From: Oscillospiraceae bacterium | Lineage (GTDB): Bacteria > Bacillota > Clostridia > Oscillospirales > Oscillospiraceae | Assembly (NCBI GenBank): GCA_031261635.1 | Contig: JAISJH010000068.1 | Location: 221-64,220 of the forward strand | DNA length: 64,000 nucleotides | Direction of reading: 5' to 3' | Part shown: positions 1 to 64,000 of the stretch, one piece after another | How the letters are laid out: each line of letters starts with the position of its first letter | Position numbering within the stretch: position 1 is the first letter of the stretch | Position numbers and translations under genes: made by a program | The notes under the pieces: generated by a model | What the model was told of the DNA's origin: nothing | Seen by the model: the letters and a program-made list of their open reading frames with translations, nothing else | Databases searched by the model: none

Positions 1-53
1 TAGCTATATTATACCACTTAATCCCTAATTTGTCCAGTCCCTTTATTCAGTTT

Positions 54-302
54 ACAGTTATCAAATATCAAATATCAGAGACGTTATGACAATTGATAAT
101 GAATAATTACGGGGGTTTGGACGGGTTGACGTTGGGGCGGGTTTCAAACCCGCCCTCCCCCGTCCTACGTCCCGGCGCCCGGCGCCGGGACGTAGGACGG
201 GGGTTGCGTAATCCGGGCGAGGCAAGCCTCGCCCCTACGCCCTCCCGCAGGGCGCAACCCCGTCCAAGCCAACGTCTCTGATATTTGATATTTGATAACT
301 GT
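54..302. mobile_element. MITE-like intergenic element bounded by perfect 30-bp terminal inverted repeats
   Basis: ACAGTTATCAAATATCAAATATCAGAGACG at 54-83 and its exact reverse complement at 273-302. The interior is a chain of GC-rich palindromes (GGGGCGGGTTTCAAACCCGCCC; 22-bp arms CCCCCGTCCTACGTCCCGGCGC/GCGCCGGGACGTAGGACGGGGG; GGGCGAGGCAAGCCTCGCCC). No credible ORF. Confidence 0.6.
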
Positions 303-317
303 TATCTGTTGAAGCGA

Positions 318-346
318 TTGACAAACGCGATTTTAAGTGTTACAAT
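318..346 (+). promoter_or_regulatory. sigma-A type promoter (TTGACA-17-TACAAT) immediately upstream of the chromate transporter gene
   Basis: TTGACA at 318-323, 17-nt spacer, TACAAT at 341-346. The ATG at 356 is only 9 nt downstream of the -10, so the transcript is probably leaderless or near-leaderless. Confidence 0.6.
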
Positions 347-355
347 ATAGGTACT

Positions 356-901
356 ATGGGTTTACTACTACGTTTGTTTCTGATTTTCGCTAAAATCGGG
401 CTGTTTACAATTGGCGGGGGGCTGGCGATGCTGCCGCTTGTTCAGCAGGAGCTTATTGCGGGCGGGTATATGTCGCTTCGGGAGAGCATTGATATGCTCG
501 CTATATCGCAGATGACCCCGGGACCTTTCGCCGTCAACGCCGCTACGTTCAGCGGTATGCGGCTCGCGGGGGTGTGGGGAGCGGTGTCGGCAACGCTGGG
601 AGTGATACTCCCGAGCCTCGTGATTTGCCTTCTGGTCGCAAAACGTTTTTTCGCGTCTTTAGGAAAACCGCAGGTTCGCGCGGTGTTGAACGGTATCAAG
701 CCCGTGGTGTTCGCGCTTATTTTGAGCGGTATGCTCGAGATATGCCGCGAGGCGTTTTTCCCTACGGCGGGAAAGTGGACGCCGGACGTCCCGGTGGTCG
801 CGATAGCGGTCGTGACAACGCTGCTGCTGGTAAAGACAAAGTTGTCGCCCGCGCTGCTGGTACTGGGTTGCGGAGTGGTGGGCGCGGTGTTTCTACAATG
901 A
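356..901 (+). CDS. chromate transporter (ChrA) family protein, short single-domain form
   Basis: 181 aa, multi-TM. The N-terminal FAKIGLFTIGGGLAMLPLVQQE motif is typical of the chromate ion transporter family. Confidence 0.75.
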   Translation: MGLLLRLFLIFAKIGLFTIGGGLAMLPLVQQELIAGGYMSLRESIDMLAISQMTPGPFAVNAATFSGMRLAGVWGAVSATLGVILPSLVICLLVAKRFFASLGKPQVRAVLNGIKPVVFALILSGMLEICREAFFPTAGKWTPDVPVVAIAVVTTLLLVKTKLSPALLVLGCGVVGAVFLQ

Positions 902-941
902 ATAGTTAATAGTGAATAATGAATAATTGGAGGGTTCGGAT

Positions 942-1139
942 ATGCCTAACGAGTTGATACGTGAAATTGAAACTTTGCCTGTCAGCGTTCTTGATGAACT
1001 GTATAATTACATCGGGTTCATTAAGAATCAAAAAGCTCAGAAAGCCCAAAAAGCGTCAGATATTGCGCTTGCTAGTGAGCGCGTTTTGGCGCGGGAGTGG
1101 CTAACGCCGGAGGAGGACGAAGCGTGGGCGCATTTGTAA
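942..1139 (+). CDS. type II antitoxin (DUF2281-like), partner of the downstream MazF/PemK toxin
   Basis: ATG at 942 is preceded by GGAGGG. The small acidic protein (IREIETLPVSVLDELYNYIGFI) overlaps the start of the toxin gene at its 3' end. The track ORF start at 927 is a TTG upstream of the SD. Confidence 0.6.
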   Translation: MPNELIREIETLPVSVLDELYNYIGFIKNQKAQKAQKASDIALASERVLAREWLTPEEDEAWAHL

Positions 1140-1453
1140 AAGGTGACGTCGTTGTCGTTCCGTTTCCGTTTTCTAATCTAAAGGCTGTCAAACGCCGCCC
1201 GGCTCTCGTGCTTGTTGATTTACCCGGTGATGATTTGATACTTTGTCAGATTACAAGTCAAACAGTTAACGACGATTTGGCTGTAACAATTGATATTCAG
1301 GACATTTTGGGCGGGTCGTTAACCAAAATCAGCAGTGCGAGAACAAACAAGCTGTTTACAATCGAAGCGTCGCTTGTGGCGTATAAGGTCGGCTCGCTTA
1401 AAGACGATATATTGAACGAAATTATTGATAAACTTGTCAGTCTACTAAAATGA
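1124..1453 (+). CDS. MazF/PemK family endoribonuclease toxin
   Basis: KGDVVVVPFPFSNLKAVKRRPALVL is the MazF/PemK N-terminal signature. A GTG at 1124 lies 6 nt after GGAGGAGGA and overlaps the antitoxin stop. The track start at 1097 is an upstream GTG. Confidence 0.8.
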   Translation: MGAFVKGDVVVVPFPFSNLKAVKRRPALVLVDLPGDDLILCQITSQTVNDDLAVTIDIQDILGGSLTKISSARTNKLFTIEASLVAYKVGSLKDDILNEIIDKLVSLLK

Positions 1454-1465
1454 CTAACCGGAAAG

Positions 1466-3031
1466 GTGTTGTTTGAAATGCGTTTTGCGTTTAATGGAAA
1501 TACCGTCCCCACCCGCGTGGTTTCTTCTGACCTTGTTATTATCGGGTCGGGGCTTGCGGGCTTGTATACCGCGCTGAATTGCGACCCCGGGGTGCGCGTG
1601 CATATTATTACGAAAGAGAGCATTGACCTCTCCAACAGCTGGCTCGCGCAGGGGGGGATAGCGGCGGCAATTTTGCCGGAGGACGAGCCGCGCTTTCACT
1701 TTGACGATACGCTCGCGGCGGGGGATTCGCTTTGCTATGTTCCCGCCGTGCAGACGCTTGTTACGGAGGGGCCGAAGGAAATACGCCGCCTGCGGGAGCT
1801 GCAGGTACCGTTTGACTTAAACGCCGACGGCGACCTTATGACGACCCGCGAGGGCGGGCATCATATGAACCGCATTGTACACGCGGGAGGCGACGCCACC
1901 GGGCGCGAAGCCGTCAAAACCCTCTCGGCGATTGTACTGAAACAAAGCAATGTCGAGAGCGTCGAACATACGGAGCTTATTGATATACTAACTGACCCGG
2001 ACGGAGCCTTATCGGGCGTACTGGTACGCTCACGGGACGGGGCTTACGAACTCTACAGAACGCGCAACTGCGTTATAGCAACGGGCGGCATAGGTTCCGT
2101 TTACGCGAGCAGCACTAACCCCCATACCGCCACCGGCGACGGAATAGCCGTCGCGATACGCGCCGGAGCGGAGTGTAAGCATTTAGAGTTTGTGCAGTTT
2201 CACCCAACAGGCCTGTTCGACAAAAACGGCGAATACGGCAAGCGGGCGTTTCTGATATCGGAAGCGGTGCGCGGCGAGGGCGGCTTGTTAAAGAACAGCC
2301 GAGGCGAGCGCTTTATGCTCGGGCAACACGAACTTGCCGAGCTTGCGCCGCGCGATATTGTTGCCCGCGGGATACTCGCCGAACTCGCTAAATCCGGGGA
2401 GGCCTGCGCCTATCTTGACGTTACGCATTTGGGCGCGGAGTTTTTCGCTAAACGCTTCCCGACTATCTTTGCCGAATGTTCGAGGCGCGGGATTGATATT
2501 TCTAAAGACTGGATACCCGTTTTCCCGGTTCAGCATTATCTTATGGGCGGGATTAAAACCGATTTACACGCTAAGACGACTATCCCGGGAGTATACGCTG
2601 TAGGCGAAGCCGCCTGTACGGGCGTTCACGGCGCTAACCGTCTTGCGTCTAACAGTATGCTGGAGTGCCTTGTATTCGGGCATCGCGCCGCCTCGCGTGT
2701 TTCAGAGAACGTTTTAGCGGATACGCGCCCGGCGGGGGAAACAGACCTTGAAACCCCGCTTCGCCCCGCGCTCGAGATGGATTTCGAGGCCGAACGAGCA
2801 AGGCTTCAGAACATTATGCACGCAAATGTCGGTGCCTTAAAATCACGCGCGGGTATGCTCGAGGCAAAGGACTACCTGACGGGCTTACTGAAAACCCTTG
2901 AAAGCGGTTATAATCCCTCGGACGCGTATCTCGCTCTATTGAACATCGCGACCGTCGCGAACGCCATTACAGAGGCGTCGCTAAGTCGCGGGAAAAGTGC
3001 AGGCTCACATTATGTTATCAATAACGGCTAA
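1466..3031 (+). CDS. nadB: L-aspartate oxidase
   Basis: FAD dinucleotide fold DLVIIGSGLAGLYTA, HYLMGGIKTD, and GVYAVGEAACTGVHGANRLASNSMLE. Length 521 aa. The alternative ATG at 1478 may be the true start. Confidence 0.9.
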   Translation: MLFEMRFAFNGNTVPTRVVSSDLVIIGSGLAGLYTALNCDPGVRVHIITKESIDLSNSWLAQGGIAAAILPEDEPRFHFDDTLAAGDSLCYVPAVQTLVTEGPKEIRRLRELQVPFDLNADGDLMTTREGGHHMNRIVHAGGDATGREAVKTLSAIVLKQSNVESVEHTELIDILTDPDGALSGVLVRSRDGAYELYRTRNCVIATGGIGSVYASSTNPHTATGDGIAVAIRAGAECKHLEFVQFHPTGLFDKNGEYGKRAFLISEAVRGEGGLLKNSRGERFMLGQHELAELAPRDIVARGILAELAKSGEACAYLDVTHLGAEFFAKRFPTIFAECSRRGIDISKDWIPVFPVQHYLMGGIKTDLHAKTTIPGVYAVGEAACTGVHGANRLASNSMLECLVFGHRAASRVSENVLADTRPAGETDLETPLRPALEMDFEAERARLQNIMHANVGALKSRAGMLEAKDYLTGLLKTLESGYNPSDAYLALLNIATVANAITEASLSRGKSAGSHYVINNG

Positions 3032-3509
3032 AAAAACTGTCGCGGTTTTCAAGGGTTTAGTGTTTTTGCTGATACTATACCTCTTGCAAACGGGAGTGTT
3101 TCCGCATTTGCGTATATACGGCGTTGCGCCTCTGCTGCTGCCCGCCGGGGTGATTGTGATTGCGCTGCTAAAAGTCGGGCAGTCGGGCGGCGTCTGGGGA
3201 ATAACCGCAGGAATACTCTGCGATATGAGCGTGGGCGATTCGCCGCTGATGTGTACGCTGTTTCTGGGAGCGGCGGGGCTTGCCGCGAGCTACCTGGCAC
3301 AGCATTTTCTGGCGAGGACGTTTTTAACGTTTATAACGGTCACGGCGCTCGCGCTGATACTGCTCGCGGCGGTGCAGGCGGCTCCGCTGATGATTTTCGC
3401 GAGGGTAAACATACGCGCAGTCCTCCCGGTAGCCGCCGCGCAGACGGTCTACAGCCTCGCGCTATCGGCGGCAGTATGGCCGCTTGGACAATTGATAATT
3501 GATAATTGA
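3012..3509 (+). CDS. mreD: rod shape-determining protein MreD-like membrane protein
   Basis: About 165 aa, 4-5 TM, with a GGVWGITAGILCDMSVG motif resembling the MreD G..G.L.D core. It lies upstream of PBP2. ATG at 3012 (GTG 2997 is an alternative). The last codons are read out of an AT-rich heptad repeat. Confidence 0.55.
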   Translation: MLSITAKKTVAVFKGLVFLLILYLLQTGVFPHLRIYGVAPLLLPAGVIVIALLKVGQSGGVWGITAGILCDMSVGDSPLMCTLFLGAAGLAASYLAQHFLARTFLTFITVTALALILLAAVQAAPLMIFARVNIRAVLPVAAAQTVYSLALSAAVWPLGQLIIDN

Positions 3510-3530
3510 TAATTGACAATTGACAATTAT
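3489..3530. repeat. AT-rich heptad tandem repeat (6 x 7 bp: CAATTGA/TAATTGA)
   Basis: caattga taattga taattga taattga caattga caattat. It spans the mreD stop codon. Confidence 0.9.
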
Positions 3531-3556
3531 CGCCTGCGGGCGGGAAGGGTTATTTT

Positions 3557-3907
3557 ATGAACACAGACGTATTGGAAGTCGGTACGGATTTCGCGAAAAA
3601 GCTTGATGTGCAGACCGCTTGCGCGGCAACGGAACAGGACGACCCGCGCTCAATGGCGGAACTCCTCGGGGTAAGCCCGGAGGACGCGTTTGATAATTTT
3701 ATGCGCATTATCAATAAATTTAAGGGGCGTATTCCCTCCGATATAGACGAGGACGCAATATTGGCGGAAAAAAGCAATCCCGCTATATGCGCTATGGAAA
3801 GGTTTCAAAATGAAATGGCGGGTGAATGGGAAAAAGCGGGCATTTATTCTGAAGCTGACTTAGACGCGCTTATGCGCGAAATTCGTTTGGAAGTTGAGAG
3901 CGTATGA
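3557..3907 (+). CDS. putative antitoxin of the downstream PIN-domain toxin
   Basis: 116-aa acidic protein. Its stop overlaps the ATG of the PIN gene (ATGA at 3904). I do not recognise a family; the call rests on position and coupling only. Confidence 0.4.
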   Translation: MNTDVLEVGTDFAKKLDVQTACAATEQDDPRSMAELLGVSPEDAFDNFMRIINKFKGRIPSDIDEDAILAEKSNPAICAMERFQNEMAGEWEKAGIYSEADLDALMREIRLEVESV

Positions 3908-4305
3908 TAGTTCTTATTGATACGAATATATTGATTTCAGCCGCGTATTCAGTAGGCAGTACGCCGCACAGGGCGTTTCGAAAAGCTGTTCAGTCCCCCT
4001 TTCAAGCCTTAGTTTGCGAACAAAGTCTTGTGGAATTGCGTAGAACGGCAAACCGGAAGTTCAGCGATAGAATACATATTTTCAATGATTTTATCGCCGG
4101 TATGCTACTTGTCGTTAAAGTAGTACCTGTCCCGGAATTAACATATTCTGAAGAAGAAAAAATTCGCGATTTAAGCGACCGGCCTATTTTAAGGACGGCG
4201 ATAAAAGAGGGCGCGGACATATTATTGACAGGTGACAAGGATTTTTTAGAAAGTTCTGTTATATCTCCTCAAATTATGACCGCAGCGGCGTTTATGACGA
4301 TTTAA
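3904..4305 (+). CDS. PIN-domain toxin (VapC-like, PIN_3 type)
   Basis: N-terminal IVLIDTNILISA and C-terminal DRPILRTAIKEGADILLTGDKDF are the acidic PIN motifs. Confidence 0.8.
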   Translation: MIVLIDTNILISAAYSVGSTPHRAFRKAVQSPFQALVCEQSLVELRRTANRKFSDRIHIFNDFIAGMLLVVKVVPVPELTYSEEEKIRDLSDRPILRTAIKEGADILLTGDKDFLESSVISPQIMTAAAFMTI

Positions 4306-4320
4306 CAGGAGAAAAAACAA

Positions 4321-6390
4321 TTGAGAATCATCAACCCCTTTCGCCTAACCCTGCTTGCGCTTGTTCCGGCTTTGCTTGCTGTTATTTGTATACTGGGTTT
4401 GTATAACCTGCAAATCGTTCACGGTGAGGAATACTATGAGCGTTCGCGAAGCTCTATCGTTACGCGCGAGGTTATTCCCGCTTCTCGGGGGAGCATACTT
4501 GACCGTTACGGGCGCGTGCTTGTCAGCAACCGCGTTAGTTATAACGTTTCAATCGACCGCGCGCGGCTTGTCGCCGGGGGCGACCCTAACGGCGTTATAC
4601 TGGAGCTTATTTCTAACGCCGCGCATTTTGGCGTTCCCTATACAGACACAAGCCCCCTTGAAACAGTCGCGCCCTACGGAATTAAAAAGACGCTTACGGC
4701 TACCCAGCAGACACGTTACGCGGCCTATATGAAGCACCAGAAGCTTGACCCGGACAATATCAGGCAGGACTTTTTTACCTGGCTTAAAAACCACTATTCT
4801 GTCCCGGAGACGTACAGCGATGCCGAAGCGCGGCTCGCGGTCGGAGTACGCTACGAACTCGAACTACGGACGCTTTTCCACTACGCGCCCTATTACTTCG
4901 CGGAGGACGTCGCGCTTGACTATATCGCCCAAATCGAGGAGCGCAGTTATCCCGGTGTATCTATGGAAAGCGTCAGCGTCCGCGAATACAACACCGACTA
5001 CGCGGCGCACGTTCTCGGACACGTCGGACCGATGGACAGCGCGGAAATCATCAAATACAGCGAATTTGGCTACCCGATGAACGCGCTCGTGGGCAAGGAC
5101 GGCCTGGAAAAAGCCTTCGAGGCGGAGCTTCACGGAGAGGACGGGGCGCGGACGATAACGCGCAACGAGGAGGGCGCGATTACAGGCGTTCTCGAAACAA
5201 AAGAGCCTAAACCCGGCAATAACGTTATGCTGACTATCGACATCGAGCTTCAGCAAATCGCGGAGCTTGAACTTGCAAGCGCGATAGAGGCGGTAAACGC
5301 CGAACGTATCGAGGCCGCCGCGCTAAATCCAGAGAAGGCGCAGGTTCCGATACCGGGCGGCGCGGTCGTAGTAATCAATATCGCGGACGGAGGCTTGCTC
5401 GGCAGCGCGAGTTATCCTACGTTCAATACGGCTACGTTCTACCGCGACTACAATACGCTGCTGTCAGACCCGCGAAAGCCGCTTATTAACAGAGCCTTGC
5501 TCGGCGAATACGAGCCGGGTTCTACGTTCAAGCCCGTTACCGCGCTCGGCGTTCTTAACGAGCGGATTATCAGCGAAACCGATACAGTTTACGATAAGGG
5601 TATCTACACGGAATACGCCTCACAGGGCTATTCCCCGACCTGCTGGCTCTATCCGCAGGGTTCGCACGGAACGATTAACGTCGTCGAGGCAATAACGTTC
5701 AGCTGTAACTACTTCTTTTACGACGTGGGAGTGCGGCTCGGTATAGACAAGCTGTCCTACTACGCCGGGCAATTCGGTCTGGGCGAAAAAACCGGCACGG
5801 AGCTTGACGAATCCGCCGGGCGCGTCGCCAGCGCGCAGTACAAAAAAACCGCCAAGGACGAGGACTGGTACCCCGGCGATACGCTACAGGCGGCAATAGG
5901 GCAGAGCTACAATAACTTTACCCCGGTTCAGCTCGCGAGCTACTGCGCGACTATAGCGAACAGCGGGGTTCGCAACGCCGCGCACTTTCTGAAAAGCGTT
6001 AAGACGCGCGATAACTCCCTAACCGTCCGCGAATACGACGCGCCCGCCCTGCCCGCCGTTAACGCCGACCCCTATTGCTTTCTGGCCTTGCAAAAGGGTA
6101 TGCGCGGTGTTGTGACAAACCTCTCCGGCACGGCCTACAGCACCTTCGGGCATTACAGCGTCCCCGTGGCGGCTAAAACGGGTACGGTTCAGTTCGGAAC
6201 GGGCGTAGAAAACAACGCGGTTTTCATAGCCTACGCCCCCTACGAAAACCCCGAGATAGCCGTAGCGGTAGTAGTAGAAAAAGGCGGCTCGGGAAGCTCG
6301 GTGGCAAACATAGCAAAAGCCGTATTCGAAAACTACTTCTCCACAACAAGCACAAACGCCCCCGAGGAAGAGGGTGCGCTTTTGAGATAG
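4321..6390 (+). CDS. mrdA: penicillin-binding protein 2 (elongation transpeptidase)
   Basis: N-terminal TM anchor, SRGSILDRYGRVL dimerisation-domain motif, and the STFK, SCN and KTGT active-site triad. TTG start at 4321. Confidence 0.9.
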   Translation: MRIINPFRLTLLALVPALLAVICILGLYNLQIVHGEEYYERSRSSIVTREVIPASRGSILDRYGRVLVSNRVSYNVSIDRARLVAGGDPNGVILELISNAAHFGVPYTDTSPLETVAPYGIKKTLTATQQTRYAAYMKHQKLDPDNIRQDFFTWLKNHYSVPETYSDAEARLAVGVRYELELRTLFHYAPYYFAEDVALDYIAQIEERSYPGVSMESVSVREYNTDYAAHVLGHVGPMDSAEIIKYSEFGYPMNALVGKDGLEKAFEAELHGEDGARTITRNEEGAITGVLETKEPKPGNNVMLTIDIELQQIAELELASAIEAVNAERIEAAALNPEKAQVPIPGGAVVVINIADGGLLGSASYPTFNTATFYRDYNTLLSDPRKPLINRALLGEYEPGSTFKPVTALGVLNERIISETDTVYDKGIYTEYASQGYSPTCWLYPQGSHGTINVVEAITFSCNYFFYDVGVRLGIDKLSYYAGQFGLGEKTGTELDESAGRVASAQYKKTAKDEDWYPGDTLQAAIGQSYNNFTPVQLASYCATIANSGVRNAAHFLKSVKTRDNSLTVREYDAPALPAVNADPYCFLALQKGMRGVVTNLSGTAYSTFGHYSVPVAAKTGTVQFGTGVENNAVFIAYAPYENPEIAVAVVVEKGGSGSSVANIAKAVFENYFSTTSTNAPEEEGALLR

Positions 6391-6393
6391 TTA

Positions 6394-6892
6394 ACAGTTA
6401 TCAAATATCAAATATCAGAGACGTTAGTTCAGATAACAGTTATCAGATATCAAATATCAGAGACGGGGGTTTTGGACGAAAGGTGCGCCGCGTGACGTAG
6501 GGGCGGGTTTCAAACCCGCCCTCCCCCGCGCCGTGCGCGGGGTGCGCCGTCCCGGCGCAGGGCAGGGCGTTGCCCTGCCCGTCATTGCGAGCCGCGCGAA
6601 GCAATCCAAGCCCAGTATCCCCCGTCCTGCCCCACGTCCCACGTCCCACGTCCCACGTCCTACGTCCCACGTTCAGCGTCCCGGCGCCGTGCGCCGTCTT
6701 TGCGAAGCACCGGTAAGCCTGCGATACGCAGAACGTTACAGGTGCGAAGCAATCCAGTGCCGGGAGGATAACTTACGGACTACGTATCGCAGGATACTAC
6801 GTCAACCCGGGCTTGGCTTCGCCCTGCCGCGCGCCGGGGCGATTTCCCCGCGCACGGCGCGTGGAGGGCGGGTTTGAAACCCGCCCCTACGT
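6394..6892. repeat. composite intergenic mosaic repeat (two AT-rich terminal modules plus GC-rich palindrome chain)
   Basis: Terminal modules at 6394-6423 and 6436-6465. The GGGGCGGGTTTCAAACCCGCCC hairpin near the left end is mirrored at 6863-6892. Also present: GTCATTGCGAGCCGCG, a CACGTCC 7-mer run at about 6632-6672, and the CAATCCAGTGCCGG core at 6750-6763. Confidence 0.85.
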
Positions 6893-6955
6893 AATCTCCG
6901 TGTACCTCCCACAAAAATGTTTACAATTTATTCACAATTCCCCCACAAAAGGCTC

Positions 6956-6984
6956 TTGACAAGGGCGCACAATCGGCATATAAT
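6956..6984 (+). promoter_or_regulatory. sigma-A promoter of the ArsR/P-type ATPase genes
   Basis: TTGACA 6956-6961, 17-nt spacer, TATAAT 6979-6984. It is followed by an inverted repeat AGTTG-N10-CAACT that could be the ArsR operator. Confidence 0.6.
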
Positions 6985-7032
6985 ATAGTTGTTTATAAGC
7001 TCAACTGTTCAACCGTTTTATGGGGGCGTGAT

Positions 7033-7401
7033 ATGAGTTCGTATATAGCGGATACCGACAGGTGCGACTGTAACACGATTCACGAGGACGTTGTCGCGGA
7101 CGTGCGCGAACATATGCCGGAGGAGGACGCCCTGCTCAATCTGGCTGATTTGTTTAAGGTTTTCAGCGACTCTACGCGCGTGAAAATCGTCTGCGCCCTG
7201 CTTCATTCGGAGATGTGCGTTTGCGATATCGCGGTATTGCTGGGTATGACGAAATCCGCTATTTCGCACCAGCTCCGCGCGCTTCGCCTGAGCCGCCTTG
7301 TGAAAAACCGCCGGGACGGCAAGGTCGTATACTACTCGCTGACTGACGAACACGTAAGCAACATCTTCGCGCAAGGGCTGTCGCACGTCTGCGAGGGGTA
7401 A
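7033..7401 (+). CDS. ArsR/SmtB family metalloregulator (CadC/CzrA-like)
   Basis: LFKVFSDSTRVKIVCALLHSEMCVCDIAVLLGMTKSAISHQLRALR is the ArsR wHTH with the CVC metal site. It lies upstream of a heavy-metal ATPase. Confidence 0.85.
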   Translation: MSSYIADTDRCDCNTIHEDVVADVREHMPEEDALLNLADLFKVFSDSTRVKIVCALLHSEMCVCDIAVLLGMTKSAISHQLRALRLSRLVKNRRDGKVVYYSLTDEHVSNIFAQGLSHVCEG

Positions 7402-7464
7402 CGGGGGTTTTAGGTCTGCGGCGGGTGTTCTTTGCGCTACTTTAACTAATCTCGCGGAACCATT

Positions 7465-7595
7465 GTAGGGGGCGATGCCCACATCGCCCCGTTACGTAGA
7501 ATTTAACGTGATAAACCCGGCGGGACGATGTGGGCATCGTCCCCTACGAGATTGCTATGACAATTCAGGCGTGGCAAGCCTTGCCCCTACACGCG
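7465..7595. repeat. GC-rich hairpin repeat pair between arsR and the ATPase gene
   Basis: GTAGGGGGCGATGCCCACATCGCCCCGT and GGGACGATGTGGGCATCGTCCCCTAC, then GGCAAGCCTTGCCCCTAC. The same pair recurs at about 19128-19215. Confidence 0.8.
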
Positions 7596-7686
7596 AGTAG
7601 AACCGGGTAGAAGCGGGTACAGCAGATTTTAGGAACGGGTTCATTTTATACGTCAATAACTTAGTGAAAAGGTAAGGTATCTAACT

Positions 7687-9549
7687 ATGGAAAATCTAAA
7701 AAACGAACACAGTTCACATACCGGCGCTTGCGAGTGCTGCGAACATTGCGGGGAACACGGCGAAACCTCGGAGCGGGCTGAAAAAAACCAGCGCGGGTTT
7801 CTGTATTTAGGCGGCTTCATATTTATCGGCGCTATGCTGCTGCCCTTGTTCGGCGACGGTTCAGAAACATTTTTTGGCGCGATATCATTAAATTTTATAT
7901 TGTTTATGGGCGCGTACCTGTTTATGGGCTACGGCGTACTGCTTCGCGCGGCGCGGAATATTTTGCGCGGCAAGGTCTTTGACGAGAATTTTCTAATGTC
8001 TATCGCGACAATCGGGGCCTTTGCAATCGGCGAATACCCGGAGGCCGCCGCCGTTATGCTCTTTTATCAAATCGGCGAGGCCTTCCAGGACAGCGCGGTT
8101 GAAAAATCGCGCAAGTCTATCACGTCGCTTATGGACATACGCCCGGATTTCGCGAACGTCCTTGCGGGAGGCGTTGAAACGCGCAGCGACCCCGGCGAGG
8201 TCGCGATTGGCTCGCTGATAGTCGTAAAACCCGGCGAGCGCGTACCGCTTGACGGCGTTATTGTGAGCGGCTCGGCGGCGCTTGACACCTCCGCGCTTAC
8301 GGGCGAAGCGCTGCCGCGCGACGTTTCAGGCGGCGACAGCGTGTTATCGGGCGTAGTCAACCTCAACGGCGTGCTGACAATCGAAACCACCGCGAGCTTC
8401 GGGGAATCGGCGGTATCAAAAATCCTGCGCCTCGTAGAGGAAGCGCAGGAAAAGAAAGCCCCGATTGAGAATTTTACTACACGGTTCGCGCATTATTATA
8501 CGCCTGTTGTGGTTATAGCCGCGCTCGTGATAGCCGTAGTGCCGCCGCTTGTCATATCCGGCGCGAGCTTCTGGGAATGGCTTCATAGAGGCTTAGTATT
8601 CCTCGTAATCTCCTGCCCCTGCGCCCTAGTTCTGTCCGTGCCGCTGTCGTATTTTGCGGGAATAGGCGCGGCGTCGAAGCGCGGAGTGCTTGTAAAAGGC
8701 GGCAATTTCCTTGACGCGCTCACGAAAGTTGACACGGTGGTGTTTGACAAAACCGGGACGCTTACGACCGGAACGCCCGTGGTATCGGCCGTGACCTGCG
8801 ATAAGGAGGCTCTACGAATAGCGGCTTCCGCGGAAAAATTTTCTAATCACCCGCTGGCAAAACTATACGTAGAGGCAAACAAAGAGGACTTATACCCGGT
8901 CGAAAATTTCACGGAAACGGCGGGCAAAGGAATAAGCGCGACGGTTAACGGAAACAAGGTAGAAGTAGGACGCTACGGCGTAATAATCAACGGCGAAGCC
9001 CGCGGCGGCTTAGTAATCTCCGACAACATAAAACCCGGCTCTAAAACAGTTATCAAGGGGCTTGAAAAACTCGGTATAGCTACGGCTATGCTGACAGGCG
9101 ACACCGCCGCGAACGCTAACGCCACGGCCTCCGCGCTCGGTATTACAAGCGTCTTTTCAGAGCTTTTGCCAACTGACAAGGTTGCCGCAATTGAGCGTTT
9201 TCAAAAGGAAAACCACTTCACGGCTATGGTCGGGGACGGCATAAACGACGCTCCCGTACTGGCGCTTGCGGACATAGGCGTGGCAATGGGGCAAATCGGC
9301 TCCGACGCGGCCCTCGAAGCGAGCGACATAGTGCTAATGACAGACGACCCCGCCGCGCTCTTAGCGGGTCTCGCGATAGCAAGAAAAACGCGCGGGATAG
9401 TCCTGCAAAACATAGTGTTCATACTGGTAGTAAAAGCGGTCGTACTGACGCTAGGCGCGATAGGCCTGGCCGGAATGTGGGCGGCAGTATTCGCCGACGT
9501 AGGCGTTGCCGCGATAGCGGTGGTAAACTCAATGCGCGCGCTGAAATGA
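7687..9549 (+). CDS. cadA: heavy-metal (Cd/Zn/Co-type) translocating P1B-type ATPase
   Basis: Cys/His-rich N-terminus (HTGACECCEHCGEHGE), CPC in the TM helix (SCPCALVLSVP), DKTGTLT phosphorylation site, and GDGINDAP hinge. Confidence 0.9.
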   Translation: MENLKNEHSSHTGACECCEHCGEHGETSERAEKNQRGFLYLGGFIFIGAMLLPLFGDGSETFFGAISLNFILFMGAYLFMGYGVLLRAARNILRGKVFDENFLMSIATIGAFAIGEYPEAAAVMLFYQIGEAFQDSAVEKSRKSITSLMDIRPDFANVLAGGVETRSDPGEVAIGSLIVVKPGERVPLDGVIVSGSAALDTSALTGEALPRDVSGGDSVLSGVVNLNGVLTIETTASFGESAVSKILRLVEEAQEKKAPIENFTTRFAHYYTPVVVIAALVIAVVPPLVISGASFWEWLHRGLVFLVISCPCALVLSVPLSYFAGIGAASKRGVLVKGGNFLDALTKVDTVVFDKTGTLTTGTPVVSAVTCDKEALRIAASAEKFSNHPLAKLYVEANKEDLYPVENFTETAGKGISATVNGNKVEVGRYGVIINGEARGGLVISDNIKPGSKTVIKGLEKLGIATAMLTGDTAANANATASALGITSVFSELLPTDKVAAIERFQKENHFTAMVGDGINDAPVLALADIGVAMGQIGSDAALEASDIVLMTDDPAALLAGLAIARKTRGIVLQNIVFILVVKAVVLTLGAIGLAGMWAAVFADVGVAAIAVVNSMRALK

Positions 9550-9556
9550 GCGAGGG

Positions 9557-9591
9557 GCTTGTAGGGACGACCAAAGGTCGCCCCTACAAGC
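9557..9591. terminator. bidirectional hairpin between convergent genes
   Basis: GCTTGTAGGGACGACC-AAA-GGTCGCCCCTACAAGC lies between the stops at 9549 (+) and 9593 (-). Confidence 0.6.
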
Positions 9592-9592
9592 G

Positions 9593-10456
9593 TTATATCA
9601 ACAGCGCGACGCTTATTTCGTCGCCTATCGGCATATATGCCGCGTTGTGCTTTTCGCAAAATTCGTCCAGAGCTATTTTTACGCCGGAATAGCCGGGGTT
9701 GAAAAAGTCGTGGACTAGTATCACGCCGCCTTTAACCATCAACGGCCGGAAAAATTCAAGACCCGCGAGCGTCGGATTATATAAGTCAAAGTCGAGGTTT
9801 ACAAACACGAACCTGTCATTGACAGTTCCCGCGCTATCGGGAAAGTAGCCTTTACGGATTATCGCTTTTTCCGGGTGGGGGAGAGTTTTCCGCACAGCTT
9901 CCTCCGTAGCGGTGTCGAGCTTCAGATGCCCCGCGTCAAACGCTGAAAAGCCCTTGGCTTTTTCAAGTTCCGTATCCCGCGCGTCAAAGCCCTCGAAAGT
10001 GTCGAATAAGTAAAGCGTTCTGTCGGGAAAATGCTCGTTTATTTTCTTTGCGAAAATACCCTCGCATACGCCTCCCTCGGCGACGCTGCCTTTGATGTTT
10101 TTGTCGTATACAATTTTCGCGAAATCGCGGAGGAACCTGTCGCGCGTAACGGTTGAGGACGATACATAACTTGTGTCTATTTTTTCGCGCGGAATACCGA
10201 GCGTGTTGACGCAGTATTCCTCAATGACAGAATATGACATTACCGAAGCCACGATAATTTTGTCATACTCCAAACTTCGGAGTTCCAGAGGGCTGACTAC
10301 GGGCAGGTCAAATACTTTGGTTCCCCAATATTTTTCCTGCGAATCGGTGAAAGCGACAATTTTTAATTCCTTACCGCCCGTTTGTTCCAGGGTTTTCCAG
10401 AAAATGCTGTTTTTGTTGGTAGCGGTTGCCCCTACGCCGTAGATAATCGCGGTCAT
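9593..10456 (-). CDS. TylF/MycF-like class I SAM-dependent O-methyltransferase with an N-terminal Rossmann-like extension
   Basis: GSVAEGGVCEGIFA, LYLFDTFEGF, and VNLDFDLYNPTLAGLEFFRPLMVKGGVILVHDF match the macrocin-O-methyltransferase fold. ATG at 10456 is preceded by AGGAGG. The track ORF start at 10522 is upstream of the SD. Confidence 0.7.
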   Translation of the reverse strand: MTAIIYGVGATATNKNSIFWKTLEQTGGKELKIVAFTDSQEKYWGTKVFDLPVVSPLELRSLEYDKIIVASVMSYSVIEEYCVNTLGIPREKIDTSYVSSSTVTRDRFLRDFAKIVYDKNIKGSVAEGGVCEGIFAKKINEHFPDRTLYLFDTFEGFDARDTELEKAKGFSAFDAGHLKLDTATEEAVRKTLPHPEKAIIRKGYFPDSAGTVNDRFVFVNLDFDLYNPTLAGLEFFRPLMVKGGVILVHDFFNPGYSGVKIALDEFCEKHNAAYMPIGDEISVALLI

Positions 10457-10614
10457 ATTGTTGTCCTCCTGATTTTTAGATGAGAACATTATAACACAAA
10501 GAATTACCTTATTTAGCAACAAAACGTGAGTAATTTACGAAAACCACAACTTATCGTGAGTGTTTGCGAAAACTGCTTGCATATATGCCTTTTTGCCTAT
10601 AAAATAGGTAAGAG

Positions 10615-10932
10615 GTGTATGCTGTGTACGGACAAAATATAGCGTATCTGCGGAACCGCAAGGGGCTAACACAAAAGGCGCTTGCCGCCGAACTGAATAT
10701 CTCCGGCGGCGCGCTTGGTATGTACGAAGTGGAAAAACGCGAGCCGGATATTGCCGTAATGCAAAAAATCGCGGAATACTTCGGTGTTGATATAGGCTTC
10801 ATAATCACAGGCAGACTGTCAGGCACCTCCGACCCGCTATTTGAGCGCATATGCCGCCTGTCGCCTGAAAGCCGCGCGGATATTGAAAAATATACGGAAC
10901 TGCTGGAATTGAAAGAGAAGCACGGAAAATAG
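10615..10932 (+). CDS. XRE-family helix-turn-helix transcriptional regulator
   Basis: IAYLRNRKGLTQKALAAELNISGGALGMYEVEKREPDIAVMQKIAEYFGV. The start is uncertain (GTG 10615 or GTG 10624). Confidence 0.8.
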   Translation: MYAVYGQNIAYLRNRKGLTQKALAAELNISGGALGMYEVEKREPDIAVMQKIAEYFGVDIGFIITGRLSGTSDPLFERICRLSPESRADIEKYTELLELKEKHGK

Positions 10933-10968
10933 CGCGGAACATAAGTATATGTATAACGGCAAGCCAAC

Positions 10969-11004
10969 GCCGACACTCTTAGAAATATATCTAAGGGTGT
11001 CGGC
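10969..11004. terminator. hairpin between convergent genes
   Basis: GCCGACACTCTTAG-N8-CTAAGGGTGTCGGC. Confidence 0.55.
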
Positions 11005-11039
11005 GCCGTGCTGTCGCGGGGCGAGGGGCTTGTGCCGGC

Positions 11040-11447
11040 TTACGTACCCGAACCGCCCGCGGCGTTTTGTTCCGCTTGTTCCGCTAGCTTTTGTTCGGTC
11101 TGTTCCGCGAGCTTTTTCGCTTTTTTCTTTGAGGAGGCAAGTCTTGCCGCACTGCGTTTTTGTTCCTGCAGCGCCAGTCGTTCCTGCTCTTTCTGGCGTT
11201 CGGCTTCCTCCGCGCGCAGGCGTAGTTTTTCCGCTGTCGCCTCGCGCAGTTTGATTATTTCGTCCGTTATATTTTCCCGCGCCTTGGAATCGTCAAGTTC
11301 CAGAAACGTTTCAAAGGCGAACGGATAGATAAACTGTTTCGCGCCGTATTCCCCGCCGAAGTCGACCGTAACCGCGCTCTCGCTCTGCTCGCTGACTCTG
11401 CCCTCGCCGTACTTTTTGTGGCTGACTTTTTCGTTAATAATATTCAT
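11040..11447 (-). CDS. hypothetical protein: small N-terminal beta-rich domain plus K/E/Q-rich coiled-coil tail
   Basis: 135 aa, co-directional with and 4 nt downstream of the CarD-like gene. The N-terminus KVSHKKYGEGRVSE..VTVDF loosely resembles a CarD/Tudor-like barrel. The tail is low complexity. Confidence 0.4.
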   Translation of the reverse strand: MNIINEKVSHKKYGEGRVSEQSESAVTVDFGGEYGAKQFIYPFAFETFLELDDSKARENITDEIIKLREATAEKLRLRAEEAERQKEQERLALQEQKRSAARLASSKKKAKKLAEQTEQKLAEQAEQNAAGGSGT

Positions 11448-11451
11448 AGTT

Positions 11452-11949
11452 TCACATCTCCTTTAATCTTTCCGCTATATAACTCTGCACTTCGGCTTTT
11501 TCGACATTGAGCGCGGTGGCGAGTTCCCCGTACAGCAGGCTTTCCGCTATTTTCTTGTATTTCGCGTCCACAACGCCGAGCGTTTTCTTAGCGTTTCGCG
11601 CGTCGCGCCGCTTCGCGTAAATCGACATCGTAAGCTCAATAAGGTCGGGGACGGAGTTTCGCAGAACGAACTGCCGGTAATGCGTGTCAAGCTCCTTGAA
11701 CTCGCGGCTGTTAAACGTTTTCACGTCGTTCTCTGAAATTTTGCTGATAAGGTGTTCGGCTTCCTCCTTAGAGATTACCGGGCGCATAGTGATTTTAGTA
11801 TCTACAGGCGTAGTGATAGTCAGTTCCTGGAACAGCGATTTGATTACGTAACACAAAACGCCCTCCGCGTCGTCGGGTTCGCGCGTAATATCCTCGACCC
11901 TGCAAACGCCTGAAACGCCGTAGACGACCAAATCGCCTATGTTAAACAT
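11452..11949 (-). CDS. CarD/CdnL family RNA-polymerase-binding transcriptional regulator
   Basis: N-terminal FNIGDLVVYGVSGVCRVEDI (CarD_CdnL_TRCF domain) plus a helical C-terminal domain; 165 aa. Confidence 0.75.
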   Translation of the reverse strand: MFNIGDLVVYGVSGVCRVEDITREPDDAEGVLCYVIKSLFQELTITTPVDTKITMRPVISKEEAEHLISKISENDVKTFNSREFKELDTHYRQFVLRNSVPDLIELTMSIYAKRRDARNAKKTLGVVDAKYKKIAESLLYGELATALNVEKAEVQSYIAERLKEM

Positions 11950-12077
11950 AATTAAATCACCTCCCCGGATAAAACTGGCGAAAGCCTCACCCTAACTACA
12001 GGTTTGTATATATATTATAACACAATCCCCGCAATTTTGCAAGCGTGATTTTTCAAAAGTGTTCACATAAGTTGTCG

Positions 12078-12772
12078 AGGCGCACCCCCCTCTAAAGAGG
12101 GGGGCTTTGGAGGGAGGGACGAGGGTTGCGGGGGAAAGATTGAGGGGCTACGTAGGGGCGGGGTTCAAACCCGCCCTCCTCCGTCCCGGCGCCCTCCTCC
12201 GTCCCGGCGCCCTCCTCCGTCCCGGCGCCCTCCTCCGTCCCGGCGCCGTGCGCCGTCTTTGCGAAGCACCGGTAAGCCCGCGATACGTAGGACGTTACAG
12301 GTGCGAAGCAATCCAGTGCCGGGGGGACAACATACGTCCCAACGTATCTTGGGTACCTACGTCAACCCTGGATTGCTTCGCCGCATATCATCGGTACGTA
12401 TCGCAAGTGCGGTGGCGGCTTCGCAAAGACGGTGCGCCGGGGGGCGCACCACGGGCAGGGCGAAGCCCCGCCCTGTCCCGGCGCAATGCGCCGGGACGGT
12501 GGACGGGGTTACGCCGCGCACGGCGCGGGGAGGGGTTTTGCACACGTCTGTAGGGGCGAGGCTCGCCTCGCCCGGTTGCCAATTTCCCCCGGTTGCCAGT
12601 TTTACCCCAGTAATCCGGGCGAGGCAAGCCTCGCACCTACAGACCGCAACGTACATTTGGAAACCCCGCAACCCCCGTCCAAACCCCCGTCTCTGATATT
12701 TGATATTTGATATTTGATAACTGTTATCTGTTATTTGCTATCTGTTATTTGCTGTCTGCTATCTGATAACTG
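12078..12772. repeat. composite intergenic mosaic repeat with an 18-mer x4 tandem array and an 11-unit heptad tail
   Basis: CCCTCCTCCGTCCCGGCG x4 at 12174-12245. Nested palindrome GTCTTTGCGAAGC...CAATCCAGTGCCGG (12309-12322)...CTGGATTGCTTCGC...GCTTCGCAAAGAC. Terminal module CGTCTCTGATATTTGATATTT followed by TGNTATY heptads to 12772. Confidence 0.9.
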
Positions 12773-12782
12773 AAAAAAGCCC

Positions 12783-12812
12783 TTGACATTACTGTGCTAA
12801 AGGGAGTATAAT
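12783..12812 (+). promoter_or_regulatory. sigma-A promoter upstream of the thiolase gene
   Basis: TTGACA 12783-12788, 18-nt spacer, TATAAT 12807-12812. It is followed by the near-palindrome TGTACA-CAGTGC-TGTACT, a possible operator. Confidence 0.6.
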
Positions 12813-12875
12813 GGTATCTGTACACAGTGCTGTACTAATATTTCCCTTGCCTGTAACGAAAGGAAACGTTTTACA

Positions 12876-14069
12876 ATGAGAGATGTTGTAATAGTCGAAG
12901 CTGTCCGGACGGCTGTCGGGACAATCGGCGGCACGCTCAAAAGCACACCGCCGGAGGAGCTTGCGCGGGTAGTGCTTAAGGCTATCCTCGACCGCTCGGG
13001 GCTTGACCCGGCGAAGGTTAACGAGGTCGTGCTGGGTCACTGCCGTCAGTCCAGCGACAACCCCAATATCGCGCGTATCGCGGCTCTCCGCGCCGGAATA
13101 CCGGAGGAAACTCCCTCCTATACCGTTATGCGCCAGTGCGCCTCCGCGCTTTGCGCCGTCAATAACGGCGTTATGTCTATTCAGTCCGGCGACTGCGATA
13201 TTGTTATCGCGGGCGGTACGGAATCTATGTCTATGGCGCCGTTCTATATCAGAAACGCGCGTTTTGGTCTGGGGACAGGCTCTACGGAGCTGCTTGACAG
13301 CCTCACCGAAGGGCAGTTCCAGTCACAGCCTAACGAAACCTACGGACGGTTTAATATGGGTATGACAGCCGACAACGTAGCTGAAAAGTATAATCTGAAA
13401 CGCGAGGACTTGGACGCGTTCTCACTGCGTTCGCAGCAGCGGGCGTTGAAAGCCATCGCGGACGGAAAATTCAAGGACGAAATCGTCCCCGTAACTATCC
13501 CGCAGCGCAAGGGCGAGCCGATTGTTTTCGACACGGACGAGTTCCCCCGCGAAACCACCCTTGAAAAACTCGCGAAGCTAAAACCTGTTTTCAAGCAGGA
13601 CGGAGTTACGACCGCCGGAAGTTCAAGCGGACGCAACGACGGAGCGAGCGCGGTACTTCTTATGGCTCGCGAAACCGCCGAAGCCTTAGGCTTCAAGCCG
13701 CTTGCGAGGTTTGTATCGTTCGCGAACGCCGGGGTTGACCCGCGCTATATGGGCATTGGTCCAGTTCCCGCGACGCGCAAGGCCTTAGACCGCGCGGGGC
13801 TGACTGTTAAAGACCTCGGCCTGGTCGAGCTGAACGAAGCCTTCGCGGCGCAGTCCGTGGCTTGTATCAACGAATTAGGGCTTGACACCGATATAACAAA
13901 CGTCAACGGCGGCGCGATTGCCCTGGGTCACCCCGTAGGCTCGAGCGGCTGCCGTATACTGGTAACGCTCCTGTACGAAATGCGCCGCCGCAAGGTCAAG
14001 TACGGCCTCGCGAGCCTCTGCATAGCGGGAGGTATGGGAACGGCTGATATTATTGAGCTTTTGGATTAA
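12876..14069 (+). CDS. acetyl-CoA C-acetyltransferase (thiolase II)
   Basis: [16 protein letters not shown]-terminus, active-site Cys region (VMRQCASAL), [19 protein letters not shown], and CIAGGMG at the C-terminus. Confidence 0.9.
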
Positions 14070-14072
14070 ATA

Positions 14073-14515
14073 ACAGTTATCAAATATCAAATATCAGAGA
14101 CGATGGGTTGGACGAGGGTTGCGGAGATGGAACAGGCAAATTCCCCTCTTGGGAGGGGTGGCGCGAAGCGCCGGGGTGGTCTCCCGCCGCAGCGACCGTA
14201 CTCCGTCCCTCCCCCGTCATTGCGAGCCGCGGTAAGCTTGCGATACGTAGCAATGAGACCGGCGCGGCAATCCAGTGCCGGGGGCGTAACTTACGGTATC
14301 TGTGGCTTATACTACTGGATTGCTTCGCGCCTAAACCTTGGTTGTATGTTAAGTTTTCCGGCGCTCGCAAAGACGGTGCGCCGGGACGTAAGACGTAGGA
14401 CGTAGGTCATTGGACGTAGAACGTAGAACGAGGCTTGCGCGGCAACGCGGTTCATATACCCCGCGCAATGACAATCGTCCCATTATTCATTATTAACTAT
14501 TCACTATTCATTAAT
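14073..14515. repeat. composite intergenic mosaic repeat
   Basis: Terminal module at 14073-14102, CCCCTCTTGGGAGGGG hairpin, GTCATTGCGAGCCGCG...CAATCCAGTGCCGG...CTGGATTGCTTCGCGCC...GGCGCTCGCAAAGAC nested palindrome, GGACGTAG 7-8-mer run, and an ATTATTC/ACTATTC heptad tail abutting the SD of the next gene. Confidence 0.85.
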
Positions 14516-14535
14516 ATAACTGGAGGGTACTACAA

Positions 14536-15333
14536 ATGGCATTATTCGACTTAACAGGCAAGGGCGCGGTTGTAATCGGCGGCGCGGGCGGCTTAGGACA
14601 GGCAATCGCGCAGGGTTTAGCGCAGGCGGGGGCTAAGGTTCTTATTTCGAGCCGCAAAGAGGACGCGCTTAAACGCGCTCAGGACGAAATTAAGGCCGCG
14701 ACGGGTCTTAGCGTTGAGTACGCGACAGGTGACGCTTCCGTCGAAGCCGACGTTATCGCGCTTGTTAAAACTTCCGTCTCAAAACTCGGAAAAGTGGACA
14801 TACTTGTTAACGCGCAGGGTTTCAACAAGAAGCAGGACGCGCTGGACTTCGATTTGGCTGTATTCGCGCAGATGCTTACGGCGAACGTTACCTCCGTTAT
14901 GACGACGGCGAAACACTTCGGAGCGCATATGAAGGCTAACGGCTACGGCAAGATTGTCAACCTTTCAAGCGTTCGCGGCAAGATTGCCACTAAAACCCCC
15001 GGCAACGCCGGCTACTGTGCCACAAAGGGCGCGGTGGATATGCTTACGAAACAGCTCGCGAGCGAGTTCGGCCCCTTCGGTATTACCGTTAACGCGATTG
15101 GTCCGAACATTACCGAAACCCCGATGATGTCCGAGATTTTCAAGAAACGCGCGGCGGACGCCGGAATCCCGATTGAGGAATACCTCAAAGGACAGGCGGC
15201 AGACCTCCCGCTACGCCGTATGGCGCAGCCGGACGACTGTGTGGGAACGGTAGTGTTCCTCGCGGCTCCCGCAAGCGACTTTATGACGGGCAATATCCTC
15301 TACCCCGACGGCGGCCTAGTCGCGGTGGGCTAA
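14536..15333 (+). CDS. SDR family oxidoreductase (FabG / gluconate-5-dehydrogenase-like)
   Basis: GGAGGLG cofactor motif, NAQG, and catalytic YCATKGAV; 265 aa. Confidence 0.85.
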   Translation: MALFDLTGKGAVVIGGAGGLGQAIAQGLAQAGAKVLISSRKEDALKRAQDEIKAATGLSVEYATGDASVEADVIALVKTSVSKLGKVDILVNAQGFNKKQDALDFDLAVFAQMLTANVTSVMTTAKHFGAHMKANGYGKIVNLSSVRGKIATKTPGNAGYCATKGAVDMLTKQLASEFGPFGITVNAIGPNITETPMMSEIFKKRAADAGIPIEEYLKGQAADLPLRRMAQPDDCVGTVVFLAAPASDFMTGNILYPDGGLVAVG

Positions 15334-15341
15334 TCCAGTTA

Positions 15342-15740
15342 ACAGTTAGCAAATATCAAATATCAGAGACGTGGGGTTTGGACGCGGGGTGCGTTTGCGC
15401 GTTATTACACGCCCGTAGGGGCGGGTTTCAAACCCGCCCTCCCCCGTCCCGGTGCCGTGCGCCGAGGGCGGGGCGTAGCCCCAGCCCGTCATTGCGAGCC
15501 GCGGAACGCGTAAGATACGTAGGATTGAAACCGGCGCGGCAATCCAGTGCCGGGAGCGTAACTTACGTATCTGTGGCTTATACTTACGGTATCTGAGGCT
15601 TATCCTACTGGATTGCTTCGCGCCTAAACCTTGGTTGTATGTTGAGCCTCCCGGCGCTCGCAATGACGAACTCTTAAATCTCCGCGCTAACGCTTAAATT
15701 CTCGCATTATTCATTATTAAATATTAACTATTCATTATAT
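15342..15740. repeat. composite intergenic mosaic repeat
   Basis: Terminal module at 15342-15371 (ACAGTTAGCAAATATCAAATATCAGAGACG), GGGGCGGGTTTCAAACCCGCCC, the GTCATTGCGAGCCGCG...CAATCCAGTGCCGG...CTGGATTGCTTCGCGCC...GCGCTCGCAATGAC palindrome, and an ATTATTC heptad tail. Confidence 0.85.
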
Positions 15741-15757
15741 TACGGAGGAATACTACT

Positions 15758-16660
15758 ATGGCTTATATGCCGCTTGACAAGAGCAAGTTCCATTTGGACA
15801 AGTCCACTATGACGAAAATCCACGACCTTTCTAATCCCTGGGGCGTTGACACGCCGCTTTGGCCGTTTCCCGGGCCTCGCGCCGACCTCGCTTTTCCGCG
15901 CGGGCAGTATCTCGGACGCTTCCATAAGAGAACGATGACCTATACCGGGACGCTTCACGCCGGAACGCATATGGACGCTCCTAACCACGTCCTCCACGAG
16001 GAGGAAGTCGACCGCGAGCGTTACGGTTATACTTTCGCAGAAATCCCGCTTGAGCATTGTATCGGCAGCGGCGTTATACTCGATATGACCTACCTCTTTG
16101 ACGAGTTCAACGCTAAATGGGACGCGGCGGGCGGCGACCCCACAAAATTCGGCGACATCTGGGTAGAGCTGAAGCCCGAGCATTTTGAAAAGGCACTCAA
16201 AAAGGACAATCTCGAAATCCGCCCGAATGACTGGGTTGTCGTGAACACCGGCTTCCAGCGTCTGTGGCGCAAGAATAATGACAAGTATTATAACTACTAC
16301 CCCGGTATGGGTCCCGAAGTCGCTAAGTGGCTCATTCACGAAAAAAAGATTAAGGGCATAAGCGGCACCTGGGGCGCGACTGACGCTCCGCTTTGGCACT
16401 ATCCGCTGAAAGAGCAAATGCCCTGGCTTGATACCGCTTACAAGGACGCTACGGGACACGACGCGTCTGAAAAATTCCACGACTACGAACCCTGCCACCG
16501 CCTCTTTATGCAGCACGGCGTTGTAACAGTAGAAAACGCCGGAGGCGACATCGACGAGGTAAGCGGCAAACGTATGACAATAGCCGCGTTCCCCTTCCGC
16601 TGCGAAATGGCCGACGGCGGCTTTGTAAGGCTCGTAGCGTGGGAAGAAGGAAAGTTCTAA
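15758..16660 (+). CDS. cyclase family protein (kynurenine-formamidase-like metal hydrolase fold)
   Basis: LHAGTHMDAPNHV matches the HxGTHxDxPxH motif of the putative cyclase family; 300 aa. Confidence 0.7.
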   Translation: MAYMPLDKSKFHLDKSTMTKIHDLSNPWGVDTPLWPFPGPRADLAFPRGQYLGRFHKRTMTYTGTLHAGTHMDAPNHVLHEEEVDRERYGYTFAEIPLEHCIGSGVILDMTYLFDEFNAKWDAAGGDPTKFGDIWVELKPEHFEKALKKDNLEIRPNDWVVVNTGFQRLWRKNNDKYYNYYPGMGPEVAKWLIHEKKIKGISGTWGATDAPLWHYPLKEQMPWLDTAYKDATGHDASEKFHDYEPCHRLFMQHGVVTVENAGGDIDEVSGKRMTIAAFPFRCEMADGGFVRLVAWEEGKF

Positions 16661-16689
16661 ACCTTGTATTAGTAATGCAGGATTTACAG

Positions 16690-16992
16690 AACTCAGCCCC
16701 TGCCCCCTTCCGGAGAAGGGGGTGCCTCCGCAGAGGCGGGGGTTGTTCTCTAAGAATTGCGGTAACCCTTAAAGACCAACCCCCGCCGCCTGCGGGCGGC
16801 ACCCCCTTCGTGCGCGAAGGGGGCAGGGAGCGGGAATAGTGCGCGATAAACCGCGTCCCTACGTCCCGCCGCCTGCGGGCGGCACCCCCTTCGTGCGCGA
16901 AGGGGGCAGGGAGCGGGAATAGGGCGCGATAAATCGCGCCCCTACGTCCCGCCCCCGTCTCTGATATTTGATATTTGATAACTGTTAACTGA
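16690..16992. repeat. composite intergenic mosaic repeat containing an 83-bp tandem duplication
   Basis: CCCGCCGCCTGCGGGCGGCACCCCCTTCGTGCGCGAAGGGGGCAGGGAGCGGGAATAG.GCGCGATAAA.CGCG.CCCTACGT occurs twice (16782-16864 and 16865-16947). The terminal module CGTCTCTGATATTTGATATTTGATAACTGT is at 16956-16985. Confidence 0.9.
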
Positions 16993-17004
16993 AATTAAAA
17001 GGAG

Positions 17005-17976
17005 TTGACACCCTTGAAATCACTGGACGAAATAAAGCAAATCGCCGTGCTGGGCGCGGGTACTATGGGACCCGGTATGGCGCAAATCTTCGCTATGGGC
17101 GGCTACAAAGTAACTATGTGGACGCGCTCGGAGGATACCCGAAAAAAGGCGCAGGAAACACTGCATAAGAGTATTGTGACCTTCTCGGAGGAAGGCTTGC
17201 TTGACGCCAAGGACATTGACGCGGTTTACAATCGCGTTAGTTTTGCGTCTACCGTGGAGGAAGCTGTCGCCGGAGCGCAGTATATTCAGGAAACAATTGT
17301 CGAGAATAAGGACGCGAAGCTTGCGCTCTATGAACAGCTCGACAAGTGCCTGGAGGACGATGTTATTATCGCCTCGAACACGTCCGGGCTGAACGTATTC
17401 GGGCTTATTCCCGAACGCCGCTTGAAACAGGCGGTTATAGCCCACTGGTACGCGCCTCCGCAGCTTATCCCGCTCGTTGAGGTCGTCAAAGCCGAACAGG
17501 CTCCGCAGGAGTACGCCGATATCACGGTCGCGCTGCTTGAAAAATGCGGCAAGACCCCCGTTCTTATGAAGAAATTCATTCAGGGCTATATAGCGAACCG
17601 TATGCAGATGGTTCTTAATACCGAGCTGTTCTATCTTCTGGACAACGGCTACTGCACGCCGGAGGATATTGACAAGGCGGTCAAAGCGAGCTTTATCCCC
17701 CGCGCGGTAGTGCTGGGGCTGTGCAAACGCGCGGACTTCGGCGGGCTTGATATGACGGCTAATAACTATAAAAACAAGAGCTACACGCCTCCCGAGCCGG
17801 TCGATATGCCCTCCTCCCTCGCCGAACACGTTGAAAAGGGCGAACTGGGGCTAAAAAGCGGCAAGGGCTTCTACGACTACAGCGGCGTAGATAAACAGGC
17901 GCTCCTGGCTAAACGCGATAAGCAGCTGTTTGAAGTTTTTAAGCTGGCAAAAAAGTTTATGGACGACCCGGTGTAA
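17005..17976 (+). CDS. 3-hydroxyacyl-CoA dehydrogenase family protein (Hbd / carnitine-dehydrogenase-like)
   Basis: IAVLGAGTMGPGMAQIFA Rossmann motif plus the HCDH C-terminal domain. TTG start at 17005 after AAAGGAG. Confidence 0.85.
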   Translation: MTPLKSLDEIKQIAVLGAGTMGPGMAQIFAMGGYKVTMWTRSEDTRKKAQETLHKSIVTFSEEGLLDAKDIDAVYNRVSFASTVEEAVAGAQYIQETIVENKDAKLALYEQLDKCLEDDVIIASNTSGLNVFGLIPERRLKQAVIAHWYAPPQLIPLVEVVKAEQAPQEYADITVALLEKCGKTPVLMKKFIQGYIANRMQMVLNTELFYLLDNGYCTPEDIDKAVKASFIPRAVVLGLCKRADFGGLDMTANNYKNKSYTPPEPVDMPSSLAEHVEKGELGLKSGKGFYDYSGVDKQALLAKRDKQLFEVFKLAKKFMDDPV

Positions 17977-17984
17977 TTTAATTG

Positions 17985-18090
17985 ACAATTGATAATGAAT
18001 AATGAATAATTTCAAATCTTTTATCGGAGCTTTTGAGTTTACATTATTCTTTATTCATTATTCACTATTCACTATCACTATCACTATTCA
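17985..18090. repeat. AT-rich heptad repeat spacer
   Basis: Runs of GAATAAT/CAATTGA, then ATTCATT/ATTCACT/ATCACT units up to the SD of the BKACE gene. Confidence 0.8.
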
Positions 18091-18102
18091 TTGGAGGAAA
18101 CA

Positions 18103-19017
18103 ATGGCTAAATCTAACAAAATCATAATTCAGGTCTGCTTATGCGGGGCGGGTACTAAGAAGGAGCAGGCTCCTACCGTGCCGTATACGGCGGACGAACT
18201 GGCGGAACAAATTGTCGCCTGCGCTAAGGCGGGCGCGTCGATTGCCCATATCCACGTCCGCGAGGACAAAGAAGTCGCCGGGAAACTCGAAATCGGCTAC
18301 AAATCTATGTCGCTTCAGAAATTCACCGACGCCGTGGAAGCCGCCCGCGCCGCTTGCAAAGTAGCCGGGGTTGACATTCTAATCAACCTCACGACCAGCG
18401 GAGGCGAGTACGAGGACCAGAAGCGTATTCAGCACCTCGCGGCTCTGCACCCCGAGATGTGCAGTTTTGACCCTAATACGATTAACTGGGCTAACAGCTA
18501 TATCTTTGAAAATTCACCGCGCTTCCTCAATTACCTCGCGGACGAAGTTGTCAAAGAGGATATCAAGCCGGAGTTCGAGGTTTTTGACACCGGGCATATC
18601 GACAGCGTTATGTACTACGTCAAGAAGCATAATATCCCCGAGCCGCCGCATATACAGTTCATAATGGGCGTAGGCGGCAGTATGCCGGGTACGACCGAGA
18701 ACCTCGCGTTCCTCGTGAATAAGCTCCCGGCGGGGGCTACCTGGAGCGTTTCAGGTATCGGCAAGGCGCACCTCCCGATGTTATTCGCGGGACTGGCGCT
18801 AGGCGCGGACGGGCTTCGCGTGGGCTTGGAGGACAACATCTACTACGCGCGCGGTCAAATCGCGACAAACGTTCAGCTAGTCGAACGCGCCGTAGAAATC
18901 TCAAAACTAGCCCAACGCGAAATAGCGACAGCGGAGGACGCCCGCGAACTCCTGGGCATCAAGCGCCACACCCTGCGCGACGAAAAAACCCTCTCGGCAA
19001 CCTGGAAAGCAGTGTAG
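18103..19017 (+). CDS. BKACE family enzyme (3-keto-5-aminohexanoate cleavage enzyme-like, DUF849)
   Basis: KIIIQVCLCGAGTKKEQAPTVPYTADELAEQIVACAKAGASIAHIHVRED is the characteristic N-terminal TIM-barrel segment of beta-keto acid cleavage enzymes. ATG at 18103 follows GGAGGA. Confidence 0.8.
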   Translation: MAKSNKIIIQVCLCGAGTKKEQAPTVPYTADELAEQIVACAKAGASIAHIHVREDKEVAGKLEIGYKSMSLQKFTDAVEAARAACKVAGVDILINLTTSGGEYEDQKRIQHLAALHPEMCSFDPNTINWANSYIFENSPRFLNYLADEVVKEDIKPEFEVFDTGHIDSVMYYVKKHNIPEPPHIQFIMGVGGSMPGTTENLAFLVNKLPAGATWSVSGIGKAHLPMLFAGLALGADGLRVGLEDNIYYARGQIATNVQLVERAVEISKLAQREIATAEDARELLGIKRHTLRDEKTLSATWKAV

Positions 19018-19025
19018 TACAAATA

Positions 19026-19334
19026 ACAGTTATCAAATATCAAATATCAAATATTAGACGCGGGATAATTTGACCTGTACTGAAACATTGTAATATCAAC
19101 CCTGTCCTAAAACCTTTTGCGGTCTAATGTAGGGGGCGATGCCCACATCGCCCCGTTCCGCAGAATGTGGGATTGATGAACCCGCGGGACGATGTGGGCA
19201 TCGTCCCCTACACTGATACGGAGGGTTGGACGTGGGTTGCGTAATCCGGGCGGGGCTGGGAAACCCCGCCCCTACGTCCCTCCGCAACCAAACGTCCTAA
19301 CCCTCGTCTCTGATATTTGATATTTGATATCTGT
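19026..19334. mobile_element. MITE-like intergenic element with imperfect terminal inverted repeats
   Basis: ACAGTTATCAAATATCAAATATCAAATATTAGACG at 19026-19060 versus CGTCTCTGATATTTGATATTTGATATCTGT at 19305-19334. The interior carries the GGGGGCGATGCCCACATCGCCCC / GGGACGATGTGGGCATCGTCCC hairpin pair also seen at 7465-7550. Confidence 0.55.
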
Positions 19335-19363
19335 AAACTGAAAAAAGAGGAGATTACGCAATT

Positions 19364-20032
19364 ATGGCTAAGAGCAAAGTCACCACCATTGAGACGGCCG
19401 TGGAACGCGTTAAGGACGGGCAGACCGTGCTTATTCCCGGGTTTGTCAATGTCGGCGTACCTGAAACGCTTATTAAGGCGATTATCAAAAACGACGTTAA
19501 AGACATAAATGTCATTTCAAACAACACGAGCGTCAAGGGACAGGGCATAGGGCTTCTTGTCCACGACGGACGCATTAAGCACATAACCTGCTCGCATATC
19601 GGGAGCAATACCGAGACTGTCGAAAAAGTTGTCGCGGGAGAACTCAACGTAACCTTCGTTCCGCAGGGTACGCTTTGCGAGCGCGTCCGCGCGGGTGGCG
19701 CGGGTATCGGCGGCGTGCTTACGCCTACCGGGCTTGGCACTCCGATTGCCGAGGGCAAGCCTGTAATCAACGTTGACGGCAAGGACTATCTGCTCGAAAA
19801 AGCGTTGCGCGGCGATGTTGCGTTAATTCACGCCTGGAAAGCCGACGAAATGGGCAACGTGGTCTATCACCGCACGGCGCGGAATTTCAACCAGGTTTGG
19901 GCGACTGCCGCCGACTGGGTTATTGTCGAGGCGGAGGAAATCGTCCCCGTCGGAAGCCTTGACCCGGACGCTATTATGACGCCCGGCGCATTGGTTGACG
20001 CGGTTGTGCAAGCCGCCGTCAAGGCTGAATAG
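19364..20032 (+). CDS. 3-oxoacid CoA-transferase subunit A
   Basis: VKDGQTVLIPGFVNVGVPETLI and ALIHAWKADEMGNVVY match the AtoD/ScoA family; 222 aa. Confidence 0.9.
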   Translation: MAKSKVTTIETAVERVKDGQTVLIPGFVNVGVPETLIKAIIKNDVKDINVISNNTSVKGQGIGLLVHDGRIKHITCSHIGSNTETVEKVVAGELNVTFVPQGTLCERVRAGGAGIGGVLTPTGLGTPIAEGKPVINVDGKDYLLEKALRGDVALIHAWKADEMGNVVYHRTARNFNQVWATAADWVIVEAEEIVPVGSLDPDAIMTPGALVDAVVQAAVKAE

Positions 20033-20047
20033 GAGGTATATAAAAAA

Positions 20048-20707
20048 ATGGCTTTACAAGGACGCGACCTTATCGCCAACAGAACCGCGAGGTTTTTTGA
20101 GGACGGCGATTTAGTAAATCTCGGTATAGGTATGCCGACGCTCTGCCTCAATCACTTGCCGGAGGGCATAGACGTTTGGGTGGATACTGAAAACGGAGCT
20201 ATAGGCTTAAACGGTCCTCCCGACGAGGGCGAATGGACAGACCCGGACGTAGTGGACGCTGCGGGGCATATAAGCAAGCTTCGCGAGGGCGGCAGTTGCT
20301 TCGACAGTTTCACAAGCTTTGGCTACATTCGCGGCGGCCACGTAGCTGTCTCCGTACTCGGAGCCTACGAAGTGGACGAAGCGGGCAATCTCGCAAACTG
20401 GATGGTTCCCGGGAAAACGGCGGCGGGAATGGGCGGCGCGATGGACTTAGTCGCGGGCGCGAAAAAGGTTATTATAATGACCGAGCATTGCGACAAGAAG
20501 GGCAATCCTAAAATCCTCAAAAAATGCACGCTTCCGCTCACAGCGGCGGGCGAAGTTGACTATATCGTCACGGAGCTTGCGCTTCTCCACCGCACCGACG
20601 CGGGTTTAGTGCTTGAGGAAACCGCTCCCGGCATAACTGTTGAGGAAGTGGTCGGCAAAACCGGAGCTACATTGATAATCCCGGATAAGGTAGGGAGTAT
20701 GGTCTAA
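20048..20707 (+). CDS. 3-oxoacid CoA-transferase subunit B
   Basis: LVNLGIGMPT and the catalytic-Glu motif TENGAIGL match the AtoA/ScoB family; 219 aa. Confidence 0.9.
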   Translation: MALQGRDLIANRTARFFEDGDLVNLGIGMPTLCLNHLPEGIDVWVDTENGAIGLNGPPDEGEWTDPDVVDAAGHISKLREGGSCFDSFTSFGYIRGGHVAVSVLGAYEVDEAGNLANWMVPGKTAAGMGGAMDLVAGAKKVIIMTEHCDKKGNPKILKKCTLPLTAAGEVDYIVTELALLHRTDAGLVLEETAPGITVEEVVGKTGATLIIPDKVGSMV

Positions 20708-22140
20708 TGACAACTTGGCATATAGTAGGGCTTGTGGTAACACTCGTCGTAATCGTCGCGCTCAGTCTGTATTCTGGGCGCAAGGTAAAGAGCGCGGCGG
20801 ACTTCGCGACAGGCGGCGGTAAAACGGGAGCCGCGATAGTCGCGGGGGCGATAATGGGAACGCTCGTAGGAGGCTCGTCCACTGTAGGTACGGCGGAGCT
20901 TGCGTATAACTACGGCCTGTCGGCGTGGTGGTTTACGCTCGGCGGCGGCATTGCCTGTCTGATACTGGCAATCGGCTTCGTTCATAAGTTCAAGATAAGC
21001 GGACAGTCAACGCTTGTCAGCATTGTTTCAAAAGAATACGGCTCGACGGCGGGTATGCTCTCGTCCGTGCTGTCGTCCGTCGGTATATTTATCAATATCA
21101 TCTCGCAGCTGCTTGCGGCGCTCGCGGTTATCGCGGTTGTAGCGCCGCGGCTCGGGACTATTCCCGCGCTCGCTATATCCGCTGTGCTAATGGCGATGTA
21201 CGTCATCTTCGGCGGCGTCAAGGCGGCGGGGCTTGTGGGGGTAGTCAAGCTTGTACTGCTCTATGTGGCTATGATAGGCGGCGGCTTGATAGTCCTGCAT
21301 TTGACGGGCGGCTTAACGCCTCTGCTTGACGGCATACACGGCGTAGAAGCGGCGGAGGGGAACAAGGTCAACTTCCTCAGCCTCTTTGCCCGGGGAGCCG
21401 GAAAAGATATCGGCGCGGGAGTATCGCTCATTCTGGGCGTACTGACAACGCAAAGCTACGCACAGGCGGTAATAGCCGGAAGAAACGACAAGCAGAGCCG
21501 CATAGGCGCGCTCGCAAGCGCGGTGTTGATACCGCCGATTGGCGCGGGCGGCATACTGATTGGTATGTATATGCGCGTTCACGCCGCCGAATACGCGGGG
21601 CTTGGGGCTAAAACCGCGCTTACAGAGTTCATTATGCACCATATGCCTCCCCTGCTCGGCGGCGTTGTGCTTGCGACGCTGTTAATCGCGGTAGTAGGCA
21701 CAGGCGCGGGCTTGTCGCTCGGGATTAGCACTATTCTCAATAACGATATTGTAAAGAAAGTAACGCGCAAGTTTGACGAGCCAAAAAAGAACCTGCTAAT
21801 CAGCCGCGTGTTCATAATCGCGGTACTAGTCCTGGCCTGCGTAATGAGCGAGGTCTTAGGTCACGAGGCAATTCTCTCCTTCGCGTTTATGTCAATGGGA
21901 CTGCGCGGCTCGGTAATATTTATGCCGATGGTGCTTGCGCTCTGGGCTCCGCGAAGGGTTGACAGCAAGTTTATCATAGTGTCCGTAGTAATAAGCCCGC
22001 TCTGCGTGCTGCTGTTCGGTATCCCGCCGCTAAACGGCGCGATAACGTTCGACTCGCTGTTTATTGGTATGGCGGTTAGCGTTGTAATCTGCCTGCTGGG
22101 TCTGGCTGTAGGAAAAGGTAAACGCGCGCTTGGTAATTAG
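20707..22140 (+). CDS. sodium:solute symporter (SSS) family transporter
   Basis: 477 aa with roughly 12-13 TM. The N-terminal SGRKVKSAADFATGGGKTG pattern is typical of SSS family proteins. The start overlaps the stop of the CoA-transferase B gene. Confidence 0.7.
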   Translation: MTTWHIVGLVVTLVVIVALSLYSGRKVKSAADFATGGGKTGAAIVAGAIMGTLVGGSSTVGTAELAYNYGLSAWWFTLGGGIACLILAIGFVHKFKISGQSTLVSIVSKEYGSTAGMLSSVLSSVGIFINIISQLLAALAVIAVVAPRLGTIPALAISAVLMAMYVIFGGVKAAGLVGVVKLVLLYVAMIGGGLIVLHLTGGLTPLLDGIHGVEAAEGNKVNFLSLFARGAGKDIGAGVSLILGVLTTQSYAQAVIAGRNDKQSRIGALASAVLIPPIGAGGILIGMYMRVHAAEYAGLGAKTALTEFIMHHMPPLLGGVVLATLLIAVVGTGAGLSLGISTILNNDIVKKVTRKFDEPKKNLLISRVFIIAVLVLACVMSEVLGHEAILSFAFMSMGLRGSVIFMPMVLALWAPRRVDSKFIIVSVVISPLCVLLFGIPPLNGAITFDSLFIGMAVSVVICLLGLAVGKGKRALGN

Positions 22141-22152
22141 GTAAATATAATA

Positions 22153-22187
22153 ATCCGGGCGGTCATTGTGACCGCCCGGATTTGTTA
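22153..22187. terminator. bidirectional intrinsic terminator
   Basis: ATCCGGGCGGTC-ATTGT-GACCGCCCGGAT followed by TTTGTT, between convergent genes. Confidence 0.75.
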
Positions 22188-22202
22188 TGTTACACGTGCC
22201 GC

Positions 22203-23201
22203 TTATTCCGCGTCCTTTTCCGTTTCAAACTTAGCTGTTACCGCTTTCGCGCGTTTGCGGCGCGAGCGTCTTACGCAGAGGACTATAATCACTACCGCCG
22301 CGAGGAAAATTATTATTCCGAATACGGATTCGGCTGCCCATACTAGCAGGTTTTCAAGCGTTCGCACCATACCGTCGAAGCCGTTTCTGAACGCCAGGGC
22401 TACGCGCTCGGAAAGCGTTACCGGGGGCGGCTTTACGGGGTCGCTCACTTTAGCGACTTCGTGCAGGTAGACGCTTATGATTGAATAATCGACCTGCCTG
22501 TCGTAGGATTTCAGCGTTCCCGTTAGGCTCTCGAGTTCGTAGGTCGCGTTTGAGAGGGCGTTTTCGAGCTGTATGATGTTCTCCATATTGTCCGCCTGCT
22601 CCAGCAAAAGGGTCAGGCGGTCAATCTTTGTCTTGGTGGTCTTAATACGCGTTTCGGTGTCGTAGTAAACGTCTGAAATATCCTGCGTGTTAGAGGACTT
22701 GTCGGTAACGTTGCCGATATTTCCGACAGACTGAAGCGCGGCTTCAAAGGACGCGGACGGCACCCGAAGCGTGTAGTAAGCGGTTTTCAGCATATAGGAG
22801 CCGTAGAGCGCGGTGCCGCCGGAAACCGAGCTGTCCTGCACGTAGCCGCCGAACATAGCCGCGATACCGTCAAGCGCGGTGAGCGACGCGTCGAAGTCCG
22901 TGCTTTCGATACTGTAGGACGCGCTCTTGATGAGCTTGCGGCCGTCCGAAGCCGGCGGCTCTTTTGCCCCGCTGATGTAGCCGGGAGCTTGCGGAGCCGC
23001 CTCCGCTGACATATCGTAGCCAAAGCCGCCCTCAATGGCGGCACTGTCGGCGACAGGACCCTTCGAGACGTTCTGCGGCGGCATAACCGCACCATTGCCC
23101 CGGTCGCCGTTAACGGCGGTAGTATCATACCCCGCCGAACAGGCGGCAAGAGCGAGAATAAGCGCGGAGGTAATAAGCAGCGCGATAAAACGATGTTTCA
23201 T
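22203..23201 (-). CDS. DUF4349-like lipoprotein with a C-terminal TM anchor
   Basis: Lipobox LILALAAC at the N-terminus. The central YYTLRVPSASFEAAL...coiled segment...DYSIISVYLHE layout is typical of DUF4349. There is a hydrophobic C-terminal helix. Confidence 0.6.
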   Translation of the reverse strand: MKHRFIALLITSALILALAACSAGYDTTAVNGDRGNGAVMPPQNVSKGPVADSAAIEGGFGYDMSAEAAPQAPGYISGAKEPPASDGRKLIKSASYSIESTDFDASLTALDGIAAMFGGYVQDSSVSGGTALYGSYMLKTAYYTLRVPSASFEAALQSVGNIGNVTDKSSNTQDISDVYYDTETRIKTTKTKIDRLTLLLEQADNMENIIQLENALSNATYELESLTGTLKSYDRQVDYSIISVYLHEVAKVSDPVKPPPVTLSERVALAFRNGFDGMVRTLENLLVWAAESVFGIIIFLAAVVIIVLCVRRSRRKRAKAVTAKFETEKDAE

Positions 23202-23269
23202 AATAGTGCCTCCTTATAGGTTGAGCGGCTAATTGGCGCGGCGGCGGTTTTGCGGCGGTTCTGCGGCGG

Positions 23270-23645
23270 TTCGTAGGGGCGGGTTTCAAACCCGCCCTCC
23301 CACGTCCCACGTTCCGGCGCCGTGCGCCGTCTTTGCGAAGCACCGGTAAGCCTGCGATACGTAGGACGTTACAGGTGCGAAGCAATCCAGTGCCGGGGGG
23401 GAAACTTACGTCCCTACGTATCACAGACTACTACGTCAACCCTGGATTGCTTCGCCGCGTTTCAATGTTACGTATCGCAAGTGCGGTGGCGGCTTCGCAA
23501 TGACGGGCAGGGCGAAGCCCTGCCCTTACGGGGGCGGGCGCTTCGCTGATACGTAGGTAGGACGGGGGTACGGCGCGCACGGCGCGGGAAACCACCCCGC
23601 CGCCTGCGGGCGGCACCCCTCCACAGAGGGGATAAGGACGGGGGT
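23270..23645. repeat. composite intergenic mosaic repeat (GC modules only, no AT-rich terminal module)
   Basis: GGGGCGGGTTTCAAACCCGCCC, the GTCTTTGCGAAGC...CAATCCAGTGCCGG...CTGGATTGCTTCGCC...GCTTCGCAATGAC nested palindrome, GGGCAGGGCGAAGCCCTGCCC, and CCGCCGCCTGCGGGCGGC. Confidence 0.85.
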
Positions 23646-23665
23646 ACTGGACTATGGCGGTTCTT

Positions 23666-24151
23666 TCACGCGCGTTTCAGCGTTTTTTGCAACGCTATCA
23701 GTAGCGGCAGCCCCAGTACGTAGCCTACGGCTAGTTCGCCGAAGGCTACTGACGCGGCTATTAGCGGGAACGCCGAGAGCGGGTCTGCGGGGACGTCTAC
23801 CCAGGCTATCAGCGCACCTACTATAATGCCGTTTGTAATCACCGGGAACAGCGGTGCGAGTTGCCGCACGCGGCACTTAGCCGTGCAGACGCAGGCAAGT
23901 AGCGTCGCGAGGCTCCCGAATACAACGTCCGGCAGGCCGAAGCCTCCGAATATATTCGCGAACATACACCCGAGCGTAAGCCCTATCGTACACTCGGGAA
24001 AGAGGAACGGTAAGACGCATAAGGCCTCGGCAACGCGGAACTGAAACGCTCCGTAACTGATAGGAGCGAGCGCGACCGTAAGCGTGAAGTAAAGCGCGCC
24101 AATCATAGCCGAACGCGCTATTTTGCGCGTCAGCGGATTATTGATTTGCAT
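23666..24151 (-). CDS. queT: QueT family queuosine-precursor transporter (ECF S-component-like)
   Basis: ARSAMIGALYFTLTVALAPISYGAFQFRVAEAL and 5 TM. ATG at 24151 follows GGAGA and overlaps the end of the upstream GNAT gene. Confidence 0.7.
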   Translation of the reverse strand: MQINNPLTRKIARSAMIGALYFTLTVALAPISYGAFQFRVAEALCVLPFLFPECTIGLTLGCMFANIFGGFGLPDVVFGSLATLLACVCTAKCRVRQLAPLFPVITNGIIVGALIAWVDVPADPLSAFPLIAASVAFGELAVGYVLGLPLLIALQKTLKRA

Positions 24152-24587
24152 AGGGGTTCTCCGTTCTGATTTCGTAGATATCGCCGGGGCGTGAGAATAG
24201 CTTGAACCCGGACTTTTCATAGAACTTGTGCGCGTCGCGGGTCAAAAGTACCTTGTGGTAAACGGTGGCAAGCTCCGGGGCGGCAAGCAGGAATTTTAAC
24301 ATTCGCTGACCAATCCCGCGCCCGCGATACGCGTCGGCAATGAACACGTCCATAACGTAGGCAAAGCGCACCGTGTCGCTTATAGCGCGGCAACAGCCGA
24401 TTTGCGTCTCACCGTCGTACACGCTGACGACGACGGCGGAGTTAGCCCACATCTTTTCAGCGTCCGGCAAGGTTATCCCCGGCACCCAGTAGGAACCCTG
24501 AAGCAAGCGCGTAACCTGCGCGAGGTCGGCGTTATCAAGCCCGTATTTGAAAGTAATGTCCACAGCTTTGTTGTTCCCTCTTGACAA
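24138..24587 (-). CDS. GNAT family N-acetyltransferase
   Basis: VFIADAYRGRGIGQRMLKFLL is acetyl-CoA binding motif A. The start is uncertain (TTG 24587 or a downstream GTG). Confidence 0.8.
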   Translation of the reverse strand: MSRGNNKAVDITFKYGLDNADLAQVTRLLQGSYWVPGITLPDAEKMWANSAVVVSVYDGETQIGCCRAISDTVRFAYVMDVFIADAYRGRGIGQRMLKFLLAAPELATVYHKVLLTRDAHKFYEKSGFKLFSRPGDIYEIRTENPYANQ

Positions 24588-24632
24588 AAATAGAATAATG
24601 ATATAGTTAATTGAACTCTTGCGAAACTAATC

Positions 24633-25148
24633 GCGTCCAAACCCTCGTCCCACGTATCGGCGCGGTGCGCCGGGGCGGGGCTTGCCCCTGCCCGTCATTG
24701 CGAGCCGCGGAACGTTTGCGATACGTACCATTGAGACCGGCGCGGCAATCCAGTGCCGGGAGCGTAACTTACGTATCTGCGGACTGCGGCACTGGATTGC
24801 TTCGCGCCTATAACCGCGTTGTATGTTAGGCTTCCCGGCGCTTCGCAATGACGGACTTTTTAGCTTTTTGGGATACAATAACCCGCGCCCAAACCCTCGT
24901 CCCGTGTATCGGCGCGGTGCGCCGGGAAACCACCCCGCCGCTGCGGCGGCACCCCTCCCAAGAGGGGAATAGGACGAAAATAGGACGAGGGTTGCGAAGT
25001 TGCCGTAATCTTACAGAAACGCAGAGACAAAATTCCCCTCTTGGGAGGGGTGGCGCGTAGCGCCGGGGTGGTATCCCCGCGCCGTGCGCGGACGTAACCG
25101 CGTCCAAGCCCCGTAATTATTCATTATTCACTATTACATATTCATTGT
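24633..25148. repeat. composite intergenic mosaic repeat with an internal about 250-bp-spaced duplication
   Basis: GCG.CCAAACCCTCGTCCC..GTATCGGCGCGGTGCGCCGGG occurs at about 24633 and about 24883. Also present: the GTCATTGCGAGCCGCG...CAATCCAGTGCCGG...CTGGATTGCTTCGCGCC palindrome, CCCCTCTTGGGAGGGG, and an ATTATTC heptad tail. Confidence 0.85.
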
Positions 25149-25149
25149 G

Positions 25150-26121
25150 TTAATATCCCTCGGATAAATCGACCACATTGCGAACGGGCGCACCGGTCGC
25201 TACATACGCCTTAAGGTTTTCAAGAAATATTTCAGCTGCCCGCTCGGCGTAGAACTGGGTGCTTCCTGAGAAGTGCGGCGTAATGTAGAGGTTTGGGGCA
25301 GACCATAGGGGGTGGCCGTCCGGGAGCGGTTCGGGGTCGGTTACGTCTAGCCCCGCGCGGGCGATTGTCCCGCGCTCGAGCGCGTTTAGGAGCGCGTCGC
25401 CGTCGGTTGTGGGTCCCCTGCCTACCGAGATATATACAGCCGTCTTTTTCATTTGAGCGAAGGCCGCCGCGTTGACGAACTTGCGCGTCTTTGGGGTGTA
25501 GGGCAGTATGTTTACAACGAAATCGGACTCGCTATAGAGCTTGCCGGCGTCGGCACTCGTGTAGATTTTATCGAAATACTCGCGTGGAGCGTCCGTTGTG
25601 GCAAGCCCCACCGTGTTCATTTCAAAAACCTTCGCTATACGCGCAGTCTCCGCGCCTATCGTTCCCGCGCCGAGTATGCCGATAGTCGTCCCGGTGAGTT
25701 CAAAAACCTGCGAATATATGCCCTCCGAGAGTTTTCCCGGCGGAGGCGCCCAGTGTTGCCGCACCTGTCCTTTGTAGGCTATATCAAGTCCGCGCGCTAG
25801 TGACAGTATGAACGCGAAAACGCTCTGCGCTATAGGTTTGCCGTGTATTCCGCTCGCGTTTGTGACGATTACGCCGCGGGTTTTGAGTTCGTCCAGCGGT
25901 ATAGCGTCCACGCCCGCCGACCACGTTTGAACCCACTTCAGAGCGGGTGACGACACCCACTTGCCGAGGCCGCCGCCGTAGCCCGCGATAATCTCCGCGT
26001 CCGGCAGCAATACGGTAAGGTCGGTCTGGTGGTTCACGGCGATAACCTCGTACCCGGGCGCGATACGCGTTATTTCAGGGATAAGCTCCGCGCCCTGATG
26101 AAACAGGAGTATGTTTTTCAT
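25150..26121 (-). CDS. D-isomer-specific 2-hydroxyacid dehydrogenase family protein
   Basis: GILGAGTIGAETARIA NAD motif, RGPTTDGDALLNALERGTIARAGLDVTDPEPLP, and the catalytic His region ITPHFSG. Confidence 0.85.
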   Translation of the reverse strand: MKNILLFHQGAELIPEITRIAPGYEVIAVNHQTDLTVLLPDAEIIAGYGGGLGKWVSSPALKWVQTWSAGVDAIPLDELKTRGVIVTNASGIHGKPIAQSVFAFILSLARGLDIAYKGQVRQHWAPPPGKLSEGIYSQVFELTGTTIGILGAGTIGAETARIAKVFEMNTVGLATTDAPREYFDKIYTSADAGKLYSESDFVVNILPYTPKTRKFVNAAAFAQMKKTAVYISVGRGPTTDGDALLNALERGTIARAGLDVTDPEPLPDGHPLWSAPNLYITPHFSGSTQFYAERAAEIFLENLKAYVATGAPVRNVVDLSEGY

Positions 26122-26124
26122 TAG

Positions 26125-26382
26125 TTAAATCCTTTCATAATGCGTCCACATACGCAGGATTTTGATAGTGCCGCCGTTGATTTCGTAAACAAGGCGGTGC
26201 TGTTCATTTATTCGCCGCGAGTATCTGTTGTCGGAACCGCGTAATTTTTCATAAGGCGGAGGGTTTTGGTATGGGTTTTCGTGAATTATATTCAATAATT
26301 CAGCCGCCTTATCCTTTAATTTACTGCGTTCAATCAGCCGCATATCTTTTTCGGCTTGCCTCGTAACTTCAATGTAATACAT
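26125..26382 (-). CDS. yoeB: Txe/YoeB family toxin
   Basis: NPYQNPPPYEKLRGSDNRYSRRINEQHRLVYEI....IKILRMWTHYE is the YoeB signature; 85 aa. Confidence 0.85.
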   Translation of the reverse strand: MYYIEVTRQAEKDMRLIERSKLKDKAAELLNIIHENPYQNPPPYEKLRGSDNRYSRRINEQHRLVYEINGGTIKILRMWTHYERI

Positions 26383-26602
26383 CAGGCCATATTTCCTCCA
26401 ATGCTATACATTCAGAACTTGGTGTTCGGCTTCCTTCCTCAATAGATTCCCACATACCCGGTATGGATTTGAGGTAATCCGTGTCGTCGTCGATAGTAGC
26501 CGGGTCATTATAGACCAGCGCGTCAATATAACCGAGAACGCGCCGCGCTAAAGGTTCCGGGAGCGTGGTTATCCGATTGATACATATTTCCTGAACTGTC
26601 AT
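26369..26602 (-). CDS. putative antitoxin of the YoeB-like toxin
   Basis: 77-aa acidic protein overlapping the toxin start by 14 nt. It is not a canonical YefM/Phd sequence. TLPEPLARRVLGYIDAL resembles the DUF2281-like antitoxin at 942-1139. Confidence 0.5.
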   Translation of the reverse strand: MTVQEICINRITTLPEPLARRVLGYIDALVYNDPATIDDDTDYLKSIPGMWESIEEGSRTPSSECIALEEIWPDVLH

Positions 26603-26690
26603 AAAGATACCTCCATAACTTCGCTACTGTAGTTTTATTATAAGTATAACATATATCAGCCGCTTTCGCAAGAGGAAAGTGTATTAGTTA

Positions 26691-27425
26691 ACAGTTATCA
26701 AATATCAAATATCAGAGACGGAATTACAAATAACAGTTAACAAATATCAGATATCAGAGACGAGAGTTTGGACGAGGGTTGCGTCCTGCGGGAGGCACCC
26801 CCCGCGCTTGCGGGCGGCACGTGCGCTCTCTAAAGAGGGGGGCTTTGGAGGGCAGGACGTAGGGGCGGGTTTCAAACCCGCCCTCCCCCGCGCCGTGCGC
26901 GGGGTGCGCCGGAACGGCGACCTCCCCCGTCCCGGCGCACCGTCATTGCGAGCCGCGCGAAGCAATCCAAGCCCAATACCTACGTCCAGCCCCCGTCCAC
27001 CGTCCCGGCGCGTCCACCGTCCCGGCGCCGTGCGCCGTCTTTGCGAAGCACCGGTAAGCTCGCGATACGTAGGGCGTTACAGGTGCGAAGCAATCCAGTG
27101 CCGGGGGGAAAACATACGTCGTATCGCAGGGTACTACGTCAACCCTGGATTGCTTCGCCGCATATCAATGGTACGTATCGCAAGTGCGGTGGCGGCTCGC
27201 AATGACGGGCAGGGCGAAGCCCTGCCCTGTCCCGGCGCATTGCGCCGGGACGGTGGACGGGGTTACGCCCGCGCACTGCGCGGGGTTGGGCGGGTTTCGC
27301 ACCCGCCCCTACGTAGCCCCGTCCAATCCCCGTCCAACCCCCGTCCAATCCCCGTCCTATTCCCCTCTTGGGAGGGGTGCCCCCGCAGGTGCGGGGTGGT
27401 TTTCCCGCGCCGTGCGCGGCCAATT
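26691..27425. repeat. composite intergenic mosaic repeat (largest copy, about 735 bp)
   Basis: Terminal modules at 26691-26720 and 26733-26762, GGGGCGGGTTTCAAACCCGCCC, GTCATTGCGAGCCGCGCGAAGCAATCCAAGCCC, the GTCTTTGCGAAGC...CAATCCAGTGCCGG...CTGGATTGCTTCGCC palindrome, GGGCAGGGCGAAGCCCTGCCC, and CCCGGCGCATTGCGCCGGG. The 299-aa track ORF here is R/P/G-rich and spurious. Confidence 0.9.
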
Positions 27426-27447
27426 TCGACAAATATGGAAAGTACAC

Positions 27448-27476
27448 TTGACATTTGCAAACGCGTATGTTATAAT
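27448..27476 (+). promoter_or_regulatory. sigma-A promoter of the HTH / DUF2178-like operon
   Basis: TTGACA 27448-27453, 17-nt spacer, TATAAT 27471-27476. Confidence 0.7.
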
Positions 27477-27512
27477 AACGGAAAGTCAACTTGTCATTGG
27501 GGGGGTGATTAC

Positions 27513-27707
27513 ACGAAAAACAGGCTTGAGGAGCTTCGCAAAGAGCGCGGAGTATTGCAGGAGCAGCTTGCGGAGGCCGTCGGCGTTTCGCGCCAAACTA
27601 TCGGCTCGCTCGAGAACGGACGCTATAATCCGTCGATTATCCTCGCGTTCAAACTCGCGCGGTATTTCAATCTGAAAATTGAGGACATATTTCTTTACAA
27701 TGAATAG
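27513..27707 (+). CDS. small XRE/Cro-family HTH regulator (YozG-like); no canonical start codon
   Basis: KNRLEELRKERGVLQEQLAEAVGVSRQTIGSLENGRYNPSIILAFKLARYFNLKIEDIF. Between the promoter and this sequence there is no in-frame ATG/GTG/TTG. An ACG at 27513 lies 4 nt after GGGGGGTGA. Confidence 0.65.
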   Translation, partial: TKNRLEELRKERGVLQEQLAEAVGVSRQTIGSLENGRYNPSIILAFKLARYFNLKIEDIFLYNE

Positions 27708-27756
27708 TTAATAGTGAATAATGAATAATTGTCGCGCTTTTGCGCGGGGAGGGACT

Positions 27757-28206
27757 ATGAAAAAGGGCAATCACGAATGGCGGAATCTGATAGTGACTAT
27801 TTTAATATGCGCCGCGATAGTAACTATTACGGTTCTTGCGGTAGGTTCCGCAACTATAAAGTATCAGACCGAGCGTCCGCCGCTGCCGCCGCTGTGGCTG
27901 CGTATCGTATCTTTCGCGATAATTGCGGGCTTTGTTATTCCGCTGTGGATTGATATTGTCCGCAGAATACTTAGACCAAAAGTTGCCAAAGAAAACGCTT
28001 TAGCCGAGAACGACGAGCGCGGACGGGCAATTGAAGCACGGGCAAGCGTGACCGCAAGCTTTCTTATGTATCACATTTTAGCTATAACCGGAATAATTTC
28101 TTTTTGGCTGGGAGAAAACAACGTTTCAGTCGCGCTGATAACCGCGGGTTTCGCGACGCAATGTGTCAAGCGACTTTGCAAGGCCTACTACAGGCGCAAG
28201 ATGTGA
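27757..28206 (+). CDS. DUF2178-like membrane protein, paralog 1 of 4
   Basis: 4 TM with the central NDERGRAIEARA motif and a C-terminal YYRRKM. ATG at 27757 follows GGAGGG. Confidence 0.6.
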   Translation: MKKGNHEWRNLIVTILICAAIVTITVLAVGSATIKYQTERPPLPPLWLRIVSFAIIAGFVIPLWIDIVRRILRPKVAKENALAENDERGRAIEARASVTASFLMYHILAITGIISFWLGENNVSVALITAGFATQCVKRLCKAYYRRKM

Positions 28207-28217
28207 GGTGCTACATA

Positions 28218-28643
28218 ATGAACAAGTTCGATAAGATGAACAAGCTCTTTCTGCTGTTGATGGTTGTGGGAAACATAGCCGCCATCGTAATAGCTAAGGC
28301 GATTTGGGGCGACAGTGAGTTTACGTTTTACATCTCAATGGCGCTCTGGCTTGCGTTCTGCATAATAACGTCGTTTGTAATCAAGCGCGTGTTCGGAAAA
28401 GTCACGGACGAGGAGCGCAAGGAAAGCCAGCTCGCGCTAACGGACGAGCGGGGGAAAAACATAAACCACCGCGCCGGAAACAGCGCGTGGATTGTCACAA
28501 TAATAATGCTGTTCGCGGGTTCGTTTCTGATTATATATAATATTGACAACGAAGCGTTAATAAAAAAGCTTCTGGGCGGGATACTGCTACTCAGCTACGC
28601 CGTGAAGGAGGTTTTTGTAATATATTATAGGAAAAGAATGTGA
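28218..28643 (+). CDS. DUF2178-like membrane protein, paralog 2 of 4
   Basis: TDERGKNINHRA motif and C-terminal YYRKRM. ATG at 28218 follows GAGGTG. Confidence 0.6.
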   Translation: MNKFDKMNKLFLLLMVVGNIAAIVIAKAIWGDSEFTFYISMALWLAFCIITSFVIKRVFGKVTDEERKESQLALTDERGKNINHRAGNSAWIVTIIMLFAGSFLIIYNIDNEALIKKLLGGILLLSYAVKEVFVIYYRKRM

Positions 28644-28649
28644 GGCGGG

Positions 28650-29339
28650 GGGAATGTGAGGCGTGGGCAACGAACGTGAGGGGGGGTAACGACTGCCGAA
28701 GCTCCGAAGTCACGCGCTACGGTCTCCTCCGTATCGGCGAAGCGCCCGCCCCCGTCATTGCGAAGCACCGGTACGCTTGCGATACGTACCCTGTTACAGG
28801 TGCGAAGCAATCCAGTGCCGGGCGGAAAACATACGTCTAACGTATCGTAGGACTACTACGTCAACCCTGGATTGCTTCGCCGCATAACAATTGTACGTAT
28901 CGCAAGTGCGGTGGCGGCTTCGCAAAGACGGACAGGGCAACGCCCTGCCCTGTCCCGGCGCAATGCGCCGGGACGTTGGACGGGGTTACGTCCGCGCACG
29001 GCGCGGGGAAACCCTGCGTAGTGCTTCCTATTGTGGATATCGCGGAGTTACGTCCGCGCACGGCGCGGGGAAACCACCCCGGCGCTACGCGCCACCCCTC
29101 CCAAGAGGGGAATTTGGACGTAGGACGCGGGGAAATGGCGTACCCTCGTCCTACCCCCGTCCTACCCCCGTCCTGCCCTCGTCCTATTCCCCTCTTGGGA
29201 GGGGTGCCGCCCGCAGGCGGCGGGGTGGTTCCCCGCGCCGCGCGGACGCAGCCAACGTCCAACCCCCCGTAATTATCAATTATTCATTATCAATTATCAA
29301 TTGTCATAACGTCTCTGATATCTGATATTTGATAACTGT
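28650..29339. repeat. composite intergenic mosaic repeat splitting the paralog array
   Basis: GTCATTGCGAAGCACCGG...CAATCCAGTGCCGG...CTGGATTGCTTCGCC...GCTTCGCAAAGAC palindrome, GGGCAACGCCCTGCCC, two CCCCTCTTGGGAGGGG hairpins, AT-rich CAATTAT heptads, and the terminal module CGTCTCTGATATCTGATATTTGATAACTGT at 29310-29339. Confidence 0.9.
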
Positions 29340-29368
29340 TAACTGTACAAAAAGGAGGTATTGCAATA

Positions 29369-29794
29369 ATGAAAAAATCGGAACTCATAAAATCTATCGT
29401 TTTCCCTGTCATATTCGGGCTTGGCTTTAGCCTTGTGGTTGTGTGGCTGTCGCGGCGGGAGTTTTCGCTTGATACTGTTTTGAGTATGGCAGTGGGTGTG
29501 CCGCTTTTTCCGGCGATATATAATATCAACAAGTACAGGCGGCTTGCTAAAGACCCCGCTAAATACGAGGACGAGCAGGCCGCCGCTACGGACGAGCGCG
29601 GCAAAGCTATAGCCCTCGCGGCCGACTCCGCGCTTTTGAAGCTGATACAAATACCCGCTGTGATACTGGTTTTTGTCGCGTACATAGTCAATACGCGGAC
29701 GCTGATGATTGTCGGCGTAACCGTCGGGACACTGGTAATAGTCATATGGCTCGGACGCTACGCGCTGCGGGCGTATTTTCGCAGGAAGATGTGA
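29369..29794 (+). CDS. DUF2178-like membrane protein, paralog 3 of 4
   Basis: TDERGKAIALAA motif and C-terminal YFRRKM. ATG follows AAGGAGG. Confidence 0.6.
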   Translation: MKKSELIKSIVFPVIFGLGFSLVVVWLSRREFSLDTVLSMAVGVPLFPAIYNINKYRRLAKDPAKYEDEQAAATDERGKAIALAADSALLKLIQIPAVILVFVAYIVNTRTLMIVGVTVGTLVIVIWLGRYALRAYFRRKM

Positions 29795-29867
29795 GGAGGC
29801 GGTACAATGAAAAGAGCCACTAGCCAAAGCAAATTTGATACTTCCCAAATTAAAGGAGGGTTTTTCA

Positions 29868-30272
29868 ATGCGGAAAACTGCTATAGCGGTATTATTAACC
29901 TGTATGGGCGCGGCCCTGTCAATTACGCTGTTCGCCTCGGGCGCGGGCGGCACGGCGGTTACAATATTTAAGATACTCGGCAATTTGCTGATGGCGGCAG
30001 GAATAATTTTGCTAATCCTGTCCATTTACAAGCGCGGGCAAAGCAAAGCCGCCCTCGAGCGCGAACGCGTCGAAACAGACGAGCGCGGTCAGGCGATAGA
30101 TAATAAATCCGGCAACTACGCGCTGTCAATAACTCACGGACTGGCGCTAATGGCGGGGCTTGCGCTGTCATTCGCAAATCAGTACGCGTCGGCTTTCGCG
30201 CTGTTCGCGGTGGTTGCGGTGAGCGGGGTTGTGAAATTGGTTTTGAGGGCGCATTATCGCGGGAAAATGTGA
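29868..30272 (+). CDS. DUF2178-like membrane protein, paralog 4 of 4
   Basis: TDERGQAIDNKS motif and C-terminal HYRGKM. ATG at 29868 follows AAGGAGGG. Confidence 0.6.
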   Translation: MRKTAIAVLLTCMGAALSITLFASGAGGTAVTIFKILGNLLMAAGIILLILSIYKRGQSKAALERERVETDERGQAIDNKSGNYALSITHGLALMAGLALSFANQYASAFALFAVVAVSGVVKLVLRAHYRGKM

Positions 30273-30305
30273 CGCGTGGGGGGGTAAACTTGCCATTGCG
30301 GGTTT

Positions 30306-31706
30306 TTACACAGCCAGCGCGCGTTCTACCGCTTCGCGTAGCTCGTCGGGTTTTGCCTTGCCCTTGGTGGATTTCATTACGGCTCCTATTATTGCCTGGG
30401 CGGCTTTTGTTTTTCCCGCTTTGTAGTCGCTTACTGCTCCGGGGTTTGCGGCTATTGCTTCGGCTATTGCGGCGGCGAGGTCTATCGCTTCGCCTGTGGA
30501 TAGTAAACCCTCGCGGTTTGCTATTGCTTCGGCGGCTTCGCCTGTTTCGAGCATTATGCCCAGTACCGTTTTAGCGTTATTCCGCGCCAGTTTGCCGCTG
30601 TCTATAAGCGCGATTAACTCTTTCAGCGCGGCGGCAGGGAAGGGTACGTCCCACAGTTCGCGTTCCACTTCTGTTGAAACGCGGCTGAACATTTGCGTCA
30701 ATATCAGATTTGCGGCGGTTTTATTTCCTCCGCCGGCCTCGAAAAATTCCGCTACGCGGCGGTATTTTGAGAGCTGTGCCGCGTCCTTCGGCGAAATGCC
30801 GAGGTCGGCAATGTAACGCGCCTCGCGAACCCTCGGAAGTTCCGGGAGTTTTGCCGTTAAACGTTCAACGTCCGCGTTAGTGAGGGCAACGGGGATTATA
30901 TCCGGCTCCGGAAAGTAGCGGTAATCGTCGGAGTTTTCCTTATCGCGGAGGCTCGAGGTAGTTTTGCCGTCGAAGCCGCGCGTTTCCTGTACGACAATCC
31001 CGCCGCCGTCCAGAATGTCCGCCTGACGCTCGTATTCGCAGGCTATCGCCGCGCGAACCGCCGTGAAGGAATTGAGGTTTTTAATCTCCGCGCGTATGCC
31101 GAGCTTTTCAGCTCCCTCCGGGCGCAGTGAGATGTTCACGTCGCAGCGCATTGAACCCTCCTGCATACGGCAGTCGGAAACGCCTATATTTCGCATTATC
31201 CCCTGTAGAATTTCGAGGTATTCGACGGCCTCGTCGGCGGAGCGTAAATCCGGCTCGGAGACAAGCTCCATAAGCGGTACGCCGCCGCGGTTGTAGTCGA
31301 TATAAATGCGTCCGCGCTCGTGTATCAGCTTCCCCGCGTCCTCCTCGAGGTGGATATGGTTCATACGTATCACGCGCCCCGAGGCAAGCTCTACCCTGCC
31401 GCCGATGCAGAGCGGAGCGTAGAGCTGCGAAGTCTGCCAGGCCTTCGGCAAATCGGGGTAGAAATAATGCTTCCTGTCCATCTTAGACAGCGGAGCTATA
31501 TCACAGCCGACCGACAAGCCCGCCTGAACGGTATACTCAACGGCCGCGCGGTTAAGGCTCGGCAACACGCCGGGGTGTCCCAGACAAACCGGGCAGACGT
31601 TAGTATTAGGCTCCTCGCCAAACTTAGCCTTGCAGGAACAAAAAAGCTTACTGTTAGTGGAAAGCTCGATATGGGTCTCTAAACCTATAACCATTTCGTA
31701 TTTCAT
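30306..31706 (-). CDS. gatB: Asp-tRNA(Asn)/Glu-tRNA(Gln) amidotransferase subunit B
   Basis: YEMVIGLETHIELST, CPVCLGHPGVLP, and a C-terminal GatB/YqeY domain. ATG at 31706 follows GAGGTAA. Confidence 0.95.
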   Translation of the reverse strand: MKYEMVIGLETHIELSTNSKLFCSCKAKFGEEPNTNVCPVCLGHPGVLPSLNRAAVEYTVQAGLSVGCDIAPLSKMDRKHYFYPDLPKAWQTSQLYAPLCIGGRVELASGRVIRMNHIHLEEDAGKLIHERGRIYIDYNRGGVPLMELVSEPDLRSADEAVEYLEILQGIMRNIGVSDCRMQEGSMRCDVNISLRPEGAEKLGIRAEIKNLNSFTAVRAAIACEYERQADILDGGGIVVQETRGFDGKTTSSLRDKENSDDYRYFPEPDIIPVALTNADVERLTAKLPELPRVREARYIADLGISPKDAAQLSKYRRVAEFFEAGGGNKTAANLILTQMFSRVSTEVERELWDVPFPAAALKELIALIDSGKLARNNAKTVLGIMLETGEAAEAIANREGLLSTGEAIDLAAAIAEAIAANPGAVSDYKAGKTKAAQAIIGAVMKSTKGKAKPDELREAVERALAV

Positions 31707-31756
31707 CGTGTTACCTCTCGTGAATAGGGGGAATGTCAAATGTTTACCGCACCATT

Positions 31757-32235
31757 TTGTAGGGGCAACGCACCTTGCCTCGCCCGGATTGCGTAACCCA
31801 CGTCCAAACCCCTATCCCCTCTGTGGAGGGGTGCCGCCCGCAGGCGGCGGGGTGGTTTCCCGGCGCCGTGCGCCGTCTTTGCGAGCGCCGGGAAACTAAA
31901 CATACAATCAAGGTATAGGCGCGAAGCAATCCAGTGCCGGGAGCGTAACATACGTATCTGCGGACTGCGGCACTGGATTGCTTCGCGCCTATACATACTA
32001 CGTATCGCAAGTGCGGCGGCGCTCGCAAAGACGGCGCACGGCGCCGGGACGGAGGGCTGGACGAAGGCCTGGACGGCGCACGGCGCCGGGACGGGGGAAA
32101 CCACCCCGCCGCCTGCGGGCGGCACCCCTCCACAGAGGGGATAGGGGTTTGGACGGCGCACGGCGCCGGGACGCGATTTCAGTTAACAATTAACAGTGAA
32201 CAGTGAATAATTACGGGGGTTTGGACGGGGAAACG
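31757..32235. repeat. long near-palindromic mosaic repeat inside the gat operon
   Basis: Left arm CCCCTATCCCCTCTGTGGAGGGGTGCCGCCCGCAGGCGGCGGGGTGGTTTCCCGGCGCCGTGCGCCGTCTTTGCGAGCGCC. It is mirrored by GGCGCTCGCAAAGACGGCGCACGGCGCCGGGA...GAAACCACCCCGCCGCCTGCGGGCGGCACCCCTCCACAGAGGGGATAGGGG. The centre is at CAATCCAGTGCCGG...CCGCACTGGATTG, about 31965. Confidence 0.9.
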
Positions 32236-32247
32236 TACCCGCTGTAA

Positions 32248-33006
32248 TTATTCATTATTACCAATCGCCGCCGTCTCTATTTTACTTTTCAAAAACTCCG
32301 CGTCCGCCGTATAGAACCTGTCGCGGGCTATTAGTTTTCCCTCCGCGTTATATAGGCGTATACCGCGCGTTTCGCGGTTTTTACCTTTTCGGCGAATTTC
32401 GTTTTCCGGGAGTTCTATTTTCGCGATTGAGCTGTAGGCTATAGTCCAGCGGTTTATTACGTAGTAGTTTTCAGTAAAAATCGGGGAATGACCGTAGAGT
32501 TTTATGCTTGCGGAGCTGAATACAAAGACGCAGAGATTGGCTATGCCCAAACCCTCCGAGCCGGGGACTGACAGCAGGGAGAAAAAATTCGCGAGTATCA
32601 TAAGAACCAGCAGAGGGGGTACAATCTTATACGCCGCGTCGTCATTGTGAAACTGCTGTTTAGCGTCGGGAGAGCATAAAACGCCGCCATTGCTTGTTAC
32701 CGCGAGCAGTTTATCCCGAAGCTCACGCGCGGTTTTAAGCGTTAGATAGAGCAGTACGAACGCCAGAGCGGCCTCAACAATCAGCACGGGCGTTGAACTT
32801 AAATACGCGTAAAACGAAAACTCGCGTACCTGCATTATATACGATAACGGGCGCGAAACCGCGAGCCACACAATAGGAGCTACCATTAAAACCCACAAAA
32901 ATTTATGCTTTCCAAAAAACGAGCGCAACACAGGCTCCGCGAAAGTTTCACTAAGATACTGGCGCGGGACGTTCTTATCCGTGCTGATATACGTTACCGG
33001 ATACAT
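32248..33006 (-). CDS. hypothetical multi-pass membrane protein embedded in the gatCAB operon
   Basis: 252 aa, about 4 TM plus a C-terminal soluble domain. Its ATG overlaps the gatA stop (TAATG), implying translational coupling. I do not recognise a family. Confidence 0.5.
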   Translation of the reverse strand: MYPVTYISTDKNVPRQYLSETFAEPVLRSFFGKHKFLWVLMVAPIVWLAVSRPLSYIMQVREFSFYAYLSSTPVLIVEAALAFVLLYLTLKTARELRDKLLAVTSNGGVLCSPDAKQQFHNDDAAYKIVPPLLVLMILANFFSLLSVPGSEGLGIANLCVFVFSSASIKLYGHSPIFTENYYVINRWTIAYSSIAKIELPENEIRRKGKNRETRGIRLYNAEGKLIARDRFYTADAEFLKSKIETAAIGNNE

Positions 33007-34436
33007 TACAGCCGCACACCTCCGTCAAGCCTCGTTAAAAACGCGCCGTCTGTTTCGCGCTCGAATTTTGCCGCCGCGTCGAGTAACTGATAATCGCGCC
33101 AGGGCGAACCGATTAACTGCATACCAATCGGCAAACCGTTTGAAAAGCCGCAGGGGACGGACAGCGCGGGCAAGCCCGTTATATTGACCGTAACCGTGCA
33201 AATATCCGTCAGATACGTTTCAACCGGGGACAGCCCCGCGCCTATTTTCAGCGCGGTAGTCGGAACCGTCGGGGTTAAAAGCATATCGCAACTGCCCAAA
33301 ATATCACCCGCGAGCTGCGAGGTTATCGCGGCCTTTAGGTTCTGCGCCTTTTTGTAATACGCGTCAAAATACCCGCTTGACAGCACGTAGGTTCCGAGCA
33401 GTATACGCCGCTGAACCTCCGCCCCGAAGCGTTCACTGCGGATTTTTGAGATGCCGTCGTCAAGGTCGCCGTAATGCTCCGCGCTGGGTCCGTAGCGCAG
33501 ACCGTCGTAGCGCCCGAGGTTAGAGGACGCTTCGGCACAGGCAAGAATGTAATACACCGGGAGCGCGTATTTTAACAGCGGGAAGGTCACGGGGACAATC
33601 TCGCAGCCTGTTTTTTCATAGATTTTCAAGGCTTCGTTTATAGCCTTTTCAACGTCCGGGGACGCTCCGTCCAGAAATTCGTGTGCAATGCCAATCCTCA
33701 ACGGACGTTCAAGCGGCGCGGCAAAAGCGGCCTTTTTAGAGGTCATATCGCGCTCGTCGAAACCGGCAATCGCGCTGAAAACGGTTCCGCAGTCCTCCGC
33801 GTTTTGAGTTATAACTCCGATTTGGTCAAGGCTCGAGGCGTAGGCAATCAGGCCGTAGCGCGATACCGCGCCGTAGGTCGGCTTTAGCCCTGTCAGTCCG
33901 CAGAAAGACGCGGGCTGGCGAACGCTACCGCCCGTATCCGAACCCAAGCTATACGCGGCAAGGTTCCCCGCGACAGCGCTCGCCGAGCCGCCGCTTGAAC
34001 CGCCCGCCACGTAATCGCGCCTGTGCGGGTTTCGCGCCGCGCCTATGCGGGACGTTTCGCAGGTTGAACCCATCGCGAACTCGTCCATATTCGCCTTGCC
34101 GAGCAGTACGGCGTTTTGAGCCTTTAAGCGCTCCCAGACAAACGCGTCATAGGCGGGTATATAACCCTCGAGCATATTGGACGCGCAGGTTGTGAGTAAA
34201 CCGGAGGTTGAAATATTGTCTTTCAAGGCGAACGGAACGCCCTCCAGTGCTTGTAATGGTTCACTCCTAGCAAGTTTAAGGTCAACAGCTTCCGCGCTTT
34301 TCAAGGCAACTTCAGGCGTTAAAGATATGTAACAGTTCAGCTCCCGTTCCCTGTCAATCGCGTCAAGATAGCTTCGCGTAAGCTCCGTGGCGGAGAGTTT
34401 TTTTCCCGTCAACAGCGCGTGTATAGTTCCAATCAT
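33006..34436 (-). CDS. gatA: Asp-tRNA(Asn)/Glu-tRNA(Gln) amidotransferase subunit A
   Basis: Amidase signature GGSSGGSASAVA with catalytic Ser/Lys context; 476 aa. It overlaps the gatC stop. Confidence 0.95.
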   Translation of the reverse strand: MIGTIHALLTGKKLSATELTRSYLDAIDRERELNCYISLTPEVALKSAEAVDLKLARSEPLQALEGVPFALKDNISTSGLLTTCASNMLEGYIPAYDAFVWERLKAQNAVLLGKANMDEFAMGSTCETSRIGAARNPHRRDYVAGGSSGGSASAVAGNLAAYSLGSDTGGSVRQPASFCGLTGLKPTYGAVSRYGLIAYASSLDQIGVITQNAEDCGTVFSAIAGFDERDMTSKKAAFAAPLERPLRIGIAHEFLDGASPDVEKAINEALKIYEKTGCEIVPVTFPLLKYALPVYYILACAEASSNLGRYDGLRYGPSAEHYGDLDDGISKIRSERFGAEVQRRILLGTYVLSSGYFDAYYKKAQNLKAAITSQLAGDILGSCDMLLTPTVPTTALKIGAGLSPVETYLTDICTVTVNITGLPALSVPCGFSNGLPIGMQLIGSPWRDYQLLDAAAKFERETDGAFLTRLDGGVRL

Positions 34437-34714
34437 AATTTCCGTACCTCCGGCGCGAAGTAGCGGCCGTCGCGGACGCGGCTTAAATCAAGAACGGCTT
34501 CGCTATCGGGCGGCTCGACGCGCGCAAAGTCCGGGCGCAGAGCCTCCAGCCCGCCCGCGCCGCCTCCGGGAGCCTCCGCGACCTCCGCGCCCGTTACCGC
34601 GTCCGCGAACGCGACTATCGCGGACATATCCTCCGACAAGGCCGCGAGCCGCTCCGGCCCGATATATAAACGCGACAGCCGCGCGATTTTCAAGAGTTCG
34701 TCAGGTGTAAGCAT
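34433..34714 (-). CDS. gatC: Asp-tRNA(Asn)/Glu-tRNA(Gln) amidotransferase subunit C
   Basis: MLTPDELLKIARLSRLYIGPERLAALSEDMSAIVAFADAV. ATG at 34714 follows AGGAGG. The track ORF start at 34762 is upstream of the SD. Confidence 0.85.
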   Translation of the reverse strand: MLTPDELLKIARLSRLYIGPERLAALSEDMSAIVAFADAVTGAEVAEAPGGGAGGLEALRPDFARVEPPDSEAVLDLSRVRDGRYFAPEVRKL

Positions 34715-34752
34715 TGCGTGGCCTCCTGTGTGTGTTTTGGCTTGGTGCTGAT

Positions 34753-34801
34753 ATTGTACCATATAGCGGGGGAAAAGTCAACCGCCCCCGTGGGGGCGGT
34801 T
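34753..34801 (-). promoter_or_regulatory. cassette-end module: GC hairpin overlapping the -35 of a sigma-A promoter (drives gatCAB)
   Basis: On the minus strand, AACCGCCCCCACGGGGGCGGTT (34801-34780) runs into TTGACT (34781-34776), a 17-nt spacer, and TACAAT (34758-34753). The same module follows the other S-layer cassettes. Confidence 0.65.
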
Positions 34802-34831
34802 GTTGTGTACTATTGATTCTCGGTTAAATAA

Positions 34832-37800
34832 TTACGCTGCAAAAGTTACTGTAGCTCCAGAGTCAACCCAAGCAGATTCCGCGTAACCCGAGCTAGCCGG
34901 CGTTCTGATATAAATGCTTACTATTTGTGCCGTGAACGCGAACGCTTGCGCCGGCAGTATTGATACGGTATTCTCTCCTGATGCTAGCGTAGCAGGGGCA
35001 AGGTAACTCAAGTACGGGCAAGTAGTCAATGAGTAGGTAGAGTCAAAGGCAATGTACTCAAGCTCCGCAGACGTTGCGTCAAACGACGCTGTTCCTACTG
35101 TTGGTCCGCTAATACTTCCGGATGTCCCAGATGTGATTTTGGTAAGTGCTAATGGAACAGTCGCCTTAACAGGGTAATCTTCAGACGGGATTGTCAATAA
35201 CCAATAGTAGAAGCCCGCTACTGGTGTCCAATCATAGAATCCACCTTCATCTACTTTATAGTCAGTTACAAACTGTGCGTCAGCGTAGGTATACACAGCG
35301 GTTGCACCCACGATATCCGTGGCCTTGACTAATTCCAGCATTTCAGCTGCGGTTTTTGTCGGCGTTGACGATGTTCCCTTAAAATCGGGGTGTGTCGGGT
35401 CGCCGTAAGCGTAAACTTGTGCGCTTCCTGCTAGCGTTGAGCTTGCATAAATCGCGGGGTAGAACTCAGTATTGTCATTCCTGTAAAGCAATTCTACATA
35501 CGTTGTAGTAGCTGAATAACCTGCTGCGTCAAGGATAAAGCGGTTTGGCTTGATATTTGTATTCGCGGGGGCACTGCTTTTTACTATTGTATTTTTGTTG
35601 ATATAATTTAGCGTGTCTCCCACAACATAAGCGTAGTCTCCCGCTGCCGGTGCTGCCGCTACGACTCCGCTGGCAAGATACGCATATGGGGCAGTTGCAG
35701 CAGCATAATCAGCTGCTGTTTTTCCGGATACAAACTGAATTTTAGCTACTCCATCCGGATTGGCAGTAGTCGGGTTTATAACATATGTTACAGAACCGTC
35801 TGTTTCAGGTAAAGTGGTAACAAGGGTAATTAAACCCGCCCAATCGGGACTACGCTGGATTCCGTCCCAAGTTACAGCACCGGCAAATTCTTCTTTGTGG
35901 ATAATAAATTCTTTTACAGTTGCTTTTGTGCCAAAAAGGTCGATAGTACTAAGTGCAAGGATATTAAGCTGGTTAACCGCAAGCGGATAGATTACTTTGT
36001 CCCAGCCTGTGCCGACGTTTTTAAGGGGCTGTTTTTCAGTTGCCGGAGGTGCCGACGGATAAACAACTTGGACAAATGTTGTCGTATCAGAAGCGAAAAT
36101 CGGGTCGTGTATAGCGTTCGGGGTCAACGTAAGATTACCTATGTCAGAGCGTGCCGTAGGAACCGTTCCCGCATAGGGTTGAGAGGTGTTTGTCGACACC
36201 GCTGCAGCGATAGAGGACGTATTACCACCAATGGCAAACAGAGCTGTAGTTCCGCCGGTAGTGATGTACTCATAGAACGTACCTGCCACGGCCGGTTTCG
36301 TTACATTCCTTTTGCCGTTACCATTTATGGCTTCGGTTGTCAATTGGGTAATATTACCTTTTGTGCCGTCATCGTAGATAACGTCAACTGTTGCTCCGGT
36401 TGTCGGGGTTTTATATAGGTTGCTGCCGCTTGTACCTGTAACAACATATAGATACTTAGCAGTCGTGGCCGACCACGATTTGTCAATGATAGTCGCGGGA
36501 TTGAATACAACACCGTGCGAACCTTCGATTAACTGAACCTTGCCTTCGAGCGAGGTCATTTCAACTGAACCTACATCTACCGCGTTTTTATCATACCATA
36601 CAAACGCCGTAGCTGATACACTGTCAACGGTGTATGTTACACGGCGCAAAGTACGAACCTGCGACGTCACTGTAACAGATTTTGGAGCCGCATCATTGAG
36701 GTAGAGATAATTGCCGCTGGACGCCTTTTTCGCGCCAACGCTATACGCTCCGACCGCAGTCGTTACGATAGTGGATTTCGGAACTACGGTAAGGTCAAGA
36801 AGACTTTCTATGGCCGTTGTTCCGCCAAGTGTATTATTAACGAGGTCTTCAAAAATAGAAATTGTTTTATACTTAGTTTCGCCGTTGGAATCCACATAAG
36901 AAACTACATTCACATAAGTTCCAAGGACAAATTTATCTGCGTTTGTAGGCGCAACGCCGGTGAACGCGATTGATTTTGCAGCTTCATTGTCACCATTGAG
37001 GACTACATCGTTGAAATCAAGCGAGAAAGTCGTTGAACCGATGATTTTAGCAGGATATCCGGCATACGGATACGCGGGGTCGTTAAGACCTGCCGTAAAG
37101 CTTCCAAGGTTTTCATAATGCGGTACAAATCCCGCGATGTACTTTCCTGACCCCTCAGCGAAAGCGCTGGCACCTCTGCCCGTCGCGATAAGCGCGGTTC
37201 CGGGGTAGCCAAATGCGTCGTGAGCACTTTCAAATTGGGTATTTGTGAGTTTCGCATAGCTATAGTAATATTTAGGCGCACCACCCGACGCATTATTAGC
37301 TAATTCCAACTCTTTCGTAGCTAAAAGCGCGGTGCGGTTCGTGGTGTACGTGTTAATCTTTTGGCCTGTATACGTGTTTACGTCGCTTGTAACGCGGTTC
37401 GCTGTCATAGCGTTAACAAGGATTTGCGCCGCCTGTTCGTAGGTGATCGCTACGTTCGGTTCTGACACGTTAATGCCGTCGAACAGTCTCGCTTCCGCCG
37501 CATAGCGGATAATGTCAGTCTGAGCATACGTCCAGTCGTTGGAAAGCTCGTAGCCAAGCATTTTTACGAGAAGTCCAGTCCAACCAAGAACGGTGATATC
37601 TTTGTCCGGGCTGAAAGTCGGTCCGATATTGCTCGTGCCTGTCATAAAGCCCATAGCGTATGCCCAACCGTCGCCGTTGCCGAATTTAGTCGAATGGTCA
37701 ACGAACGGCGAAACATAGACGTTGCCGAGTTTTGCCCATTCTGTGGGAGTGTTGTAAGCTTTGGCGAGCAAGGTTGCCGCCGCGCCGCGTGTAAATGTAG

Positions 37801-37998
37801 CTTTAGGGCTGAACTCGCCTTTATCGTTGCCGCTGAAAATGTCTAAAGCGGTGACGACCATAGCGGCGTCATAATAGCCCGGGTCGATTTTATCGACGTC
37901 AGTCCACTTCGCGAGGGTCTCGCCGACGAGCTTTGCGTCAGCCCCGGTGCCGATTGTATAGTCGGCCTGTTTGTCGACTGCCGCGGCACTAGTTCCCC
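34832..37998 (-). CDS. silent S-layer (SLH-domain) protein cassette 1: no promoter, SD, start codon or signal peptide
   Basis: The frame is open from the 42-bp core (GTSAAAVDKQADYTIGTG...) to the stop at 34832, with an in-frame TAA at 38014-38012 just upstream of the core. The N-terminal about 230 aa aligns with the four paralogs (TFTRGAAATLLAKAYNTP; GDGWAYAMGFMSGT..FSP; LLVKMLGY; DIIRYAAEARLF..ITYEQAAQILVNA), giving three SLH-like repeats. Confidence 0.8.
37957..37998 (-). repeat. 42-bp recombination core site, copy 1 (silent)
   Basis: GGGGAACTAGTGCCGCGGCAGTCGACAAACAGGCCGACTATA (read on the minus strand), identical in all five copies. Confidence 0.85.
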
Positions 37999-38126
37999 AG
38001 GAATGTACCGTTTACAATATATGTCAGCAAAACTGGCCGCAAAGCTAGACGTTTAGGCGCGCAACGCTCGATTTGGGGCGTTTTGAAAACTCTCGAAACG
38101 CTTCAAAACAGACTCGTTTTGCCCTC
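37999..38126 (-). repeat. conserved non-coding leader of a silent cassette (copy 1)
   Basis: ...GTTTTGAAGCGTTTCGAGAGTTTTCAAAACGCCCCAAATCGAGCGTTGCGCGCCTAAACGTCTAGCTTTGCGGCCAGTTTTGCTGACATATATTGTAAACGGTACATTCCT. It is alignable with the leaders at 41468-41594, 46773-46877 and 50129-50255. Confidence 0.8.
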
Positions 38127-38170
38127 AAAAAGCCCTCCAAACGGTCGTTTTTTCGACCGTTCAGAGGGCT
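38127..38170 (-). terminator. intrinsic terminator upstream of silent cassette 1
   Basis: AGCCCTCTGAACGGTCG-loop-CGACCGTTTGGAGGGCT followed by TTTTT on the minus strand. Confidence 0.75.
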
Positions 38171-38189
38171 ATTTCAAGCTTGCAAAACG

Positions 38190-38378
38190 CTACAGCGAGG
38201 CCTTGACCCTTATGCTCTCATTGGCGATTTTAGGCTTGCGGCGGCGCGCCTCGCGGGCTAATCGCGCGTCGATTTTCGCCTTTTCCGCCTGGTACCACGG
38301 CTCGAGCGCTTCCCAATCCTTTCGAAAATTCGGGTTTTTCATATTTTCCTCGTGCCATTTTTCATAATTCAGCATCAT
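38190..38378 (-). CDS. HigA-like antitoxin remnant lacking the HTH domain
   Basis: N-terminus NPNFRKDWEALEPWYQAEKAKIDAR resembles the leader segment of XRE-type antitoxins that pair with Gp49/HigB toxins. Where the HTH should begin, the ORF continues as LAREARRRKPKIANESIRVKASL and stops. Start overlaps the toxin stop (ATGA). Confidence 0.5.
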   Translation of the reverse strand: MMLNYEKWHEENMKNPNFRKDWEALEPWYQAEKAKIDARLAREARRRKPKIANESIRVKASL

Positions 38379-38725
38379 TTTTTTGCTTTCCTTTCGAAGT
38401 AGATTTTTCTATAATTTTTTGCTTTTTCAATCTCTTTTTTGGGAGTTTTTTGTGTTTTTTTAATAAATCCGTTAGTAAAAACGATGCGTTTTCCAACATA
38501 AAAAAAGTATAGAACGCGGGTAATATCCGAGCCCTGTTTGGCTCTCAGCTCGAAAATTCCGTCGCCGAGCGGGCTCGAATGGGGCTCGCGAAGCGCGGGG
38601 CCGTTTTCGTGAAGCAGCTTCACCACGCGGTCGACCTTAGCCCACATTTTCCCGTCCAAAGCCCCGATAAACTCGCCGACCGGCGACTTCCCGTCCTCGG
38701 TTTCAAACAACTCAATCTCATACAT
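38375..38725 (-). CDS. Gp49/HigB-like RelE-superfamily toxin (copy 1)
   Basis: MYEIELFETEDGKSPVGEFI...GDGIFELRAKQGSDITRVLYFFYVGKRIVFTNGFIKKTQKTPKKEIEKA matches the phage Gp49-like (DUF891) addiction-module killer pattern. Confidence 0.8.
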   Translation of the reverse strand: MYEIELFETEDGKSPVGEFIGALDGKMWAKVDRVVKLLHENGPALREPHSSPLGDGIFELRAKQGSDITRVLYFFYVGKRIVFTNGFIKKTQKTPKKEIEKAKNYRKIYFERKAKK

Positions 38726-38744
38726 CGCGCCACCTCACACGTAC

Positions 38745-38793
38745 AGTATACCACAACCCCACAAAAAAGTCAACCGCCCCCGTGGGGGCGGTT
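38745..38793 (-). promoter_or_regulatory. cassette-end module: GC hairpin overlapping the -35 of a sigma-A promoter (drives toxin pair 1)
   Basis: AACCGCCCCCACGGGGGCGGTT (38793-38772), TTGACT (38773-38768), 17-nt spacer, TGgTATACT extended -10 (38750-38745). Confidence 0.7.
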
Positions 38794-38819
38794 TTGGGTA
38801 ATTACAAGTAACGTCTTTA

Positions 38820-41467
38820 TCAGGACATCTGTAACCCTATTGTATAGAACAGTTCGGGGCGCGATTTATCGTAGTCTGTACCCGTGAAGTGATACGTGTA
38901 CGAACCGTCCTGGCTCGAAGCATTATATCCGACATCTGTTAACACAAAGATATTTATTTGGTCAGCAGTCGGCGCGGCACTTACGGCTTCAAAGGTAGCC
39001 AAAGTCGGTACTATAGCCGCGCCAACTTGTGTCTTTCCTTCGTATGCTAATAGGGCACCTACAGACGCTGTCGTTTGCGATGCGGATTTTTCTACTATCT
39101 TTGTAATCGGTAAATAAGTTGTTGCGTCTGAGCCAATTGTCAAAGTATAGAATGTTCCGTCCGAGTCGGTTGAAATATCCGTAACAACGCCGAAGCCGGA
39201 AACGTGCGGCTTATCAGCCCATATGTCATAGTTTGGTTTGTCAGCGTCAGTAGAAGCCAACCCTACTCCGTTGTGTACTAAAAACGCTCTGCTTGCAACG
39301 GGATACAGCGACGGGACATATAGAATGTCAACTGTTCCGTCAGTTGCGTAAGCAATGTTCTGGTATCCGGTCGCGGCTCTTGTCGCAAGGTCATACCCAA
39401 ATTCGGGAGACGCGGACGCTGCCGGGTTCAACGCAACTTGTTTTACCGTCGTGGTTGAGGTAATACCTAAGGCCGTTCCGGGCGCCGTTTCATACTGCGC
39501 GTTTGTCCAGTTAGGAAGTGCGGGCCAAATTCCCGGGGTAGCCGTAGACGAACCTGCTGTCGGTGTGTTATCTTGTGTCGCAAGCTGTTTCGCAGAACCG
39601 AGCGAATTGCCGCCTAGTGCGAACAAGGCATATGTCCCGTCAGTCTGAACAACATATTCGTAGAATACGCCGTGTGTTGCAACTGCGGTTTCAAGTTCTT
39701 TAAGGTTCAAGCTGTTTGTTTTTCCGTTACCGTTGATTACAGAATTCTTTGCTGTAAGTCTGATGTTTTTGACAGAACCATCTTCGAGTATAACATATAG
39801 TGTTCCGTCCTCTGCCTGTTTCGCCGCAAGCGATATTCCTTGTGCGCCGGTGGCGACGCTTTTAATCGGAACATACAGGTAGGTGGCAGAATAGGCAGTC
39901 CACGTGGCGACTTTTGCGCCCTCAATGAAGTGCAGCGCACCGTGTTCGCCAATGATTGTGTTTACCTTTCCGTCAATGAAGTTCGCCTGATTTACTACCG
40001 CCAAGTCGGTCGCACCATAGGCGTCCAACGTTAATCCTGCTTTTATCGCGGTTTTTGCCGCGCCGTCGCTTGTATATGATACAGTACCCGCAGAATTACT
40101 ATAGCTCTTGACTGTAATTGAAACAGGTGTAACGGCTTTTGCCGCTAAATATTTTCCTGTCCAAGCATATGAATCCGTCGGAGCGGCAGTAGCCTGAACG
40201 CCAAGAACAAAGGTTTTTGCCGTACTCGGAAGGGTAGCAATTATACCGTCAGTAGTGTTTTTCACTTCATCGGCTGCCAAAAGTTTTACAGTAGCGGCAT
40301 AGGGTCCGGCAGACGGACCGTCATTCAGAATGATTGATTCAAAAATGCCGATTGTCTTGTAAAGTTCGCGCGAATCTTCGGTATATTTTACTAGTTCAAG
40401 GAAAGTTCCGTTCGGGACAGCAACGTTCGTCGCCCCCATAAAGTACAGATAAGTACTTGTAACAGTGGGTTCGGTCGAGCCATTCAGTATTAGTTCTTGT
40501 CCTGCGTTGTTCGACGCGTATGTCGAGTTATAAATTGTATCATCACCCGCCCACGCAAGGCCCGGGGCGGTCAATCCCGCAGTAAAGGAATCGACGACAG
40601 CGTAGTGAGGGACAAAACCCGTGATGTACTTTGTGCTTGTGCTAGAAATTCCACCGCTCCATTTTACTAACGCGGTTCCGGGATAGCCGAACGCGTCACG
40701 CGCGGCCGCGTTTATTCCGTCAGAATATAATGTCTCAAAACCGTAATAATATACCGGTTGCGGTCCGTTGTAACCTGATGTCGTGTCCTGTGTCTTTTGC
40801 AAAAGCGCGGTACGGTTTTGCATATATACATCGTACTGCTGTCCGGTGTATTGGTTGCGGTCGTTCGTTACTCGTTTCGCTTTAAGGGCGTTAACGGTAA
40901 TCTGCGCCGCTTGCTCAAACGTAACTTTTGCGGTCGGGTCAGTCACAGTGATACCTGAAAACAATTTCGATTCCGAAGCGAAGCGGATAATGTCGATTTT
41001 GTAGTTTTCAGTCAAGGTGTATCCGAGCATTTTAACGAGCATACCGGTGTACTCGAGAACGGTAATGTCGCGCGCCGGGGAAAATTCTGTCCCGGCTTTG
41101 TTGGTTCCGCTCATAAAGCCTAGAGCATACGCCCAGCCCGCTCCGTTAGCAGCGTAGCTTCCGTCAGTATCGGTGAACGGTGAAACATAGATAGGGCCAA
41201 GTTCAGCCCAAACTTTAGGCGTGTTGTAGGACTTGGCGAGCAAAGTAGCCGCCGCGCCGCGTGTGAAAGTTTTCTTAGCGTTGAAAGCTCCGTCAGTACC
41301 CTCAAAGATACCGAGAGCCGTCACGACCATAGCGGCGTCGTAGTAACCCGCGTCGATGTCGGCCGCGTCAGTCCACTTGGCGAGGGTCTCGCCGACGAGC
41401 TTCGCGTCAGCCCCGGTGCCTATTGTATAGTCGGCCTGTTTGTCGACTGCCGCGGCACTAGTTCCCC
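38820..41467 (-). CDS. silent S-layer (SLH-domain) protein cassette 2: no promoter, SD, start codon or signal peptide
   Basis: The frame is open from the 42-bp core to the stop at 38820. The N-terminal SLH-like region is conserved (TFTRGAAATLLAKSYNTP; AGWAYALGFMSGT..FSP; MLVKMLGY; DIIRFASESKLF..VTFEQAAQITVNAL). The C-terminal two-thirds are divergent. Confidence 0.8.
41426..41467 (-). repeat. 42-bp recombination core site, copy 2 (silent)
   Basis: Identical 42-mer, in frame with cassette 2. Confidence 0.85.
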
Positions 41468-41594
41468 AGGAATGTACCGTTTACAATATATGTCAGCGAA
41501 ATCGACCGCAAAGCTAGATTATTAGGCTCGCAACCCTCGATTTGGGGCGTTTCAAGTTGTCTCGAAACGCTTTAAAACAGCCTTGTTTTGCCCT
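41468..41594 (-). repeat. conserved non-coding leader of a silent cassette (copy 2)
   Basis: Alignable with 37999-38126. It ends ...GCTGACATATATTGTAAACGGTACATTCCT next to the core. Confidence 0.8.
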
Positions 41595-41640
41595 AAAAAA
41601 GCCCTCCAAACGGCCGTTTTTTTCGACCGGTTAGAGGGCT
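41595..41640 (-). terminator. intrinsic terminator upstream of silent cassette 2
   Basis: AGCCCTCTAACCGGTCG-loop-CGGCCGTTTGGAGGGCT followed by TTTTTT on the minus strand. Confidence 0.75.
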
Positions 41641-41659
41641 ATTTCAAGCTTGCAAAACG

Positions 41660-41845
41660 CTACAGCGAGGCCTTGACCCTTATGCTCTCGGCGGAGATTT
41701 TGGGCTTGCGGCGGCTCGCCTCGCGGGCTAATCGCGCGTCGATTTGGGCTTGTATTTGCTTGCCCCAGTCCTCGAGGGCGTCGTATTCTTTGCGAAATTC
41801 CGGGTCTTTTAATTGTTCCGCTAAATAATCTGAAAATTTTCTCAT
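41660..41845 (-). CDS. HigA-like antitoxin remnant lacking the HTH domain (copy 2)
   Basis: MRKFSDYLAEQLKDPEFRKEYDALEDWGKQIQAQIDAR, then the same tail LAREASRRKPKISAESIRVKASL as copy 1. Confidence 0.5.
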   Translation of the reverse strand: MRKFSDYLAEQLKDPEFRKEYDALEDWGKQIQAQIDARLAREASRRKPKISAESIRVKASL

Positions 41846-42195
41846 AATAAATTCCTCCTGTTTTCCCGGTATTCATCTCTGTATTTTTTTGCTTTTTCAA
41901 TTTCATTGGGCGGTATTTCCTGTGTTTTTTTGATAAAACCGTGCGTCAAAACCACAGTTTTTCCCTCGATAAAAAAGTACAGAACACGTGTAATATTCGA
42001 GCCGGACTGCGCTCGCAACTCCAAAATGCCGTCCCTCAAATACGCCGAATGCGGACGCCCGAGTTTTGGCCCGTTGTCGGCCAATTTTTCAATAACTTTA
42101 ACCATTTTTGTTCTCATTTTTTTGTCCAAAGAATTAAGAAATTCTTCGGCCGGCTTGTCGCCGTTGCCCTTTTCAAACAAAATAATCTCATACAT
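41842..42195 (-). CDS. Gp49/HigB-like RelE-superfamily toxin (copy 2)
   Basis: MYEIILFEKGNGDKPAEEFL...RDGILELRAQSGSNITRVLYFFIEGKTVVLTHGFIKKTQEIPPNEIEKA. Confidence 0.8.
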   Translation of the reverse strand: MYEIILFEKGNGDKPAEEFLNSLDKKMRTKMVKVIEKLADNGPKLGRPHSAYLRDGILELRAQSGSNITRVLYFFIEGKTVVLTHGFIKKTQEIPPNEIEKAKKYRDEYRENRRNLL

Positions 42196-42214
42196 CGCGC
42201 CACCTCACACGTAC

Positions 42215-42263
42215 AGTATACCACACCCCCGCAAAAAAGTCAACCGCCCCCGTAGGGGCGGTT
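42215..42263 (-). promoter_or_regulatory. cassette-end module: GC hairpin overlapping the -35 of a sigma-A promoter (drives toxin pair 2)
   Basis: AACCGCCCCTACGGGGGCGGTT (42263-42242), TTGACT (42243-42238), 17-nt spacer, TATACT (42220-42215). Confidence 0.7.
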
Positions 42264-42291
42264 TTGGTATCCGTTAGATTTATAGTTTAAT

Positions 42292-45200
42292 CTAAGGTGC
42301 CACGTATTCGTCGAGGTCTAGCCCCGCCCAGGTAAGGATCAGGAAGTTAGCTCCAACGATGTCATAGGATTCTGCTGTATTGGTTCCCATCATAAGGTCT
42401 AAGCTTCCGGCAGGTACCGGTCCGTACGCGATTGTGAAAGTCACGTCGCTAAGCAGGATTCCGCCGCCAATCGCTGTTCCGTCCGCTCCTGCGTAGTCCG
42501 TTCCATACCAGTCGTGCCACGGGTTATTTTCCGCCCACCACGCAAGGAAGTCAGTTTCGTCCAACGTTCCTTCCGGCTGATAAGCTTTATCTCCGTCGTA
42601 GCTTCCTTTTGGTGTCGAGCTGTATACACCACCCGTGAGGTCTGTCGACGAGAACATCGTCTGGTCTGCCGCCGCAAGTGCTTTACTTACATAGATTGCG
42701 GGGTAGAAGCCGTTTCCGGCGTTGTCAAGGACTTCGAGATAAACGGTTGTGTTCGAGTAGTCTTTACCGTCAAGAATTAGATATTCGTCTCCGATATTGC
42801 TGTCTGCCAAGGCAACCGGACTTGTTTTATACGTTGCGTTGTTGATGTAGTACAAGTCATATCCGGCAGTTTCCGAGCCGATTAGGTAACCGTAGTCGCC
42901 TTTTACCGGAACATTGGAGTTCGCCGCAATAATTGCTGAGGGTACCGCGTCATCACCTGTAACCGCAACAGTCTTGTTAATCGCCTTGTTAATCTTAATT
43001 CCTACGCCGTCCGAAGTATTTACGAGGTAGTGCGCGTTAGCACCTTTTCCCGCTGCCATAGCGTTTTCAATTTTGATTACGCGGTCAGGAGATACCACGC
43101 CGCTCGCCCAGTCTGCACCGCCTGAAGTTTCGAAATGTACAATAAATTCTTTAACGGCTGTGTTAGGCGTTACCGCGTTAAGTGCGAGTACGGCAAGCCA
43201 GCTTATGTTATCCGGGTAGATGATTTTGTTGTAGCCAACCCCGGTATTTTTTACAGGTGCTTTCCAGGAGGCGGTCGCTACTGTATCGTAAGGATAGATG
43301 ACCTGGGTAAAGGTTGTGGCCGCGTTGGTATAAACTGTTTGAGCCGTATACGCGCCCGGCATATCCGCTAGGAGATACCCGCCCCAGTTCGGCTTTGCGC
43401 CGGGGTCAGCAAGCGCCAGGTTTGCACGAGAGTCGTGTACGGTAACATACGGCGCCGCAGAGAAAACAGCAACCGCCGCCGCGCCGCCGGCCGGAGCCGC
43501 TACGTCAAACAGGTTTACTGTGCTGCCCGTTACAACAGTGTACTCATAGAATGTCGTTGCTTTAACATCGTCCGGGTCTAGATAGTTCTTTGCACCCGCG
43601 CCGTTGAGGGCTTCTTTGTCGCTAAGTGTGATTACTCCGATTGAACCGTCGTCGTAGATAACGTCGAACTGGTCGTCTTTAAGCGTGTCGCTTCTGTCAG
43701 ACGCGAACAGGTTACTCTCTACCCCGGCAAGTGCAGGGATAAACAGATACTTCGCGCCGAGAGCCGTCCACGTTGTGTCTACGCTGGTACCCGCGTTGTA
43801 CAGAACGCCGTGCGAGCCGATTACGAGTTTGAAGCGTCCTTCGACCGCCGTTGATTCTGTCCCGAGAGCGGAACCCTGGAAGTTGTTGTCAAGTCCGGTA
43901 GCGGTTACGCCGTCAACTACATATGTTATACGTCCGAGTGTCCGTATATTGCTCGTTACCGTGACAACCTGTTCTTTCGCTCCCTCTGCGTAGAAGTAAA
44001 CGAAATCTTTAGATGTCGCGCCGGAGTTTGCTTCGTCCTTAATGTACAGAGCGAAGGAACCGACATCGACTGTAGCTTTAGCGTTTTTGGCCGCAAGCAG
44101 CGGGCTGAGTTTGTATTCGGTAGCCGCCGTAAGAGCCGCGGCGCTTGCCGTCTCTTTGAAAGCGACGTCCTTGTAGTTCAGTTCGCCGGACGCGTCGGTG
44201 TAGCTAACCACATCAACGTAGGTGCCAAGTAAGAATCCGCCTGAAAGACGTTCCGGGTGGTCTACCGCTCCGACTTTCACGGAGTTCTTAATTGCGCTAA
44301 GCGTAGTTACCGCGCCGTTAAGTACGATACCGCCGCCGGTCGTTTTGACAGCCGCCGCGTGACCGGAGGAACCGGCTGTGCTAAGCGTTGTAAGCCCCGC
44401 TGTAAAGTCGCCTACACTTGTAAAGTGCGGTACAAAACCCGCGATATAGCCCGCGCTGTAGGTATTGTTAGCCGCTTTAAGAATTAGAGCTGTTCCGGGA
44501 TAACCGTATGCGTCGTGAGCCTCAGCCGCTGTCGCTGTACGTGTCAGCGTAGCCAAAGTATAGTTGTACTTTCTCGCGTCTATTATAGTAGAGGTAGGCG
44601 CAATCGTACCGTCGTAAAGCAACGGTGTACGGTTAACCGAATACGTGTCATAATTCTGACCTGTATACGAGTTACGGTCACTTGCTACGCGGTCTGCCTG
44701 TAGCGCGTTAACCATAATCAGTGAGGCCTGTTCGTAGGTAATCTTTGCGTTCGGGTCAGAGATAGTGATACCTCTGAATAGGTTCGCTTCACTCGCAAAG
44801 CGAATGATGTCGGTCTTATAATTCTCGGTAAGCGTATAGCCGAGCATTTTAACCAACATACCGGTAAACTCGATAACGGAAATCTCGCGTTTGGGGCTGA
44901 AATAAATCTGCCCGCCGGCACTTCCGGTACCGCTCATATACCCGAGTGCATACGCCCAGCCGTCGCCGTTGCCGTAATCACTAACGTGGTCAACAAACGG
45001 TGAGACATAAATGTCGCCGAGCTGTTCCCAGGTAGCGGGCGTGTTATACGCTTTAGCGAGCAACGTAGCCGCCGCGCCGCGTGTAAAGGTGGTTTTTGGG
45101 GTAAGCTCCTTATTGGTATTACCCGTGCGGATACCAAGAGCCGCTAAAACCATTGTAGCGTCGTAATAGCCCGCGTCAAGCTCCGCGATATCGGTAAACT

Positions 45201-45345
45201 GAGCAAGCTGCTCGCCGACAGCCTTCCCGTCCACCGTATAGTCGGCCTGTTTGTCGACTGCCGCGGCACTAGTTCCCCCAAAGGCGAACATTCCGACTAT
45301 CATCGTGAGCGCGAGGACTAACGATAATATGCGTTTTGTGGTCAT
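42292..45345 (-). CDS. expressed S-layer protein (three N-terminal SLH-like repeats plus a large variable domain)
   Basis: This is the only paralog with an ATG (45345), an SD (GGAGGA) and a promoter. Signal peptide MTTKRILSLVLALTMIVGMFAFGGTSAAA; 1017 aa, rich in T/A/G/V/Y as is typical of S-layer proteins. SLH-like motifs: TFTRGAAATLLAKAYNTP; GDGWAYALGYMSGT..FSP; MLVKMLGY; DIIRFASEANLF..ITYEQASLIMVNAL. Confidence 0.85.
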   Translation of the reverse strand: MTTKRILSLVLALTMIVGMFAFGGTSAAAVDKQADYTVDGKAVGEQLAQFTDIAELDAGYYDATMVLAALGIRTGNTNKELTPKTTFTRGAAATLLAKAYNTPATWEQLGDIYVSPFVDHVSDYGNGDGWAYALGYMSGTGSAGGQIYFSPKREISVIEFTGMLVKMLGYTLTENYKTDIIRFASEANLFRGITISDPNAKITYEQASLIMVNALQADRVASDRNSYTGQNYDTYSVNRTPLLYDGTIAPTSTIIDARKYNYTLATLTRTATAAEAHDAYGYPGTALILKAANNTYSAGYIAGFVPHFTSVGDFTAGLTTLSTAGSSGHAAAVKTTGGGIVLNGAVTTLSAIKNSVKVGAVDHPERLSGGFLLGTYVDVVSYTDASGELNYKDVAFKETASAAALTAATEYKLSPLLAAKNAKATVDVGSFALYIKDEANSGATSKDFVYFYAEGAKEQVVTVTSNIRTLGRITYVVDGVTATGLDNNFQGSALGTESTAVEGRFKLVIGSHGVLYNAGTSVDTTWTALGAKYLFIPALAGVESNLFASDRSDTLKDDQFDVIYDDGSIGVITLSDKEALNGAGAKNYLDPDDVKATTFYEYTVVTGSTVNLFDVAAPAGGAAAVAVFSAAPYVTVHDSRANLALADPGAKPNWGGYLLADMPGAYTAQTVYTNAATTFTQVIYPYDTVATASWKAPVKNTGVGYNKIIYPDNISWLAVLALNAVTPNTAVKEFIVHFETSGGADWASGVVSPDRVIKIENAMAAGKGANAHYLVNTSDGVGIKINKAINKTVAVTGDDAVPSAIIAANSNVPVKGDYGYLIGSETAGYDLYYINNATYKTSPVALADSNIGDEYLILDGKDYSNTTVYLEVLDNAGNGFYPAIYVSKALAAADQTMFSSTDLTGGVYSSTPKGSYDGDKAYQPEGTLDETDFLAWWAENNPWHDWYGTDYAGADGTAIGGGILLSDVTFTIAYGPVPAGSLDLMMGTNTAESYDIVGANFLILTWAGLDLDEYVAP
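45237..45278 (-). repeat. 42-bp recombination core site, copy 3 (expression site)
   Basis: The identical 42-mer encodes G-T-S-A-A-A-V-D-K-Q-A-D-Y, the end of the signal peptide and the first mature residues. Upstream of it the sequence is unique (signal-peptide exon), not the silent leader. Confidence 0.85.
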
Positions 45346-45352
45346 TTTGTTT

Positions 45353-45460
45353 TCCTCCTAATGTTAGGTGAATTTTTTGTACGCTTGCATTTTACCACAC
45401 TATTCCCGAATATGTCAAGAGGCAAAAGCATATTGTAACAGAACTGTAACATTAGGAGGA
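45353..45460. repeat. perfect 14-bp inverted repeat bracketing the S-layer promoter
   Basis: TCCTCCTAATGTTA at 45353-45366 and TAACATTAGGAGGA at 45447-45460. The proximal arm contains the SD of the expressed gene. Confidence 0.8.
45389..45418 (-). promoter_or_regulatory. strong sigma-A promoter of the S-layer expression site
   Basis: On the minus strand: TTGACA (45418-45413), 18-nt spacer, extended -10 TGgTAAAAT (-10 hexamer 45394-45389). Confidence 0.75.
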
Positions 45461-45479
45461 TATTTAGAAAAATTATCCG

Positions 45480-46643
45480 CTACGCCACAAAAACCTCCTT
45501 CATATATTCATAATACAGCATAGCCGCCTCGCGCTTCTGCTCCGGCAAGACGTCAATGTAGATTGAGTGGACGTCGCCGCCGCCGCGGTGTCCCATAAGC
45601 TCGCGGCAGACGCTCTCCTTGACCCCGGCGGCCTCCATATAGGTGCCGTAGCTATGGCGGAACAGGTGAAAATGAACAGCGCGGGGGTTAATTCCCCGCG
45701 CTGTCCAAAACCTGCTGATTGCGTTGCGTAAGCCGCTGTAGCTGTAAATCTCGCCGAATTTATTCGGGAACACGAGTTTTTGGCCGCCGCTGTCGGCTTT
45801 TCGTTTCCGCAGCATTTTCAGCAGGGATTTGTGAACGTAGATGTCGCGGGCCGAACCCTCGGTTTTGGGGCCTCCGACGCGCCCCTTGTATTCGTCGGAG
45901 CTTTGCGCGGGGTCGGGAACGCGCTTGTAGGCTTTGACGACGCGAATGTAACCCAGCTCGAAGTTAATATTGCCGTATTCAAGCGCGATAACCTCCCCGA
46001 TACGCATACCGGTATGCAAAAGCGTGAGAATTATAGGCGCGTAGGTGCTGTTATCGCGAACCTCGCGAAGCGCGGTCTTAAGCGTCTCAAAGGGAATAGC
46101 CGCGGCGCGGTCGCGCTCGATTTGGGATTTTTTACCATTCAAAAAGTTTTTTAGAAAGCGCATAGGACTGCGCCGGATAATGTTTTCCTCGAGAGCTATG
46201 TCGAAAATGCGGTTTAATAGAAATTTTATTTTTAATAATATTGAAATACTTGGAGTTTGTCCGTTTTTTAATTGCACATTTTTGAAAAATTCTTTAATAT
46301 CGTCGGGGTTTATGTCCTCGATAAATACGCCTTCAAAACCGGGAAATCTGTAAATATAAAGTAAATAATATTCGTAACCCGCGAGGGTCGTGGCCTCCTG
46401 TTCGTCCTTGATAATTGATTCGTAGGCGTATTTCGCGTAGTCTGTAAGAGGGTGCTTCCCGGCGGCCGTATCGCCCGCCGCAAAGCGTTCTAGCTCCCTC
46501 GCATGAATGTATTTTCCGCAAACGACGGTGAGTTCCTTGTGTTCGGTAAGCTCGGAAATAATAGAGGTTTTAAGTCCCAAAATTTTCCCGGATTCCCGAA
46601 ACGTGTACAAAAGTTTTTCCTGCGGCATTCTTTCCTGTGGCAT
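45480..46643 (-). CDS. tyrosine-type site-specific recombinase (phage integrase family), candidate S-layer cassette invertase
   Basis: Catalytic signature LLHTGMRIGEVIAL (Arg), HLFRHSYGTYM (His-x-x-Arg), and LMGHRGGGDVHSIYIDV (His...Tyr). ATG at 46643 follows AAGGAG. The track ORF start at 46712 lies in the promoter. Confidence 0.85.
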   Translation of the reverse strand: MPQERMPQEKLLYTFRESGKILGLKTSIISELTEHKELTVVCGKYIHARELERFAAGDTAAGKHPLTDYAKYAYESIIKDEQEATTLAGYEYYLLYIYRFPGFEGVFIEDINPDDIKEFFKNVQLKNGQTPSISILLKIKFLLNRIFDIALEENIIRRSPMRFLKNFLNGKKSQIERDRAAAIPFETLKTALREVRDNSTYAPIILTLLHTGMRIGEVIALEYGNINFELGYIRVVKAYKRVPDPAQSSDEYKGRVGGPKTEGSARDIYVHKSLLKMLRKRKADSGGQKLVFPNKFGEIYSYSGLRNAISRFWTARGINPRAVHFHLFRHSYGTYMEAAGVKESVCRELMGHRGGGDVHSIYIDVLPEQKREAAMLYYEYMKEVFVA

Positions 46644-46682
46644 AGTGTAGAAATCTCCTTTAATAATAAAAATGTAAGAGCT

Positions 46683-46712
46683 ATTATAACGGAAAATGTA
46701 GGCAATTGTCAA
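46683..46712 (-). promoter_or_regulatory. sigma-A promoter of the recombinase gene
   Basis: TTGACA (46712-46707), 18-nt spacer, TATAAT (46688-46683). It shares the 14-nt TTTGCCTCTTGACA with the S-layer promoter. Confidence 0.7.
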
Positions 46713-46772
46713 GAGGCAAATGTAGAAAAAAGTCGAAAGGTAGGCGGGAGCGAGGCGAAAAGGCGGCGAAAC

Positions 46773-46877
46773 GAAGCGTTTCGAGAGTTTTCAAAACGCC
46801 CCAAATCGACGGTTGCGAGCCTAAACGTCTAGCTTTGCGGCCAATTTCGCTGACATATATTGTAAACGGTACATTCG
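46773..46877 (+). repeat. conserved non-coding leader of a silent cassette (copy 4, no terminator)
   Basis: GAAGCGTTTCGAGAGTTTTCAAAACGCCCCAAATCGACGGTTGCGAGCCTAAACGTCTAGCTTTGCGGCCAATTTCGCTGACATATATTGTAAACGGTACATTC. It is 1 nt shorter before the core than the other leaders. Confidence 0.8.
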
Positions 46878-46919
46878 GGGGAACTAGTGCCGCGGCAGTC
46901 GACAAACAGGCCGACTATA
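46878..46919 (+). repeat. 42-bp recombination core site, copy 4 (silent, inverted relative to the expression site)
   Basis: GGGGAACTAGTGCCGCGGCAGTCGACAAACAGGCCGACTATA on the plus strand. Confidence 0.85.
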
Positions 46920-49798
46920 CAATAGGCACCGGGGCTGACGCAAAGCTCGTCGGCGAGACCCTCGCGCAATTTGCCGACATCGCGGACCTCGACGCGGGGT
47001 ATTACGACGCTACGATGGTTCTCGCGGCTCTTGGTATCCGCGCGGGTAATCCTAACAAGGAACTCACCCCTAAAACCACCTTTACGCGCGGCGCGGCGGC
47101 TACACTTTTAGCCAAAGCGTACAATACGCCCGCCACTTGGGAACAGCTCGGCGAAATTTATGTCTCACCGTTTGTTGACCACGTTGGTGATTATGGAAAC
47201 GGCGACGCTTGGGCATATGCTCTCGGCTTTATGAGCGGCACCGGAAGCGCGGGCGGGCAGCTCTATTTCAGCCCCAAACGCGATATTTCCGTTATCGAGT
47301 TCACAGGTATGCTGGTTAAAATGCTCGGTTACACGCTTACCGAGAGCTACAAGACCGACATAATCCGCTTTGCGAGTGAAGCGAATCTGTTCAATGGTAT
47401 CACGATATCCGACCCCAGCGCGAAAATCACCTATGAACAGGCTTCGCTGATTATGGTTAACGCGCTGAAAGCGCCCCGCGTAGCGAGTAACCGCAACGAG
47501 TATACGGGTCAGAAGTATGACACGTATTCGCCTAACCGCTTACCGTTACTTAGCGAAAAAAAGACCGGTGATAACTTGACTTATGGCGCGCTTACAGACA
47601 TCAAGTATAATTATTCCTTTGGTGGGAACGACGCGTTCGGCTATCCCGGAACTTCGCTGGTTGCAATTACAAAATCCAGTATTGCGAACAAAGACCAAAT
47701 CCTTGGTTTCGTCCCGCATTACACATTTGAAACTTCGTACACCCAAGGCTTGAACCGCCCGGTCGCGGGTCCGACTACGCTCCCCGGAACTGCGGCACTT
47801 GAGGCCGTTCAGCCAATAGAAGTGTTTGAGAACGGTGAGGCAGCGGAGTACGGTCTTGATTTCGCAAACGCGTCAACTTATGTTCCTGCGAATGGAACGT
47901 ATGCGGAAGTCGTTTCGTATACCGCAAATGACGGCACGACTAAATTCCGCACCGTATCCGTTTTGGAAACTCTGGTTGCTCAGGGCGCATATGACGCTGA
48001 AAAAGTATTTTCCGGTGCGACGTCAGTGGGCGGGCAAAAACTCTTAACATTTGCAGCTTACACACCCGGTTATGCTCTTGTTGCCTATACCGCGACGGCT
48101 ACAGCGGGTCCGGTTTTATCGGCACGCGCTGTCACCGCAGAAAAGAAAAACATCACTACAATAATCGGCTCAAAATTTACCGCAAAAGATGTTGATGGTA
48201 CAACTACTTCCACATACGTAAGTGCGAAGTTGGCTGACAAAACGGTTCCTATTGCTGCCGATGGCTTTACACCGTTTGTATCAGTTAGTGGTTTGAAAGA
48301 TACCACCGGTATATTTGAAGTGGTACTCGGTGAACACGGCGAGTTATTCTACGCGAATGACCCGGCTACAACGTGGTCGTGGGCAACGGCAAAATATCTG
48401 TTTGTTCCTGACCAGAGCAGTGCAATTGCCACCGCGGTTGCTACAAACGTAGCAAGTACGCAAACGGTACTCATTTTGGAGGACGGAACGGTTGTCAAAG
48501 GTGTTATTGCGGCGGCTAAAACAGCAACGAGCCAACATAATACACTAAACGTTGTTCCGGGTGTTTCAGCAAACCTGTTTAATACATTCTACGAGTATGA
48601 AATAGTAAACGGAGAATATGCTCTTTATGCGCTGACGGGGGCGATAGACACAACATACGCATATACTGTTACTGGGGCGACTGCGGGCGCCGTGTCCCCG
48701 GGGCTAAACCCCTCGCTTGGACTGGCGCAAAGCGGAACTGTCGCAGGTGTCCCTCTTACCGCCTTGACTAGCATTAAACAAATAGGCGTCAAAACCGGAA
48801 CGCCTCCGTCTGCTGGTGTCACAAATGTCAAAACACAAACGCTGACAGGCTATCATAAAGTAAAAACATCAGCCACAGGCGGGTCGTACATTTTAGAAGT
48901 ATATACGCCGCTAGCACCCGGACAATATTCAACACGAGCTGTTTGGATTTCTGCCGACGCTATAGGACACGGCGATATTACAACCCCGGCGTTCAAAGCT
49001 ACAGGATATGCGCTTGGGTTGCCATATGGGAACTTTGCTTGGTATGCGGAGCCCATTTACACAGTGGGCGATACCACGTATGACATCTACATTTACAACA
49101 CCACCACATACGCATACGCGAAACTTTTCAATACATCAGATACTACTTTTGCCGGAAAAGTGAGTGGCCAAGATAACGGCATACTCGCATATAACGAAAC
49201 AGAAGTGCAAATTCTGGACGCTACTTATTTCGTAGCAAAAATCGGAACAATAACGGCAGATAACGTTAGCATATTTACTGACATAGGCGGACCTGTGACC
49301 TATGCGCGTACTACGGTTGATTCTCCCAAAATCGACCAAACTGGCGCACAGTTGTTCTTATCTGCTACTCCGTCGACTTTGACTACAATTAACGCAACCG
49401 CTTCTGACGCAATCGCAACTATCCAAGCTACCGCTACAGCCACTGCGGCGGTCATAGGCGGCTACGCGAAGGCCGCGGCATGTCCGGCGTTAGCAAGCGC
49501 TACAGCGTTCAAAACAAATACAAGTAATGTTTGGACTGCTGCGTCATTGAACAATCTTGCCGACCATCTAATCCTATGGGAACCCCTGTGGACGGCGATT
49601 GAATCTAAGTTAAATTCTGACGCGACAAACGAAGCAAAAACCGCTGAACAAACCTATGCTGACGCAATAAAATTCTTGAACGCCGCTAGCGCGGAAGTCG
49701 CATTGAATACCAAGAACAGTACGGATATCAACGTAGCGCGTACTAAACTAGACGCATTTTTAACTGGTAAAATAGCTTGGCTTGACGGTATATCCTAA
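46878..49798 (+). CDS. silent S-layer (SLH-domain) protein cassette 4: no promoter, SD or signal peptide
   Basis: GTSAAAVDKQADYTIGTGADAKLVGETLAQF..., then the conserved SLH-like region and a divergent C-terminal part. The track ORF extends upstream to a TTG at 46706 through the leader and the recombinase promoter (basic junk sequence MSRGKCRKKSKGRRERG, no signal peptide). Confidence 0.8.
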
Positions 49799-49820
49799 AA
49801 CAATTCCGCAATCACCAACA

Positions 49821-49869
49821 AACCGCCCCCACGGGGGCGGTTGACTTTTTTGTAGAGGTGTGGTATACT
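49821..49869 (+). promoter_or_regulatory. cassette-end module: GC hairpin overlapping the -35 of a sigma-A promoter (drives the small ORF)
   Basis: AACCGCCCCCACGGGGGCGGTT 49821-49842, TTGACT 49841-49846, 17-nt spacer, TGgTATACT (TATACT 49864-49869). Confidence 0.7.
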
Positions 49870-49900
49870 AAAAGCACCAACAACATAGGAGGGCTACATT

Positions 49901-50074
49901 ATGGCTAAAAACGCGGCGGAAATTTCAGCGAGGGCTTTGCGAGCAAACACGCTTCGCGAGATAAGAGATACATTGCTCATCATAAAGCCCGGCGAATTAG
50001 AAAAATTGCCGGAGGAAATCGACAAACTCGCCGAAGCACTCAAAAAAGAAGCCGACGAGCTTACGAAAATCTAG
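49901..50074 (+). CDS. small hypothetical helical protein (57 aa)
   Basis: ATG at 49901 follows TAGGAGGG. MAKNAAEISARALRANTLREIRDTLLIIKPGELEKLPEEIDKLAEALKKEADELTKI. It sits between a promoter and a terminator in the position the toxin pairs occupy on the other arm. It falls below the ORF-track length cutoff. Confidence 0.45.
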   Translation: MAKNAAEISARALRANTLREIRDTLLIIKPGELEKLPEEIDKLAEALKKEADELTKI

Positions 50075-50082
50075 CGTGAAAT

Positions 50083-50128
50083 AGCCCTCCAAACGGTCGA
50101 AAAAAACGGCCGTTTGGAGGGCTTTTTT
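50083..50128 (+). terminator. intrinsic terminator upstream of silent cassette 5
   Basis: AGCCCTCCAAACGG-loop-CCGTTTGGAGGGCT followed by TTTTT. Confidence 0.8.
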
Positions 50129-50255
50129 AGGGCAAAACGAGGCTGTTTTGAAGCGTTTCGAGAGTTTTTGAAAAGCCTCAAATCGACGGCTGCGAGCCTA
50201 AACGTCTAGCTTTGCGGCCAATTTTACTGACATATATTGTAAACGGCACATTCCT
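50129..50255 (+). repeat. conserved non-coding leader of a silent cassette (copy 5)
   Basis: ...GTTTTGAAGCGTTTCGAGAGTTTTTGAAAAGCCTCAAATCGACGGCTGCGAGCCTAAACGTCTAGCTTTGCGGCCAATTTTACTGACATATATTGTAAACGGCACATTCCT, with an in-frame TAA before the core. Confidence 0.8.
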
Positions 50256-50297
50256 GGGGAACTAGTGCCGCGGCAGTCGACAAACAGGCCGACTATA
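50256..50297 (+). repeat. 42-bp recombination core site, copy 5 (silent, inverted relative to the expression site)
   Basis: Identical 42-mer on the plus strand, in frame with cassette 5. Confidence 0.85.
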
Positions 50298-53200
50298 CCG
50301 TAACCGGCGCGGCCAACTCCGGGCTTATCGGCGAGACGCTCGCTAAGTGGAAAGACGCTGACAAAATCAGCGCGGAGTATCTTGACGCCGCTATGGTTGT
50401 CACCGCTCTTGGTATCTTCAGCGGTACTGATACTGACAATGACGGTATCGGCGATACTTTCAACGCCGCGACAACATTCTCGCGCGGCTCCGCGGCTACT
50501 TTGCTTGCGAAAGCCTATACTACGCCCGCAACCTGGGAAAAGACACAGGGCGCGTATGTTTCGACCTTCACCGATACCGGCACGCAGGGTCAGTACCCCG
50601 CAACCGGCGCGGGCTGGGCGTATGCATACGGCTTTATGAGCGGCACGAACGCCGGCGGGACGCAGTTTAGCCCCGACCGTAAAATCACACAGCTTGAGTA
50701 TGCGGGAATGCTCGTGAAAATGCTCGGCTACCACCTCACCGATAATTACAAAACCGACATCGCGCGTTTCGCTAACGAAGTCGGACTGTTCTCGGGGATT
50801 GACAACATCAACCTCACAGAGCTGATTACCTACGAACAGGCGGCAAAAATCACCGTCAACGCGCTGCTCGCGCAACCGGTTTACAACGACCGCGACAAGT
50901 ACACAACATCTGTCGACGTGTACGAACCGCGCCCGAACTATGCTCCCTTACTTTCGAGTAACCCGACTTTAGGAATACAGGGTATCAAATACCGCGCCAC
51001 CTACTCACAAATCGACGACGTGGCAGATCCGTATCCGCTTAACGCGCGTGACGCCTTCGGTTATCCCGGAACCGCGCTTACATATACTAACGGATACATC
51101 GCCGGCTTTGTACCGCACTATACCGTAATCGGAAAAGGTACTAAGGGGCTGACCGCAAGTTATATCTATTCCGCAGGTCCTACGGGTTATTTCCGCCCGG
51201 ATGGTACGGCTTATGACTTCCAAGACCAATATTTCAATAATGGAACTAGTGGCACTTATCCGTGGAACACAACGACATATGCTGACGAGGCCGTACGCGG
51301 AACCTATGGCGAACTTGTAACGTACACAGATTATCAAGGTAAAACAAAATATCGCTTGGTTGAGGTGTATGAAACTACCGACAATATTACAAACGGAACA
51401 ACTACAACCCAATTGACTTATGATATATCAGTAGAACCAAAAGCTTCAAAAACGACTTTCCCGGCTAACAGCCTTGTCAGTCGTGTAACGAAAGGTGCTT
51501 CTGTCATTTCAGCTAAAGTTGTTACGCCTGTGGTCGCGTCCGTGCTTTCGTACACAACTGCGGACGGATATCAAAACACAGCGACCCTATCAATTGACGG
51601 TAAAACTGTGTCAGCAGTTGCGATTAGTACGATAAACATATCGGACGTACATTTCGTAAGTGACAAAATTACTGTTTATGTAGGTGACCACGGTGACATA
51701 CAATGGCAGAAAAACGTGAAGGATTCCACGTGGTCAGCTGCTACTGCCGATTATCTCTACGTCCCGGAGACTGCAATTGCTGCGGGAGGTTACTTGGGCG
51801 TAGCTCATACCGTAGATAATTCGTTTGATGTAGTTTTAGATAGCGGTAAGGTAGTAACTCAAATCAAAATCGCTAAAGCGGGAACGACAGTAAATGGAAA
51901 CGGTATAACCAACGTTGCAAACAACATTTACGACAAATTCTTTGAATACGTAATTCAATCGGATGGAAGTTATGCACTCTTTGTGCCGTATTTAAGCACA
52001 GCGTATGCCCCTAACTTGGCAATTGCCTCGGCAACTGCAAAATCTTATACTGTTGTTGACCCGGCATTCACGAATGCTAACCCGACGGCAAAAGTTGGCG
52101 CGGTTAACGTAAGTCAAGTAAAAAATAATAGTGGATTTGCCTTAAATAACGCAATATTAGGCTCAAACACGACAACAGAAATCAAATCAGTTTATATAAA
52201 CACAGACACGACGAGTGGCGCTTATAATCCTGCTAACCTAAGTGGACCAATAGGAACTTATACGACTGTAGGATACCAAAACTTAGTATTCCCCGTAGTA
52301 GTTGGCGCGTCAATACGTGTTCTTACGGCTATTGATAACCCATATGAGATGGCGGCGGCCGGAACAGCAAAAAAATTGTTCTCCGTTCATTTGGGAACGA
52401 CGGCATTGACAGCCACAGGATCAAACGTAGTTGGTTGGACATCTTCGCTTCTTCCTGCGAAATACGCGACTACAGTAGCGAAAGTAACAAACGCAAATGG
52501 AGTATACAGCATTTATTCAAATGCGTTTGGAAGTTCTATTGACTATCCGGCATATGATGTTCTCGTTGGTACTACAACAGCGAGCACCGTAGGTGGAGAA
52601 ACACCGGCTGTTGGACAGTACGCCGTGTTTAATGAAACGGATTACTGGCTTGCAACTAAGGAAATGTTTGACGTGTCTGTTATATCGGCAACAATAAACG
52701 CTACAACAGACCAAGCACTCTCACTCGGTTCACCTGCTTCGGGTTACTACAGAGCAAAAGATACTAACGCCATTTTGCCAGACAACTTCTATGTAACTGT
52801 CGCTGGATTTGAAAAGCTTAGTGGTAACGCTATATATACTAACGGCAACGGACTGAAAAATTATATTGACAATTTGGGTAAAACCGCAGATGCTGCTGTT
52901 AGTGCTGCGTTCGAACAGGCCTTTTATGTTACCTTTATGCCGGAAGGCCCCGCAAAGGTAGCAGCTTCTGCTGCTGCGTCCAATGCCATAGCGAGCGCGA
53001 GCGCCGGACAGGTTTCTGCAAGAGCAGCAGCAATTACTGAAGCAAAAAGACTTGTTCCGACAGTTGCCGCGAAACCCGCTCTGTATGCGGAGATTGTCGA
53101 CACTACTGCAGGAAAAACAGACGCGACCCAAAAAACCGCTATTGAAGCATTAGTCAAAGATGTGTTTGGGGTTACTACTATCAACGGTGCCTTAGACGAT

Positions 53201-53401
53201 TGGCTTGTCGATTGGGTGTACCCGACTTGGTCTGGTAGTGCGGTTTACACCACGGCACCATTTGACACTGAAGCTAATTTCCAGGCATACGTTGTCACAC
53301 AATTAGAAGCTGCGTTGAACGCGTATGTCGGTACCGGAGGTGTCGCTGGTAAAGCTTCCGCAACAGATATCGCCACATTTATCAAGACGCTTATAGCGTA
53401 A
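50256..53401 (+). CDS. silent S-layer (SLH-domain) protein cassette 5: no promoter, SD, start codon or signal peptide
   Basis: GTSAAAVDKQADYTVTGAANSGLIGETLAKW..., then the SLH-like region (TFSRGSAATLLAKAYTTP; AGWAYAYGFMSGT..FSP; MLVKMLGY; DIARFANEVGLF..ITYEQAAKITVNAL) and a divergent C-terminal part. Confidence 0.8.
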
Positions 53402-53426
53402 CGAAATCCTGCGGCGACGCAAATAG

Positions 53427-53453
53427 ACAGCCCCCCACGGGGGGCTGTTGACT
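53427..53453 (+). terminator. cassette-end hairpin (degenerate copy; -35 present, no -10)
   Basis: ACAGCCCCCCACGGGGGGCTGT, then TGACTTTTT. It lies between the convergent cassette 5 and the methylase-like gene. Confidence 0.55.
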
Positions 53454-53463
53454 TTTTCGCGCC

Positions 53464-53943
53464 TCAGTTAGCGTAAGGCTCCCTCACTACCGTGAAATTT
53501 CGCCGGCCCTTTAGTTCCGCCGGGAGGGCAGAGGGCAGCACCAGCAGTGGTTCGTTTTTGTCGCAGAGCGCCTCGCCGGCGTTTGCGGCTTCGGCGCAGA
53601 AGTGCGTTATGCCGGGGACGGTTGCGGTTTCGTAGCCCAGTTCGGCAACGCGCCGCCGTATCTGCGTGAACGCCGAGTACACCGAGGGGTCGCCGGGCGT
53701 TATGAACGCCACGGATTTGCCTGCACCGAGCTGTTTCGCGATAGCGTCCGCGGCGGTCTGCGCGGGACACAGCAGGAGCGCCTTGCCGCGTATGTAGCGC
53801 TCGGCAATGCCCAGCGCGGCGTGCCCGCTGCCGCGTTCGGAGGCGGCGATGATGTCCGCGCTCCAGAGAATGTTGACGGCTTTGAGCGTCAGAAGTTCGG
53901 GGTCGCCGGGTCCCACACCAATTCCGTACAGTATGCCTTTCAT
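53464..53943 (-). CDS. tetrapyrrole methylase family protein, CobI/CbiL-like but short (possible remnant)
   Basis: LYGIGVGPGDPELLTLKAVNIL and VAFITPGDPSVYSAF...TVPGITHFCAEAA match precorrin-2 C20-methyltransferase motifs. At 159 aa it lacks most of the C-terminal subdomain, and there are no other cob/cbi genes nearby. Confidence 0.55.
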   Translation of the reverse strand: MKGILYGIGVGPGDPELLTLKAVNILWSADIIAASERGSGHAALGIAERYIRGKALLLCPAQTAADAIAKQLGAGKSVAFITPGDPSVYSAFTQIRRRVAELGYETATVPGITHFCAEAANAGEALCDKNEPLLVLPSALPAELKGRRNFTVVREPYAN

Positions 53944-54006
53944 ATGTCCGCCTCCTTATAGTTTTCCGCTTATGGTTTACGTAGCAACATTAGAGTACCT
54001 CTAAGG

Positions 54007-54044
54007 ATAAAAATCTCGCGTAGCTTCCGTTGAAAGTACGCGAG
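54007..54044 (-). terminator. terminator-like hairpin inside the 5' leader of the methylase-like gene (possible attenuator)
   Basis: On the minus strand: CTCGCGTA-N14-TACGCGAG followed by ATTTTTAT, about 60 nt upstream of the ATG. Confidence 0.4.
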
Positions 54045-54068
54045 GCTTATTACTCTAAACGTTAGCTA

Positions 54069-54097
54069 AGTATAACATTTTTCGCCATTTTTGTCAA
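54069..54097 (-). promoter_or_regulatory. sigma-A promoter of the methylase-like gene
   Basis: TTGACA (54097-54092), 17-nt spacer, TATACT (54074-54069). Confidence 0.65.
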
Positions 54098-54128
54098 TAG
54101 TAAAATATTGGGAACGCAATCTTTAGTT

Positions 54129-54585
54129 AACAGTTATCAAATATCAAATATCAGAGCCGGTGTAACAGTTAACAGTTAGCAAATATCAAATATTAGAGAC
54201 GGGGGGCTTGGACGGGGGGCGCGTCCGCGCTCGGCGCGGGAAACCACCCCGGCGCTACGCGCCACCCCTCCCAAGAGGGGAATTTTCCGCGCACGGCGCG
54301 GGGACGGAATACAACCCCTGCATACGGTTCCCGCGTGCGCGCCCCTATTCCCCTCTTGGGAGGGGTGCCGCCGCAGCGGCGGGGTGGTTTCCCCCGCAGG
54401 GCGCAACTCCCGTCCAAACCTTTCGTCTCTGATATTTGATATTTGCTATCTGTTAACTGAACTTTCGTCTCTGATATTTAATATTTAATAACTGTTAACT
54501 GAACTTTCGTCTCTGATATTTGATATTTAATAACTGTTAACTGAACTATCGTCTCTGATATTTGATATTTGCTAACTGTTAACTG
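54129..54585. repeat. composite mosaic repeat ending in a 4 x 42-bp tandem array of the terminal module
   Basis: Terminal modules at 54129-54158 and 54164-54200, and paired CCCCTCTTGGGAGGGG / GAAACCACCCCGGCG palindromes. CGTCTCTGATATTTGATATTTGCTAACTGTTAACTGAACT.T starts at 54424, 54466, 54508 and 54550. The last unit supplies the hemW stop codon. Confidence 0.9.
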
Positions 54586-55781
54586 ATTAAAGCGTAGTAG
54601 TCGTCCTCTCGCCAGGGGGTTCCTACTTGGGATTTACGTTCCGCCTGGGCGTCGAGGAGTTCGCCGATTAGCCTGTTGGAGAGGAGGAAGCCTTTGGGGG
54701 TCAGGAGGTAGGCGTCGCCGCGTTTTCGCGCGAAGCCTAGTTTTTCGTAGGTCACGAGCGTTTTTTCGAGGGTGTCGAAGCCTCCGCGGTAGATTTGCTC
54801 GTAGCCCTGCCGCGTAATGCCGCGCGTTGTGCGAAGCCCGAGCATAATGTACTCGGCGGCCTTGCTGTAGGCGTTCAGCGTTTCGCTGTCCTCGTCGTTG
54901 ACGACGTTAGTCCCGCCCTCGACCGCCGCGATGTAAGCGTCGGGCGAGCGCAGGTAGCTGTAGCGCGAGTTACCGAGAAACGAAGCCGCCGAAGCTCCGA
55001 AGCCGGCGTACTCCTCCAGAAGCCAGTATTTGAGGTTGTGCCGCGACTCGAAGCCCTTTCGCGCGAAGTTTGAGATTTCGTATTGAGCGAAGCCCGCGCC
55101 GCCGAGCGTATCGACCGCGTAGAGGTACATATCCGCCTGCATATCGTCGTCGGGGATATCGGGAGCGCGGCGTACCCGCCAGAGCGGCGTATTGCGCTCG
55201 ATTTTCAGCCCGTAGGCCGATATATGCTGCGGAGCGGAGCGCAGAACGCCGCTTAGTGTCTGCGCCCAGTCCTCACGCGTCTGCCCCGGCAGGCCGTAGA
55301 TTATGTCAACGCTGACGTTTTCAAAACCCGCGAGCTTCGCGTCAAGCACAGCGTCAAGCGCAAGCTCGGCGTTATGCAAACGCCCAAGGTTCGAGAGCTG
55401 CGCGTTATTGAGCGTCTGCACCCCGATTGAGATACGGTTGAAGCCGTCCCTGCGAAGAAGCTTCAGCTCGTCCCGCCGTATGCTCTCGGGGTTTGCCTCG
55501 AACGTAATCTCCGGGGTTTTGGAAATTTTATAGTCCCTGTCGATAGCCGATAGGAGCCTCGACAGCCGCTTCGCCCCGTAGTGGGTAGGCGTCCCGCCGC
55601 CGAAGTAAATTGTATCCACTTCATACCCCTCAAGGCGCGGCGCGAACTCGCGCAAATGCTTCAAAAGCGCACGCTGGTAGGCGTCCATAAGCCCGTCCTT
55701 ATCGGGAAATGAACAGAAATCGCAGTAAACACACTTCGATTTGCAAAACGGCAGATGGACGTAAATCCCGATGTTTCTCAT
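54579..55781 (-). CDS. hemW: radical SAM heme chaperone HemW (coproporphyrinogen III oxidase-like)
   Basis: YVHLPFCKSKCVYCDF is the CxxxCxxC cluster motif, with a HemN-like C-terminal domain; 400 aa. Confidence 0.9.
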   Translation of the reverse strand: MRNIGIYVHLPFCKSKCVYCDFCSFPDKDGLMDAYQRALLKHLREFAPRLEGYEVDTIYFGGGTPTHYGAKRLSRLLSAIDRDYKISKTPEITFEANPESIRRDELKLLRRDGFNRISIGVQTLNNAQLSNLGRLHNAELALDAVLDAKLAGFENVSVDIIYGLPGQTREDWAQTLSGVLRSAPQHISAYGLKIERNTPLWRVRRAPDIPDDDMQADMYLYAVDTLGGAGFAQYEISNFARKGFESRHNLKYWLLEEYAGFGASAASFLGNSRYSYLRSPDAYIAAVEGGTNVVNDEDSETLNAYSKAAEYIMLGLRTTRGITRQGYEQIYRGGFDTLEKTLVTYEKLGFARKRGDAYLLTPKGFLLSNRLIGELLDAQAERKSQVGTPWREDDYYALIS

Positions 55782-55875
55782 AGCGGCGTTATATACCTCG
55801 TAAGACTAGTCGGTAATAGCAGACGTTGTTGATAGTGTAGCTATATAGATAAATAATATCAATACTCGTACCTTT

Positions 55876-55904
55876 ATTGTACCCTATTAAAACGTCATTG
55901 TCAA
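55876..55904 (-). promoter_or_regulatory. sigma-A promoter upstream of hemW
   Basis: TTGACA (55904-55899), 17-nt spacer, TACAAT (55881-55876). Confidence 0.6.
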
Positions 55905-55918
55905 GCCCGAACATATTA

Positions 55919-56287
55919 GGGGGCAAATTGCGTAGCGGCTTGTAGGGGCGGGTTTCAAACCCGCCCTCCCCCGTCCCACGTCCCGGCGCCGTGCGCCGTC
56001 TTTGCGAGCGCCGCCGCACTTGCGATACGTAGGGCGTATAGGCGCGCGGCAATCCAGTGCCGGGAGTGTAACATACGTATGTTGTCCCCCCGGCACTGGA
56101 TTGCTTCGCACCTGTAACGTCCTACGTATCGCGGGCTTTCCGGTGCTTCGCAAAGACGGGCAGGGCGAAGCCCTGCCCTGTCCCGGCGCACCGCGCCGGG
56201 ACGGTGGACCGGGGTTACGTCCGCGCACGGCGCGGGGTGGGCGGGTTTCAAACCCGCCCCTACGAGCCGCTACGCAAATTTGCCCCC
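55919..56287. repeat. about 370-bp near-palindromic mosaic repeat
   Basis: The ends are inverted copies: GGGGGCAAATTGCGTAGCGGCTTGTAGGGGCGGGTTTCAAACCCGCCC ... GGGCGGGTTTCAAACCCGCCCCTACGAGCCGCTACGCAAATTTGCCCCC. The core CAATCCAGTGCCGG...CCGGCACTGGATTG is at about 56050-56100, with arms in the opposite order to the copies at 12.3 kb and 23.4 kb. Confidence 0.9.
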
Positions 56288-56306
56288 GAACACGCATTTT
56301 TTTCAT

Positions 56307-56336
56307 TTGACAAGCCTACCCAACGTGTGGTATAAT
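56307..56336 (+). promoter_or_regulatory. sigma-A promoter upstream of rpoZ-priA
   Basis: TTGACA 56307-56312, 18-nt spacer, TGgTATAAT (TATAAT 56331-56336). Confidence 0.7.
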
Positions 56337-56373
56337 ATAGTTTGTTATGTTCACTGATTTGGAGGCTTCAAAT

Positions 56374-56577
56374 ATGTTATATCCACCTATGAACGTTTTG
56401 CTTGGCAAAATCGGCTCGCGTTATTTGCTTGTCAACGCTATTGCGCGGCGCTCGCGGCAGATTTCTAATGACGCTATCGAGAGGAAAGAGCCGCTTGAAA
56501 AGAAGGCGGTTTCTATGGCGATACAGGAGATTGCGGAGGACATTTACTCGGTAAAGACCGTTTCCGAGCTGTTTTAA
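56374..56577 (+). CDS. rpoZ: DNA-directed RNA polymerase subunit omega
   Basis: MLYPPMNVLLGKIGSRYLLVNAIARRSRQI. ATG at 56374 follows GGAGG; 67 aa. Confidence 0.85.
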   Translation: MLYPPMNVLLGKIGSRYLLVNAIARRSRQISNDAIERKEPLEKKAVSMAIQEIAEDIYSVKTVSELF

Positions 56578-58827
56578 GTGTTGGAGAGCCTGTCCCTTAC
56601 CGCTCGCGTGGCGGTTGACGTTACCTACGCGCTGGACCTCGTGTATGAGTACGCCGTACCCGAAGCGTCGCTTGCCACGGCACTGCCGGGGAGCCGCGTT
56701 GCCGTACCCTTTGGGCGGGGGAATACGCTCAAAGAGGGCGTTATCCTCGCTCTTACGGACGCGCCGGATTATCAGAACCCTAAAGCCCTGCAAAGCGTAC
56801 TTGACCCCGCTCCGCTTATATCTTCCGAACAGCTCGCTCTGGCTAAATTTATGAAAGCCCGCTTCTTTTGTTCGCTCTACGACGCGCTCAGGGCGATTAT
56901 CCCGGTCGGCCTGTGGTATAAGATTGACCCCGGCGGCAGGCATACGGAGAATGTTCGCGGTAAGACTGCTGAATTTGCGCTTCTGACGGCCACGGCGGAA
57001 CGCGCCGCAGAATACGCCGCGCGCACAAAATCCGTGCCGCAAAGCGAAATTTTACGCTACCTCCTGCGCGATTCTTACGCCCCGCTAGAGGATATATACT
57101 ACTACACCGGCGCGAAACGCCCGAGCCTTAAATCGCTCGAGGCAAAAGGCTATATTACAATCGAAAAGCGCGAAGCCTTTAGAAAACCGCAGGTTTCAGA
57201 GCTGATAGCCGCCGAAGCGATTAGCGAACTCACGGACGAGCAGACAGCGGCATACAGGCGCTTCCTGCCGCTTGTAAACAGCGGGAAGCCCGAGTGCGGC
57301 TTGCTTTACGGAGTTACGGGGAGCGGCAAGACCTCCGTCTATATCAGGCTCATTGAAAAGGCGGCAAGCGCGGGGCGCGGGGCGATTTTTCTTGTGCCGG
57401 AAATCTCGCTTACACCTCAGCTCACCGCGCTGTTTATACGGCACTTCGGGGAGGCTATCGCCGTATTGCACAGCTCGCTGACGGCGGGGCAACGTGCCGA
57501 CGAATGGAAGCGCGTCAATAACGGTTCCGCGAGCGTCGTAATCGGTACGCGAAGCGCGGTTTTCGCCCCGGTTAAAAACCTCGGTTTAATTATCATCGAC
57601 GAGGAGCAGGAAGGCTCGTATATCAGCGACAGCAGTCCGCGCTACAATGCCGTAGCGGTAGCGAAATACCGCGCCGCTAAGTCGGACGCGTTTCTATTGC
57701 TGGGTTCCGCAACGCCCTCCGTTGAAGCGTACCACGCCGCGCAAAGCGGACGCTACGCCTACGCGGAACTGCTTGAACGCTATAACCGTATGAAGCTCCC
57801 GGAGGTTATTATCGCCGATACGCGCGACGACCTCAACGCCGGACGCGGCGGAGCAATCGGCTCTATACTGCAGGCGGAGCTTGCACAGAGGCTTGAAAAA
57901 GGCGAGCAGTCGATACTGTTCATAAACCGGCGCGGAGCTAACACGGTCGTAAGCTGTCCCGCCTGCGGCTACGTTTTCAACTGCCCCAACTGCTCAATGC
58001 GGCTTACCTATCATAAAGTTAACGGCCGCCTGATGTGCCACCTCTGCGGACATTCTGTCCCCTTGCCGTATAACTGCCCGGACTGTCACGGAGCTTTGAA
58101 ATTTTCCGGCGTAGGTACACAGCAGGTTGTAACGGAAGTCGAAGCTCTGTTTCCCGGAGTGCCGCTTTTGCGTATGGACGCTGACGCGCTATCGGCGGGG
58201 AACAGCCATAGTGATATACTCGGCAAATTTGAAACTGAAAAAATCCCTATTCTAATAGGGACGCAAATGGTCACAAAAGGTCTGAACTTCCCGAATGTCA
58301 CGCTCGTGGGCGTTATCAACGCCGATAACAGCCTCTACGCCTCTGATTACCGCGCCTTTGAGCGCACTTTCGCGCTGATAACGCAGGTAATCGGCAGGGC
58401 GGGACGCGCGGACAAGCCGGGACGCGCCGTTATTCAGACTTTCAGCCCCCTGCACGAGCTTATACAGGCCGCCGCCGCGCAGGATTATAAGGCCTTCTAC
58501 GCGCTCGAAATAGAAACGCGCAAATTATCCGGCGCGCCGCCCTTCTGCTCGCTCTATACGTTAAACGTAAGCGGCGAGGAACGCGTCCCCACTGAAACCT
58601 GCGCAGCCGAGCTTCGCGCGGTCTGCGAACAGCTTTTGCCGCAGGGGAGCCTGGTGCTGGGTCCCGCCCCCGCGCAGGTGATACGCGTTAATAAACGCTA
58701 CCGCTACATCGTAACGGCGGTGACAAGAAACGATAACGCGATATTTAGAGCGGCGATAGCTGATATTACTAAGCGGTTTATACTCGACAAACGCTTCCGC
58801 CAGCTCGCGATATACGCACAAAACTAA
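56578..58827 (+). CDS. priA: primosomal replication-restart helicase PriA
   Basis: Walker A GVTGSGKT, the DEEQ box, and Cys-rich zinc motifs CPACGYVFNCPNCSMRLTYH...CHLCGH...CPDC. GTG start abuts the rpoZ stop. Confidence 0.95.
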   Translation: MLESLSLTARVAVDVTYALDLVYEYAVPEASLATALPGSRVAVPFGRGNTLKEGVILALTDAPDYQNPKALQSVLDPAPLISSEQLALAKFMKARFFCSLYDALRAIIPVGLWYKIDPGGRHTENVRGKTAEFALLTATAERAAEYAARTKSVPQSEILRYLLRDSYAPLEDIYYYTGAKRPSLKSLEAKGYITIEKREAFRKPQVSELIAAEAISELTDEQTAAYRRFLPLVNSGKPECGLLYGVTGSGKTSVYIRLIEKAASAGRGAIFLVPEISLTPQLTALFIRHFGEAIAVLHSSLTAGQRADEWKRVNNGSASVVIGTRSAVFAPVKNLGLIIIDEEQEGSYISDSSPRYNAVAVAKYRAAKSDAFLLLGSATPSVEAYHAAQSGRYAYAELLERYNRMKLPEVIIADTRDDLNAGRGGAIGSILQAELAQRLEKGEQSILFINRRGANTVVSCPACGYVFNCPNCSMRLTYHKVNGRLMCHLCGHSVPLPYNCPDCHGALKFSGVGTQQVVTEVEALFPGVPLLRMDADALSAGNSHSDILGKFETEKIPILIGTQMVTKGLNFPNVTLVGVINADNSLYASDYRAFERTFALITQVIGRAGRADKPGRAVIQTFSPLHELIQAAAAQDYKAFYALEIETRKLSGAPPFCSLYTLNVSGEERVPTETCAAELRAVCEQLLPQGSLVLGPAPAQVIRVNKRYRYIVTAVTRNDNAIFRAAIADITKRFILDKRFRQLAIYAQN

Positions 58828-58830
58828 ATA

Positions 58831-59150
58831 ACAGTTATCAAATATCAGATATCAAATATAAGAGACGAGGGGTTAAGGGGTTGTATTCAAACAGTAGAGA
58901 GTCAAGAGTCCGTCATTGCGAGCCGCGGAACGCTTGCGATACGCAGAATTGAAACCGGCGCGGCAATCCAGTGCCGGGGGCGTAACTTACGTATCTGTGG
59001 CTTATACTACTGGATTGCTTCGCGCCTAGACCTTGATTGTTTGTTAAGCCTTGCGGCGCTTCGCAATGACGAACTTTTTAGCTTTTCGCGTCTTGTTTAC
59101 AGCGACCTAACCCCCCGGGCGGGGCAAGCCCCGCCCCTACGAGCTGGTGC
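58831..59150. repeat. composite intergenic mosaic repeat
   Basis: Terminal module at 58831-58867, the GTCATTGCGAGCCGCG...CAATCCAGTGCCGG...CTGGATTGCTTCGCGCC...GCGCTTCGCAATGAC palindrome, and GGGCGGGGCAAGCCCCGCCC. Confidence 0.85.
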
Positions 59151-59277
59151 GACAGTTTACATTCCCGCGCATACGAGCCAATGCGACAGTTTACATTCCC
59201 GCACGTACAATAGCGGTGCGTTTTAATTGACATCTCTGTAGAAACATTCACATATATCAAAGAAAGAAGAATCTATA

Positions 59278-59898
59278 ATGGCACTACGCAAAATACTTCG
59301 GCAAGGCGATAAGGCGTTACTGCGGCTCAGTCGGCCTGTTACTGACTTTGACGCCCGGCTTGCTCAATTGCTTGACGACCTGCACGAAACTATAGAAAGC
59401 GAAGAAGGTATGGGGCTCGCGGCTCCGCAAGTGGGCGTTTTACGCAGGGCTTGCCTTGTTATCGACCTCACGGGACCCGAGGACGAAGTTTTAGAGCTTA
59501 TCAATCCGGAGATTATCCACTACTCGGAGGAACTCGACACGGCCTGCGAGGGCTGTCTTTCCGTACCCAATATCTGGGGTATGGTCGACCGCCCTAAAGA
59601 GGTGCGCGTTCGGGCGCAGGACAGGCAGGGCAACGTTTTTGAGCTTGACTGCGACAATTACCTCGCCCGCGCCATTCAGCACGAAATTGACCACCTCGAC
59701 GGCGTACTATTCAGCAAGAACACCACGCGCTTCCTCTCCGAGCGCGAAGCCGAAGCCATTATGGACGGCCGCGAGCGCGAATTTAGAAAACGGCGAAAGA
59801 ACGCGCGTCTGCTTGCCGCCAAGAGCGGTACGCGCCCGAGTTCTATCAATTCGCGAAAGATTATTATTCAGCCCGCAGACGGCGCGGAGAGCGTATGA
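59278..59898 (+). CDS. def: peptide deformylase with a basic C-terminal extension
   Basis: GMGLAAPQVG, EGCLSVP and HEIDHLDG motifs. About 50 extra K/R-rich residues follow the catalytic domain. Confidence 0.9.
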   Translation: MALRKILRQGDKALLRLSRPVTDFDARLAQLLDDLHETIESEEGMGLAAPQVGVLRRACLVIDLTGPEDEVLELINPEIIHYSEELDTACEGCLSVPNIWGMVDRPKEVRVRAQDRQGNVFELDCDNYLARAIQHEIDHLDGVLFSKNTTRFLSEREAEAIMDGREREFRKRRKNARLLAAKSGTRPSSINSRKIIIQPADGAESV

Positions 59899-60548
59899 CG
59901 ATAAACATTATAACCTTGTTTCCCGAGGTCGTAGACAAGGCCTTGAACTACAGCATCATAGGCAGGGCGCGGGACAAGGGCGCGGTGAACATCAAAACGC
60001 TACAGCTTCGCGACTACACCTGGCACAGGCAGAAGCAAACCGACGACTACCCCTACGGCGGCGGCGGGGGAATGGTGCTGTACGCACAGCCGCTCCTCTC
60101 CGCCTGGGCGGATATACGCGCGGAAGCGGGCTTTCCGCATATCCACACAGTCCTGACCTCGCCGAGGGGACATAAATTCACGCAGGAGGACGCTAAACGT
60201 CTGGCAAAACTTGACAGTTTTATTATAGTCTGCGGGCATTATGAGGGCGTTGACGAGCGTTTTATAGAGGCCTGCGTTGACGAGCAAATCTCTATAGGCG
60301 ATTTCGTGGTAACAGGCGGCGAAATGCCCGCCGCGCTGATAGCCGACGCTACGGCGCGGCTCCTCCCCGGCGTTCTCGCAAGCGAGGACAGTTTCAAACG
60401 CGAAAGCCACTGGGACGGCTACCTCGAACACCCGCACTACACGCGCCCCGAAGTCTGGGAGGGAAAACGCGTCCCCCCCGTGCTACTGTCGGGGAACCAT
60501 AAGGCGATTGCGGAATGGCGGGAGTTAAACCAGGTATATATTAAATAA
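59895..60548 (+). CDS. trmD: tRNA (guanine37-N1)-methyltransferase
   Basis: ITLFPEVV, DDYPYGGGGGMV, VCGHYEGVDER, SIGDFVVTGGEMPA, HPHYTRPEVWEG..VPPVLLSGNH. The start overlaps the def stop (ATGA). Confidence 0.9.
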   Translation: MTINIITLFPEVVDKALNYSIIGRARDKGAVNIKTLQLRDYTWHRQKQTDDYPYGGGGGMVLYAQPLLSAWADIRAEAGFPHIHTVLTSPRGHKFTQEDAKRLAKLDSFIIVCGHYEGVDERFIEACVDEQISIGDFVVTGGEMPAALIADATARLLPGVLASEDSFKRESHWDGYLEHPHYTRPEVWEGKRVPPVLLSGNHKAIAEWRELNQVYIK

Positions 60549-61075
60549 CAGTTATCAAATATCAAATATCAGAGACGATGTGACAGTTAACAGATATCAA
60601 ATATCAGATATCAGAGACGAAGGTTTGGACGGGGGTTGCGTCCTGCGGGGGACACCCCCGTCCCGGCGCACCGTCATTGCGAGCCGCGCGAAGCAATCCA
60701 AGCCCAGTACCCCCGTCTTGCCCCTCGTAATTATTCATTATTCATTGTCAATTGTTATAAGTCCCGGCGCCGTGCGCCGTCTTTGCGAGCGCCACCGCAC
60801 TTGCGATACGTAGGACGTTTAGGCGCGCGGCAATCCAGTGCCGGGAGCGTAACATACGGACTACGTACTTACGTATCGCAGACTACTACGTCAACCCTGG
60901 ATTGCTTCGCCGCATATCATTAACTACGTATCGCAAGTGCGGTGGCGGCTTCGCAATGACGGGCAGGGCGATGCCCTGCCCGCGCAGTACGCACTGCCCC
61001 CGCGGTACGCACTACCCGCGCAGTACGCACTACCCCCGCAATACGGGCGGGGCAAGGTGCGTTGCCCCTACGAAC
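60548..61075. repeat. composite intergenic mosaic repeat
   Basis: Terminal modules at 60548-60577 and 60583-60619, GTCATTGCGAGCCGCGCGAAGCAATCCAAGCCC, internal ATTATTC heptads, the GTCTTTGCGAGCGCC...CAATCCAGTGCCGG...CTGGATTGCTTCGCC...GCTTCGCAATGAC palindrome, and three about 17-nt GCAGTACGCACT.CCC units at about 60981-61040. Confidence 0.9.
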
Positions 61076-61127
61076 CACAGCGATTTTACATTTCCGTCCG
61101 TCCAATCCACAACAACAAGGACACCAA

Positions 61128-61571
61128 ATGAAACACGTTACAATTTACACTGACGGGGCTTGTTCCGGGAACCCCGGACCCGGGGGCTGGGGGGCTATAC
61201 TCCGCTTCGGGCGGCACGAGCGCGAATTATCGGGCGGCGACGCTCATACCACCAATAACCGTATGGAGCTGTCCGCTGTAATCTCCGCTTTGGAACTGCT
61301 TACGGAACCCTGCGAAGTCTCGCTTTTCAGCGACAGCAAGTATGTTATAGACGGTATTTCAAAAGGCTGGGCGGCCTCGTGGCGGCGAAAGGGCTGGAAA
61401 AAATCAGACGGCAAACCCGCGCTAAACCCCGACTTGTGGGAAAAGCTCTTAAACCTTTGCGACAGGCATACGGTCACATTCAACTGGGTAAAAGGCCACA
61501 ACGACAACCCCGGTAACGAACGCTGTGACGAACTTGCACGGAACGCTATTAACGATGTACGAGGTAAATAG
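61128..61571 (+). CDS. rnhA: ribonuclease HI
   Basis: [51 protein letters not shown] at 61128. Confidence 0.9.
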
Positions 61572-61574
61572 ACA

Positions 61575-62429
61575 ATGGAAAAAGGCTTAGGTCGCGGCTT
61601 GTCCGCGCTGTTTGGTTCCGCGGCGGACGCGGAGGAACTCGAATGTGTGTATCTCCCGCTCGTTTCCGTCGAACCGAACGATACTCAGCCGCGAAAGCTC
61701 TTTGACGAGGAGGCGCTTGCGGAACTCGCGGACTCTATCGCGCGTCACGGCGTGCTTCAGCCGCTCGCGGTGCGAAAATTGTCGGGCGGGAGCTACAGCA
61801 TTATCGCGGGTGAACGCCGCTGGAGAGCGGCGCGGCTCGCCGGGCTTGATACTGTCCCCTGCCGGATACTCGACGTTGACGAACGCACGGGAGCGGAACT
61901 AGCGCTTGTGGAAAACCTCCAGCGCGAGGACCTGAACGCGCTCGAGGAAGCGCGGGGTTTTCGTCGGCTTATCGACGACTACAGCCTTACGCAGGAGCAG
62001 ATTTCAGAGGCGGTCGGTAAATCGCGCCCGGCCGTAGCAAACGCCCTGCGTCTGCTATCGCTGCCGGAGGAGGTATTAACGCTCGTGGAAAGCGGAAAAC
62101 TATCCCCGGGTCACGCAAGGGCGGTGCTGAAACTGGACGGCGAGAAGCTGCGGCGCAAGCTCGCGAACGTAATAGTTCGCGACGGCTTGTCGGTTCGTGA
62201 AGCCGAGGCCGCCGCAAAGAAGCTACAGGATTTAGGCGACGCGCCGCTCGAAGCCGTAGTAAAACCTCCCGACAAGCGGACGCTTCATATTAGAGATCTC
62301 GAACAGAAACTAACAACCGAGCTGAAACGCAAAGTAGCAATCTCCGGCAAAGGCAAACGCGGGAGGCTGATACTGGAATACTACGACCTGAACGATTTGG
62401 ACAGTTTGATAAATGCCTTGCGCGGGTAG
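61575..62429 (+). CDS. parB: ParB/Spo0J/Noc family chromosome partition protein
   Basis: GLGRGLSALF, PNDTQPRKLFDEEALAELADSIARHGVLQPLAVR, and GERRWRAA. There is no adjacent parA in this window. Confidence 0.85.
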   Translation: MEKGLGRGLSALFGSAADAEELECVYLPLVSVEPNDTQPRKLFDEEALAELADSIARHGVLQPLAVRKLSGGSYSIIAGERRWRAARLAGLDTVPCRILDVDERTGAELALVENLQREDLNALEEARGFRRLIDDYSLTQEQISEAVGKSRPAVANALRLLSLPEEVLTLVESGKLSPGHARAVLKLDGEKLRRKLANVIVRDGLSVREAEAAAKKLQDLGDAPLEAVVKPPDKRTLHIRDLEQKLTTELKRKVAISGKGKRGRLILEYYDLNDLDSLINALRG

Positions 62430-62431
62430 CA

Positions 62432-62895
62432 CTCCCCGCAGGACGCACCCCCCGCCTCTGCGGAGGCACCCCCCTCTAAAGAGGGGGGCTTTGGAGGGTA
62501 GGACGGAGATGCGCCGCGCACGGCGCGGGCGCAACCCCCGTCCAATCCCACGTCCCGGCGCAGTGCGCCGTCTTTGCGAGCCGCGGAACGCTTGCGATAC
62601 GTAGCATTGAGACCGGCGCGGCAATCCAGTGCCGCAGTCAGCAGATACGTATGTTATGTTCCCGGCAAATACGTATGTTACGCTCCCGGCACTGGATTGC
62701 TTCGCGCCTGTAATGTTCTACGTATCGCAAGTGCGGCGGCGCTCGCAAAGACGGCGCACGGCGCCGGGACGTAGGACGCAGGCGCGGGGGGTGCCGCGTC
62801 CCCCGTCCAAACCCACGTCTCTGATATCTGATATTTGCTAACTGTTAACTGAACCACCGTCTCTGATATTTGATATTTGCTAACTGTTATCTGGT
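62432..62895. repeat. composite intergenic mosaic repeat ending in a 2 x 42-bp terminal-module array
   Basis: CCCCTCTAAAGAGGGG hairpin, the GTCTTTGCGAGCCGCG...CAATCCAGTGCCGC...CCGGCACTGGATTGCTTCGCGCC...GCGCTCGCAAAGAC palindrome, and terminal modules starting at 62816 and 62858. Confidence 0.9.
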
Positions 62896-62923
62896 AAAAA
62901 TAACTGTTATTTAGGTGCAACTT

Positions 62924-63202
62924 ATGGATAACAAACTCATCAATGTTGGCTTTGGCAATTTGGTTTCCGCTCGGCGGGTGCTTTCGCTTGTTCAGCCGGA
63001 GTCCTCGCCTGTTAAGCGGGTTATCGCTGAGGCTCGTGAGAACTCGAAGCTTATTGACGCTACGTTCGGGCGCAAGACGCGCACGGTTATTTTCTGCGAC
63101 ACGGGGCATATTGTCCTCTCCGCGCTTGATGTTGAAACGCTTTCTCTCCGCTTGTCAGAGGATAACGCCGGGCAATTCGGAATTGAAACGGAGGCTGATT
63201 AA
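62924..63202 (+). CDS. remA: RemA (DUF370) family regulator
   Basis: MDNKLINVGFGNLVSARRVLSLVQPESSPVKRVIAEARENSKLIDATFGRKTRTVIF; the conserved remA-gmk arrangement. ATG at 62924 follows AGGTG. Confidence 0.85.
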   Translation: MDNKLINVGFGNLVSARRVLSLVQPESSPVKRVIAEARENSKLIDATFGRKTRTVIFCDTGHIVLSALDVETLSLRLSEDNAGQFGIETEAD

Positions 63203-63769
63203 ATGGCTAAACTATTCGTACTCTCGGGACCGTCCGGAGCGGGCAAGAGCAGTATTCTGAAGCGCGTTCTGGAGGAAACACCGAACGTGGCGTTTTCAGT
63301 TTCCGCGACTACGCGCGCCCCGCGCCCCGGCGAGGTTGACGGCGTGCATTATTATTTTATCACACCGGAGGAGTTCCGCAGACGTATCGCGGACGGCGAG
63401 CTGCTTGAATACAACGAGCATTTTGACACCTACTACGGAACGCCGCGCGGCGAGGTTAGCGACCGGCTCGCAAGCGGCGTGAACGTTATACTCGACATAG
63501 AAACCAAGGGCGCGAAGCAGGTTTTTGACAAATGCCCGGAGGCCGTAGGAGTATTCTGCTTCCCGCCGAGCTTTGAAATACTGGAGGAACGCCTTCGCGG
63601 GCGCGGCACCGACAGCGAGGAAAAAATTCGCCAGCGACTTGAAAAAGCCCGCGAGGAATACGGGGAGCGCGGTAGCTACAGCTATCACATAATCAACGAC
63701 GACCTTGACGAGGCGGTCAACCGCTTCAAATGGATTATAGAACGTGAAAAAAATGAAAAAATTAAGTGA
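63203..63769 (+). CDS. gmk: guanylate kinase
   Basis: P-loop LSGPSGAGKS, SATTRAPRPGEVDGVHYYF, and YGT motifs; 188 aa. Confidence 0.95.
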   Translation: MAKLFVLSGPSGAGKSSILKRVLEETPNVAFSVSATTRAPRPGEVDGVHYYFITPEEFRRRIADGELLEYNEHFDTYYGTPRGEVSDRLASGVNVILDIETKGAKQVFDKCPEAVGVFCFPPSFEILEERLRGRGTDSEEKIRQRLEKAREEYGERGSYSYHIINDDLDEAVNRFKWIIEREKNEKIK

Positions 63770-64000
63770 CGCGCCAAAGAAACAGAATAAGAAGCTGCAA
63801 TGGGTATACCGGATACTATATATCATAGTCGCGGGAATGATTTTTCTGGAAATTCTGAACCGCAACTGGTATAACGTTTTCCTCTGCGCTTTAACACTGA
63901 CGCTGTGGGGTATCCCGCAGTTTATTGAGCGGCGTGCGCGGATAAATATTCCCGACACGCTTGAAATTATCATACTGCTGTTCATATTCGCCGCTGAAAT
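63753..64000 (+). CDS. hypothetical membrane protein, 5' part (runs off the window end)
   Basis: ATG at 63753 overlaps the end of gmk. The frame is open to 64000: MKKLSDAPKKQNKKLQWVYRILYIIVAGMIFLEILNRNWYNVFLCALTLTLWGIPQFIERRARINIPDTLEIIILLFIFAAE. It is not in the ORF track because it is incomplete. Confidence 0.5.
   Translation, partial: MKKLSDAPKKQNKKLQWVYRILYIIVAGMIFLEILNRNWYNVFLCALTLTLWGIPQFIERRARINIPDTLEIIILLFIFAAE

Follow-up and report, generated by a model that had tools for sequence, protein, structure and literature searches.

A probable three-part leader module on the silent cassettes of a predicted S-layer gene shufflon

Why should promoter-less copies of a surface protein gene all carry the same stretch of upstream DNA? 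The question is raised by a 64,000-nt stretch of DNA from an uncultured Oscillospiraceae bacterium (the window), in which an 18.6-kb block at about 34.8–53.4 kb holds five paralogous SLH-domain surface protein genes of 0.85–1.03 kaa. All five genes contain a 43-nt core, GGGGAACTAGTGCCGCGGCAGTCGACAAACAGGCCGACTATAC, which is present five times in the window with 0 mismatches, where chance would give no copies. Three cores are in direct orientation on the minus strand, in silent cassette 1 (37956–37998; cassette body down to 34832), silent cassette 2 (41425–41467; body down to 38820) and the expressed gene 42292–45345, or cassette 3 (45236–45278). The other two are inverted on the plus strand, in silent cassette 4 (46878–46920; body to 49798) and silent cassette 5 (50256–50298; body to 53401). 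Among the five copies, only 42292–45345 (minus strand) has a promoter, Shine-Dalgarno (SD) sequence, ATG and signal peptide. Its expression site (45279–45418, minus strand) forms the upstream side of its core and consists of a near-consensus promoter (TTGACA-18-TAAAAT, 45418–45389), the SD, the ATG at 45345 and the signal-peptide codons; the upstream sides of the other four cores are leaders. A tyrosine recombinase gene (45480–46643, minus strand; PF00589, E=3.5e-18) lies between the expression site and the core of cassette 4, with its own promoter (46712–46683) matching 12 of 12 consensus positions. A recombinase at the locus, one expression site and an identical site in both orientations characterize a shufflon of the vsa/HvsR type. 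Judged by its sequence features, this is an S-layer (SLH) gene shufflon of five cassettes, with a single expression site and a resident tyrosine recombinase, in which inversion is predicted. Scans of contig collections returned no second copy of the locus.

The first-pass annotation had placed an alignable leader ahead of all four silent cores and named a multiple alignment of the four as a check. Alignment of the upstream sides of the cores bears out both the leaders and their coordinates: four of the five sides are homologous, while that of the expression site does not align with the leaders. Leader 1 (L1; 37999–38126, minus strand), leader 2 (L2; 41468–41594, minus strand) and leader 5 (L5; 50129–50255, plus strand) are 127–128 nt long and 86–91% identical to one another. 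Leader 4 (L4; 46773–46877, plus strand) is 105 nt long and 87–94% identical to the other three, with weak homology extending to about 46751. It is located upstream of the recombinase promoter, which points in the opposite direction. The 2.3-Mb assembly contains no further leader copies. A leader would be the upstream half of a silent cassette, standing where the expressed gene has its expression site but with no promoter of its own, and recombination at the core would make leader and expression site swap places.

Strong terminators had been claimed ahead of three of the leaders, and their structure holds. Intrinsic terminator T1 (38127–38170, minus strand), directly before leader 1, forms a 17-bp stem followed by UUUUU (z −4.8), and T5 (50083–50128, plus strand) has 17 pairs, 11 of them GC (z −5.8). 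Together with T2 (41595–41640, minus strand), which stands immediately ahead of leader 2 as T5 does of leader 5, they have stems of 16–17 bp followed by 5–6 U and folding z-scores from −4.8 to −5.8; 0 of 200 shuffles fold as well, and where the copies differ in their stems, G·U pairing on the transcribed strand accommodates the change. Each lies 8–19 nt past the stop codon of a small gene. T1 closes an operon of a Gp49/HigB-like toxin (PF05973) and a 62-aa partner (38375–38725 and 38190–38378), and T2 ends a second toxin-partner operon (41842–42195 and 41660–41845), so that the toxin with a 61–62-aa partner occurs twice, in units 1 and 2. A 57-aa ORF without a Pfam match (49901–50074), followed by T5, fills the slot held by the toxin-antitoxin pairs in units 1 and 2. 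Each cassette ends with its own small hairpin terminator, which overlaps a TTGACT-17-TATACT promoter, and the 57-aa ORF has the same terminator-overlapping promoter and the same type of large terminator as the toxin operons. This promoter is predicted to drive small genes, namely a toxin with its partner twice and the unrelated 57-aa ORF once. The large terminators are foremost the 3' ends of these small upstream operons; it is plausible that they would also shield the silent cassettes from read-through. Whichever gene is upstream (antitoxin or 57-aa ORF), units 1, 2 and 5 become homologous about 10 nt before the terminator stem. The same module boundary behind different upstream genes therefore indicates that terminator, leader and core travel as one module. 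In leader 4 the terminator is absent, and the upstream DNA is the recombinase promoter.

An in-frame TAA had been reported before the core in leaders 1, 2 and 5, with leader 4 being 1 nt shorter and its frame open. Both statements agree with our reading. The TAA is found at 38014–38012 (minus strand) in leader 1, within a 79-nt proximal spacer (37999–38077), and at equivalent positions in leaders 2 and 5; each of the three has three in-frame stops within its last 60 nt. The frame of leader 4 is open back to a TTG at 46706. The TAA is missing from leader 4 and also from the orthologous leader of a second lineage described below, which is open for 33 codons and contains an in-frame ATG. No upstream ORF reads into a leader, so the stops have nothing to stop. 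The in-frame stops, which are not conserved, would not be what silences the cassettes. The silent cassettes have no promoter, SD or start codon, and three of them lie behind strong terminators; it is these missing signals, plus the terminator, that would keep them silent.

To what extent the leaders are under selection is best judged from a second lineage. Among 5.8 billion proteins, the recombinase has only two relatives, on contigs L007 and L008. L007 is a 3951-nt metagenome contig whose recombinase is 94% identical in amino acids, and its layout is the same as in the window: cassette, core, leader, recombinase promoter, recombinase and expression-site promoter. Crossovers would fall within the core, which makes the L007 leader the positional ortholog of leader 4. 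The between-lineage contrast is drawn with this one outgroup sequence over 127 columns, L008 (1780 nt) being too short to include a leader. The L008 contig carries a 57%-identical recombinase homolog bracketed by a 44-nt inverted repeat (1–44 and 1293–1336), each arm of which holds a terminator hairpin; the 3' end of a large minus-strand ORF comes after it. The L008 recombinase gene may be located on its own invertible segment. Other searches for relatives were negative. A search of 60 relatives gave no leader DNA, one of 150 genomes of the family gave no recombinase at E<=1e-20, and exact and degenerate core patterns had no match in metagenome and genome contigs. A recombinase-profile scan of genome contigs returned distant integrases only (23–47% identity), and a profile of the cassette N-terminus had no match in a large protein collection. 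The toxin has thousands of homologs at 60–67% identity, with no sister copy among them.

Compared with the window, the L007 recombinase gene shows 86.5% nucleotide identity, with 69% at third positions and 60% at 4-fold sites. The two promoters are 85% and 91% identical and the expression site 91%. The core matches at 38 of 43 positions, and is thus different at 5 of 43 between lineages yet invariant inside the window genome. The L007 leader is 69% identical to leader 4 and 71–73% identical to leaders 1, 2 and 5. In the 105 nt adjoining the core, there are 0 indels despite 31% substitutions. We also considered whether the L007 cassette is an alternative inversion state of the window locus, and rejected this: it is a sixth type, 41% identical in amino acids to cassette 1, and is uninformative on switching. 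The L007 DNA that separates the recombinase stop codon from the promoter of the expression site contains a GC-rich hairpin and three tandem AAATTTCCCCC-like units (3790–3850), neither of which is present in the window.

Within the window, the four leaders are 86–94% identical pairwise, while 4-fold sites in the adjacent SLH coding DNA are 38–56% identical (65% for cassettes 3 and 4), so synonymous sites of that DNA are saturated; the 4-fold sites of the two toxin genes are 39% identical. The zone of 80–100% identity around the core ends at about +93 and begins at about −330 in units 1 and 2, −190 in unit 5 and −105 in unit 4. Cassette 4 is a mosaic with a breakpoint: the first ~88 nt after its core (46921–47010) resemble cassettes 1 and 2 (92–94%), and the next ~450 nt resemble the expressed cassette 3 (87–88%). 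Cassette 3 itself has a 12-nt deletion immediately after the core relative to the other cassettes. The window paralogs are far more alike than the L007 ortholog, and therefore most of the leader similarity stems from gene conversion around the recombination site. Within-genome identity above between-genome identity, together with the mosaic tract, is what concerted evolution would produce, and the comparison shows leader similarity to come mostly from this process and not from purifying selection. High similarity among repeats inside one genome is hence no evidence of function; here it is mostly copy-correction. The first-pass annotation had argued that the leader is better conserved than DNA that needs only to be silent. 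Within the genome the statement stands (86–94% against 38–65% at 4-fold sites). As a statement about functional constraint it finds no support in the 69–73% identity to L007, which is close to the value for third positions of the recombinase gene (69%), with a partial exception for the distal ~45 nt (89% against 62%). The second-lineage comparison alone separates these constrained 45 nt from the drifting 80 nt.

The distal element occupies 38078–38126 (minus strand) in leader 1, 41547–41594 in leader 2 and 50129–50176 in leader 5. It consists of GTTTYGARR units with a phase of ~10 bp, spaced 9–11 nt, three in the window and four in L007. The L007 leader has a single indel, an additional 11-nt repeat unit that leaves the helical phase unchanged. 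In the alignment of L007 with leader 5, identity is 41/46 (89%) in the distal part and 50/81 (62%) in the proximal part (Fisher p=0.0009), a contrast that is suggestive, as the split was drawn after viewing the data and with one outgroup. The distal part is more conserved than 4-fold sites (p=0.0001) and third positions (p=0.003); for the proximal part, no difference from third positions is seen (p=0.19). The identity of L007 to the window consensus is 90–100% at −127 to −88, 55–65% at −87 to −38 and 70% beside the core.

Internal dyads had also been described in the leader. The dyad GCGTTTYGAG-N4-YTYRAAAMGC is indeed found in all four leaders (38078–38101, 41547–41570, 46776–46799 and 50153–50176) and is absent elsewhere in the 2.3-Mb assembly. 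It is kept in all 5 copies when L007 is included, with 92% of cells paired versus 28–56% when the partners are slid, and there are no compensatory changes among the five copies. The distance from dyad to core is 78–79 nt in every copy and both lineages, whereas the distance from the distal element to the recombinase promoter varies (24 nt versus 38–64 nt). The GTTTYGARR motif occurs in the leaders only, and is absent near the expression site and elsewhere in the genome. Since the expression site has no such element, an accessory role would be one-sided. In leader 4 the first ~22 nt of the distal element are missing or scrambled, which means that one copy can do without this part at least. Conservation between lineages and the fixed 78–79 nt to the core make an accessory-site role plausible, and we regard the distal element as a candidate accessory site for recombination.

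We then propose a model in which the silent cassettes of the SLH shufflon carry a leader module of three parts: a terminator, a distal accessory element and a converted spacer. On the sequence evidence, we consider that this model is probably right. The terminator, whose structure is evident, would end the upstream small operon and block read-through. The distal ~45 nt, from −127 to −80, would most likely be an accessory protein-binding or bending site, and its binding partner could be the extra N-terminal domain of the recombinase. The proximal ~80-nt spacer would matter in length and not in sequence, holding the distal element at a set distance from the core. As the comparison shows, its sequence drifts approximately neutrally between lineages, and gene conversion, in tracts that would start at the core, keeps all copies within a genome nearly identical.

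A simpler account would grant the leader no sequence-specific role. The leader would be a pure by-product, derived from whatever DNA stood before an ancestral silent copy, with its copies alike through duplication and gene conversion around the core. The distal conservation would then be due to chance, to the low complexity of T-tract DNA or to a regulatory piece belonging to the recombinase promoter and copied passively from leader 4. The concerted-evolution signature and the mosaic cassette 4 are what such an account predicts. It also agrees with a leader RNA that folds no better than shuffles (z +0.6 to −1.1), has no match to an Rfam family and shows no compensatory pair changes in the dyad. 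Further points in its favour are that leader 4 does without the first part of the distal element and that it lies upstream of the recombinase promoter in both lineages. We nevertheless find this account somewhat unlikely. It leaves unexplained why the distal part is so much better conserved than the proximal part between lineages (89% versus 62%, p≈0.001), and better than synonymous sites. It also does not explain why the constant distance of 78–79 nt is to the core and not to the recombinase promoter, or why the extra unit in L007 is one whole 11-nt repeat.

The proximal spacer, in turn, speaks against the opposite extreme, in which the whole leader is a selected insulator, with terminator, in-frame stop and internal sites all maintained for silence and the binding of recombination proteins. 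Terminators ahead of three leaders, stops in leaders 1, 2 and 5 and the high within-genome identity all agree with that proposal. We hold it to be improbable all the same, as the proximal 80 nt change between lineages at close to the neutral rate, the stops are absent from leader 4 and from the L007 ortholog with its in-frame ATG, and no upstream ORF enters the leader; the free drift of stops and proximal sequence is seen once, in L007. It is highly improbable that the leader is a decayed expression site, namely an old 5' UTR and signal-peptide codons minus promoter, SD and ATG. The last 22 codons in the frame of leader 4 (KRLALRPISLTYIVNGTF) loosely resemble the signal peptide (KRILSLVLALTMIVGMFAF), with a BLOSUM62 score that 35 of 5000 shuffles reach, but the likeness was picked post hoc and exists only in the frame of the leader with the 1-nt deletion. 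An expression-site fossil was rejected, as neither local nor core-anchored DNA alignments are better than shuffles. A structured RNA or a small peptide encoded by the leader, such as that of a 31-codon ORF with a TTG start (38045–38140), is the least credible reading of all. Although this 31-aa ORF recurs in leaders 1, 2 and 5 and the hairpin is conserved, the leader lies behind a strong terminator without its own promoter, and the ORF, which is missing from leader 4 and has no SD, begins at a TTG within the terminator stem. The best matches of the leader in Rfam 15 score 15–22 bits against gathering cut-offs of 37–100. With folding within the range of shuffles, no Rfam family and a dyad without compensatory changes, a structured RNA was rejected.

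Returning to the three-part model, which protein could bind the distal element? The closest solved structure to the catalytic and core-binding parts of the recombinase is that of Tn1549 Int (6emy), and XerD is also among the PDB relatives. Members of the Tn1549 Int family make use of arm-type sites (PMC8138268). The recombinase of the window has, in addition to its catalytic and core-binding parts, about 100 N-terminal residues that precede the SAM-like domain. This N-terminus has no Pfam match; in a homolog (P0002, 57% identical), the first 50 residues match HTH_17 with E=1e-4 and 22.9 bits, below the cut-off of 27. An AlphaFold (AF2) model of the N-terminus from 3 sequences has a pLDDT of 43 and is unusable. 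The heterobivalent recombinases lambda Int and Tn916/Tn1549 Int (for the classification, see PMC8138268) and XerCD at cer and psi have repeated binding sites some 80–150 bp to one side of the crossover core, and only one partner has them. Such arm-type or accessory sites contribute to the assembly of a bent complex, which governs partner choice and directionality. Repeated sites at a fixed, one-sided distance that are conserved between lineages are likewise found here, with one outgroup, the likeness being one of sequence conservation and phasing. If DNA-binding, the sub-threshold HTH_17-like N-terminal domain would be of the excisionase type, unlike the classical three-stranded arm-binding fold.

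It is tempting to speculate that the distal element is an arm-type array present on silent copies only, bound by the N-terminal excisionase-like HTH or by a bending protein. Synapses between an armed silent copy and the unarmed expression site would then favour expression-changing inversions over deletions. This extension of the model is tentative and, on balance, doubtful. If true, it would describe a tyrosine invertase that works like a heterobivalent integrase, and deletions between the three directly repeated cores would be disfavoured. The known tyrosine invertases Rin, Tsr15 and FimB/E are described as having no arm-binding domains, and for Rin the question has been posed how an armless enzyme inverts between inverted sites yet avoids deletions between direct sites (PMC6109161). 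With three direct and two inverted cores, an extra N-terminal region in the recombinase and an element on the silent side, the locus offers a small cloneable substrate for this question.

The overall design has precedents. In the summary given in PMC2268961 (of Bhugra 1995 and Shen 2000), the vsa/HvsR locus of Mycoplasma pulmonis has one expression site with promoter, ribosome-binding site and 5' coding end, which the silent genes do not have; a short identical site inside the coding region undergoes site-specific inversions, and a recombinase gene is present at the locus. As far as that summary describes it, the likeness extends to the single expression site, the silent genes without a 5' end, the identical site within the gene and the local tyrosine recombinase gene. 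Relative to the same description, the locus reported here differs in that it encodes an SLH S-layer protein in an uncultured Oscillospiraceae-type Firmicute, has its core right after the signal peptide and has a recombinase nearest to Tn1549-type integrases. We know of no description, for vsa, of a shared terminator and leader module with phased repeats at a fixed distance from the site. In Mycoplasma bovis vsp and M. agalactiae vpma (Xer1/Mbr recombinase), a highly conserved 5' untranslated region, common to all members of the family, holds the recombination site, and inversion moves one promoter among the genes (PMC2268961). In those loci the recombination site and the conserved upstream region are one and the same, and each gene has an SD, ATG and signal peptide of its own. 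Unlike vsp and vpma, the present locus has its site within the coding sequence and its conserved upstream DNA on silent copies only.

For S-layer genes, inversion brings a single promoter to another paralog in Campylobacter fetus sap and Lactobacillus acidophilus slpA/slpB. The paralogs of both systems share a conserved 5' region that reaches upstream of the coding sequence, and their silent genes are complete ORFs. Exchange at C. fetus sap is largely RecA-dependent homologous recombination over ~600 bp, and we know of no dedicated tyrosine recombinase inside the sap or slpA/slpB invertible segments. The general strategy of S-layer inversion is thus already known; what is new is the three-part leader with a possible one-sided accessory array. 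SLH proteins are among the gene families enriched at predicted programmed inversions (PMC9881135).

Other contigs and other parts of the window contain inverted repeats as well. Among distant relatives from the same bacterial family, S-layer inversion takes other designs. One of them (L029, G176:C22; 4406–4759 and 11156–11509) has two convergent S-layer genes that share, in inverted orientation, an identical stretch with the SD, ATG, signal peptide and first ~170 nt. An unrelated 360-aa tyrosine recombinase, 21% identical to that of the window, lies between them, in a two-gene promoter-swap design. Three further members of the family, L030 (G143:C1), L031 (G035:C70) and L032 (G227:C38), have 2–4 S-layer paralogs each, whose 5' ends form inverted repeats of 500–700 nt at 84–94% identity; no recombinase was found among the ORFs examined on L030. 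In the window, at 54114–54595, AT-rich 42-nt tandem repeats and inverted copies of them flank a ~170-nt segment just upstream of a radical-SAM gene (54579–55781). At 31801–32155, nested inverted repeats of 76–82 nt (83–92% complementary) lie inside or beside ORFs at 31736–32161.

Follow-up and report, generated by a model that had tools for sequence, protein, structure and literature searches.

What are two toxin-antitoxin (TA) pairs doing between the recombination sites of a surface-protein shufflon in an Oscillospiraceae bacterium? Rearrangement systems that store silent gene copies risk the loss of their own archive. To our knowledge, archive maintenance is known experimentally for chromosomal integrons only. 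The window (the whole stretch of 64,000 nucleotides that was analysed) carries two pairs, each associated with one silent or expressed cassette. The main explanation considered here is that they are working TA operons with a minimal antitoxin, which would guard the shufflon cassettes from deletion; it is given about an even chance.

Organization of the recombination locus

The locus has the features of a surface-protein inversion shufflon: there is one expression site, the silent copies are truncated at the 5′ end, every copy contains the shared site, and a tyrosine recombinase is encoded next to them. The recombinase gene (45480..46712, minus strand; Pfam Phage_integrase, E 3.5e-18) is surrounded by five 43-nt sites that are 100% identical, three direct and two inverted, and has sites 3 and 4, which are in opposite orientation, on its two sides. 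Site 1 (37956..37998, in the 5′ coding region of cassette 1), site 2 (41425..41467) and site 3 (45236..45278, at the expression junction) are direct repeats on the minus strand, 3469 and 3811 nt apart. Site 4 (46878..46920) and site 5 (50256..50298) are on the plus strand, i.e. inverted relative to sites 1-3. The direct orientation and the circle geometry proposed in the sequence-only reading are therefore borne out: recombination between sites 1-3 would excise circles of 3.47 kb and 3.81 kb, each with one cassette body and one pair.

Each pair is tied to one internal cassette encoding an SLH-domain protein. Cassette 2 (38820..41330, minus strand; silent; identified by its ORF and SLH domain) shares the 3.47-kb unit with pair 1. 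Cassette 3 (42292..45345, minus strand; identified by its ORF, promoter at 45389-45418 and SLH domain) shares the 3.81-kb unit with pair 2, and is the only one to have a start codon, a signal peptide and a promoter. A conserved 'silent' flank, common to all non-expressed sites, lies upstream of site 1 (37999..38104, minus strand) and is 94% complementary to 46773-46881. The SLH-cassette junction has the sequence GTSAAAVDKQADYT.

The same organization is found in vpma/Xer1 of Mycoplasma agalactiae and vsa of Mycoplasma pulmonis: the expression site, with promoter and signal peptide, is single, the silent genes are truncated at the 5′ end, every gene contains a short conserved site, and a tyrosine recombinase is encoded alongside. 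Unlike these loci, the present one belongs to an Oscillospiraceae Firmicute and its cargo consists of SLH-domain S-layer-like proteins. We know of no TA pair described inside vpma or vsa loci, and a full-text literature search for 'toxin-antitoxin' together with 'shufflon' returned plasmid papers only. Judging from its title, the study of Czurda et al. 2010 (a reference in PMC5634654) reports excisions as well as inversions for Xer1.

Recombinase homologs at E below 1e-20 are two only, both on short contigs from the same sample. Variant junctions (alternative arrangements) were sought in the related contigs, which are short and break near the sites; none was found. The scan of metagenome contigs gave zero matches for the exact 43-nt site and zero for a degenerate coding version of it, so that no independent shufflon was added to the comparison.

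Toxins

Profile search and structural modelling confirm both toxins as intact, full-length members of the HigB/Gp49 family, as claimed from the sequence alone. Toxin 1 (38375..38725, minus strand, 116 aa) belongs to the mRNA interferases of the HigB/Gp49 (Tad) family and is 56% identical to toxin 2 (41842..42195, minus strand, 117 aa). They match Pfam Gp49 (PF05973) with 87.2 bits (E 7.7e-25) and 91.3 bits (E 4.1e-26) respectively, far over the cutoff of 23.9, and cover positions 1-88 and 1-87 of the 90 of the profile. Toxin 2 also matches Streptococcus pneumoniae HigB (6AF3_A; phmmer, E 5.9e-9). Exact-product look-ups found neither toxin on record.

The AF2 model of toxin 1 (pLDDT 86, pTM 0.81) has the HigB fold: it superposes on S. 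pneumoniae HigB 6AF4 with TM 0.83-0.86 (rmsd 2.1-2.2 Å) and on M. tuberculosis HigB1 with TM 0.74-0.77 (0.74 for the ribosome-bound form, 7NBU). Residues E59, R61, R70, F87 and K89 are kept in the alignment. The key residues of S. pneumoniae HigB defined by mutation are R68, R73, F90 and K92 (PMC7984235); their counterparts in the alignment are R61, R70, F87 and K89, and these four do not vary between the paralogous toxins. The dN/dS of the toxins is 0.14-0.26, with dS saturated. Between the paralogues, the α1-α2 interface is 44% identical vs 68% for the catalytic core.

The closest solved example is S. pneumoniae HigBA (6AF3/6AF4; Tad-Ata/HigBA Gp49 type, PF05973, COG4679). The likeness concerns the operon (toxin first, overlapping genes), the toxin (RelE fold, β1-α1-α2-β sheet-α3 topology, same key residues) and the sequence type of the antitoxin N-terminus (DPEFRKEYDALEPEF...IDAR).

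Short antitoxins

In both pairs, the antitoxin start and the toxin stop share 4 nt as ATGA. Antitoxin 1 (38190..38378, minus strand, 62 aa) has a HigA-like toxin-binding N-terminus, which aligns to XRE HigA, and a basic tail; it has no Pfam match. Antitoxin 2 (41660..41845, minus strand, 61 aa) is 59% identical to antitoxin 1, and 54% identical to the N-terminal 46 aa of a 96-aa HigA (P0010). The first ~45-46 residues of the partners are ~54% identical to 96-aa XRE HigA antitoxins (E ~1e-5 database-wide), and the two types depart at IDARLA, which is the exact start of the HTH. The sequence-only description, an XRE-type beginning exchanged for a short tail where the HTH should start, thus stands. 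The short ORFs end ~20 residues past the junction, and a terminator follows within 20 nt. No match was found in Pfam or NCBIfam for the partner ORFs, including any HTH family, which agrees with their being HTH-less. An HTH-like segment was also sought with full-length HigA as tblastn query in every frame of both intervals; none was found, and a frameshift as the origin of the tail is therefore rejected.

In 6AF4, the HigB contacts of HigA all lie within residues 10-34, the HTH is α3-α4 (residues 47-66) and dimerisation is by a C-terminal strand (PMC7984235). This strand is absent from the 61-62 aa partners in the alignment. According to alignment and model, the part that is kept corresponds to the whole HigB-contacting surface of HigA in this closest solved complex. 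The AF2 model of antitoxin 2 has helices at 4-11 and 15-45 (pLDDT ~90) and a tail with pLDDT ~50; the basic tail is probably disordered. Unlike HigA, the antitoxins end after α2, without XRE HTH and C-terminal dimerising strand, and carry a basic tail of 20-25 residues; autoregulation as in HigBA would thus be impossible. Short antitoxins without DNA-binding domain, involved in toxin binding only, are found in PaaR-PaaA-ParE and omega-epsilon-zeta (review: PMC5086665). Unlike these three-component systems, the pairs have no third regulator gene, and their toxin is HigB/Gp49 instead of ParE or zeta.

It could be argued that truncation has left the partners without function and that the loci are relics, either in decay or inert in transcription, as the HTH and dimerisation parts are absent and the dN/dS between antitoxins 1 and 2 alone is 0.93. 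This ratio is high because the tail has been homogenised (pS 0.10), which depresses dS; pN is 0.40 for the N-terminal part vs 0.07 for the tail. Most between-locus comparisons give 0.19-0.39 (dS saturated), the highest value being 0.66 (antitoxin 1 vs the orphan copy of locus L001). Five diverged copies, spread over four contigs, share the frame and the length of 60-62 aa. The catalytic residues of the toxins are conserved, and an intact toxin would not be expected to last if its antitoxin did not work. HTH-less partners are known from independent lineages as well. Decay is therefore considered very improbable.

The HTH-less lineages were counted only when checked in their genomic context. A representative-library search with the short antitoxins gave 481 matches; many of the short ones are evidently HigA genes with a frameshift or a truncation, and raw counts of short forms were set aside for this reason. 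In Selenomonas (two loci), a Gp49 toxin is followed by a 62-aa HTH-less partner of the same N-terminal type. Another HTH-less lineage (P0091) lies 3′ of Gp49 in five contigs (4 among those listed) from four different samples. Genomic relatives of the toxin, some 80 in number, served to control for partner length: ~76 of them have an XRE partner of 90-105 aa. No related shufflon was found among the 80 toxin-relative loci from GTDB genomes. Since the short form recurs conserved and independent HTH-less partners occur elsewhere, the sequence comparisons indicate that the partners are a genuine minimal-antitoxin subtype and no decaying remnants. Of the two options left by the sequence-only reading, 'remnant' is abandoned and 'distinct short antitoxin' retained. 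Some HTH-less short pairs are found outside any shufflon; the minimal antitoxin is therefore no adaptation specific to the shufflon context.

Transcription signals

As had been proposed, each pair is served by a promoter and a terminator of its own. Both promoters read TTGACT-17-TATACT with an extended -10 TG and are set within the terminator of the upstream cassette, unlike the situation in HigBA. The promoter of pair 1 (38745..38773, minus strand) overlaps the terminator of cassette 2 at 38772-38793; that of pair 2 (42215..42243, minus strand) overlaps the terminator of cassette 3 at 42242-42263. The promoter of pair 1 is 92-95% identical to that of pair 2 and 94% identical to the plus-arm copy. 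Hairpins of 16-17 bp with a U-run lie 3′ of both pairs. The intrinsic terminator after antitoxin 1 (38126..38170, minus strand) has a 17-bp hairpin (-39.2 kcal/mol, z -7.3); the one after antitoxin 2 is at 41594..41640 on the same strand (-34.8 kcal/mol, z -5.4). In both intervals, two ORFs only are present between promoter and terminator. A third regulator gene, as in three-component TA systems, was looked for in both operons and discarded. The Rfam search of the window gave no structured RNA.

The plus-arm unit has the same slot, with the same signals (promoter at 49841-49869, terminator at 50083-50123, plus strand). As previously noticed, this slot is occupied by a different small ORF (49901..50074, plus strand, 57 aa), which matches no family in Pfam, NCBIfam, PHROGs or PADLOC. 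Homology stops right after the -10 box and restarts 10 nt beyond the stop codon. Relatives of the small ORF are found after cassettes, single or in tandem, in three related loci (L001, L002, L003).

Distribution of the pairs in related loci

All related shufflon loci come from one JGI metagenome sample (3300042601). An intact pair is found in 4/5 site-bounded intervals (window, L002 and L003) vs 0/4 terminal flanks; the one-sided Fisher test gives only ~0.04, for loci that may not be independent, and the comparative support for a role in cassette retention is thin. Both antitoxin types reappear in the shufflons of L002 and L003. L001 has, in its terminal flank, only a 25-codon stub of the toxin ahead of an orphan antitoxin.

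The pairs could also be selfish hitchhikers: one HigB-type operon would have landed 3′ of a cassette, been copied with the unit and been kept because it is hard to lose, without a selected role in the shufflon. This alternative is possible although judged doubtful. It accounts for the location of the pairs within a 3.47-kb tandem repeat unit, and for a slot that also accepts unrelated cargo (the small ORF). Gp49 pairs are moreover very common in gut Firmicutes, in many contexts, and several of the relatives have short direct repeats on either side or lie within repeat-bounded arrays. Hitchhiking agrees less well with two ancient copies (dS above 1) that are both still intact under purifying selection, with the presence of both antitoxin types in further shufflons (L002, L003), and with the sole copy in a non-excisable flank (L001) being without its toxin. 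In practice, what separates hitchhiking from guarding is only whether selection acts on the stabilising effect.

Variation of the surface layer could plausibly protect against phages. The pairs might accordingly be abortive-infection modules placed beside phage-receptor variation: S-layer switching would evade adsorption, HigB would halt translation if a phage enters, and the locus would be a small defence island. The toxins match phrog_2523 (E ~1e-25) and 'toxin' morons (PHROG), and the Gp49 domain has a match in PADLOC, to the C-terminal third of the candidate protein NsnC (E ~1e-13). This partial domain match is all that PADLOC gives, and no complete known defence system is matched; no other defence genes were seen in the interval, and neither the presence of one pair per unit nor the toxin loss in the terminal flank is explained. 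An abortive-infection role is thus regarded as unlikely.

Proposed function and comparison with known systems

In the guarding explanation, each pair would function as a type II TA operon of HigB/Gp49 (Tad-Ata) type, in which the antitoxin is minimal. The toxin would be a RelE-fold, ribosome-dependent mRNA endonuclease. The antitoxin would comprise only the N-terminal strand and the two helices by which HigA clamps α1/α2 of HigB, then the short basic tail; devoid of HTH and C-terminal dimerising strand, it would therefore not repress its own operon. Transcription of the pair would start from the near-consensus promoter inside the terminator of the upstream surface-protein cassette and be stopped by the strong terminator. 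Each operon is physically tied to the 3′ end of one internal S-layer (SLH) cassette, in a system with one tyrosine recombinase and five sites. Inversions would suffice for productive switching. Because several sites are always in direct orientation, a unit could also be deleted as a non-replicating circle, by the recombinase or by homologous recombination between the conserved 5′ ends of the cassettes. After unit loss, the labile antitoxin would be gone and the toxin would persist, leading to arrest or death; deletion variants would thereby be purged and the silent repertoire retained. For this scheme, we infer toxicity, neutralisation, antitoxin lability, recombinase-made deletion and absence of cross-neutralisation between the pairs. 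In favour of pair specificity are the lower identity of the toxin α1-α2 interface than of the catalytic core, and the higher pN of the antitoxin N-terminal part than of the tail.

A role of the pairs in policing cassette loss is plausible. Tad-Ata modules of the Gp49 family are mentioned in the literature as systems that stabilise pAMI2, N15 and SXT (PMC2701414). In the sedentary chromosomal integron of Vibrio cholerae, promoter-bearing TA cassettes kill the cell when excision of integron cassettes is too frequent (Richard et al. 2024, PMC13108822). Like these cassettes, the pairs have their own promoter and lie among silent, recombinase-excisable units, here bounded by directly repeated recombinase sites, and their proposed role is the killing of cells that lose them by excision. 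Unlike integrons, the locus has no integron integrase (18 bits for the recombinase against the integron-integrase model, cutoff 265) and no attC: the sites are 43-nt coding-sequence repeats in surface-protein genes. The productive reaction is inversion here, cassette capture in integrons, and the pair is linked to a cassette instead of being one. The mosAT module of SXT (PMC2654960) is likewise an addiction module favouring the upkeep of a DNA segment that can leave the chromosome by site-specific excision; unlike the pairs, it protects a whole conjugative element instead of single cassettes, and its proteins are unrelated.

Some points speak against a guarding role. A toxin pair is absent from the excisable unit of the plus arm, which contains cassette 4. 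Duplication of the whole 3.5-kb unit alone could account for the pairs in two units. The recombinase may favour inversion. The two antitoxins might also cross-neutralise, which would remove the penalty for the loss of a single unit.

A stronger version of the guarding explanation, held only tentatively, is that the pairs are selected, integral parts of the shufflon, with one addiction module per internal unit. The toxin-antitoxin interfaces would have diverged, so that the loss of any single unit would be lethal; the antitoxin would have been stripped to a toxin-binding peptide, so that expression would be constitutive and independent of the other copy.

Implications

If this stronger version is true, TA pairs police antigenic-variation archives against their own recombinase, as in chromosomal integrons. 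Should the S-layer cassettes be guarded by the pairs, this solution would also have evolved in an unrelated recombinase system of a gut Firmicute, which would suggest, as a general rule, that addiction modules guard archives of this kind. The natural 60-aa HigA fragment would represent the minimum needed to neutralise toxins of a widespread family. The fragment also suggests that autoregulation may be dispensable in some lineages, and could be of use in understanding and engineering toxin control.

Shufflon architecture

The window carries, from 34.8 to 53.4 kb, five large paralogous genes encoding SLH-domain surface proteins (cassettes): C1 (34832-37861), C2 (38820-41330) and C3 (42292-45345) on the minus strand, C4 (46706-49798) and C5 (50393-53401) on the plus strand (plus arm). 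A tyrosine recombinase gene (45480-46712) is located between C3 and C4. C3 is the only one of the five cassettes with start codon, signal peptide and strong promoter (45418-45389). Five 43-nt recombination sites are 100% identical: sites 1, 2 and 3 (37956-37998, 41425-41467 and 45236-45278) are direct repeats; sites 4 and 5 (46878-46920 and 50256-50298) are inverted copies. The site codes for GTSAAAVDKQADYT, directly after the signal peptide. The upstream neighbours of site 3 are the signal peptide and the promoter; a 'silent' flank of about 109 nt, common to the four non-expressed sites, is found upstream of each of these. The locus is a shufflon with one expression site. Judging from site geometry, inversions alone would suffice to bring any cassette to this site (for C2, e.g., inversion of sites 3/4, then of sites 2/4).

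The only recombinase homologues with E below 1e-20 are found on two short contigs of sample 3300042601, L084 (3951 nt, 94% identical) and L085 (1780 nt, 57%). A search of both contigs found no recombination-site match. L084 ends about 200 nt beyond the recombinase stop, i.e. at the expected position of a recombination site; repeats or mixed arrangements may have stopped the assembly of these contigs.

Other repeats occur in the window. A 42-nt A+T-rich unit (54114-54595; four tandem copies at 54420-54586, inverted copies at 54122-54226) adjoins the outer side of the shufflon, beyond a tetrapyrrole methylase gene, and similar 14-nt repeats of TATCA type are located at 6392, 58826 and 60538. G+C-rich intergenic repeats, which may be REP-like, lie among housekeeping genes at 16782-16953 and 31736-32200 (one is an 83-nt unit, 2.1 copies, 96% identity); similar-looking sequence 3' of gatB gives rise to long spurious ORFs on both strands.

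Toxins

Two toxin-antitoxin (TA) pairs are encoded on the minus strand: toxin 1 (38375-38725) with antitoxin 1 (38190-38378), and toxin 2 (41842-42195) with antitoxin 2 (41660-41845). The sequence-only reading had described full-length HigB/Gp49 toxins, and an HMM search agrees: the ORFs score 87 and 91 bits against Pfam Gp49 (cutoff 23.9 bits) over essentially the whole profile. The two toxins are 56% identical; among solved structures, S. pneumoniae HigB (6AF3_A, E 5.9e-9) is their nearest relative. The AlphaFold model of toxin 1 (pLDDT 86, pTM 0.81; beta1, alpha1, alpha2, four strands, C-terminal helix) superposes with TM 0.83-0.86 on the S. pneumoniae HigBA structure 6AF4 and with TM 0.74 on M. 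tuberculosis HigB1, whose structure was obtained on the ribosome with mRNA. Residues R68, R73, F90 and K92, which matter in S. pneumoniae HigB according to mutation (PMC7984235), correspond to R61, R70, F87 and K89, invariant in both toxins. Between the two window paralogs and a third copy on the related contig L002, dN/dS is 0.14-0.26, with saturated dS. Intactness, conserved residues and low dN/dS thus indicate old, intact toxins under purifying selection. Their membership of the HigB/Gp49 family is almost certain.

Operon signals and small cargo genes

In both pairs, the antitoxin start overlaps the toxin stop as ATGA. As had been proposed, each pair has its own promoter (TTGACT-17-TATACT with extended -10 TG, within the U-tract of the upstream cassette's terminator) and its own terminator (16-17-bp hairpin and U-run 3' of each antitoxin, -35 to -39 kcal/mol, z -5.4 to -7.3). 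The terminator-promoter composite is present after C1, C2, C3 and C4 (34753-34801, 38745-38794, 42215-42264, 49820-49869) and on the related contig L001 (2195-2250, 2640-2695, 2913-2965, 3187-3235); the one after C1 (34781-34753) serves gatCAB. Every cassette is followed, and every small cargo gene preceded, by the composite: a G+C-rich terminator hairpin and a near-consensus promoter whose -35 box lies within the hairpin's U-tract. The composite also drives adjoining housekeeping genes: gatCAB in the window and, in L001, a probably nadB-like gene for an FAD-binding oxidoreductase (Pfam FAD_binding_2).

Promoter (49841-49869) and terminator (50083-50123) are the same in the plus arm but enclose an unrelated 57-aa ORF (49901-50074), the different small ORF already noticed in the equivalent position. 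Homology with the minus arm is lost just past the -10 box and starts again 10 nt beyond the antitoxin stop. This small-ORF family is confined to SLH-cassette loci (the window; L001, 2725-3179; L002, 4747-4962; L003, 3411-4373), often in tandem (four copies in L003, two in L001, one in L002), each copy with its own composite; no match was found in any library searched. The products, encoded downstream of SLH cassettes, are hydrophilic and probably helical (55-71 aa; consensus AEISAR...LR..R..L...ADELTKI). The window product is identical to an L003 copy at 56 of 57 positions; the neighbouring antitoxins are merely about 50-60% identical.

Short antitoxins

Antitoxins 1 and 2 are 59% identical and match no Pfam or NCBIfam family; antitoxin 2 exactly matches LBM98_07290, a hypothetical protein of a metagenome-assembled Oscillospiraceae bacterium. 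The usual antitoxins of Gp49/HigB toxins are of the XRE type (HigA/Ata). The partners were said to begin like these and, at the expected HTH start, to switch to a shared short tail and stop: indeed, their first ~45 residues are ~54% identical to the N-terminal segment of 96-aa XRE-type HigA/Ata proteins, and homology stops at IDARLA, the HTH start of the latter. No HTH remnant is found in any frame of either interval, and the terminator lies directly 3' of each short antitoxin. AlphaFold predicts helices 4-11 and 15-45 (pLDDT ~90) and a low-confidence tail. In 6AF4, HigA residues 10-34 (beta1, alpha1, alpha2) make every HigB contact, the HTH is alpha3-alpha4 (47-66) and dimerisation involves the C-terminal strand (PMC7984235). 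According to this contact map, the short antitoxins therefore retain the whole toxin-binding surface, without the DNA-binding and dimerising parts. They are probably functional. The C-terminal residues of short antitoxins are small and hydrophobic (ASL, RAF, PSL; SFA, AYA, ALA in Selenomonas-type relatives) and, speculatively, might be protease tags.

Such partners could be either remnants of HigA having lost the HTH or a distinct short antitoxin. A profile search of 1.84 billion representatives gave many short matches; many of them are plainly frameshifted or truncated HigA genes, so raw matches were left uncounted and only those checked in genomic context were counted as short antitoxins. 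A 90-105-aa XRE partner is found in about 76 of the 80 genome loci with toxins 48-62% identical to toxin 2. The related shufflon contigs (L001-L003, JGI sample 3300042601) carry a Gp49 gene and a 61-aa partner between two cassettes (L002), a Gp49 gene end and a 61-aa partner ahead of a cassette (L003) and a 60-aa partner without intact toxin (L001). Length is thus 60-62 aa in all five copies, window included. Most between-locus pairs have a dN/dS of 0.19-0.39 (maximum 0.66, antitoxin 1 vs L001); for the tail alone, the value is about 0.3-0.4. Among the 80 loci, two Selenomonas genomes (one a cultured isolate) encode an HTH-less partner of 62 aa with an N-terminus, KMKDPDFKREYDALEDW, very similar to those of the window antitoxins; no shufflon is found at this locus. 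Another HTH-less partner lineage (P0091, 59 aa) is encoded 3' of Gp49 in 5 contigs (4 among the matches listed) from four different samples, with no shufflon around it in the contigs checked. Conserved length, dN/dS and these relatives favour a distinct minimal HTH-less HigA-type antitoxin, a recurrent subtype, over a remnant.

Antitoxins lacking a DNA-binding domain occur in three-component systems with a separate repressor (PMC5086665); unlike these, the window pairs have no such gene. Full-text literature searches returned no description of a naturally HTH-less HigA.

Concerted evolution and possible specificities

Between the two minus-arm units, sliding identity is 92-95% in the promoter and 40-75% in the toxin and antitoxin N-part; at ~38285 (IDAR junction) it steps up to 85-100%, a level that extends over the tail, the terminator, the silent flank and the site. 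Between antitoxins 1 and 2, pS is 0.52 for the N-part and 0.10 for the tail. L002 and L003 tails are likewise nearly identical to each other, but they are different from the window tails; their N-parts represent the two types found in the window. The tail therefore evolves in concert with the site-proximal block. From these comparisons, it belongs to a block that is homogenised along with the recombination site, whereas toxin and antitoxin N-part are kept different between units. The antitoxin tails are near-identical DNA (38190-38285 vs 41660-41755), other operon parts being saturated with changes, and the step coincides exactly with the point of HTH loss. The HigA-binding helices of the toxins are 44% identical between paralogs versus 68% for the catalytic core, which is suggestive of two insulated specificities, although helices also tend to diverge faster.

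Related pairs in other repeats

A repeat array in Traorella massiliensis (NZ_LT629968.1, 4600-13500) contains a HigB/HigA pair that is related to the window toxins; the repeat (73-231 nt, at least eight direct copies) carries a perfect hairpin, CCAACATGGCAAATTGCCATGTTG. Genes between repeats encode HipA-like, SSB and ParB-like proteins and Phd/YoeB and RelB/YoeB pairs; the array possibly represents a conjugative element's leading region. Direct repeats of 70-180 nt (84-98% identity) flank a Gp49 pair in five other loci (L066, 1758-2674; L011, L012, L052, L072), being at least 95% identical in L011, L012 and L066 only. This suggests that the Gp49 pair moves as a repeat-bounded unit in several unrelated genomes.

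Proposed guarding of cassettes

Direct repeats bounding units of 3.5-3.8 kb had been proposed, and the spacings fit, with one pair and one cassette each: recombination between sites 1 and 2 would delete 3469 nt with pair 1 and the body of C2, and between sites 2 and 3, 3811 nt with pair 2 and the body of C3. Since exchange takes place at the sites, a pair stays with its own cassette whatever inversions follow. Neither C1 nor C5, the terminal cassettes, is excisable by site recombination. Of five intervals with a site at their downstream end, four have an intact pair (window, two of three; L002 and L003, one each, with the bounding sites there confirmed by a search); of four terminal flanks (window C1 and C5, one each in L003 and L001), none has. 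The one-sided Fisher test gives ~0.04, weak support since the loci are related and all from one sample. The terminal, non-excisable flank of L001 (2255-2520) carries a 25-codon toxin stub, whose ends resemble the toxin start and C-terminus as if the middle of the gene had been deleted, then an orphan 60-aa antitoxin. The plus-arm unit has no pair, an absence that guarding, i.e. penalising of cassette loss by a TA pair in the excisable unit, leaves unexplained.

Members of the Gp49 family that are cited for a stabilising function are Tad-Ata of plasmid pAMI2 and its homologues on N15 and SXT (PMC2701414). In the V. cholerae integron, excessive cassette excision makes promoter-bearing TA cassettes lethal to the cell (PMC13108822); these integron cassettes are the nearest functional analogue of the window pairs, although the window recombinase and sites are unrelated to those of integrons. 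Both inversion and excision are reported for Xer1 in the vpma shufflon of M. agalactiae, according to a title (Czurda et al. 2010, cited in PMC5634654). Full-text literature searches returned no description of TA pairs within a shufflon.

The observation itself is solid, as is the family assignment. A guarding role has a direct precedent and is the most attractive explanation; based on geometry and a small non-independent comparison, it is put forward tentatively. The chances are about even for the combined explanation, in which working TA pairs with a minimal antitoxin would guard the surface-protein cassettes.

Follow-up and report, generated by a model that had tools for sequence, protein, structure and literature searches.

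In the vsa locus of M. pulmonis, the tyrosine recombinase HvsR joins the promoter, the ribosome-binding site (RBS), and the first 714 nt to the 3′ parts of silent genes (PMC2268961). The vpma genes of M. agalactiae all carry one and the same 21-bp site, and the adjacent Xer1, an Xer-like tyrosine recombinase, has been shown to be required (PMC2268961). Among S-layer genes, inversion in L. acidophilus sets a silent gene behind the single active slp promoter (slpA/slpB) (PMC3666127), and a systematic survey found proteins with SLH domains to be overrepresented 2.3-fold in the set of inversions predicted to alter genes (PMC9881135).

The window analyzed here (the whole 64,000-nt stretch of DNA) contains five cassettes, labeled c1 to c5, of which c3 is the copy now joined to an expression module. 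The anatomy can be read directly from the DNA (Table 1), and the locus is very probably an expression-site and cassette system. It also probably switches by recombinase-mediated inversion at a 43-bp site, which would make it a multi-inversion shufflon for an SLH-anchored surface protein. It resembles vsa in having a single expression site (promoter, RBS, and 5′ coding end), silent genes that lack a 5′ end, a short intragenic site in each copy and in both orientations, a linked tyrosine recombinase, and, as far as can be predicted, interwoven inversions. However, the constant part of vsa is a large lipoprotein N-terminal region of 714 nt, whereas here it comprises a 23-residue n/h-region plus 14 core codons, so short that the whole mature protein would be swapped, unlike in vsa. 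The locus differs further in belonging to a walled organism, in encoding SLH-anchored proteins of about 100 kDa, and in carrying the recombinase gene inside its smallest putative invertible segment. With vpma and the vsp genes of M. bovis, it shares a surface protein gene family, one promoter, an identical site, and an adjacent Xer-like recombinase, but in those systems the site is in the 5′ UTR and each gene has its own signal sequence, whereas here the site lies within the signal peptide-coding region.

The slp locus of L. acidophilus differs in having only two genes and no SLH anchor, its wall-binding motifs being C terminal, and no dedicated adjacent tyrosine recombinase has been described there; a Din-invertase-like site has been noted. 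The sap locus of C. fetus is similar to this one in having several complete S-layer homologues and one promoter that is moved by DNA inversion. The process in C. fetus is RecA dependent and relies on an extended stretch of conserved 5′ sequence, and the S-layer proteins lack a signal peptide; here, in contrast, the expression site shares no more than 43 bp of homology with the silent copies, and the locus has a recombinase gene. The R64/IncI shufflon (Rci, sfx) has a tyrosine recombinase, many short repeats in both orientations, a constant N terminus with an exchangeable remainder of a surface protein, and many arrangements via multiple inversions, although its segments are short C-terminal pilV exons and its repeats are 19 bp long and asymmetric. 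The hin segment of Salmonella has a similar layout, but here the recombinase is of the tyrosine type and the crossover would fall inside a coding region. No description of an SLH-protein shufflon with a dedicated tyrosine recombinase was found in the literature searched. By analogy, the strategy is of the already known vsa/vpma type, and what is new is most likely the protein family and the lineage; the distinctive features are the short constant part, the site in the c-region, the recombinase in the minimal segment, and the toxin modules in the spacers.

Table 1. Positions of the cassettes, core sites, leaders, and associated genes in the window
Feature	Coordinates	Strand	Remarks
Cassette body c1, silent	34832..37955	-	Open for 1054 codons from core
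Core site c1, silent cassette	37956..37998	-	Exact match
Silent leader c1	37999..38200	-	Upstream terminator-type hairpin and in-frame TAA
Gp49/HigB-type toxin module	38190..38725	-	Toxin ORF 38375-38725, 62-aa partner ORF 38190-38378; c1/c2 spacer
Cassette body c2, silent	38820..41424	-	Open for 881 codons
Core site c2, silent cassette	41425..41467	-	Exact match
Silent leader c2	41468..41670	-	Homology to other leaders
Second Gp49/HigB-type toxin module	41660..42195	-	Toxin ORF 41842-42195, 61-aa partner ORF 41660-41845; c2/c3 spacer
Cassette body c3, joined to expression module	42292..45235	-	Three degenerate SLH repeats, ~780-aa variable region
Core site c3	45236..45278	-	Adjoins expression module; codes for precursor G24-T37
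Expression module	45279..45418	-	Promoter, RBS, ATG, signal-peptide exon MTTKRILSLVLALTMIVGMFAFG
Tyrosine recombinase gene, 387 aa	45480..46643	-	PF00589 at 3.5e-18
Recombinase promoter	46683..46712	-	TTGACA-18-TATAAT, 12/12; in putative invertible segment; conserved in L002
Silent leader c4	46773..46877	+	Shortened; 1-nt deletion removes in-frame stop
Core site c4, silent cassette	46878..46920	+	Exact match, inverted versus c3
Cassette body c4, silent	46921..49798	+	Open for 972 codons
Silent leader c5	50073..50255	+	Terminator with 17-bp stem, 50083-50123
Core site c5, silent cassette	50256..50298	+	Exact match, inverted versus c3
Cassette body c5, silent	50299..53401	+	Open for 1047 codons

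The earlier note on this DNA had described a 42-mer (GGGGAACTAGTGCCGCGGCAGTCGACAAACAGGCCGACTATA) that occurs five times without a mismatch, and a scan of the window returned exactly these five copies (37957-37998, 41426-41467, and 45237-45278 on the minus strand; 46878-46919 and 50256-50297 on the plus strand). There were no further copies in the window with up to three mismatches allowed, and 100 shuffles gave a chance expectation of 0. One additional C on the 3′ side is also shared, so that the exact block common to all five copies is 43 bp long, with three cores on the minus strand and two on the plus strand. The common reading frame given in the note (G-T-S-A-A-A-V-D-K-Q-A-D-Y) holds for all five copies, and the 43-bp core reads G-T-S-A-A-A-V-D-K-Q-A-D-Y-T in every one of them.

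The core is a sharply bounded island of DNA-level identity, which is directly observed in several ways. In a five-way alignment, the longest invariant run is 43 columns and the runner-up is 8. When the count is restricted to amino acid columns that are invariant across the five cassettes (Met and Trp excluded), the codon is identical in all five at 13 of 14 core columns versus 19 of 122 columns elsewhere (Fisher P = 8.6e-9). When whole units are compared, the core is part of the longest exact match for each of the 10 cassette pairs, and in pairs with c3 this match is only 43 to 44 nt long. The 42-mer is not simply the start of a longer identical block, a possibility that the note had itself raised, as exact identity between c3 and any other copy runs only 0 to 1 nt past the 42-mer on either side.

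The three palindromic hexamers ascribed to the core (ACTAGT, CCGCGG, and GTCGAC) are present, with a P value of about 0.02 from shuffles. The dyad symmetry that had been suggested about CCGCGG did not hold up, since it is equaled by 40% of shuffled 43-mers, and the model of arms and a spacer centered on CCGCGG was rejected because this dyad is not significant and relatives have CCGTGG or CCGCAG at that place. A search of the core for arm-spacer-arm symmetry (arms of at least 9 nt, spacer of 6 to 8 nt) gave no significant result, the best being 6/9, a score that 40% of shuffles reach too. Among shorter candidates, the arm and spacer arrangement that looks most canonical is AGTCGAC-AAACAG-GCCGACT, in which 6 of 7 arm positions match. 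A scan of metagenome contigs for the core, in exact and degenerate form, yielded 0 matches.

On the 5′ side of the core, the switch between two states that was proposed earlier is borne out: c3 carries the signal-peptide exon, and c1, c2, c4, and c5 carry a silent leader. The leaders have 100 to 200 bp in common and end in TGTAAACGG(T/C)ACATTC. The leaders of c1, c2, and c5 each have a TAA in frame, with a terminator-type hairpin upstream, and the 1-nt deletion in the c4 leader accounts for a spurious 1030-aa ORF that starts at TTG 46706. On the 3′ side, gradual divergence had been described; instead, identity falls abruptly just past the core. The five-way mean pairwise nucleotide identity is 98% over the 14 core codons and 74% over the next 14 codons, followed by a plateau of about 55 to 76% through the SLH region and 30 to 55% further on. 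Only in some pairs (c1/c2/c4) does 3′ identity persist, for about 45 nt. Cassette c4 is a mosaic, being like c1/c2 for about 45 nt and then like c3 (620 nt at 84%), which shows that homologous exchange between cassettes also took place.

Of the five cassettes, c3 alone is equipped with a promoter, RBS, start codon, and signal exon. The promoter is near-consensus (TTGACA-18-TAAAAT with an extended TG, at 45418-45389), and it is followed by an AGGAGG RBS at 45359-45354 and the ATG at 45345. The best two promoter matches in the 19.5-kb region belong to the recombinase gene (12/12) and to the expression module (11/12 plus TG), and the region of the expression promoter is conserved in the relative L002. 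As judged from its translation, the exon MTTKRILSLVLALTMIVGMFAFG supplies the predicted n- and h-regions of the signal peptide, 23 residues in all, and the core would supply the c-region (GGTSAAA), an AXA-type cleavage motif, and the first mature residues, VDKQADYT. Because the core would thus span the c-region and VDKQADYT, all recombinants are predicted to share their signal and first residues, which agrees, on the basis of the translated sequence and the AXA rule, with the earlier placement of the site at the cleavage region.

The silent ORFs are intact. The cassettes are free of internal stops for 881 to 1054 codons, whereas the other two sense frames contain 42 to 77 stops. All five cassettes match PF00395 (SLH) at 22.3 to 36.1 bits, compared to a curated cut-off of 20.8; the weakest match is that of c5, which lacks any individually significant stretch. 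In an exhaustive search of representatives, other SLH proteins align to residues about 40 to 230, which fits three degenerate SLH repeats. The criteria of composition for S-layer proteins are a mass of 40 to 200 kDa, acidity, and few sulphur amino acids (PMC3666127). The mature cassette proteins are 92 to 111 kDa, with a pI of 4.5 to 4.8, 0 to 1 Cys, and a high content of Ala and Thr; their composition is that of classical S-layer proteins, and they may be regarded as SLH anchored and S-layer type.

The variable region is a near-orphan, with eight proteins matching at <1e-10 among 1.84 billion representatives, and those eight matches are from this genome or one JGI metagenome. None of the five cassettes is duplicated, the best match of c3 being 84% over 620 nt, and each ends in a terminator/promoter block of roughly 50 nt that is 92 to 94% identical between copies. 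Protein searches against an index that apparently lacks the source genome gave no match for homologues of the c3 N terminus and none for the predicted recombinant of the signal exon and c4, neither result being informative on switching. Exact look-ups likewise gave no record of the c3 protein or of the recombinase. The AlphaFold model of c3 (from a 9-sequence alignment) has a mean pLDDT of 43.6, which is too poor for a fold search.

The recombinase gene sits between the c3 and c4 cores, inside the smallest putative invertible segment, and it is intact. The catalytic set is complete (R214, K260, H326, R329, H352, and Y362, as aligned to XerC-like and XerD structures), and homologues at 94% and 57% identity share the catalytic R-K-H-R-H-Y without change. 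In NCBIfam, the protein falls under every curated cut-off, with Xer and integron-type models scoring best but far below theirs, and no shufflon-specific model is matched; since all of these scores are below the cut-offs, the recombinase is not assignable to a known invertase family. Pfam detects no significant domain in its N terminus, the sequence of which resembles an excisionase-type helix-turn-helix (HTH). One further recombinase match (L001) was dropped because it is only 25% identical and comes from an AT-rich, unrelated MAG without cassette-like context. The HigB-type toxin modules occupy two of the four core-bounded segments, and no significant Pfam domain was found in the small ORFs of 57 to 62 aa.

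Close homologues of the recombinase number only two, both from JGI metagenome 3300042601. The synteny of contig L002, in which the recombinase is 94% identical, is directly visible: a silent cassette, a leader, a divergent recombinase gene, and a conserved expression promoter follow one another in this order, and the contig stops just short of the signal exon. Another contig, L004, has a terminal silent cassette that is preceded by a pair of toxin and small ORF like those in the spacers of the window. In a relative (L006), cassettes lie next to another housekeeping block, so archive loci may also exist at a distance. The cores of these relatives read GAGGAACTAGTGCCG(TG/CA)GCAGTCGACAAGCAGGCTGACTACAC and differ from the core in the window at 5 to 6 of 43 positions, which is similar to the divergence of the flanks. 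ACTAGT and GTCGAC are kept in the relatives, and CCGCGG is replaced by CCGTGG or CCGCAG, which speaks against this hexamer as the overlap region. The perfect identity of the cores within this genome could reflect homogenization or concerted evolution rather than a strict requirement for each base, because the core has diverged about as far as the flanking sequence among the relatives. The cassettes of the relatives are at most 49% identical to any of those in the window, although the recombinases are 94% identical, which suggests that the cassette repertoire turns over very quickly.

The proposed mechanism is as follows. One expression module, providing a strong promoter, an RBS, and the signal n- and h-regions, would be joined through the core to one of the five cassettes at a time. 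The other four would be kept silent by a leader in front of the core, by a terminator upstream, and, except in c4, by a stop codon in frame. The recombinase would catalyze a conservative, reciprocal exchange between oppositely oriented cores; we infer that inversion occurs, that this recombinase performs it, and that the crossover falls within the 43-mer. The smallest segment between inverted cores (45279-46877) spans 1.6 kb and comprises one leader and the recombinase gene along with the promoter and signal exon; its inversion would switch expression from c3 to c4. Inversion of a larger segment would reach c5, and c1 and c2 would need two inversions in succession. These routes were modeled in a simulation in which a core is the junction of the end of a body with a leader or expression end and only oppositely oriented cores invert. 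It gave 48 arrangements, with all five cassettes expressible and with c4 and c5 one step, and c1 and c2 two steps, from the present arrangement. All products would be secreted and processed alike, because the core is predicted to encode the c-region, the cleavage site, and the first mature residues, and the entire mature protein, including the SLH anchor, would be exchanged.

The absence of any duplicated cassette fits reciprocal exchange and not gene conversion. The mutual direct repetition of three of the cores counts against a shufflon, since a non-directional recombinase would delete the cassettes lying between them. Searches of contig and protein collections that lack the source genome also turned up no alternative junction. 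A related reading, which we consider doubtful, is that the locus represents an S-layer shufflon of a kind not described before, in a walled, Clostridia-like lineage, in which a dedicated, orphan Xer-like recombinase cuts in the signal cleavage region and the mature coat protein is exchanged together with its anchor, while the HigB-type modules serve as anti-deletion locks that preserve the silent archive; the latter role would be analogous to that of the toxin-antitoxin cassettes that stabilize chromosomal integron arrays.

Inversion might instead depend on RecA, as in the sap locus of C. fetus, with homologous recombination acting through the core together with the SLH-coding sequence, which is 70 to 84% similar; the recombinase gene would then have no part in the process and could, for instance, be left over from a mobile element. 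In addition to the core, c3 and c4 are indeed flanked by a 620-nt inverted repeat (84% identity), the cassette mosaics show past homologous exchange, and the core is without a significant dyad. However, the perfect tract between c3 and a partner is 43 to 44 nt at most, a length that is marginal for RecA, and homology breaks off precisely where the core begins on its 5′ side, leaving nothing beyond it that could pair. A search for 5′ identity of the C. fetus type, hundreds of base pairs long, between c3 and the silent copies found none. The recombinase, moreover, is intact, has a consensus promoter, and lies inside the minimal invertible segment, a position that is kept in the relative. We therefore regard RecA-driven inversion as unlikely.

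The two remaining explanations dispense with inversion and are much less probable still. The core and the 92 to 94% identical terminator block do bracket both ends of the cassettes, and they could have served as 5′ and 3′ homology for non-reciprocal gene conversion into a fixed expression site, in the manner of pilE/pilS or vlsE. Conversion would leave a duplicate of the donor, whereas none of the silent cassettes duplicates c3 (84% over 620 nt at best); the silent cassettes are complete, individually terminated, and present in both orientations, as inversion predicts, and a recombinase gene is present, all of which makes this explanation very improbable. Equally slight is the chance that there is no programmed switching at all and that the locus is an array of 5′-truncated paralogues produced by duplications, in which the 43-mer would be a recent conversion tract or the result of coding constraint. 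Gene callers choose internal ATGs as the starts of silent ORFs (P0007, P0008, and P0010), which is in keeping with such an array. Against it are the length for which the four silent cassettes remain open (881 to 1054 codons, versus 42 to 77 stops in the other frames) and the codon identity of the core, which is much higher than at residues of equal conservation outside it (P = 8.6e-9). The combination of both core orientations, a recombinase, and a single expression module also has the appearance of a functional design, and it recurs in the relative.

If switching by recombinase-mediated inversion at the core were confirmed, the locus would show clearly that a walled bacterium can exchange its entire S-layer-type coat through programmed inversion at specific sites; previous examples of S-layer inversion are either two-gene (Lactobacillus) or RecA-driven (Campylobacter) systems. 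It would also be a concrete locus behind the enrichment of SLH domains among predicted inversions (PMC9881135). The fast divergence of the cassettes suggests that diversifying pressure is strong, and phages or a host are plausible sources of it. The 43-bp site and the 387-aa recombinase are a compact pair that could serve as a new tool for multiplex inversion, and the location of the site in the signal peptide c-region may amount to a design rule by which whole secreted proteins are swapped and export is left undisturbed. The gene content (gatCAB, priA, and SLH proteins) and the GC content of 53% fit a Clostridia-like Firmicute only loosely, and an Rfam scan of the window returned nothing.

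Cassettes in relatives (loci L002 and L004) share only 35 to 49% amino acid identity with any of the five SLH-anchored surface-protein cassettes of the window (c1 to c5), whereas the linked recombinase in L002 is 94% identical to the tyrosine recombinase found here. Relative to the machinery, turnover of the cassette repertoire is thus extremely fast. In the related locus L003, a 45-bp inverted repeat (1-46 and 1290-1335), part of which is a terminator hairpin, brackets a second member of this recombinase family (57% identical), and a cassette-like C-terminus rich in Ala and Thr adjoins the gene. Just upstream of the -35 element of the c3 expression promoter lies AATGTTACAGTTCTGTTACAAT, a motif in which TGTTACA is directly repeated; it is kept in three loci (window 45432-45453, L002 at about 3847-3870, and the related locus L005 at about 60-85) and could be a regulator-binding site.

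Four of the five cassettes (c1 to c4) are followed by a conserved module made up of the terminator hairpin AACCGCCCCCACGGGGGCGGTT and a promoter, TTGACT-17-TATACT with a TG, that overlaps the tail of the hairpin; the copy after c1 has TACAAT in place of TATACT. This promoter drives small genes downstream, and after c1 it drives gatC. A similar module is present four times in tandem in the related locus L006 (2190-3240), the first copy being immediately 3' of a cassette; modules 1 to 3 each precede an ORF of 58 to 60 aa, and module 4 precedes a gene of 522 aa.

Coordinates of the post-cassette modules and spacer toxin ORFs in the window
Feature	Location	Positions	Strand
Terminator-plus-promoter module	after c1	34773-34829	
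Terminator-plus-promoter module	after c2	38745-38794	
Terminator-plus-promoter module	after c3	42215-42264	
Terminator-plus-promoter module	after c4	49820-49869	
Gp49/HigB-type toxin ORF + overlapping small ORF	c1/c2 spacer	38190-38725	-
Gp49/HigB-type toxin ORF + overlapping small ORF	c2/c3 spacer	41660-42195	-

Both spacers between directly repeated cassettes carry a toxin ORF (Pfam, 1e-25) and then an overlapping ORF of 61 to 62 aa, for which no family match was found. The same pair stands ahead of a silent cassette in L004 (1-320), and the c4/c5 spacer has a 57-aa ORF (49901-50074) in its place. Such modules might select against the loss of DNA between directly oriented copies of the core, the identical site at the 5' end of each cassette.

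An ORF of 1030 aa starting at TTG 46706 was rejected as an artefact (46706-46877), since the silent leader of c4 has lost, through a 1-nt deletion, the in-frame TAA carried by the three other leaders; neither an RBS nor a signal peptide precedes the ORF.

L006 (1-10839) also contains a 6.6-kb housekeeping block (genes for an FAD-binding enzyme, a penicillin-binding protein, and a hibernation factor) toward which the 3' halves of two cassettes converge. The first two large genes of this block have 75 to 77% nucleotide identity to window 1478-6341, about 28 kb away from the shufflon, the proposed inversion locus, and the chromosomal positions of cassette loci therefore differ in relatives. There may be more archive loci beyond the window.

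The window also holds a large composite inverted repeat (54114-54595), flanked by a TP_methylase-family ORF and a 400-aa ORF, with a GC-rich, partly palindromic centre. Ahead of this centre a 42-nt AT-rich unit (AGTTAACAGTTATCAAATATCAAATATCAGAG...) occurs twice, and after it the reverse complement of the unit occurs four times in tandem (TRF score, 285). Short units related to these (TAACAGTTATCAGA, ATATCAAATAACAG, and TCTGATA) recur at 6392-6461, 12692-12773, 58826-58863, and 60538-60613. Short tandem repeats with units of 7 to 36 nt (e.g., CCCACGT, CGCCCTCCTCCGTCCCGG, and CCCCGTCCAAT) are unusually abundant in many intergenic regions of 3490-29306, and an 83-nt unit occurs twice at 16782-16953.

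Follow-up and report, generated by a model that had tools for sequence, protein, structure and literature searches.

Several bacteria are known to exchange surface proteins by inverting DNA. Campylobacter fetus reportedly varies its S-layer antigens from a single promoter that lies on an invertible segment. Its sap cassettes are oppositely oriented and have some 600 bp of conserved 5' sequence in common, recombination between them is largely RecA-dependent, and nested inversions reach further cassettes. The genes on the invertible segment are those for secretion (sapCDEF), with no recombinase among them, and the proteins have no Sec signal peptide and leave the cell by type I secretion. In Lactobacillus acidophilus, an active and a silent S-layer gene (slpA and slpB) are said to be interchanged by inversion of a chromosomal segment, and we know of no recombinase gene identified within that segment. 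In Salmonella, the gene for the Hin recombinase rides in the invertible segment together with an outward-reading promoter, and its expression is independent of orientation. Hin is a serine invertase that works with an enhancer and Fis, and the switch has two states, turning a promoter on or off with no exchange of 5' coding sequence among cassettes.

In the vsa locus of Mycoplasma pulmonis, there is a single expression site, made up of promoter, RBS and 5' coding region, to which silent genes lacking 5' ends are joined by site-specific inversion (PMC2268961). SLH-domain proteins have been listed as an enriched target class of predicted gene-altering programmed inversions, for which a single-copy upstream part is given as the typical pattern; the sections of that paper's main text drawn on here contain no anatomy of an SLH locus and no five-cassette locus with promoter and recombinase on one module (Milman et al. 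2023, PMC9881135).

The window analyzed here is a stretch of 64,000 nt from an Oscillospiraceae bacterium (assembly GCA_031261635.1, contig JAISJH010000068.1, positions 221 to 64,220). Between 34.8 and 53.4 kb it contains a locus that we read, with a probability of about three in four, as a five-cassette expression-site switching system for an SLH-anchored surface protein of the S-layer type. Its anatomy and reading frames are established directly, and the features are listed below.

34832-37999, minus strand: cassette 1 (silent), 1,055 codons open from core to stop, with an SLH domain and without start codon, signal peptide or promoter
37999-38110, minus strand: silent leader of cassette 1, before the core and preceded by a strong terminator hairpin
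38190-38725, minus strand: Gp49/HigB-like toxin gene (38375-38725) with a partner ORF of 62 aa, in the spacer that separates cassettes 1 and 2
38820-41468, minus strand: cassette 2 (silent), with an SLH domain and 882 codons of open frame from the core onward
42292-45345, minus strand: cassette 3, from its sequence the gene that is expressed as the locus stands; encodes a pre-protein of 1,017 aa (MDR0936465.1) that has an SLH anchor and a Sec-type signal peptide
45236-45278, minus strand: expression-site core, left arm of the smallest predicted invertible segment; encodes GTSAAAVDKQADY, including an AAA↓V signal-peptidase motif
45345 to 45279, minus strand: signal-peptide exon (ATG, n- and h-regions), encoding MTTKRILSLVLALTMIVGMFAF (then G) ahead of the core-encoded GGTSAAAVDKQADY
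45418 to 45389, minus strand: S-layer promoter, TTGACA-18-TAAAAT with an upstream TG, 11/12 consensus positions (sigma-70-like)
45413-45426 and 46707-46720, both minus strand: 14-mer TTTGCCTCTTGACA, exactly two copies in 64 kb, 0 expected
45434-45451, minus strand: direct repeat TGTTACA-N4-TGTTACA, just upstream of the S-layer -35 and unique in the window
45480-46643, minus strand (ATG 46643, stop 45480): intact tyrosine recombinase gene, 387 aa (MDR0936466.1)
46712 to 46683, minus strand: recombinase promoter, TTGACA-18-TATAAT, 12/12 consensus positions
46721-46877, plus strand: silent leader of cassette 4, the sole leader within the smallest predicted invertible segment
46878-46920, plus strand: cassette 4 core, right arm of that segment
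46877-49798, plus strand: cassette 4 (silent), with an SLH domain and 973 codons of open frame from the core onward
50150-50255, plus strand: leader of cassette 5, preceded by a terminator with a 17-bp stem (50083-50123)
50255-53401, plus strand: cassette 5 (silent), 1,048 codons, with an SLH domain

The five cassettes are linked by a 43-nt core, GTATAGTCGGCCTGTTTGTCGACTGCCGCGGCACTAGTTCCCC, which occurs in five copies with 0 mismatches, each in frame at the 5' end of the coding region of an SLH cassette. Three copies run one way (as written, at 37956-37998, 41425-41467 and 45236-45278) and two the opposite way (reverse complement, at 46878-46920 and 50256-50298); 100 shuffled sequences gave 0 matches. 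At the protein level, the core specifies the signal-peptidase site together with the residues that begin the mature protein. It is the sole long block that is invariant across all five cassettes, the next invariant run over some 880 aligned columns being 8 nt, and directly downstream of it the pairwise identity of the cassettes is 56-80%. Complete identity that is limited to 43 nt, with divergence directly on both sides, points to a selected site and not to homology-driven homogenization. The coordinates given in the initial annotation held to the base, with one small correction: cassettes 3 and 4 both have an extra G, which lengthens their exact inverted repeat from 43 to 44 nt. The best dyad in the core, AGTCGAC-AAACAG-GCCGACT, was equalled in 224 of 500 shuffles, and with symmetry no better than chance no crossover site can be named.

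The signal exon and its start codon are present as a single copy in the locus, served by an AGGAGG RBS at 45354-45359, and cassettes 1, 2, 4 and 5 have leaders instead. The Sec-type signal peptide, with its n- and h-regions and cleavage site, was recognized by inspection. The four promoterless cassettes all keep uninterrupted frames of 882-1,055 codons, each with an SLH domain, which argues for periodic expression. A 1-nt deletion beside the core leaves the leader of cassette 4 open in frame from a TTG at 46706. The stretch 46773-46881 is 94%, 87% and 91% identical to the sequences that precede the cores of cassettes 1, 2 and 5, respectively, and the N-terminal 230 aa of cassette 4 are 87% identical to those of cassette 3.

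Matches to PF00395 (SLH) were found in all five cassettes, and a profile of the conserved N-terminal 210 aa matched the SLH domains of Bacillus anthracis Sap (E=5e-8, in two stretches) and SpaA. The products are probably SLH-anchored proteins of the S-layer type, with lattice formation a putative property. A switch of the same kind could instead have adhesins, receptor-like proteins or some other SLH-anchored class of surface protein as its cargo, in place of a lattice-forming S-layer. We consider this unlikely. It would fit with the single SLH repeat that Pfam sees per cassette, at modest E-values, and with variable regions of about 750 aa that match no Pfam or NCBIfam family, but the size (about 1,000 aa), the strength of the promoter and RBS, expression of one copy only and an N-terminal anchor matching those of Sap and SpaA are what a major S-layer protein would be expected to have. 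Such cargo would in any case change the name of the product and leave the mechanism as it is.

Six intervals are bounded by oppositely oriented cores. The shortest, 45279-46877, has 1,599 nt, and the other five have 4,977, 5,410, 8,788, 8,879 and 12,257 nt. The initial annotation had singled out this shortest interval as the smallest predicted invertible segment, containing the signal exon, the S-layer promoter, the recombinase CDS with its promoter and one silent leader; each of these was located there, between perfect inverted cores. In the mechanism that we infer, the recombinase would pair two oppositely oriented cores and invert the DNA between them. The elements present in one copy, namely promoter, RBS, start codon and hydrophobic signal-peptide segment, would all travel on a 1.6-kb module that also encodes the recombinase with its own consensus promoter. 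Inversion of 45279-46877 would move this module from cassette 3 to cassette 4 and hand the promoterless leader to cassette 3, larger inversions would reach cassette 5 in one step, and cassettes 1 and 2 would be reached in two. The likely purpose would be surface variation, that is, escape from recognition by phages or a host.

When the inversion of 45279-46877 was carried out in silico, the promoter, the RBS and 22 codons were transferred as a unit, the signal exon was fused in frame to cassette 4 to give an intact pre-protein of 995 aa, and the promoterless leader came to lie before cassette 3. In this way 48 arrangements can be reached, and any cassette can be expressed within two inversions at most. 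The recombinase remains with the promoter module, as had been proposed, its gene being inside every interval whose inversion moves the module. It lies upstream of the S-layer promoter and reads in the same direction, so that its expression should be independent of the state of the switch. No terminators are predicted between the recombinase and the S-layer gene, and recombinase transcripts may thus read through into the active cassette.

Because three of the cores point the same way, a recombinase free to act on any pair would delete cassettes as well, and the sequence offers no explanation of how this is avoided. Gp49/HigB-type TA pairs sit exactly on the segments that core-by-core deletion between cassettes of the same orientation would excise, with a second copy of the toxin gene at 41842-42195. 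In locus L004 the same toxin/partner pair lies ahead of a leader, in the order toxin/antitoxin, leader, core, cassette. TA cassettes have been proposed as anti-deletion locks in superintegrons. It could be imagined that the 1.6-kb unit is a self-contained mobile expression module, in which the recombinase is transcriptionally coupled to the active cassette, and that the TA pairs act as anti-deletion locks that preserve the silent repertoire; this extended reading is decidedly unlikely.

The two promoters of the module belong to the three best-scoring promoter-like sites between 34.3 and 54.2 kb, the third (11/12) being at 54097 to 54069. Comparison with a contig from a related strain, L001, shows that the S-layer promoter region is 92% conserved and that the recombinase promoter is conserved as well. 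The TGTTACA direct repeat falls in a block of 25 nt without a single difference from L001, next to sequence that has diverged, and is a candidate regulator or accessory site. The 14-nt block shared by the two promoters had been taken to suggest a duplication or a common regulator site. The sharing is exact in this genome, in two copies; the interpretation did not survive the one test available, which is conservation in L001. There the recombinase promoter reads ACATACCCCCTTGACA and the S-layer promoter TTTTTCCTCTTGACA, with only an extended -35 (CCnCTTGACAT) common to both. Since the 14-mer is absent from the L001 recombinase promoter, a common regulator site is unsupported.

The recombinase matches the Pfam family PF00589 (Phage_integrase) with E=4.5e-18 and 66 bits, against a cutoff of 27.1. 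Its catalytic residues are intact: R214, K260, H326, R329, H352 and Y362 form a complete R-K-H-R-H-Y set that lines up with the motifs of XerD and XerA and is invariant in an alignment with four other proteins (P0001-P0004). Matches to Xer-type NCBIfam models are weak, all far under their cutoffs, and equivalog identity with XerC, XerD or XerA was excluded on these scores. An AlphaFold model, based on an alignment of five sequences, is confident in the catalytic domain and has pLDDT <50 in the N-terminal 180 residues; the hint of an HTH_17 domain at the N-terminus comes from a sub-threshold match in a paralogue (E=7e-4).

Outside its own clade, the best relative of the recombinase is 36% identical. 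The closest IMG/VR sequence is 33% identical, the closest phage and plasmid integrases are 26-27% identical, and satellite-phage integrases give full-length matches at 23-27%. Among GTDB representative genomes the best match is only 25% identical and comes from an AT-rich Clostridia MAG without comparable architecture. By these comparisons the enzyme is an isolated, essentially unsampled lineage. An origin from a resident phage or plasmid was rejected, with the closest integrases at no more than 33% identity. The initial annotation had named one alternative, that the recombinase belongs to an unrelated integrated element, and this finds no support in the surroundings: the flanking genes are chromosomal housekeeping genes (gatCAB, PriA), Rfam and tRNA scans of the window returned nothing, and there is no att-like context, tRNA or phage gene around the locus.

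The module is kept in one relative. The L001 recombinase is 94% identical, and a cassette N-terminus, core, leader, recombinase promoter, recombinase, S-layer promoter and RBS follow in the same order, at 77.5% nucleotide identity. The arrangement is the same, with cassettes that are non-orthologous. The cores of L001 and L004, which come from one sample (JGI 3300042601), differ at two central positions, a point against the switching model.

Flipped arrangements were sought in public collections. A degenerate core pattern gave 0 matches in metagenome_contigs, a collection from which even the contig of the window and L001 are absent, and an N-terminal profile found no relatives there. The same profile scored nothing in an index of 5.8 billion proteins, and exact look-up of the four predicted chimeras of signal peptide and cassette among 15 billion proteins found none. 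In the contig index, exact look-up of the S-layer protein and recombinase of the window itself found neither on record. The lineage is scarcely represented in public data. Only one assembly of the strain exists, which makes these negatives weak evidence against flipped junctions. The 64.9-kb contig was assembled straight through all five cores, which mildly suggests that one arrangement dominated the sample. For the reading in the initial annotation this means that the bounds of the segment, its contents and the outcome of inversion in silico, with promoter and leader exchanged between cassettes 3 and 4, stand, and that no alternative junction was found in the public collections. Inversion itself, and the action of the recombinase on the cores, are what we infer from this architecture.

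Any switching might also proceed by general homologous recombination or gene conversion in long conserved 5' regions, as in the sap system of C. fetus, with the recombinase irrelevant or auxiliary. Consistent with such a process, the arms flanking the module remain alike far past the core (for cassettes 3 and 4, 84% complementarity over 620 nt), some cassette pairs have mosaic exact runs reaching 42-64 nt near the core, as gene conversion would leave, and the core has no recognizable dyad symmetry of the recombinase type. Perfect identity nevertheless stops at 43 nt in all five copies, with immediate divergence on both sides, an intact recombinase lies between the two innermost inverted cores, and this arrangement is conserved in L001. 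Arms of 56-84% identity are moreover poor substrates for RecA, and we regard this route as very unlikely. Still less probable is a static locus, in which paralogous SLH genes, four of them without 5' ends, lie beside a domesticated or decaying integrase that a mobile element left behind, and owe their identical cores to recent duplication: the absence of an alternative arrangement from the collections searched, assembly through all the repeats and the place of the recombinase in a broad phage-integrase family with full-length satellite-phage matches would agree with it, but recent duplication cannot yield 100% identity over 43 nt adjoining 56-80%, the four apparently truncated genes retain their long open frames, there is no att-like or phage context, and the recombinase retains all its catalytic residues and a consensus promoter within a module whose order is conserved in L001.

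If the five-cassette switch is active, it would provide a clear example of S-layer variation among several cassettes, brought about by a dedicated site-specific recombinase in an uncultured member of the Oscillospiraceae. S-layers are major phage receptors and immune targets, so a five-way switch would have consequences for the persistence of strains and for the dynamics between phages and hosts. The annotation of such MAGs would be affected too, since four of the five cassette genes resemble 5'-truncated pseudogenes. Furthermore, the compact module, with a 43-nt site, a 387-aa recombinase and two consensus promoters, is a candidate part for multi-state genetic switches.

The locus shares features with each of the systems described at the outset. 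As in C. fetus sap, a single S-layer promoter is on a segment that could invert between oppositely oriented cassettes; unlike sap, the locus has a tyrosine recombinase of its own, a core of 43 nt and an exon for a Sec signal. The likeness to slpA/slpB of L. acidophilus lies in the interchange of Gram-positive S-layer genes by inversion, here a predicted one, although that system has two genes only. With the H-segment of Hin it has in common only the layout in which the recombinase rides with the promoter, and the enzyme here is a PF00589 protein with a tyrosine nucleophile, not a serine recombinase such as Hin or Gin. A close parallel in layout is vsa with its recombinase HvsR, which likewise has several cassettes, inverts at a short site within the coding sequence and encodes its tyrosine recombinase at the locus (PMC2268961). 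The cargo differs, being an SLH-anchored wall protein of an organism of the class Clostridia where vsa encodes a lipoprotein; the coding part that would move is 22 codons as opposed to 714 nt in vsa; and the recombinase gene is inside the mobile module, whereas that of vsa is beside the locus. With the best match of the recombinase outside its clade at 36%, the locus is classed as working like vsa/HvsR by its layout, not as a member of that system. It also resembles the gene-altering inversions and shufflons, to the extent that these are set out in the sections of PMC9881135 drawn on here, in having inverted repeats inside paralogous coding sequences and a single-copy upstream part, and the recombinase that marks programmed inversions is present at 45480-46643, between cores at 45278 and 46878. 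The locus is probably a case of expression-site switching by programmed inversion and adds no new mechanistic category; the switching design is already well known, and what is new is the host, an uncultured member of the Oscillospiraceae, and the protein family.

The window was taken from a 64.9-kb contig belonging to the MAG of an uncultured Oscillospiraceae; at 34.8-53.4 kb it contains five paralogous genes, each about 900-1,050 codons long:

34832-37999, minus strand: c1, paralogous cassette with SLH match
38820-41468, minus strand: c2, paralogous cassette with SLH match
42292-45345, minus strand: c3, paralogous cassette with SLH match
46877-49798, plus strand: c4, paralogous cassette with SLH match
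50255-53401, plus strand: c5, paralogous cassette with SLH match

A 43-nt core is present at the 5' end of all five cassettes with 0 mismatches, where none would be expected by chance. When the cassettes are aligned with their flanks it is the sole long block invariant across the whole set (the runner-up measures 8 nt), and directly 3' of it pairwise identity falls to only 56-80%. The reading frame is uninterrupted from core to stop codon in 5/5 cassettes. Residues 1 to ~210 are 55-87% identical among the five, and a profile built from them matches SLH anchoring domains in both B. anthracis Sap (E=5e-8) and P. alvei SpaA. Only c3 has a start codon, signal peptide and promoter, with its codons 1-22 (MTTKRILSLVLALTMIVGMFAF) falling outside the core; by inspection, the core translation GTSAAAVDKQADY comprises a signal-peptide c-region, an AAA|V signal-peptidase motif and the first mature residues. 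All five core copies contain three consecutive 6-bp palindromes (ACTAGT, CCGCGG and GTCGAC), despite which no dyad symmetry above chance extends across the whole 43 nt.

The initial annotation proposed 45279-46877 as the smallest invertible segment, and this interval (1,599 nt, between the oppositely oriented c3 and c4 cores) is indeed the smallest of six between inverted cores. All of the proposed coordinates were correct; the sole refinement concerns the inverted repeat between c3 and c4, which measures 44 nt. The two promoters, recombinase gene, signal exon and one leader assigned to this module were all located there:

46712 to 46683, minus strand: recombinase promoter, TTGACA-18-TATAAT (12/12 consensus positions)
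46643 to 45480, minus strand: recombinase ORF, 387 aa
45434-45451, minus strand: direct repeat TGTTACA-N4-TGTTACA, directly upstream of the S-layer promoter -35
45418 to 45389, minus strand: S-layer promoter, TTGACA-18-TAAAAT with TG extension (11/12 consensus positions)
Downstream of the S-layer promoter, minus strand: AGGAGG RBS, then the signal exon

In a scan of 20 kb, both promoters rank among the three top-scoring promoter-like sites, and no terminator-like site is predicted from the end of the recombinase gene to the S-layer start codon. The interval's other end carries the ~110-nt leader, which shares 87-94% identity with the pre-core sequences of c1, c2 and c5, where a strong terminator precedes the leader. 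The c4 leader (46706-46877) carries a 1-nt deletion adjoining the core (CATTCGGGGG versus CATTCCTGGGG in the other leaders), so that from TTG 46706 it reads uninterrupted into the cassette's frame; the related-strain contig L004 has an in-frame ATG five codons ahead of the core. These features explain why ‘silent’ cassettes are called as complete genes without signal peptides.

In silico, inverting 45279-46877 would move the S-layer promoter from c3 to c4, as predicted, joining the signal peptide to c4 as a 995-aa pre-protein in unbroken frame and setting the leader in front of c3. Inversions between oppositely oriented cores generate 48 arrangements when enumerated, with expression reached in one step for c4 and c5 and in two for c1 and c2. 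The recombinase gene and S-layer promoter would always move together because no core lies between them, and in every arrangement the recombinase would sit upstream of the active cassette, in the same direction. No alternative junctions were found in any public collection searched, a weak negative since the lineage is almost unsampled. The proposal is partly supported: the module logic is sound and conserved; inversion itself is unobserved.

Conservation is seen in related contigs from JGI sample 3300042601. L001, a contig encoding a recombinase with 94% identity, aligns collinearly with the window from 47551 to 45348 (77.5% nucleotide identity), in the order cassette N-terminus, core, leader, recombinase promoter, recombinase, S-layer promoter, RBS. 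Its core differs from that of the window at five wobble positions, and its cassette body is orthologous to none of the five window cassettes (~41% aa identity); together with the collinearity, this indicates a conserved module with a differing repertoire. On L004, also from this sample, the order is toxin/antitoxin, leader, core, cassette. As sequences, these contigs are evidence of conserved architecture, not of flipping. Their core copies (L001 2312-2354, L004 435-477) differ at two central positions (GCCGTGGCAG versus GCCGCAGCAG), the first change being non-synonymous (Ala to Val); the window's five cores are all identical. The differences would reflect either two strains in the sample or positions outside the crossover region.

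The initial annotation also noted a 14-mer, TTTGCCTCTTGACA, shared by the two promoters. It occurs exactly twice in the window, once per module promoter, and is non-random in this genome. Its suggested origin by duplication or role as a common regulator site is not supported, as it is not conserved in L001, where the recombinase promoter has ACATACCCCCTTGACA and the S-layer promoter TTTTTCCTCTTGACA; all that the four promoters share is an extended -35. The TGTTACA repeat, found nowhere else in the window and contained in a 25-nt block that L001 (about 3846-3870) shares unchanged between diverged flanks, is a stronger candidate regulatory or accessory site. Its reverse complement starts with ATATTGTAA, the 9-mer that ends all four silent leaders, 12 nt from the core, and that occurs 8 times in the window (0.43 expected).

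Three of the five cores are in direct orientation, and no feature explaining how deletions between them would be avoided was found. The c1-c2 and c2-c3 spacers each contain a small ORF paired with a Gp49/HigB-like toxin gene (PF05973, E about 1e-25), and the pair also occurs on L004:

38190-38725: toxin and partner pair
About 41.66-42.2 kb: toxin and partner pair
L004 1-320: same pair, ahead of the leader

The spacer pairs sit exactly on the segments that direct-repeat core deletion would remove, a position from which toxin-antitoxin pairs between same-orientation cassettes may act as an anti-deletion lock, as yet an unproven hint. The c4-c5 spacer (49841-50123) has no toxin gene; it contains a 57-aa ORF (49901-50074) behind a TTGACT-17-TATACT site, then a 17-bp-stem terminator. 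Homologous small ORFs occur in tandem downstream of the L004 cassette (3592-3845 and 4122-4375).

The recombinase matches Pfam Phage_integrase (E=4.5e-18), with a complete catalytic set (R214, K260, H326, R329, H352, Y362) and a confident structure model for the catalytic domain. For the N-terminal ~60 residues, a sub-threshold HTH_17 match in a paralogue and a low-confidence model suggest an excisionase-type HTH. A search of 5.8 billion proteins yielded just two relatives (94% and 57% identity), both from sample 3300042601; the next-best match among 1.84 billion cluster representatives is 36%, then ≤31%. On these sequence comparisons the lineage is unusually isolated. The 57% paralogue, on contig L002, and its promoter lie between 44-nt inverted repeats (1-44 and 1293-1336; 93% complementary) that contain a terminator-like hairpin; the contig begins exactly at one of them. 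The arrangement may represent a further invertible recombinase module.

The alternative that the recombinase belongs to an unrelated integrated element is without support: integrases of phages, plasmids and IMG/VR are ≤33% identical to it, scans found no tRNA genes or known RNA families in the window, no phage-type genes were among the window genes scanned with Pfam, and the locus is flanked by gatCAB on one side and a methylase/HemN/PriA cluster on the other. A mosaic intergenic repeat family, which combines GC-rich palindromic units (e.g. GACGGCGCACGGCGCCGGGAC) with flanking AT-rich 42-nt tandem units (CTTTCGTCTCTGATATTTGATATTTGCTAACTGTTAACTGAA), lies in both orientations between housekeeping genes (31.8-32.2, 54.1-54.6, 55.96-56.25, 58.8-59.06, 60.5-61.05 and 62.5-62.9 kb); L004 and other parts of the window contain short matches as well.

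The layout resembles that of Salmonella Hin, where the recombinase travels inside the invertible segment with a promoter. The same biological purpose is reportedly served by S-layer inversion with a single promoter in Campylobacter fetus, and by slpA/slpB inversion in Lactobacillus acidophilus. A literature search found no description of such an architecture in Oscillospiraceae or for SLH proteins. In mechanism, the proposed switch matches the expression-site type of the Mycoplasma pulmonis vsa locus, where site-specific inversion by the recombinase HvsR joins a promoter, RBS and 5' coding region to silent 3' genes (PMC2268961). The kind of system is already known; it is the isolation of its recombinase lineage that is unusual.
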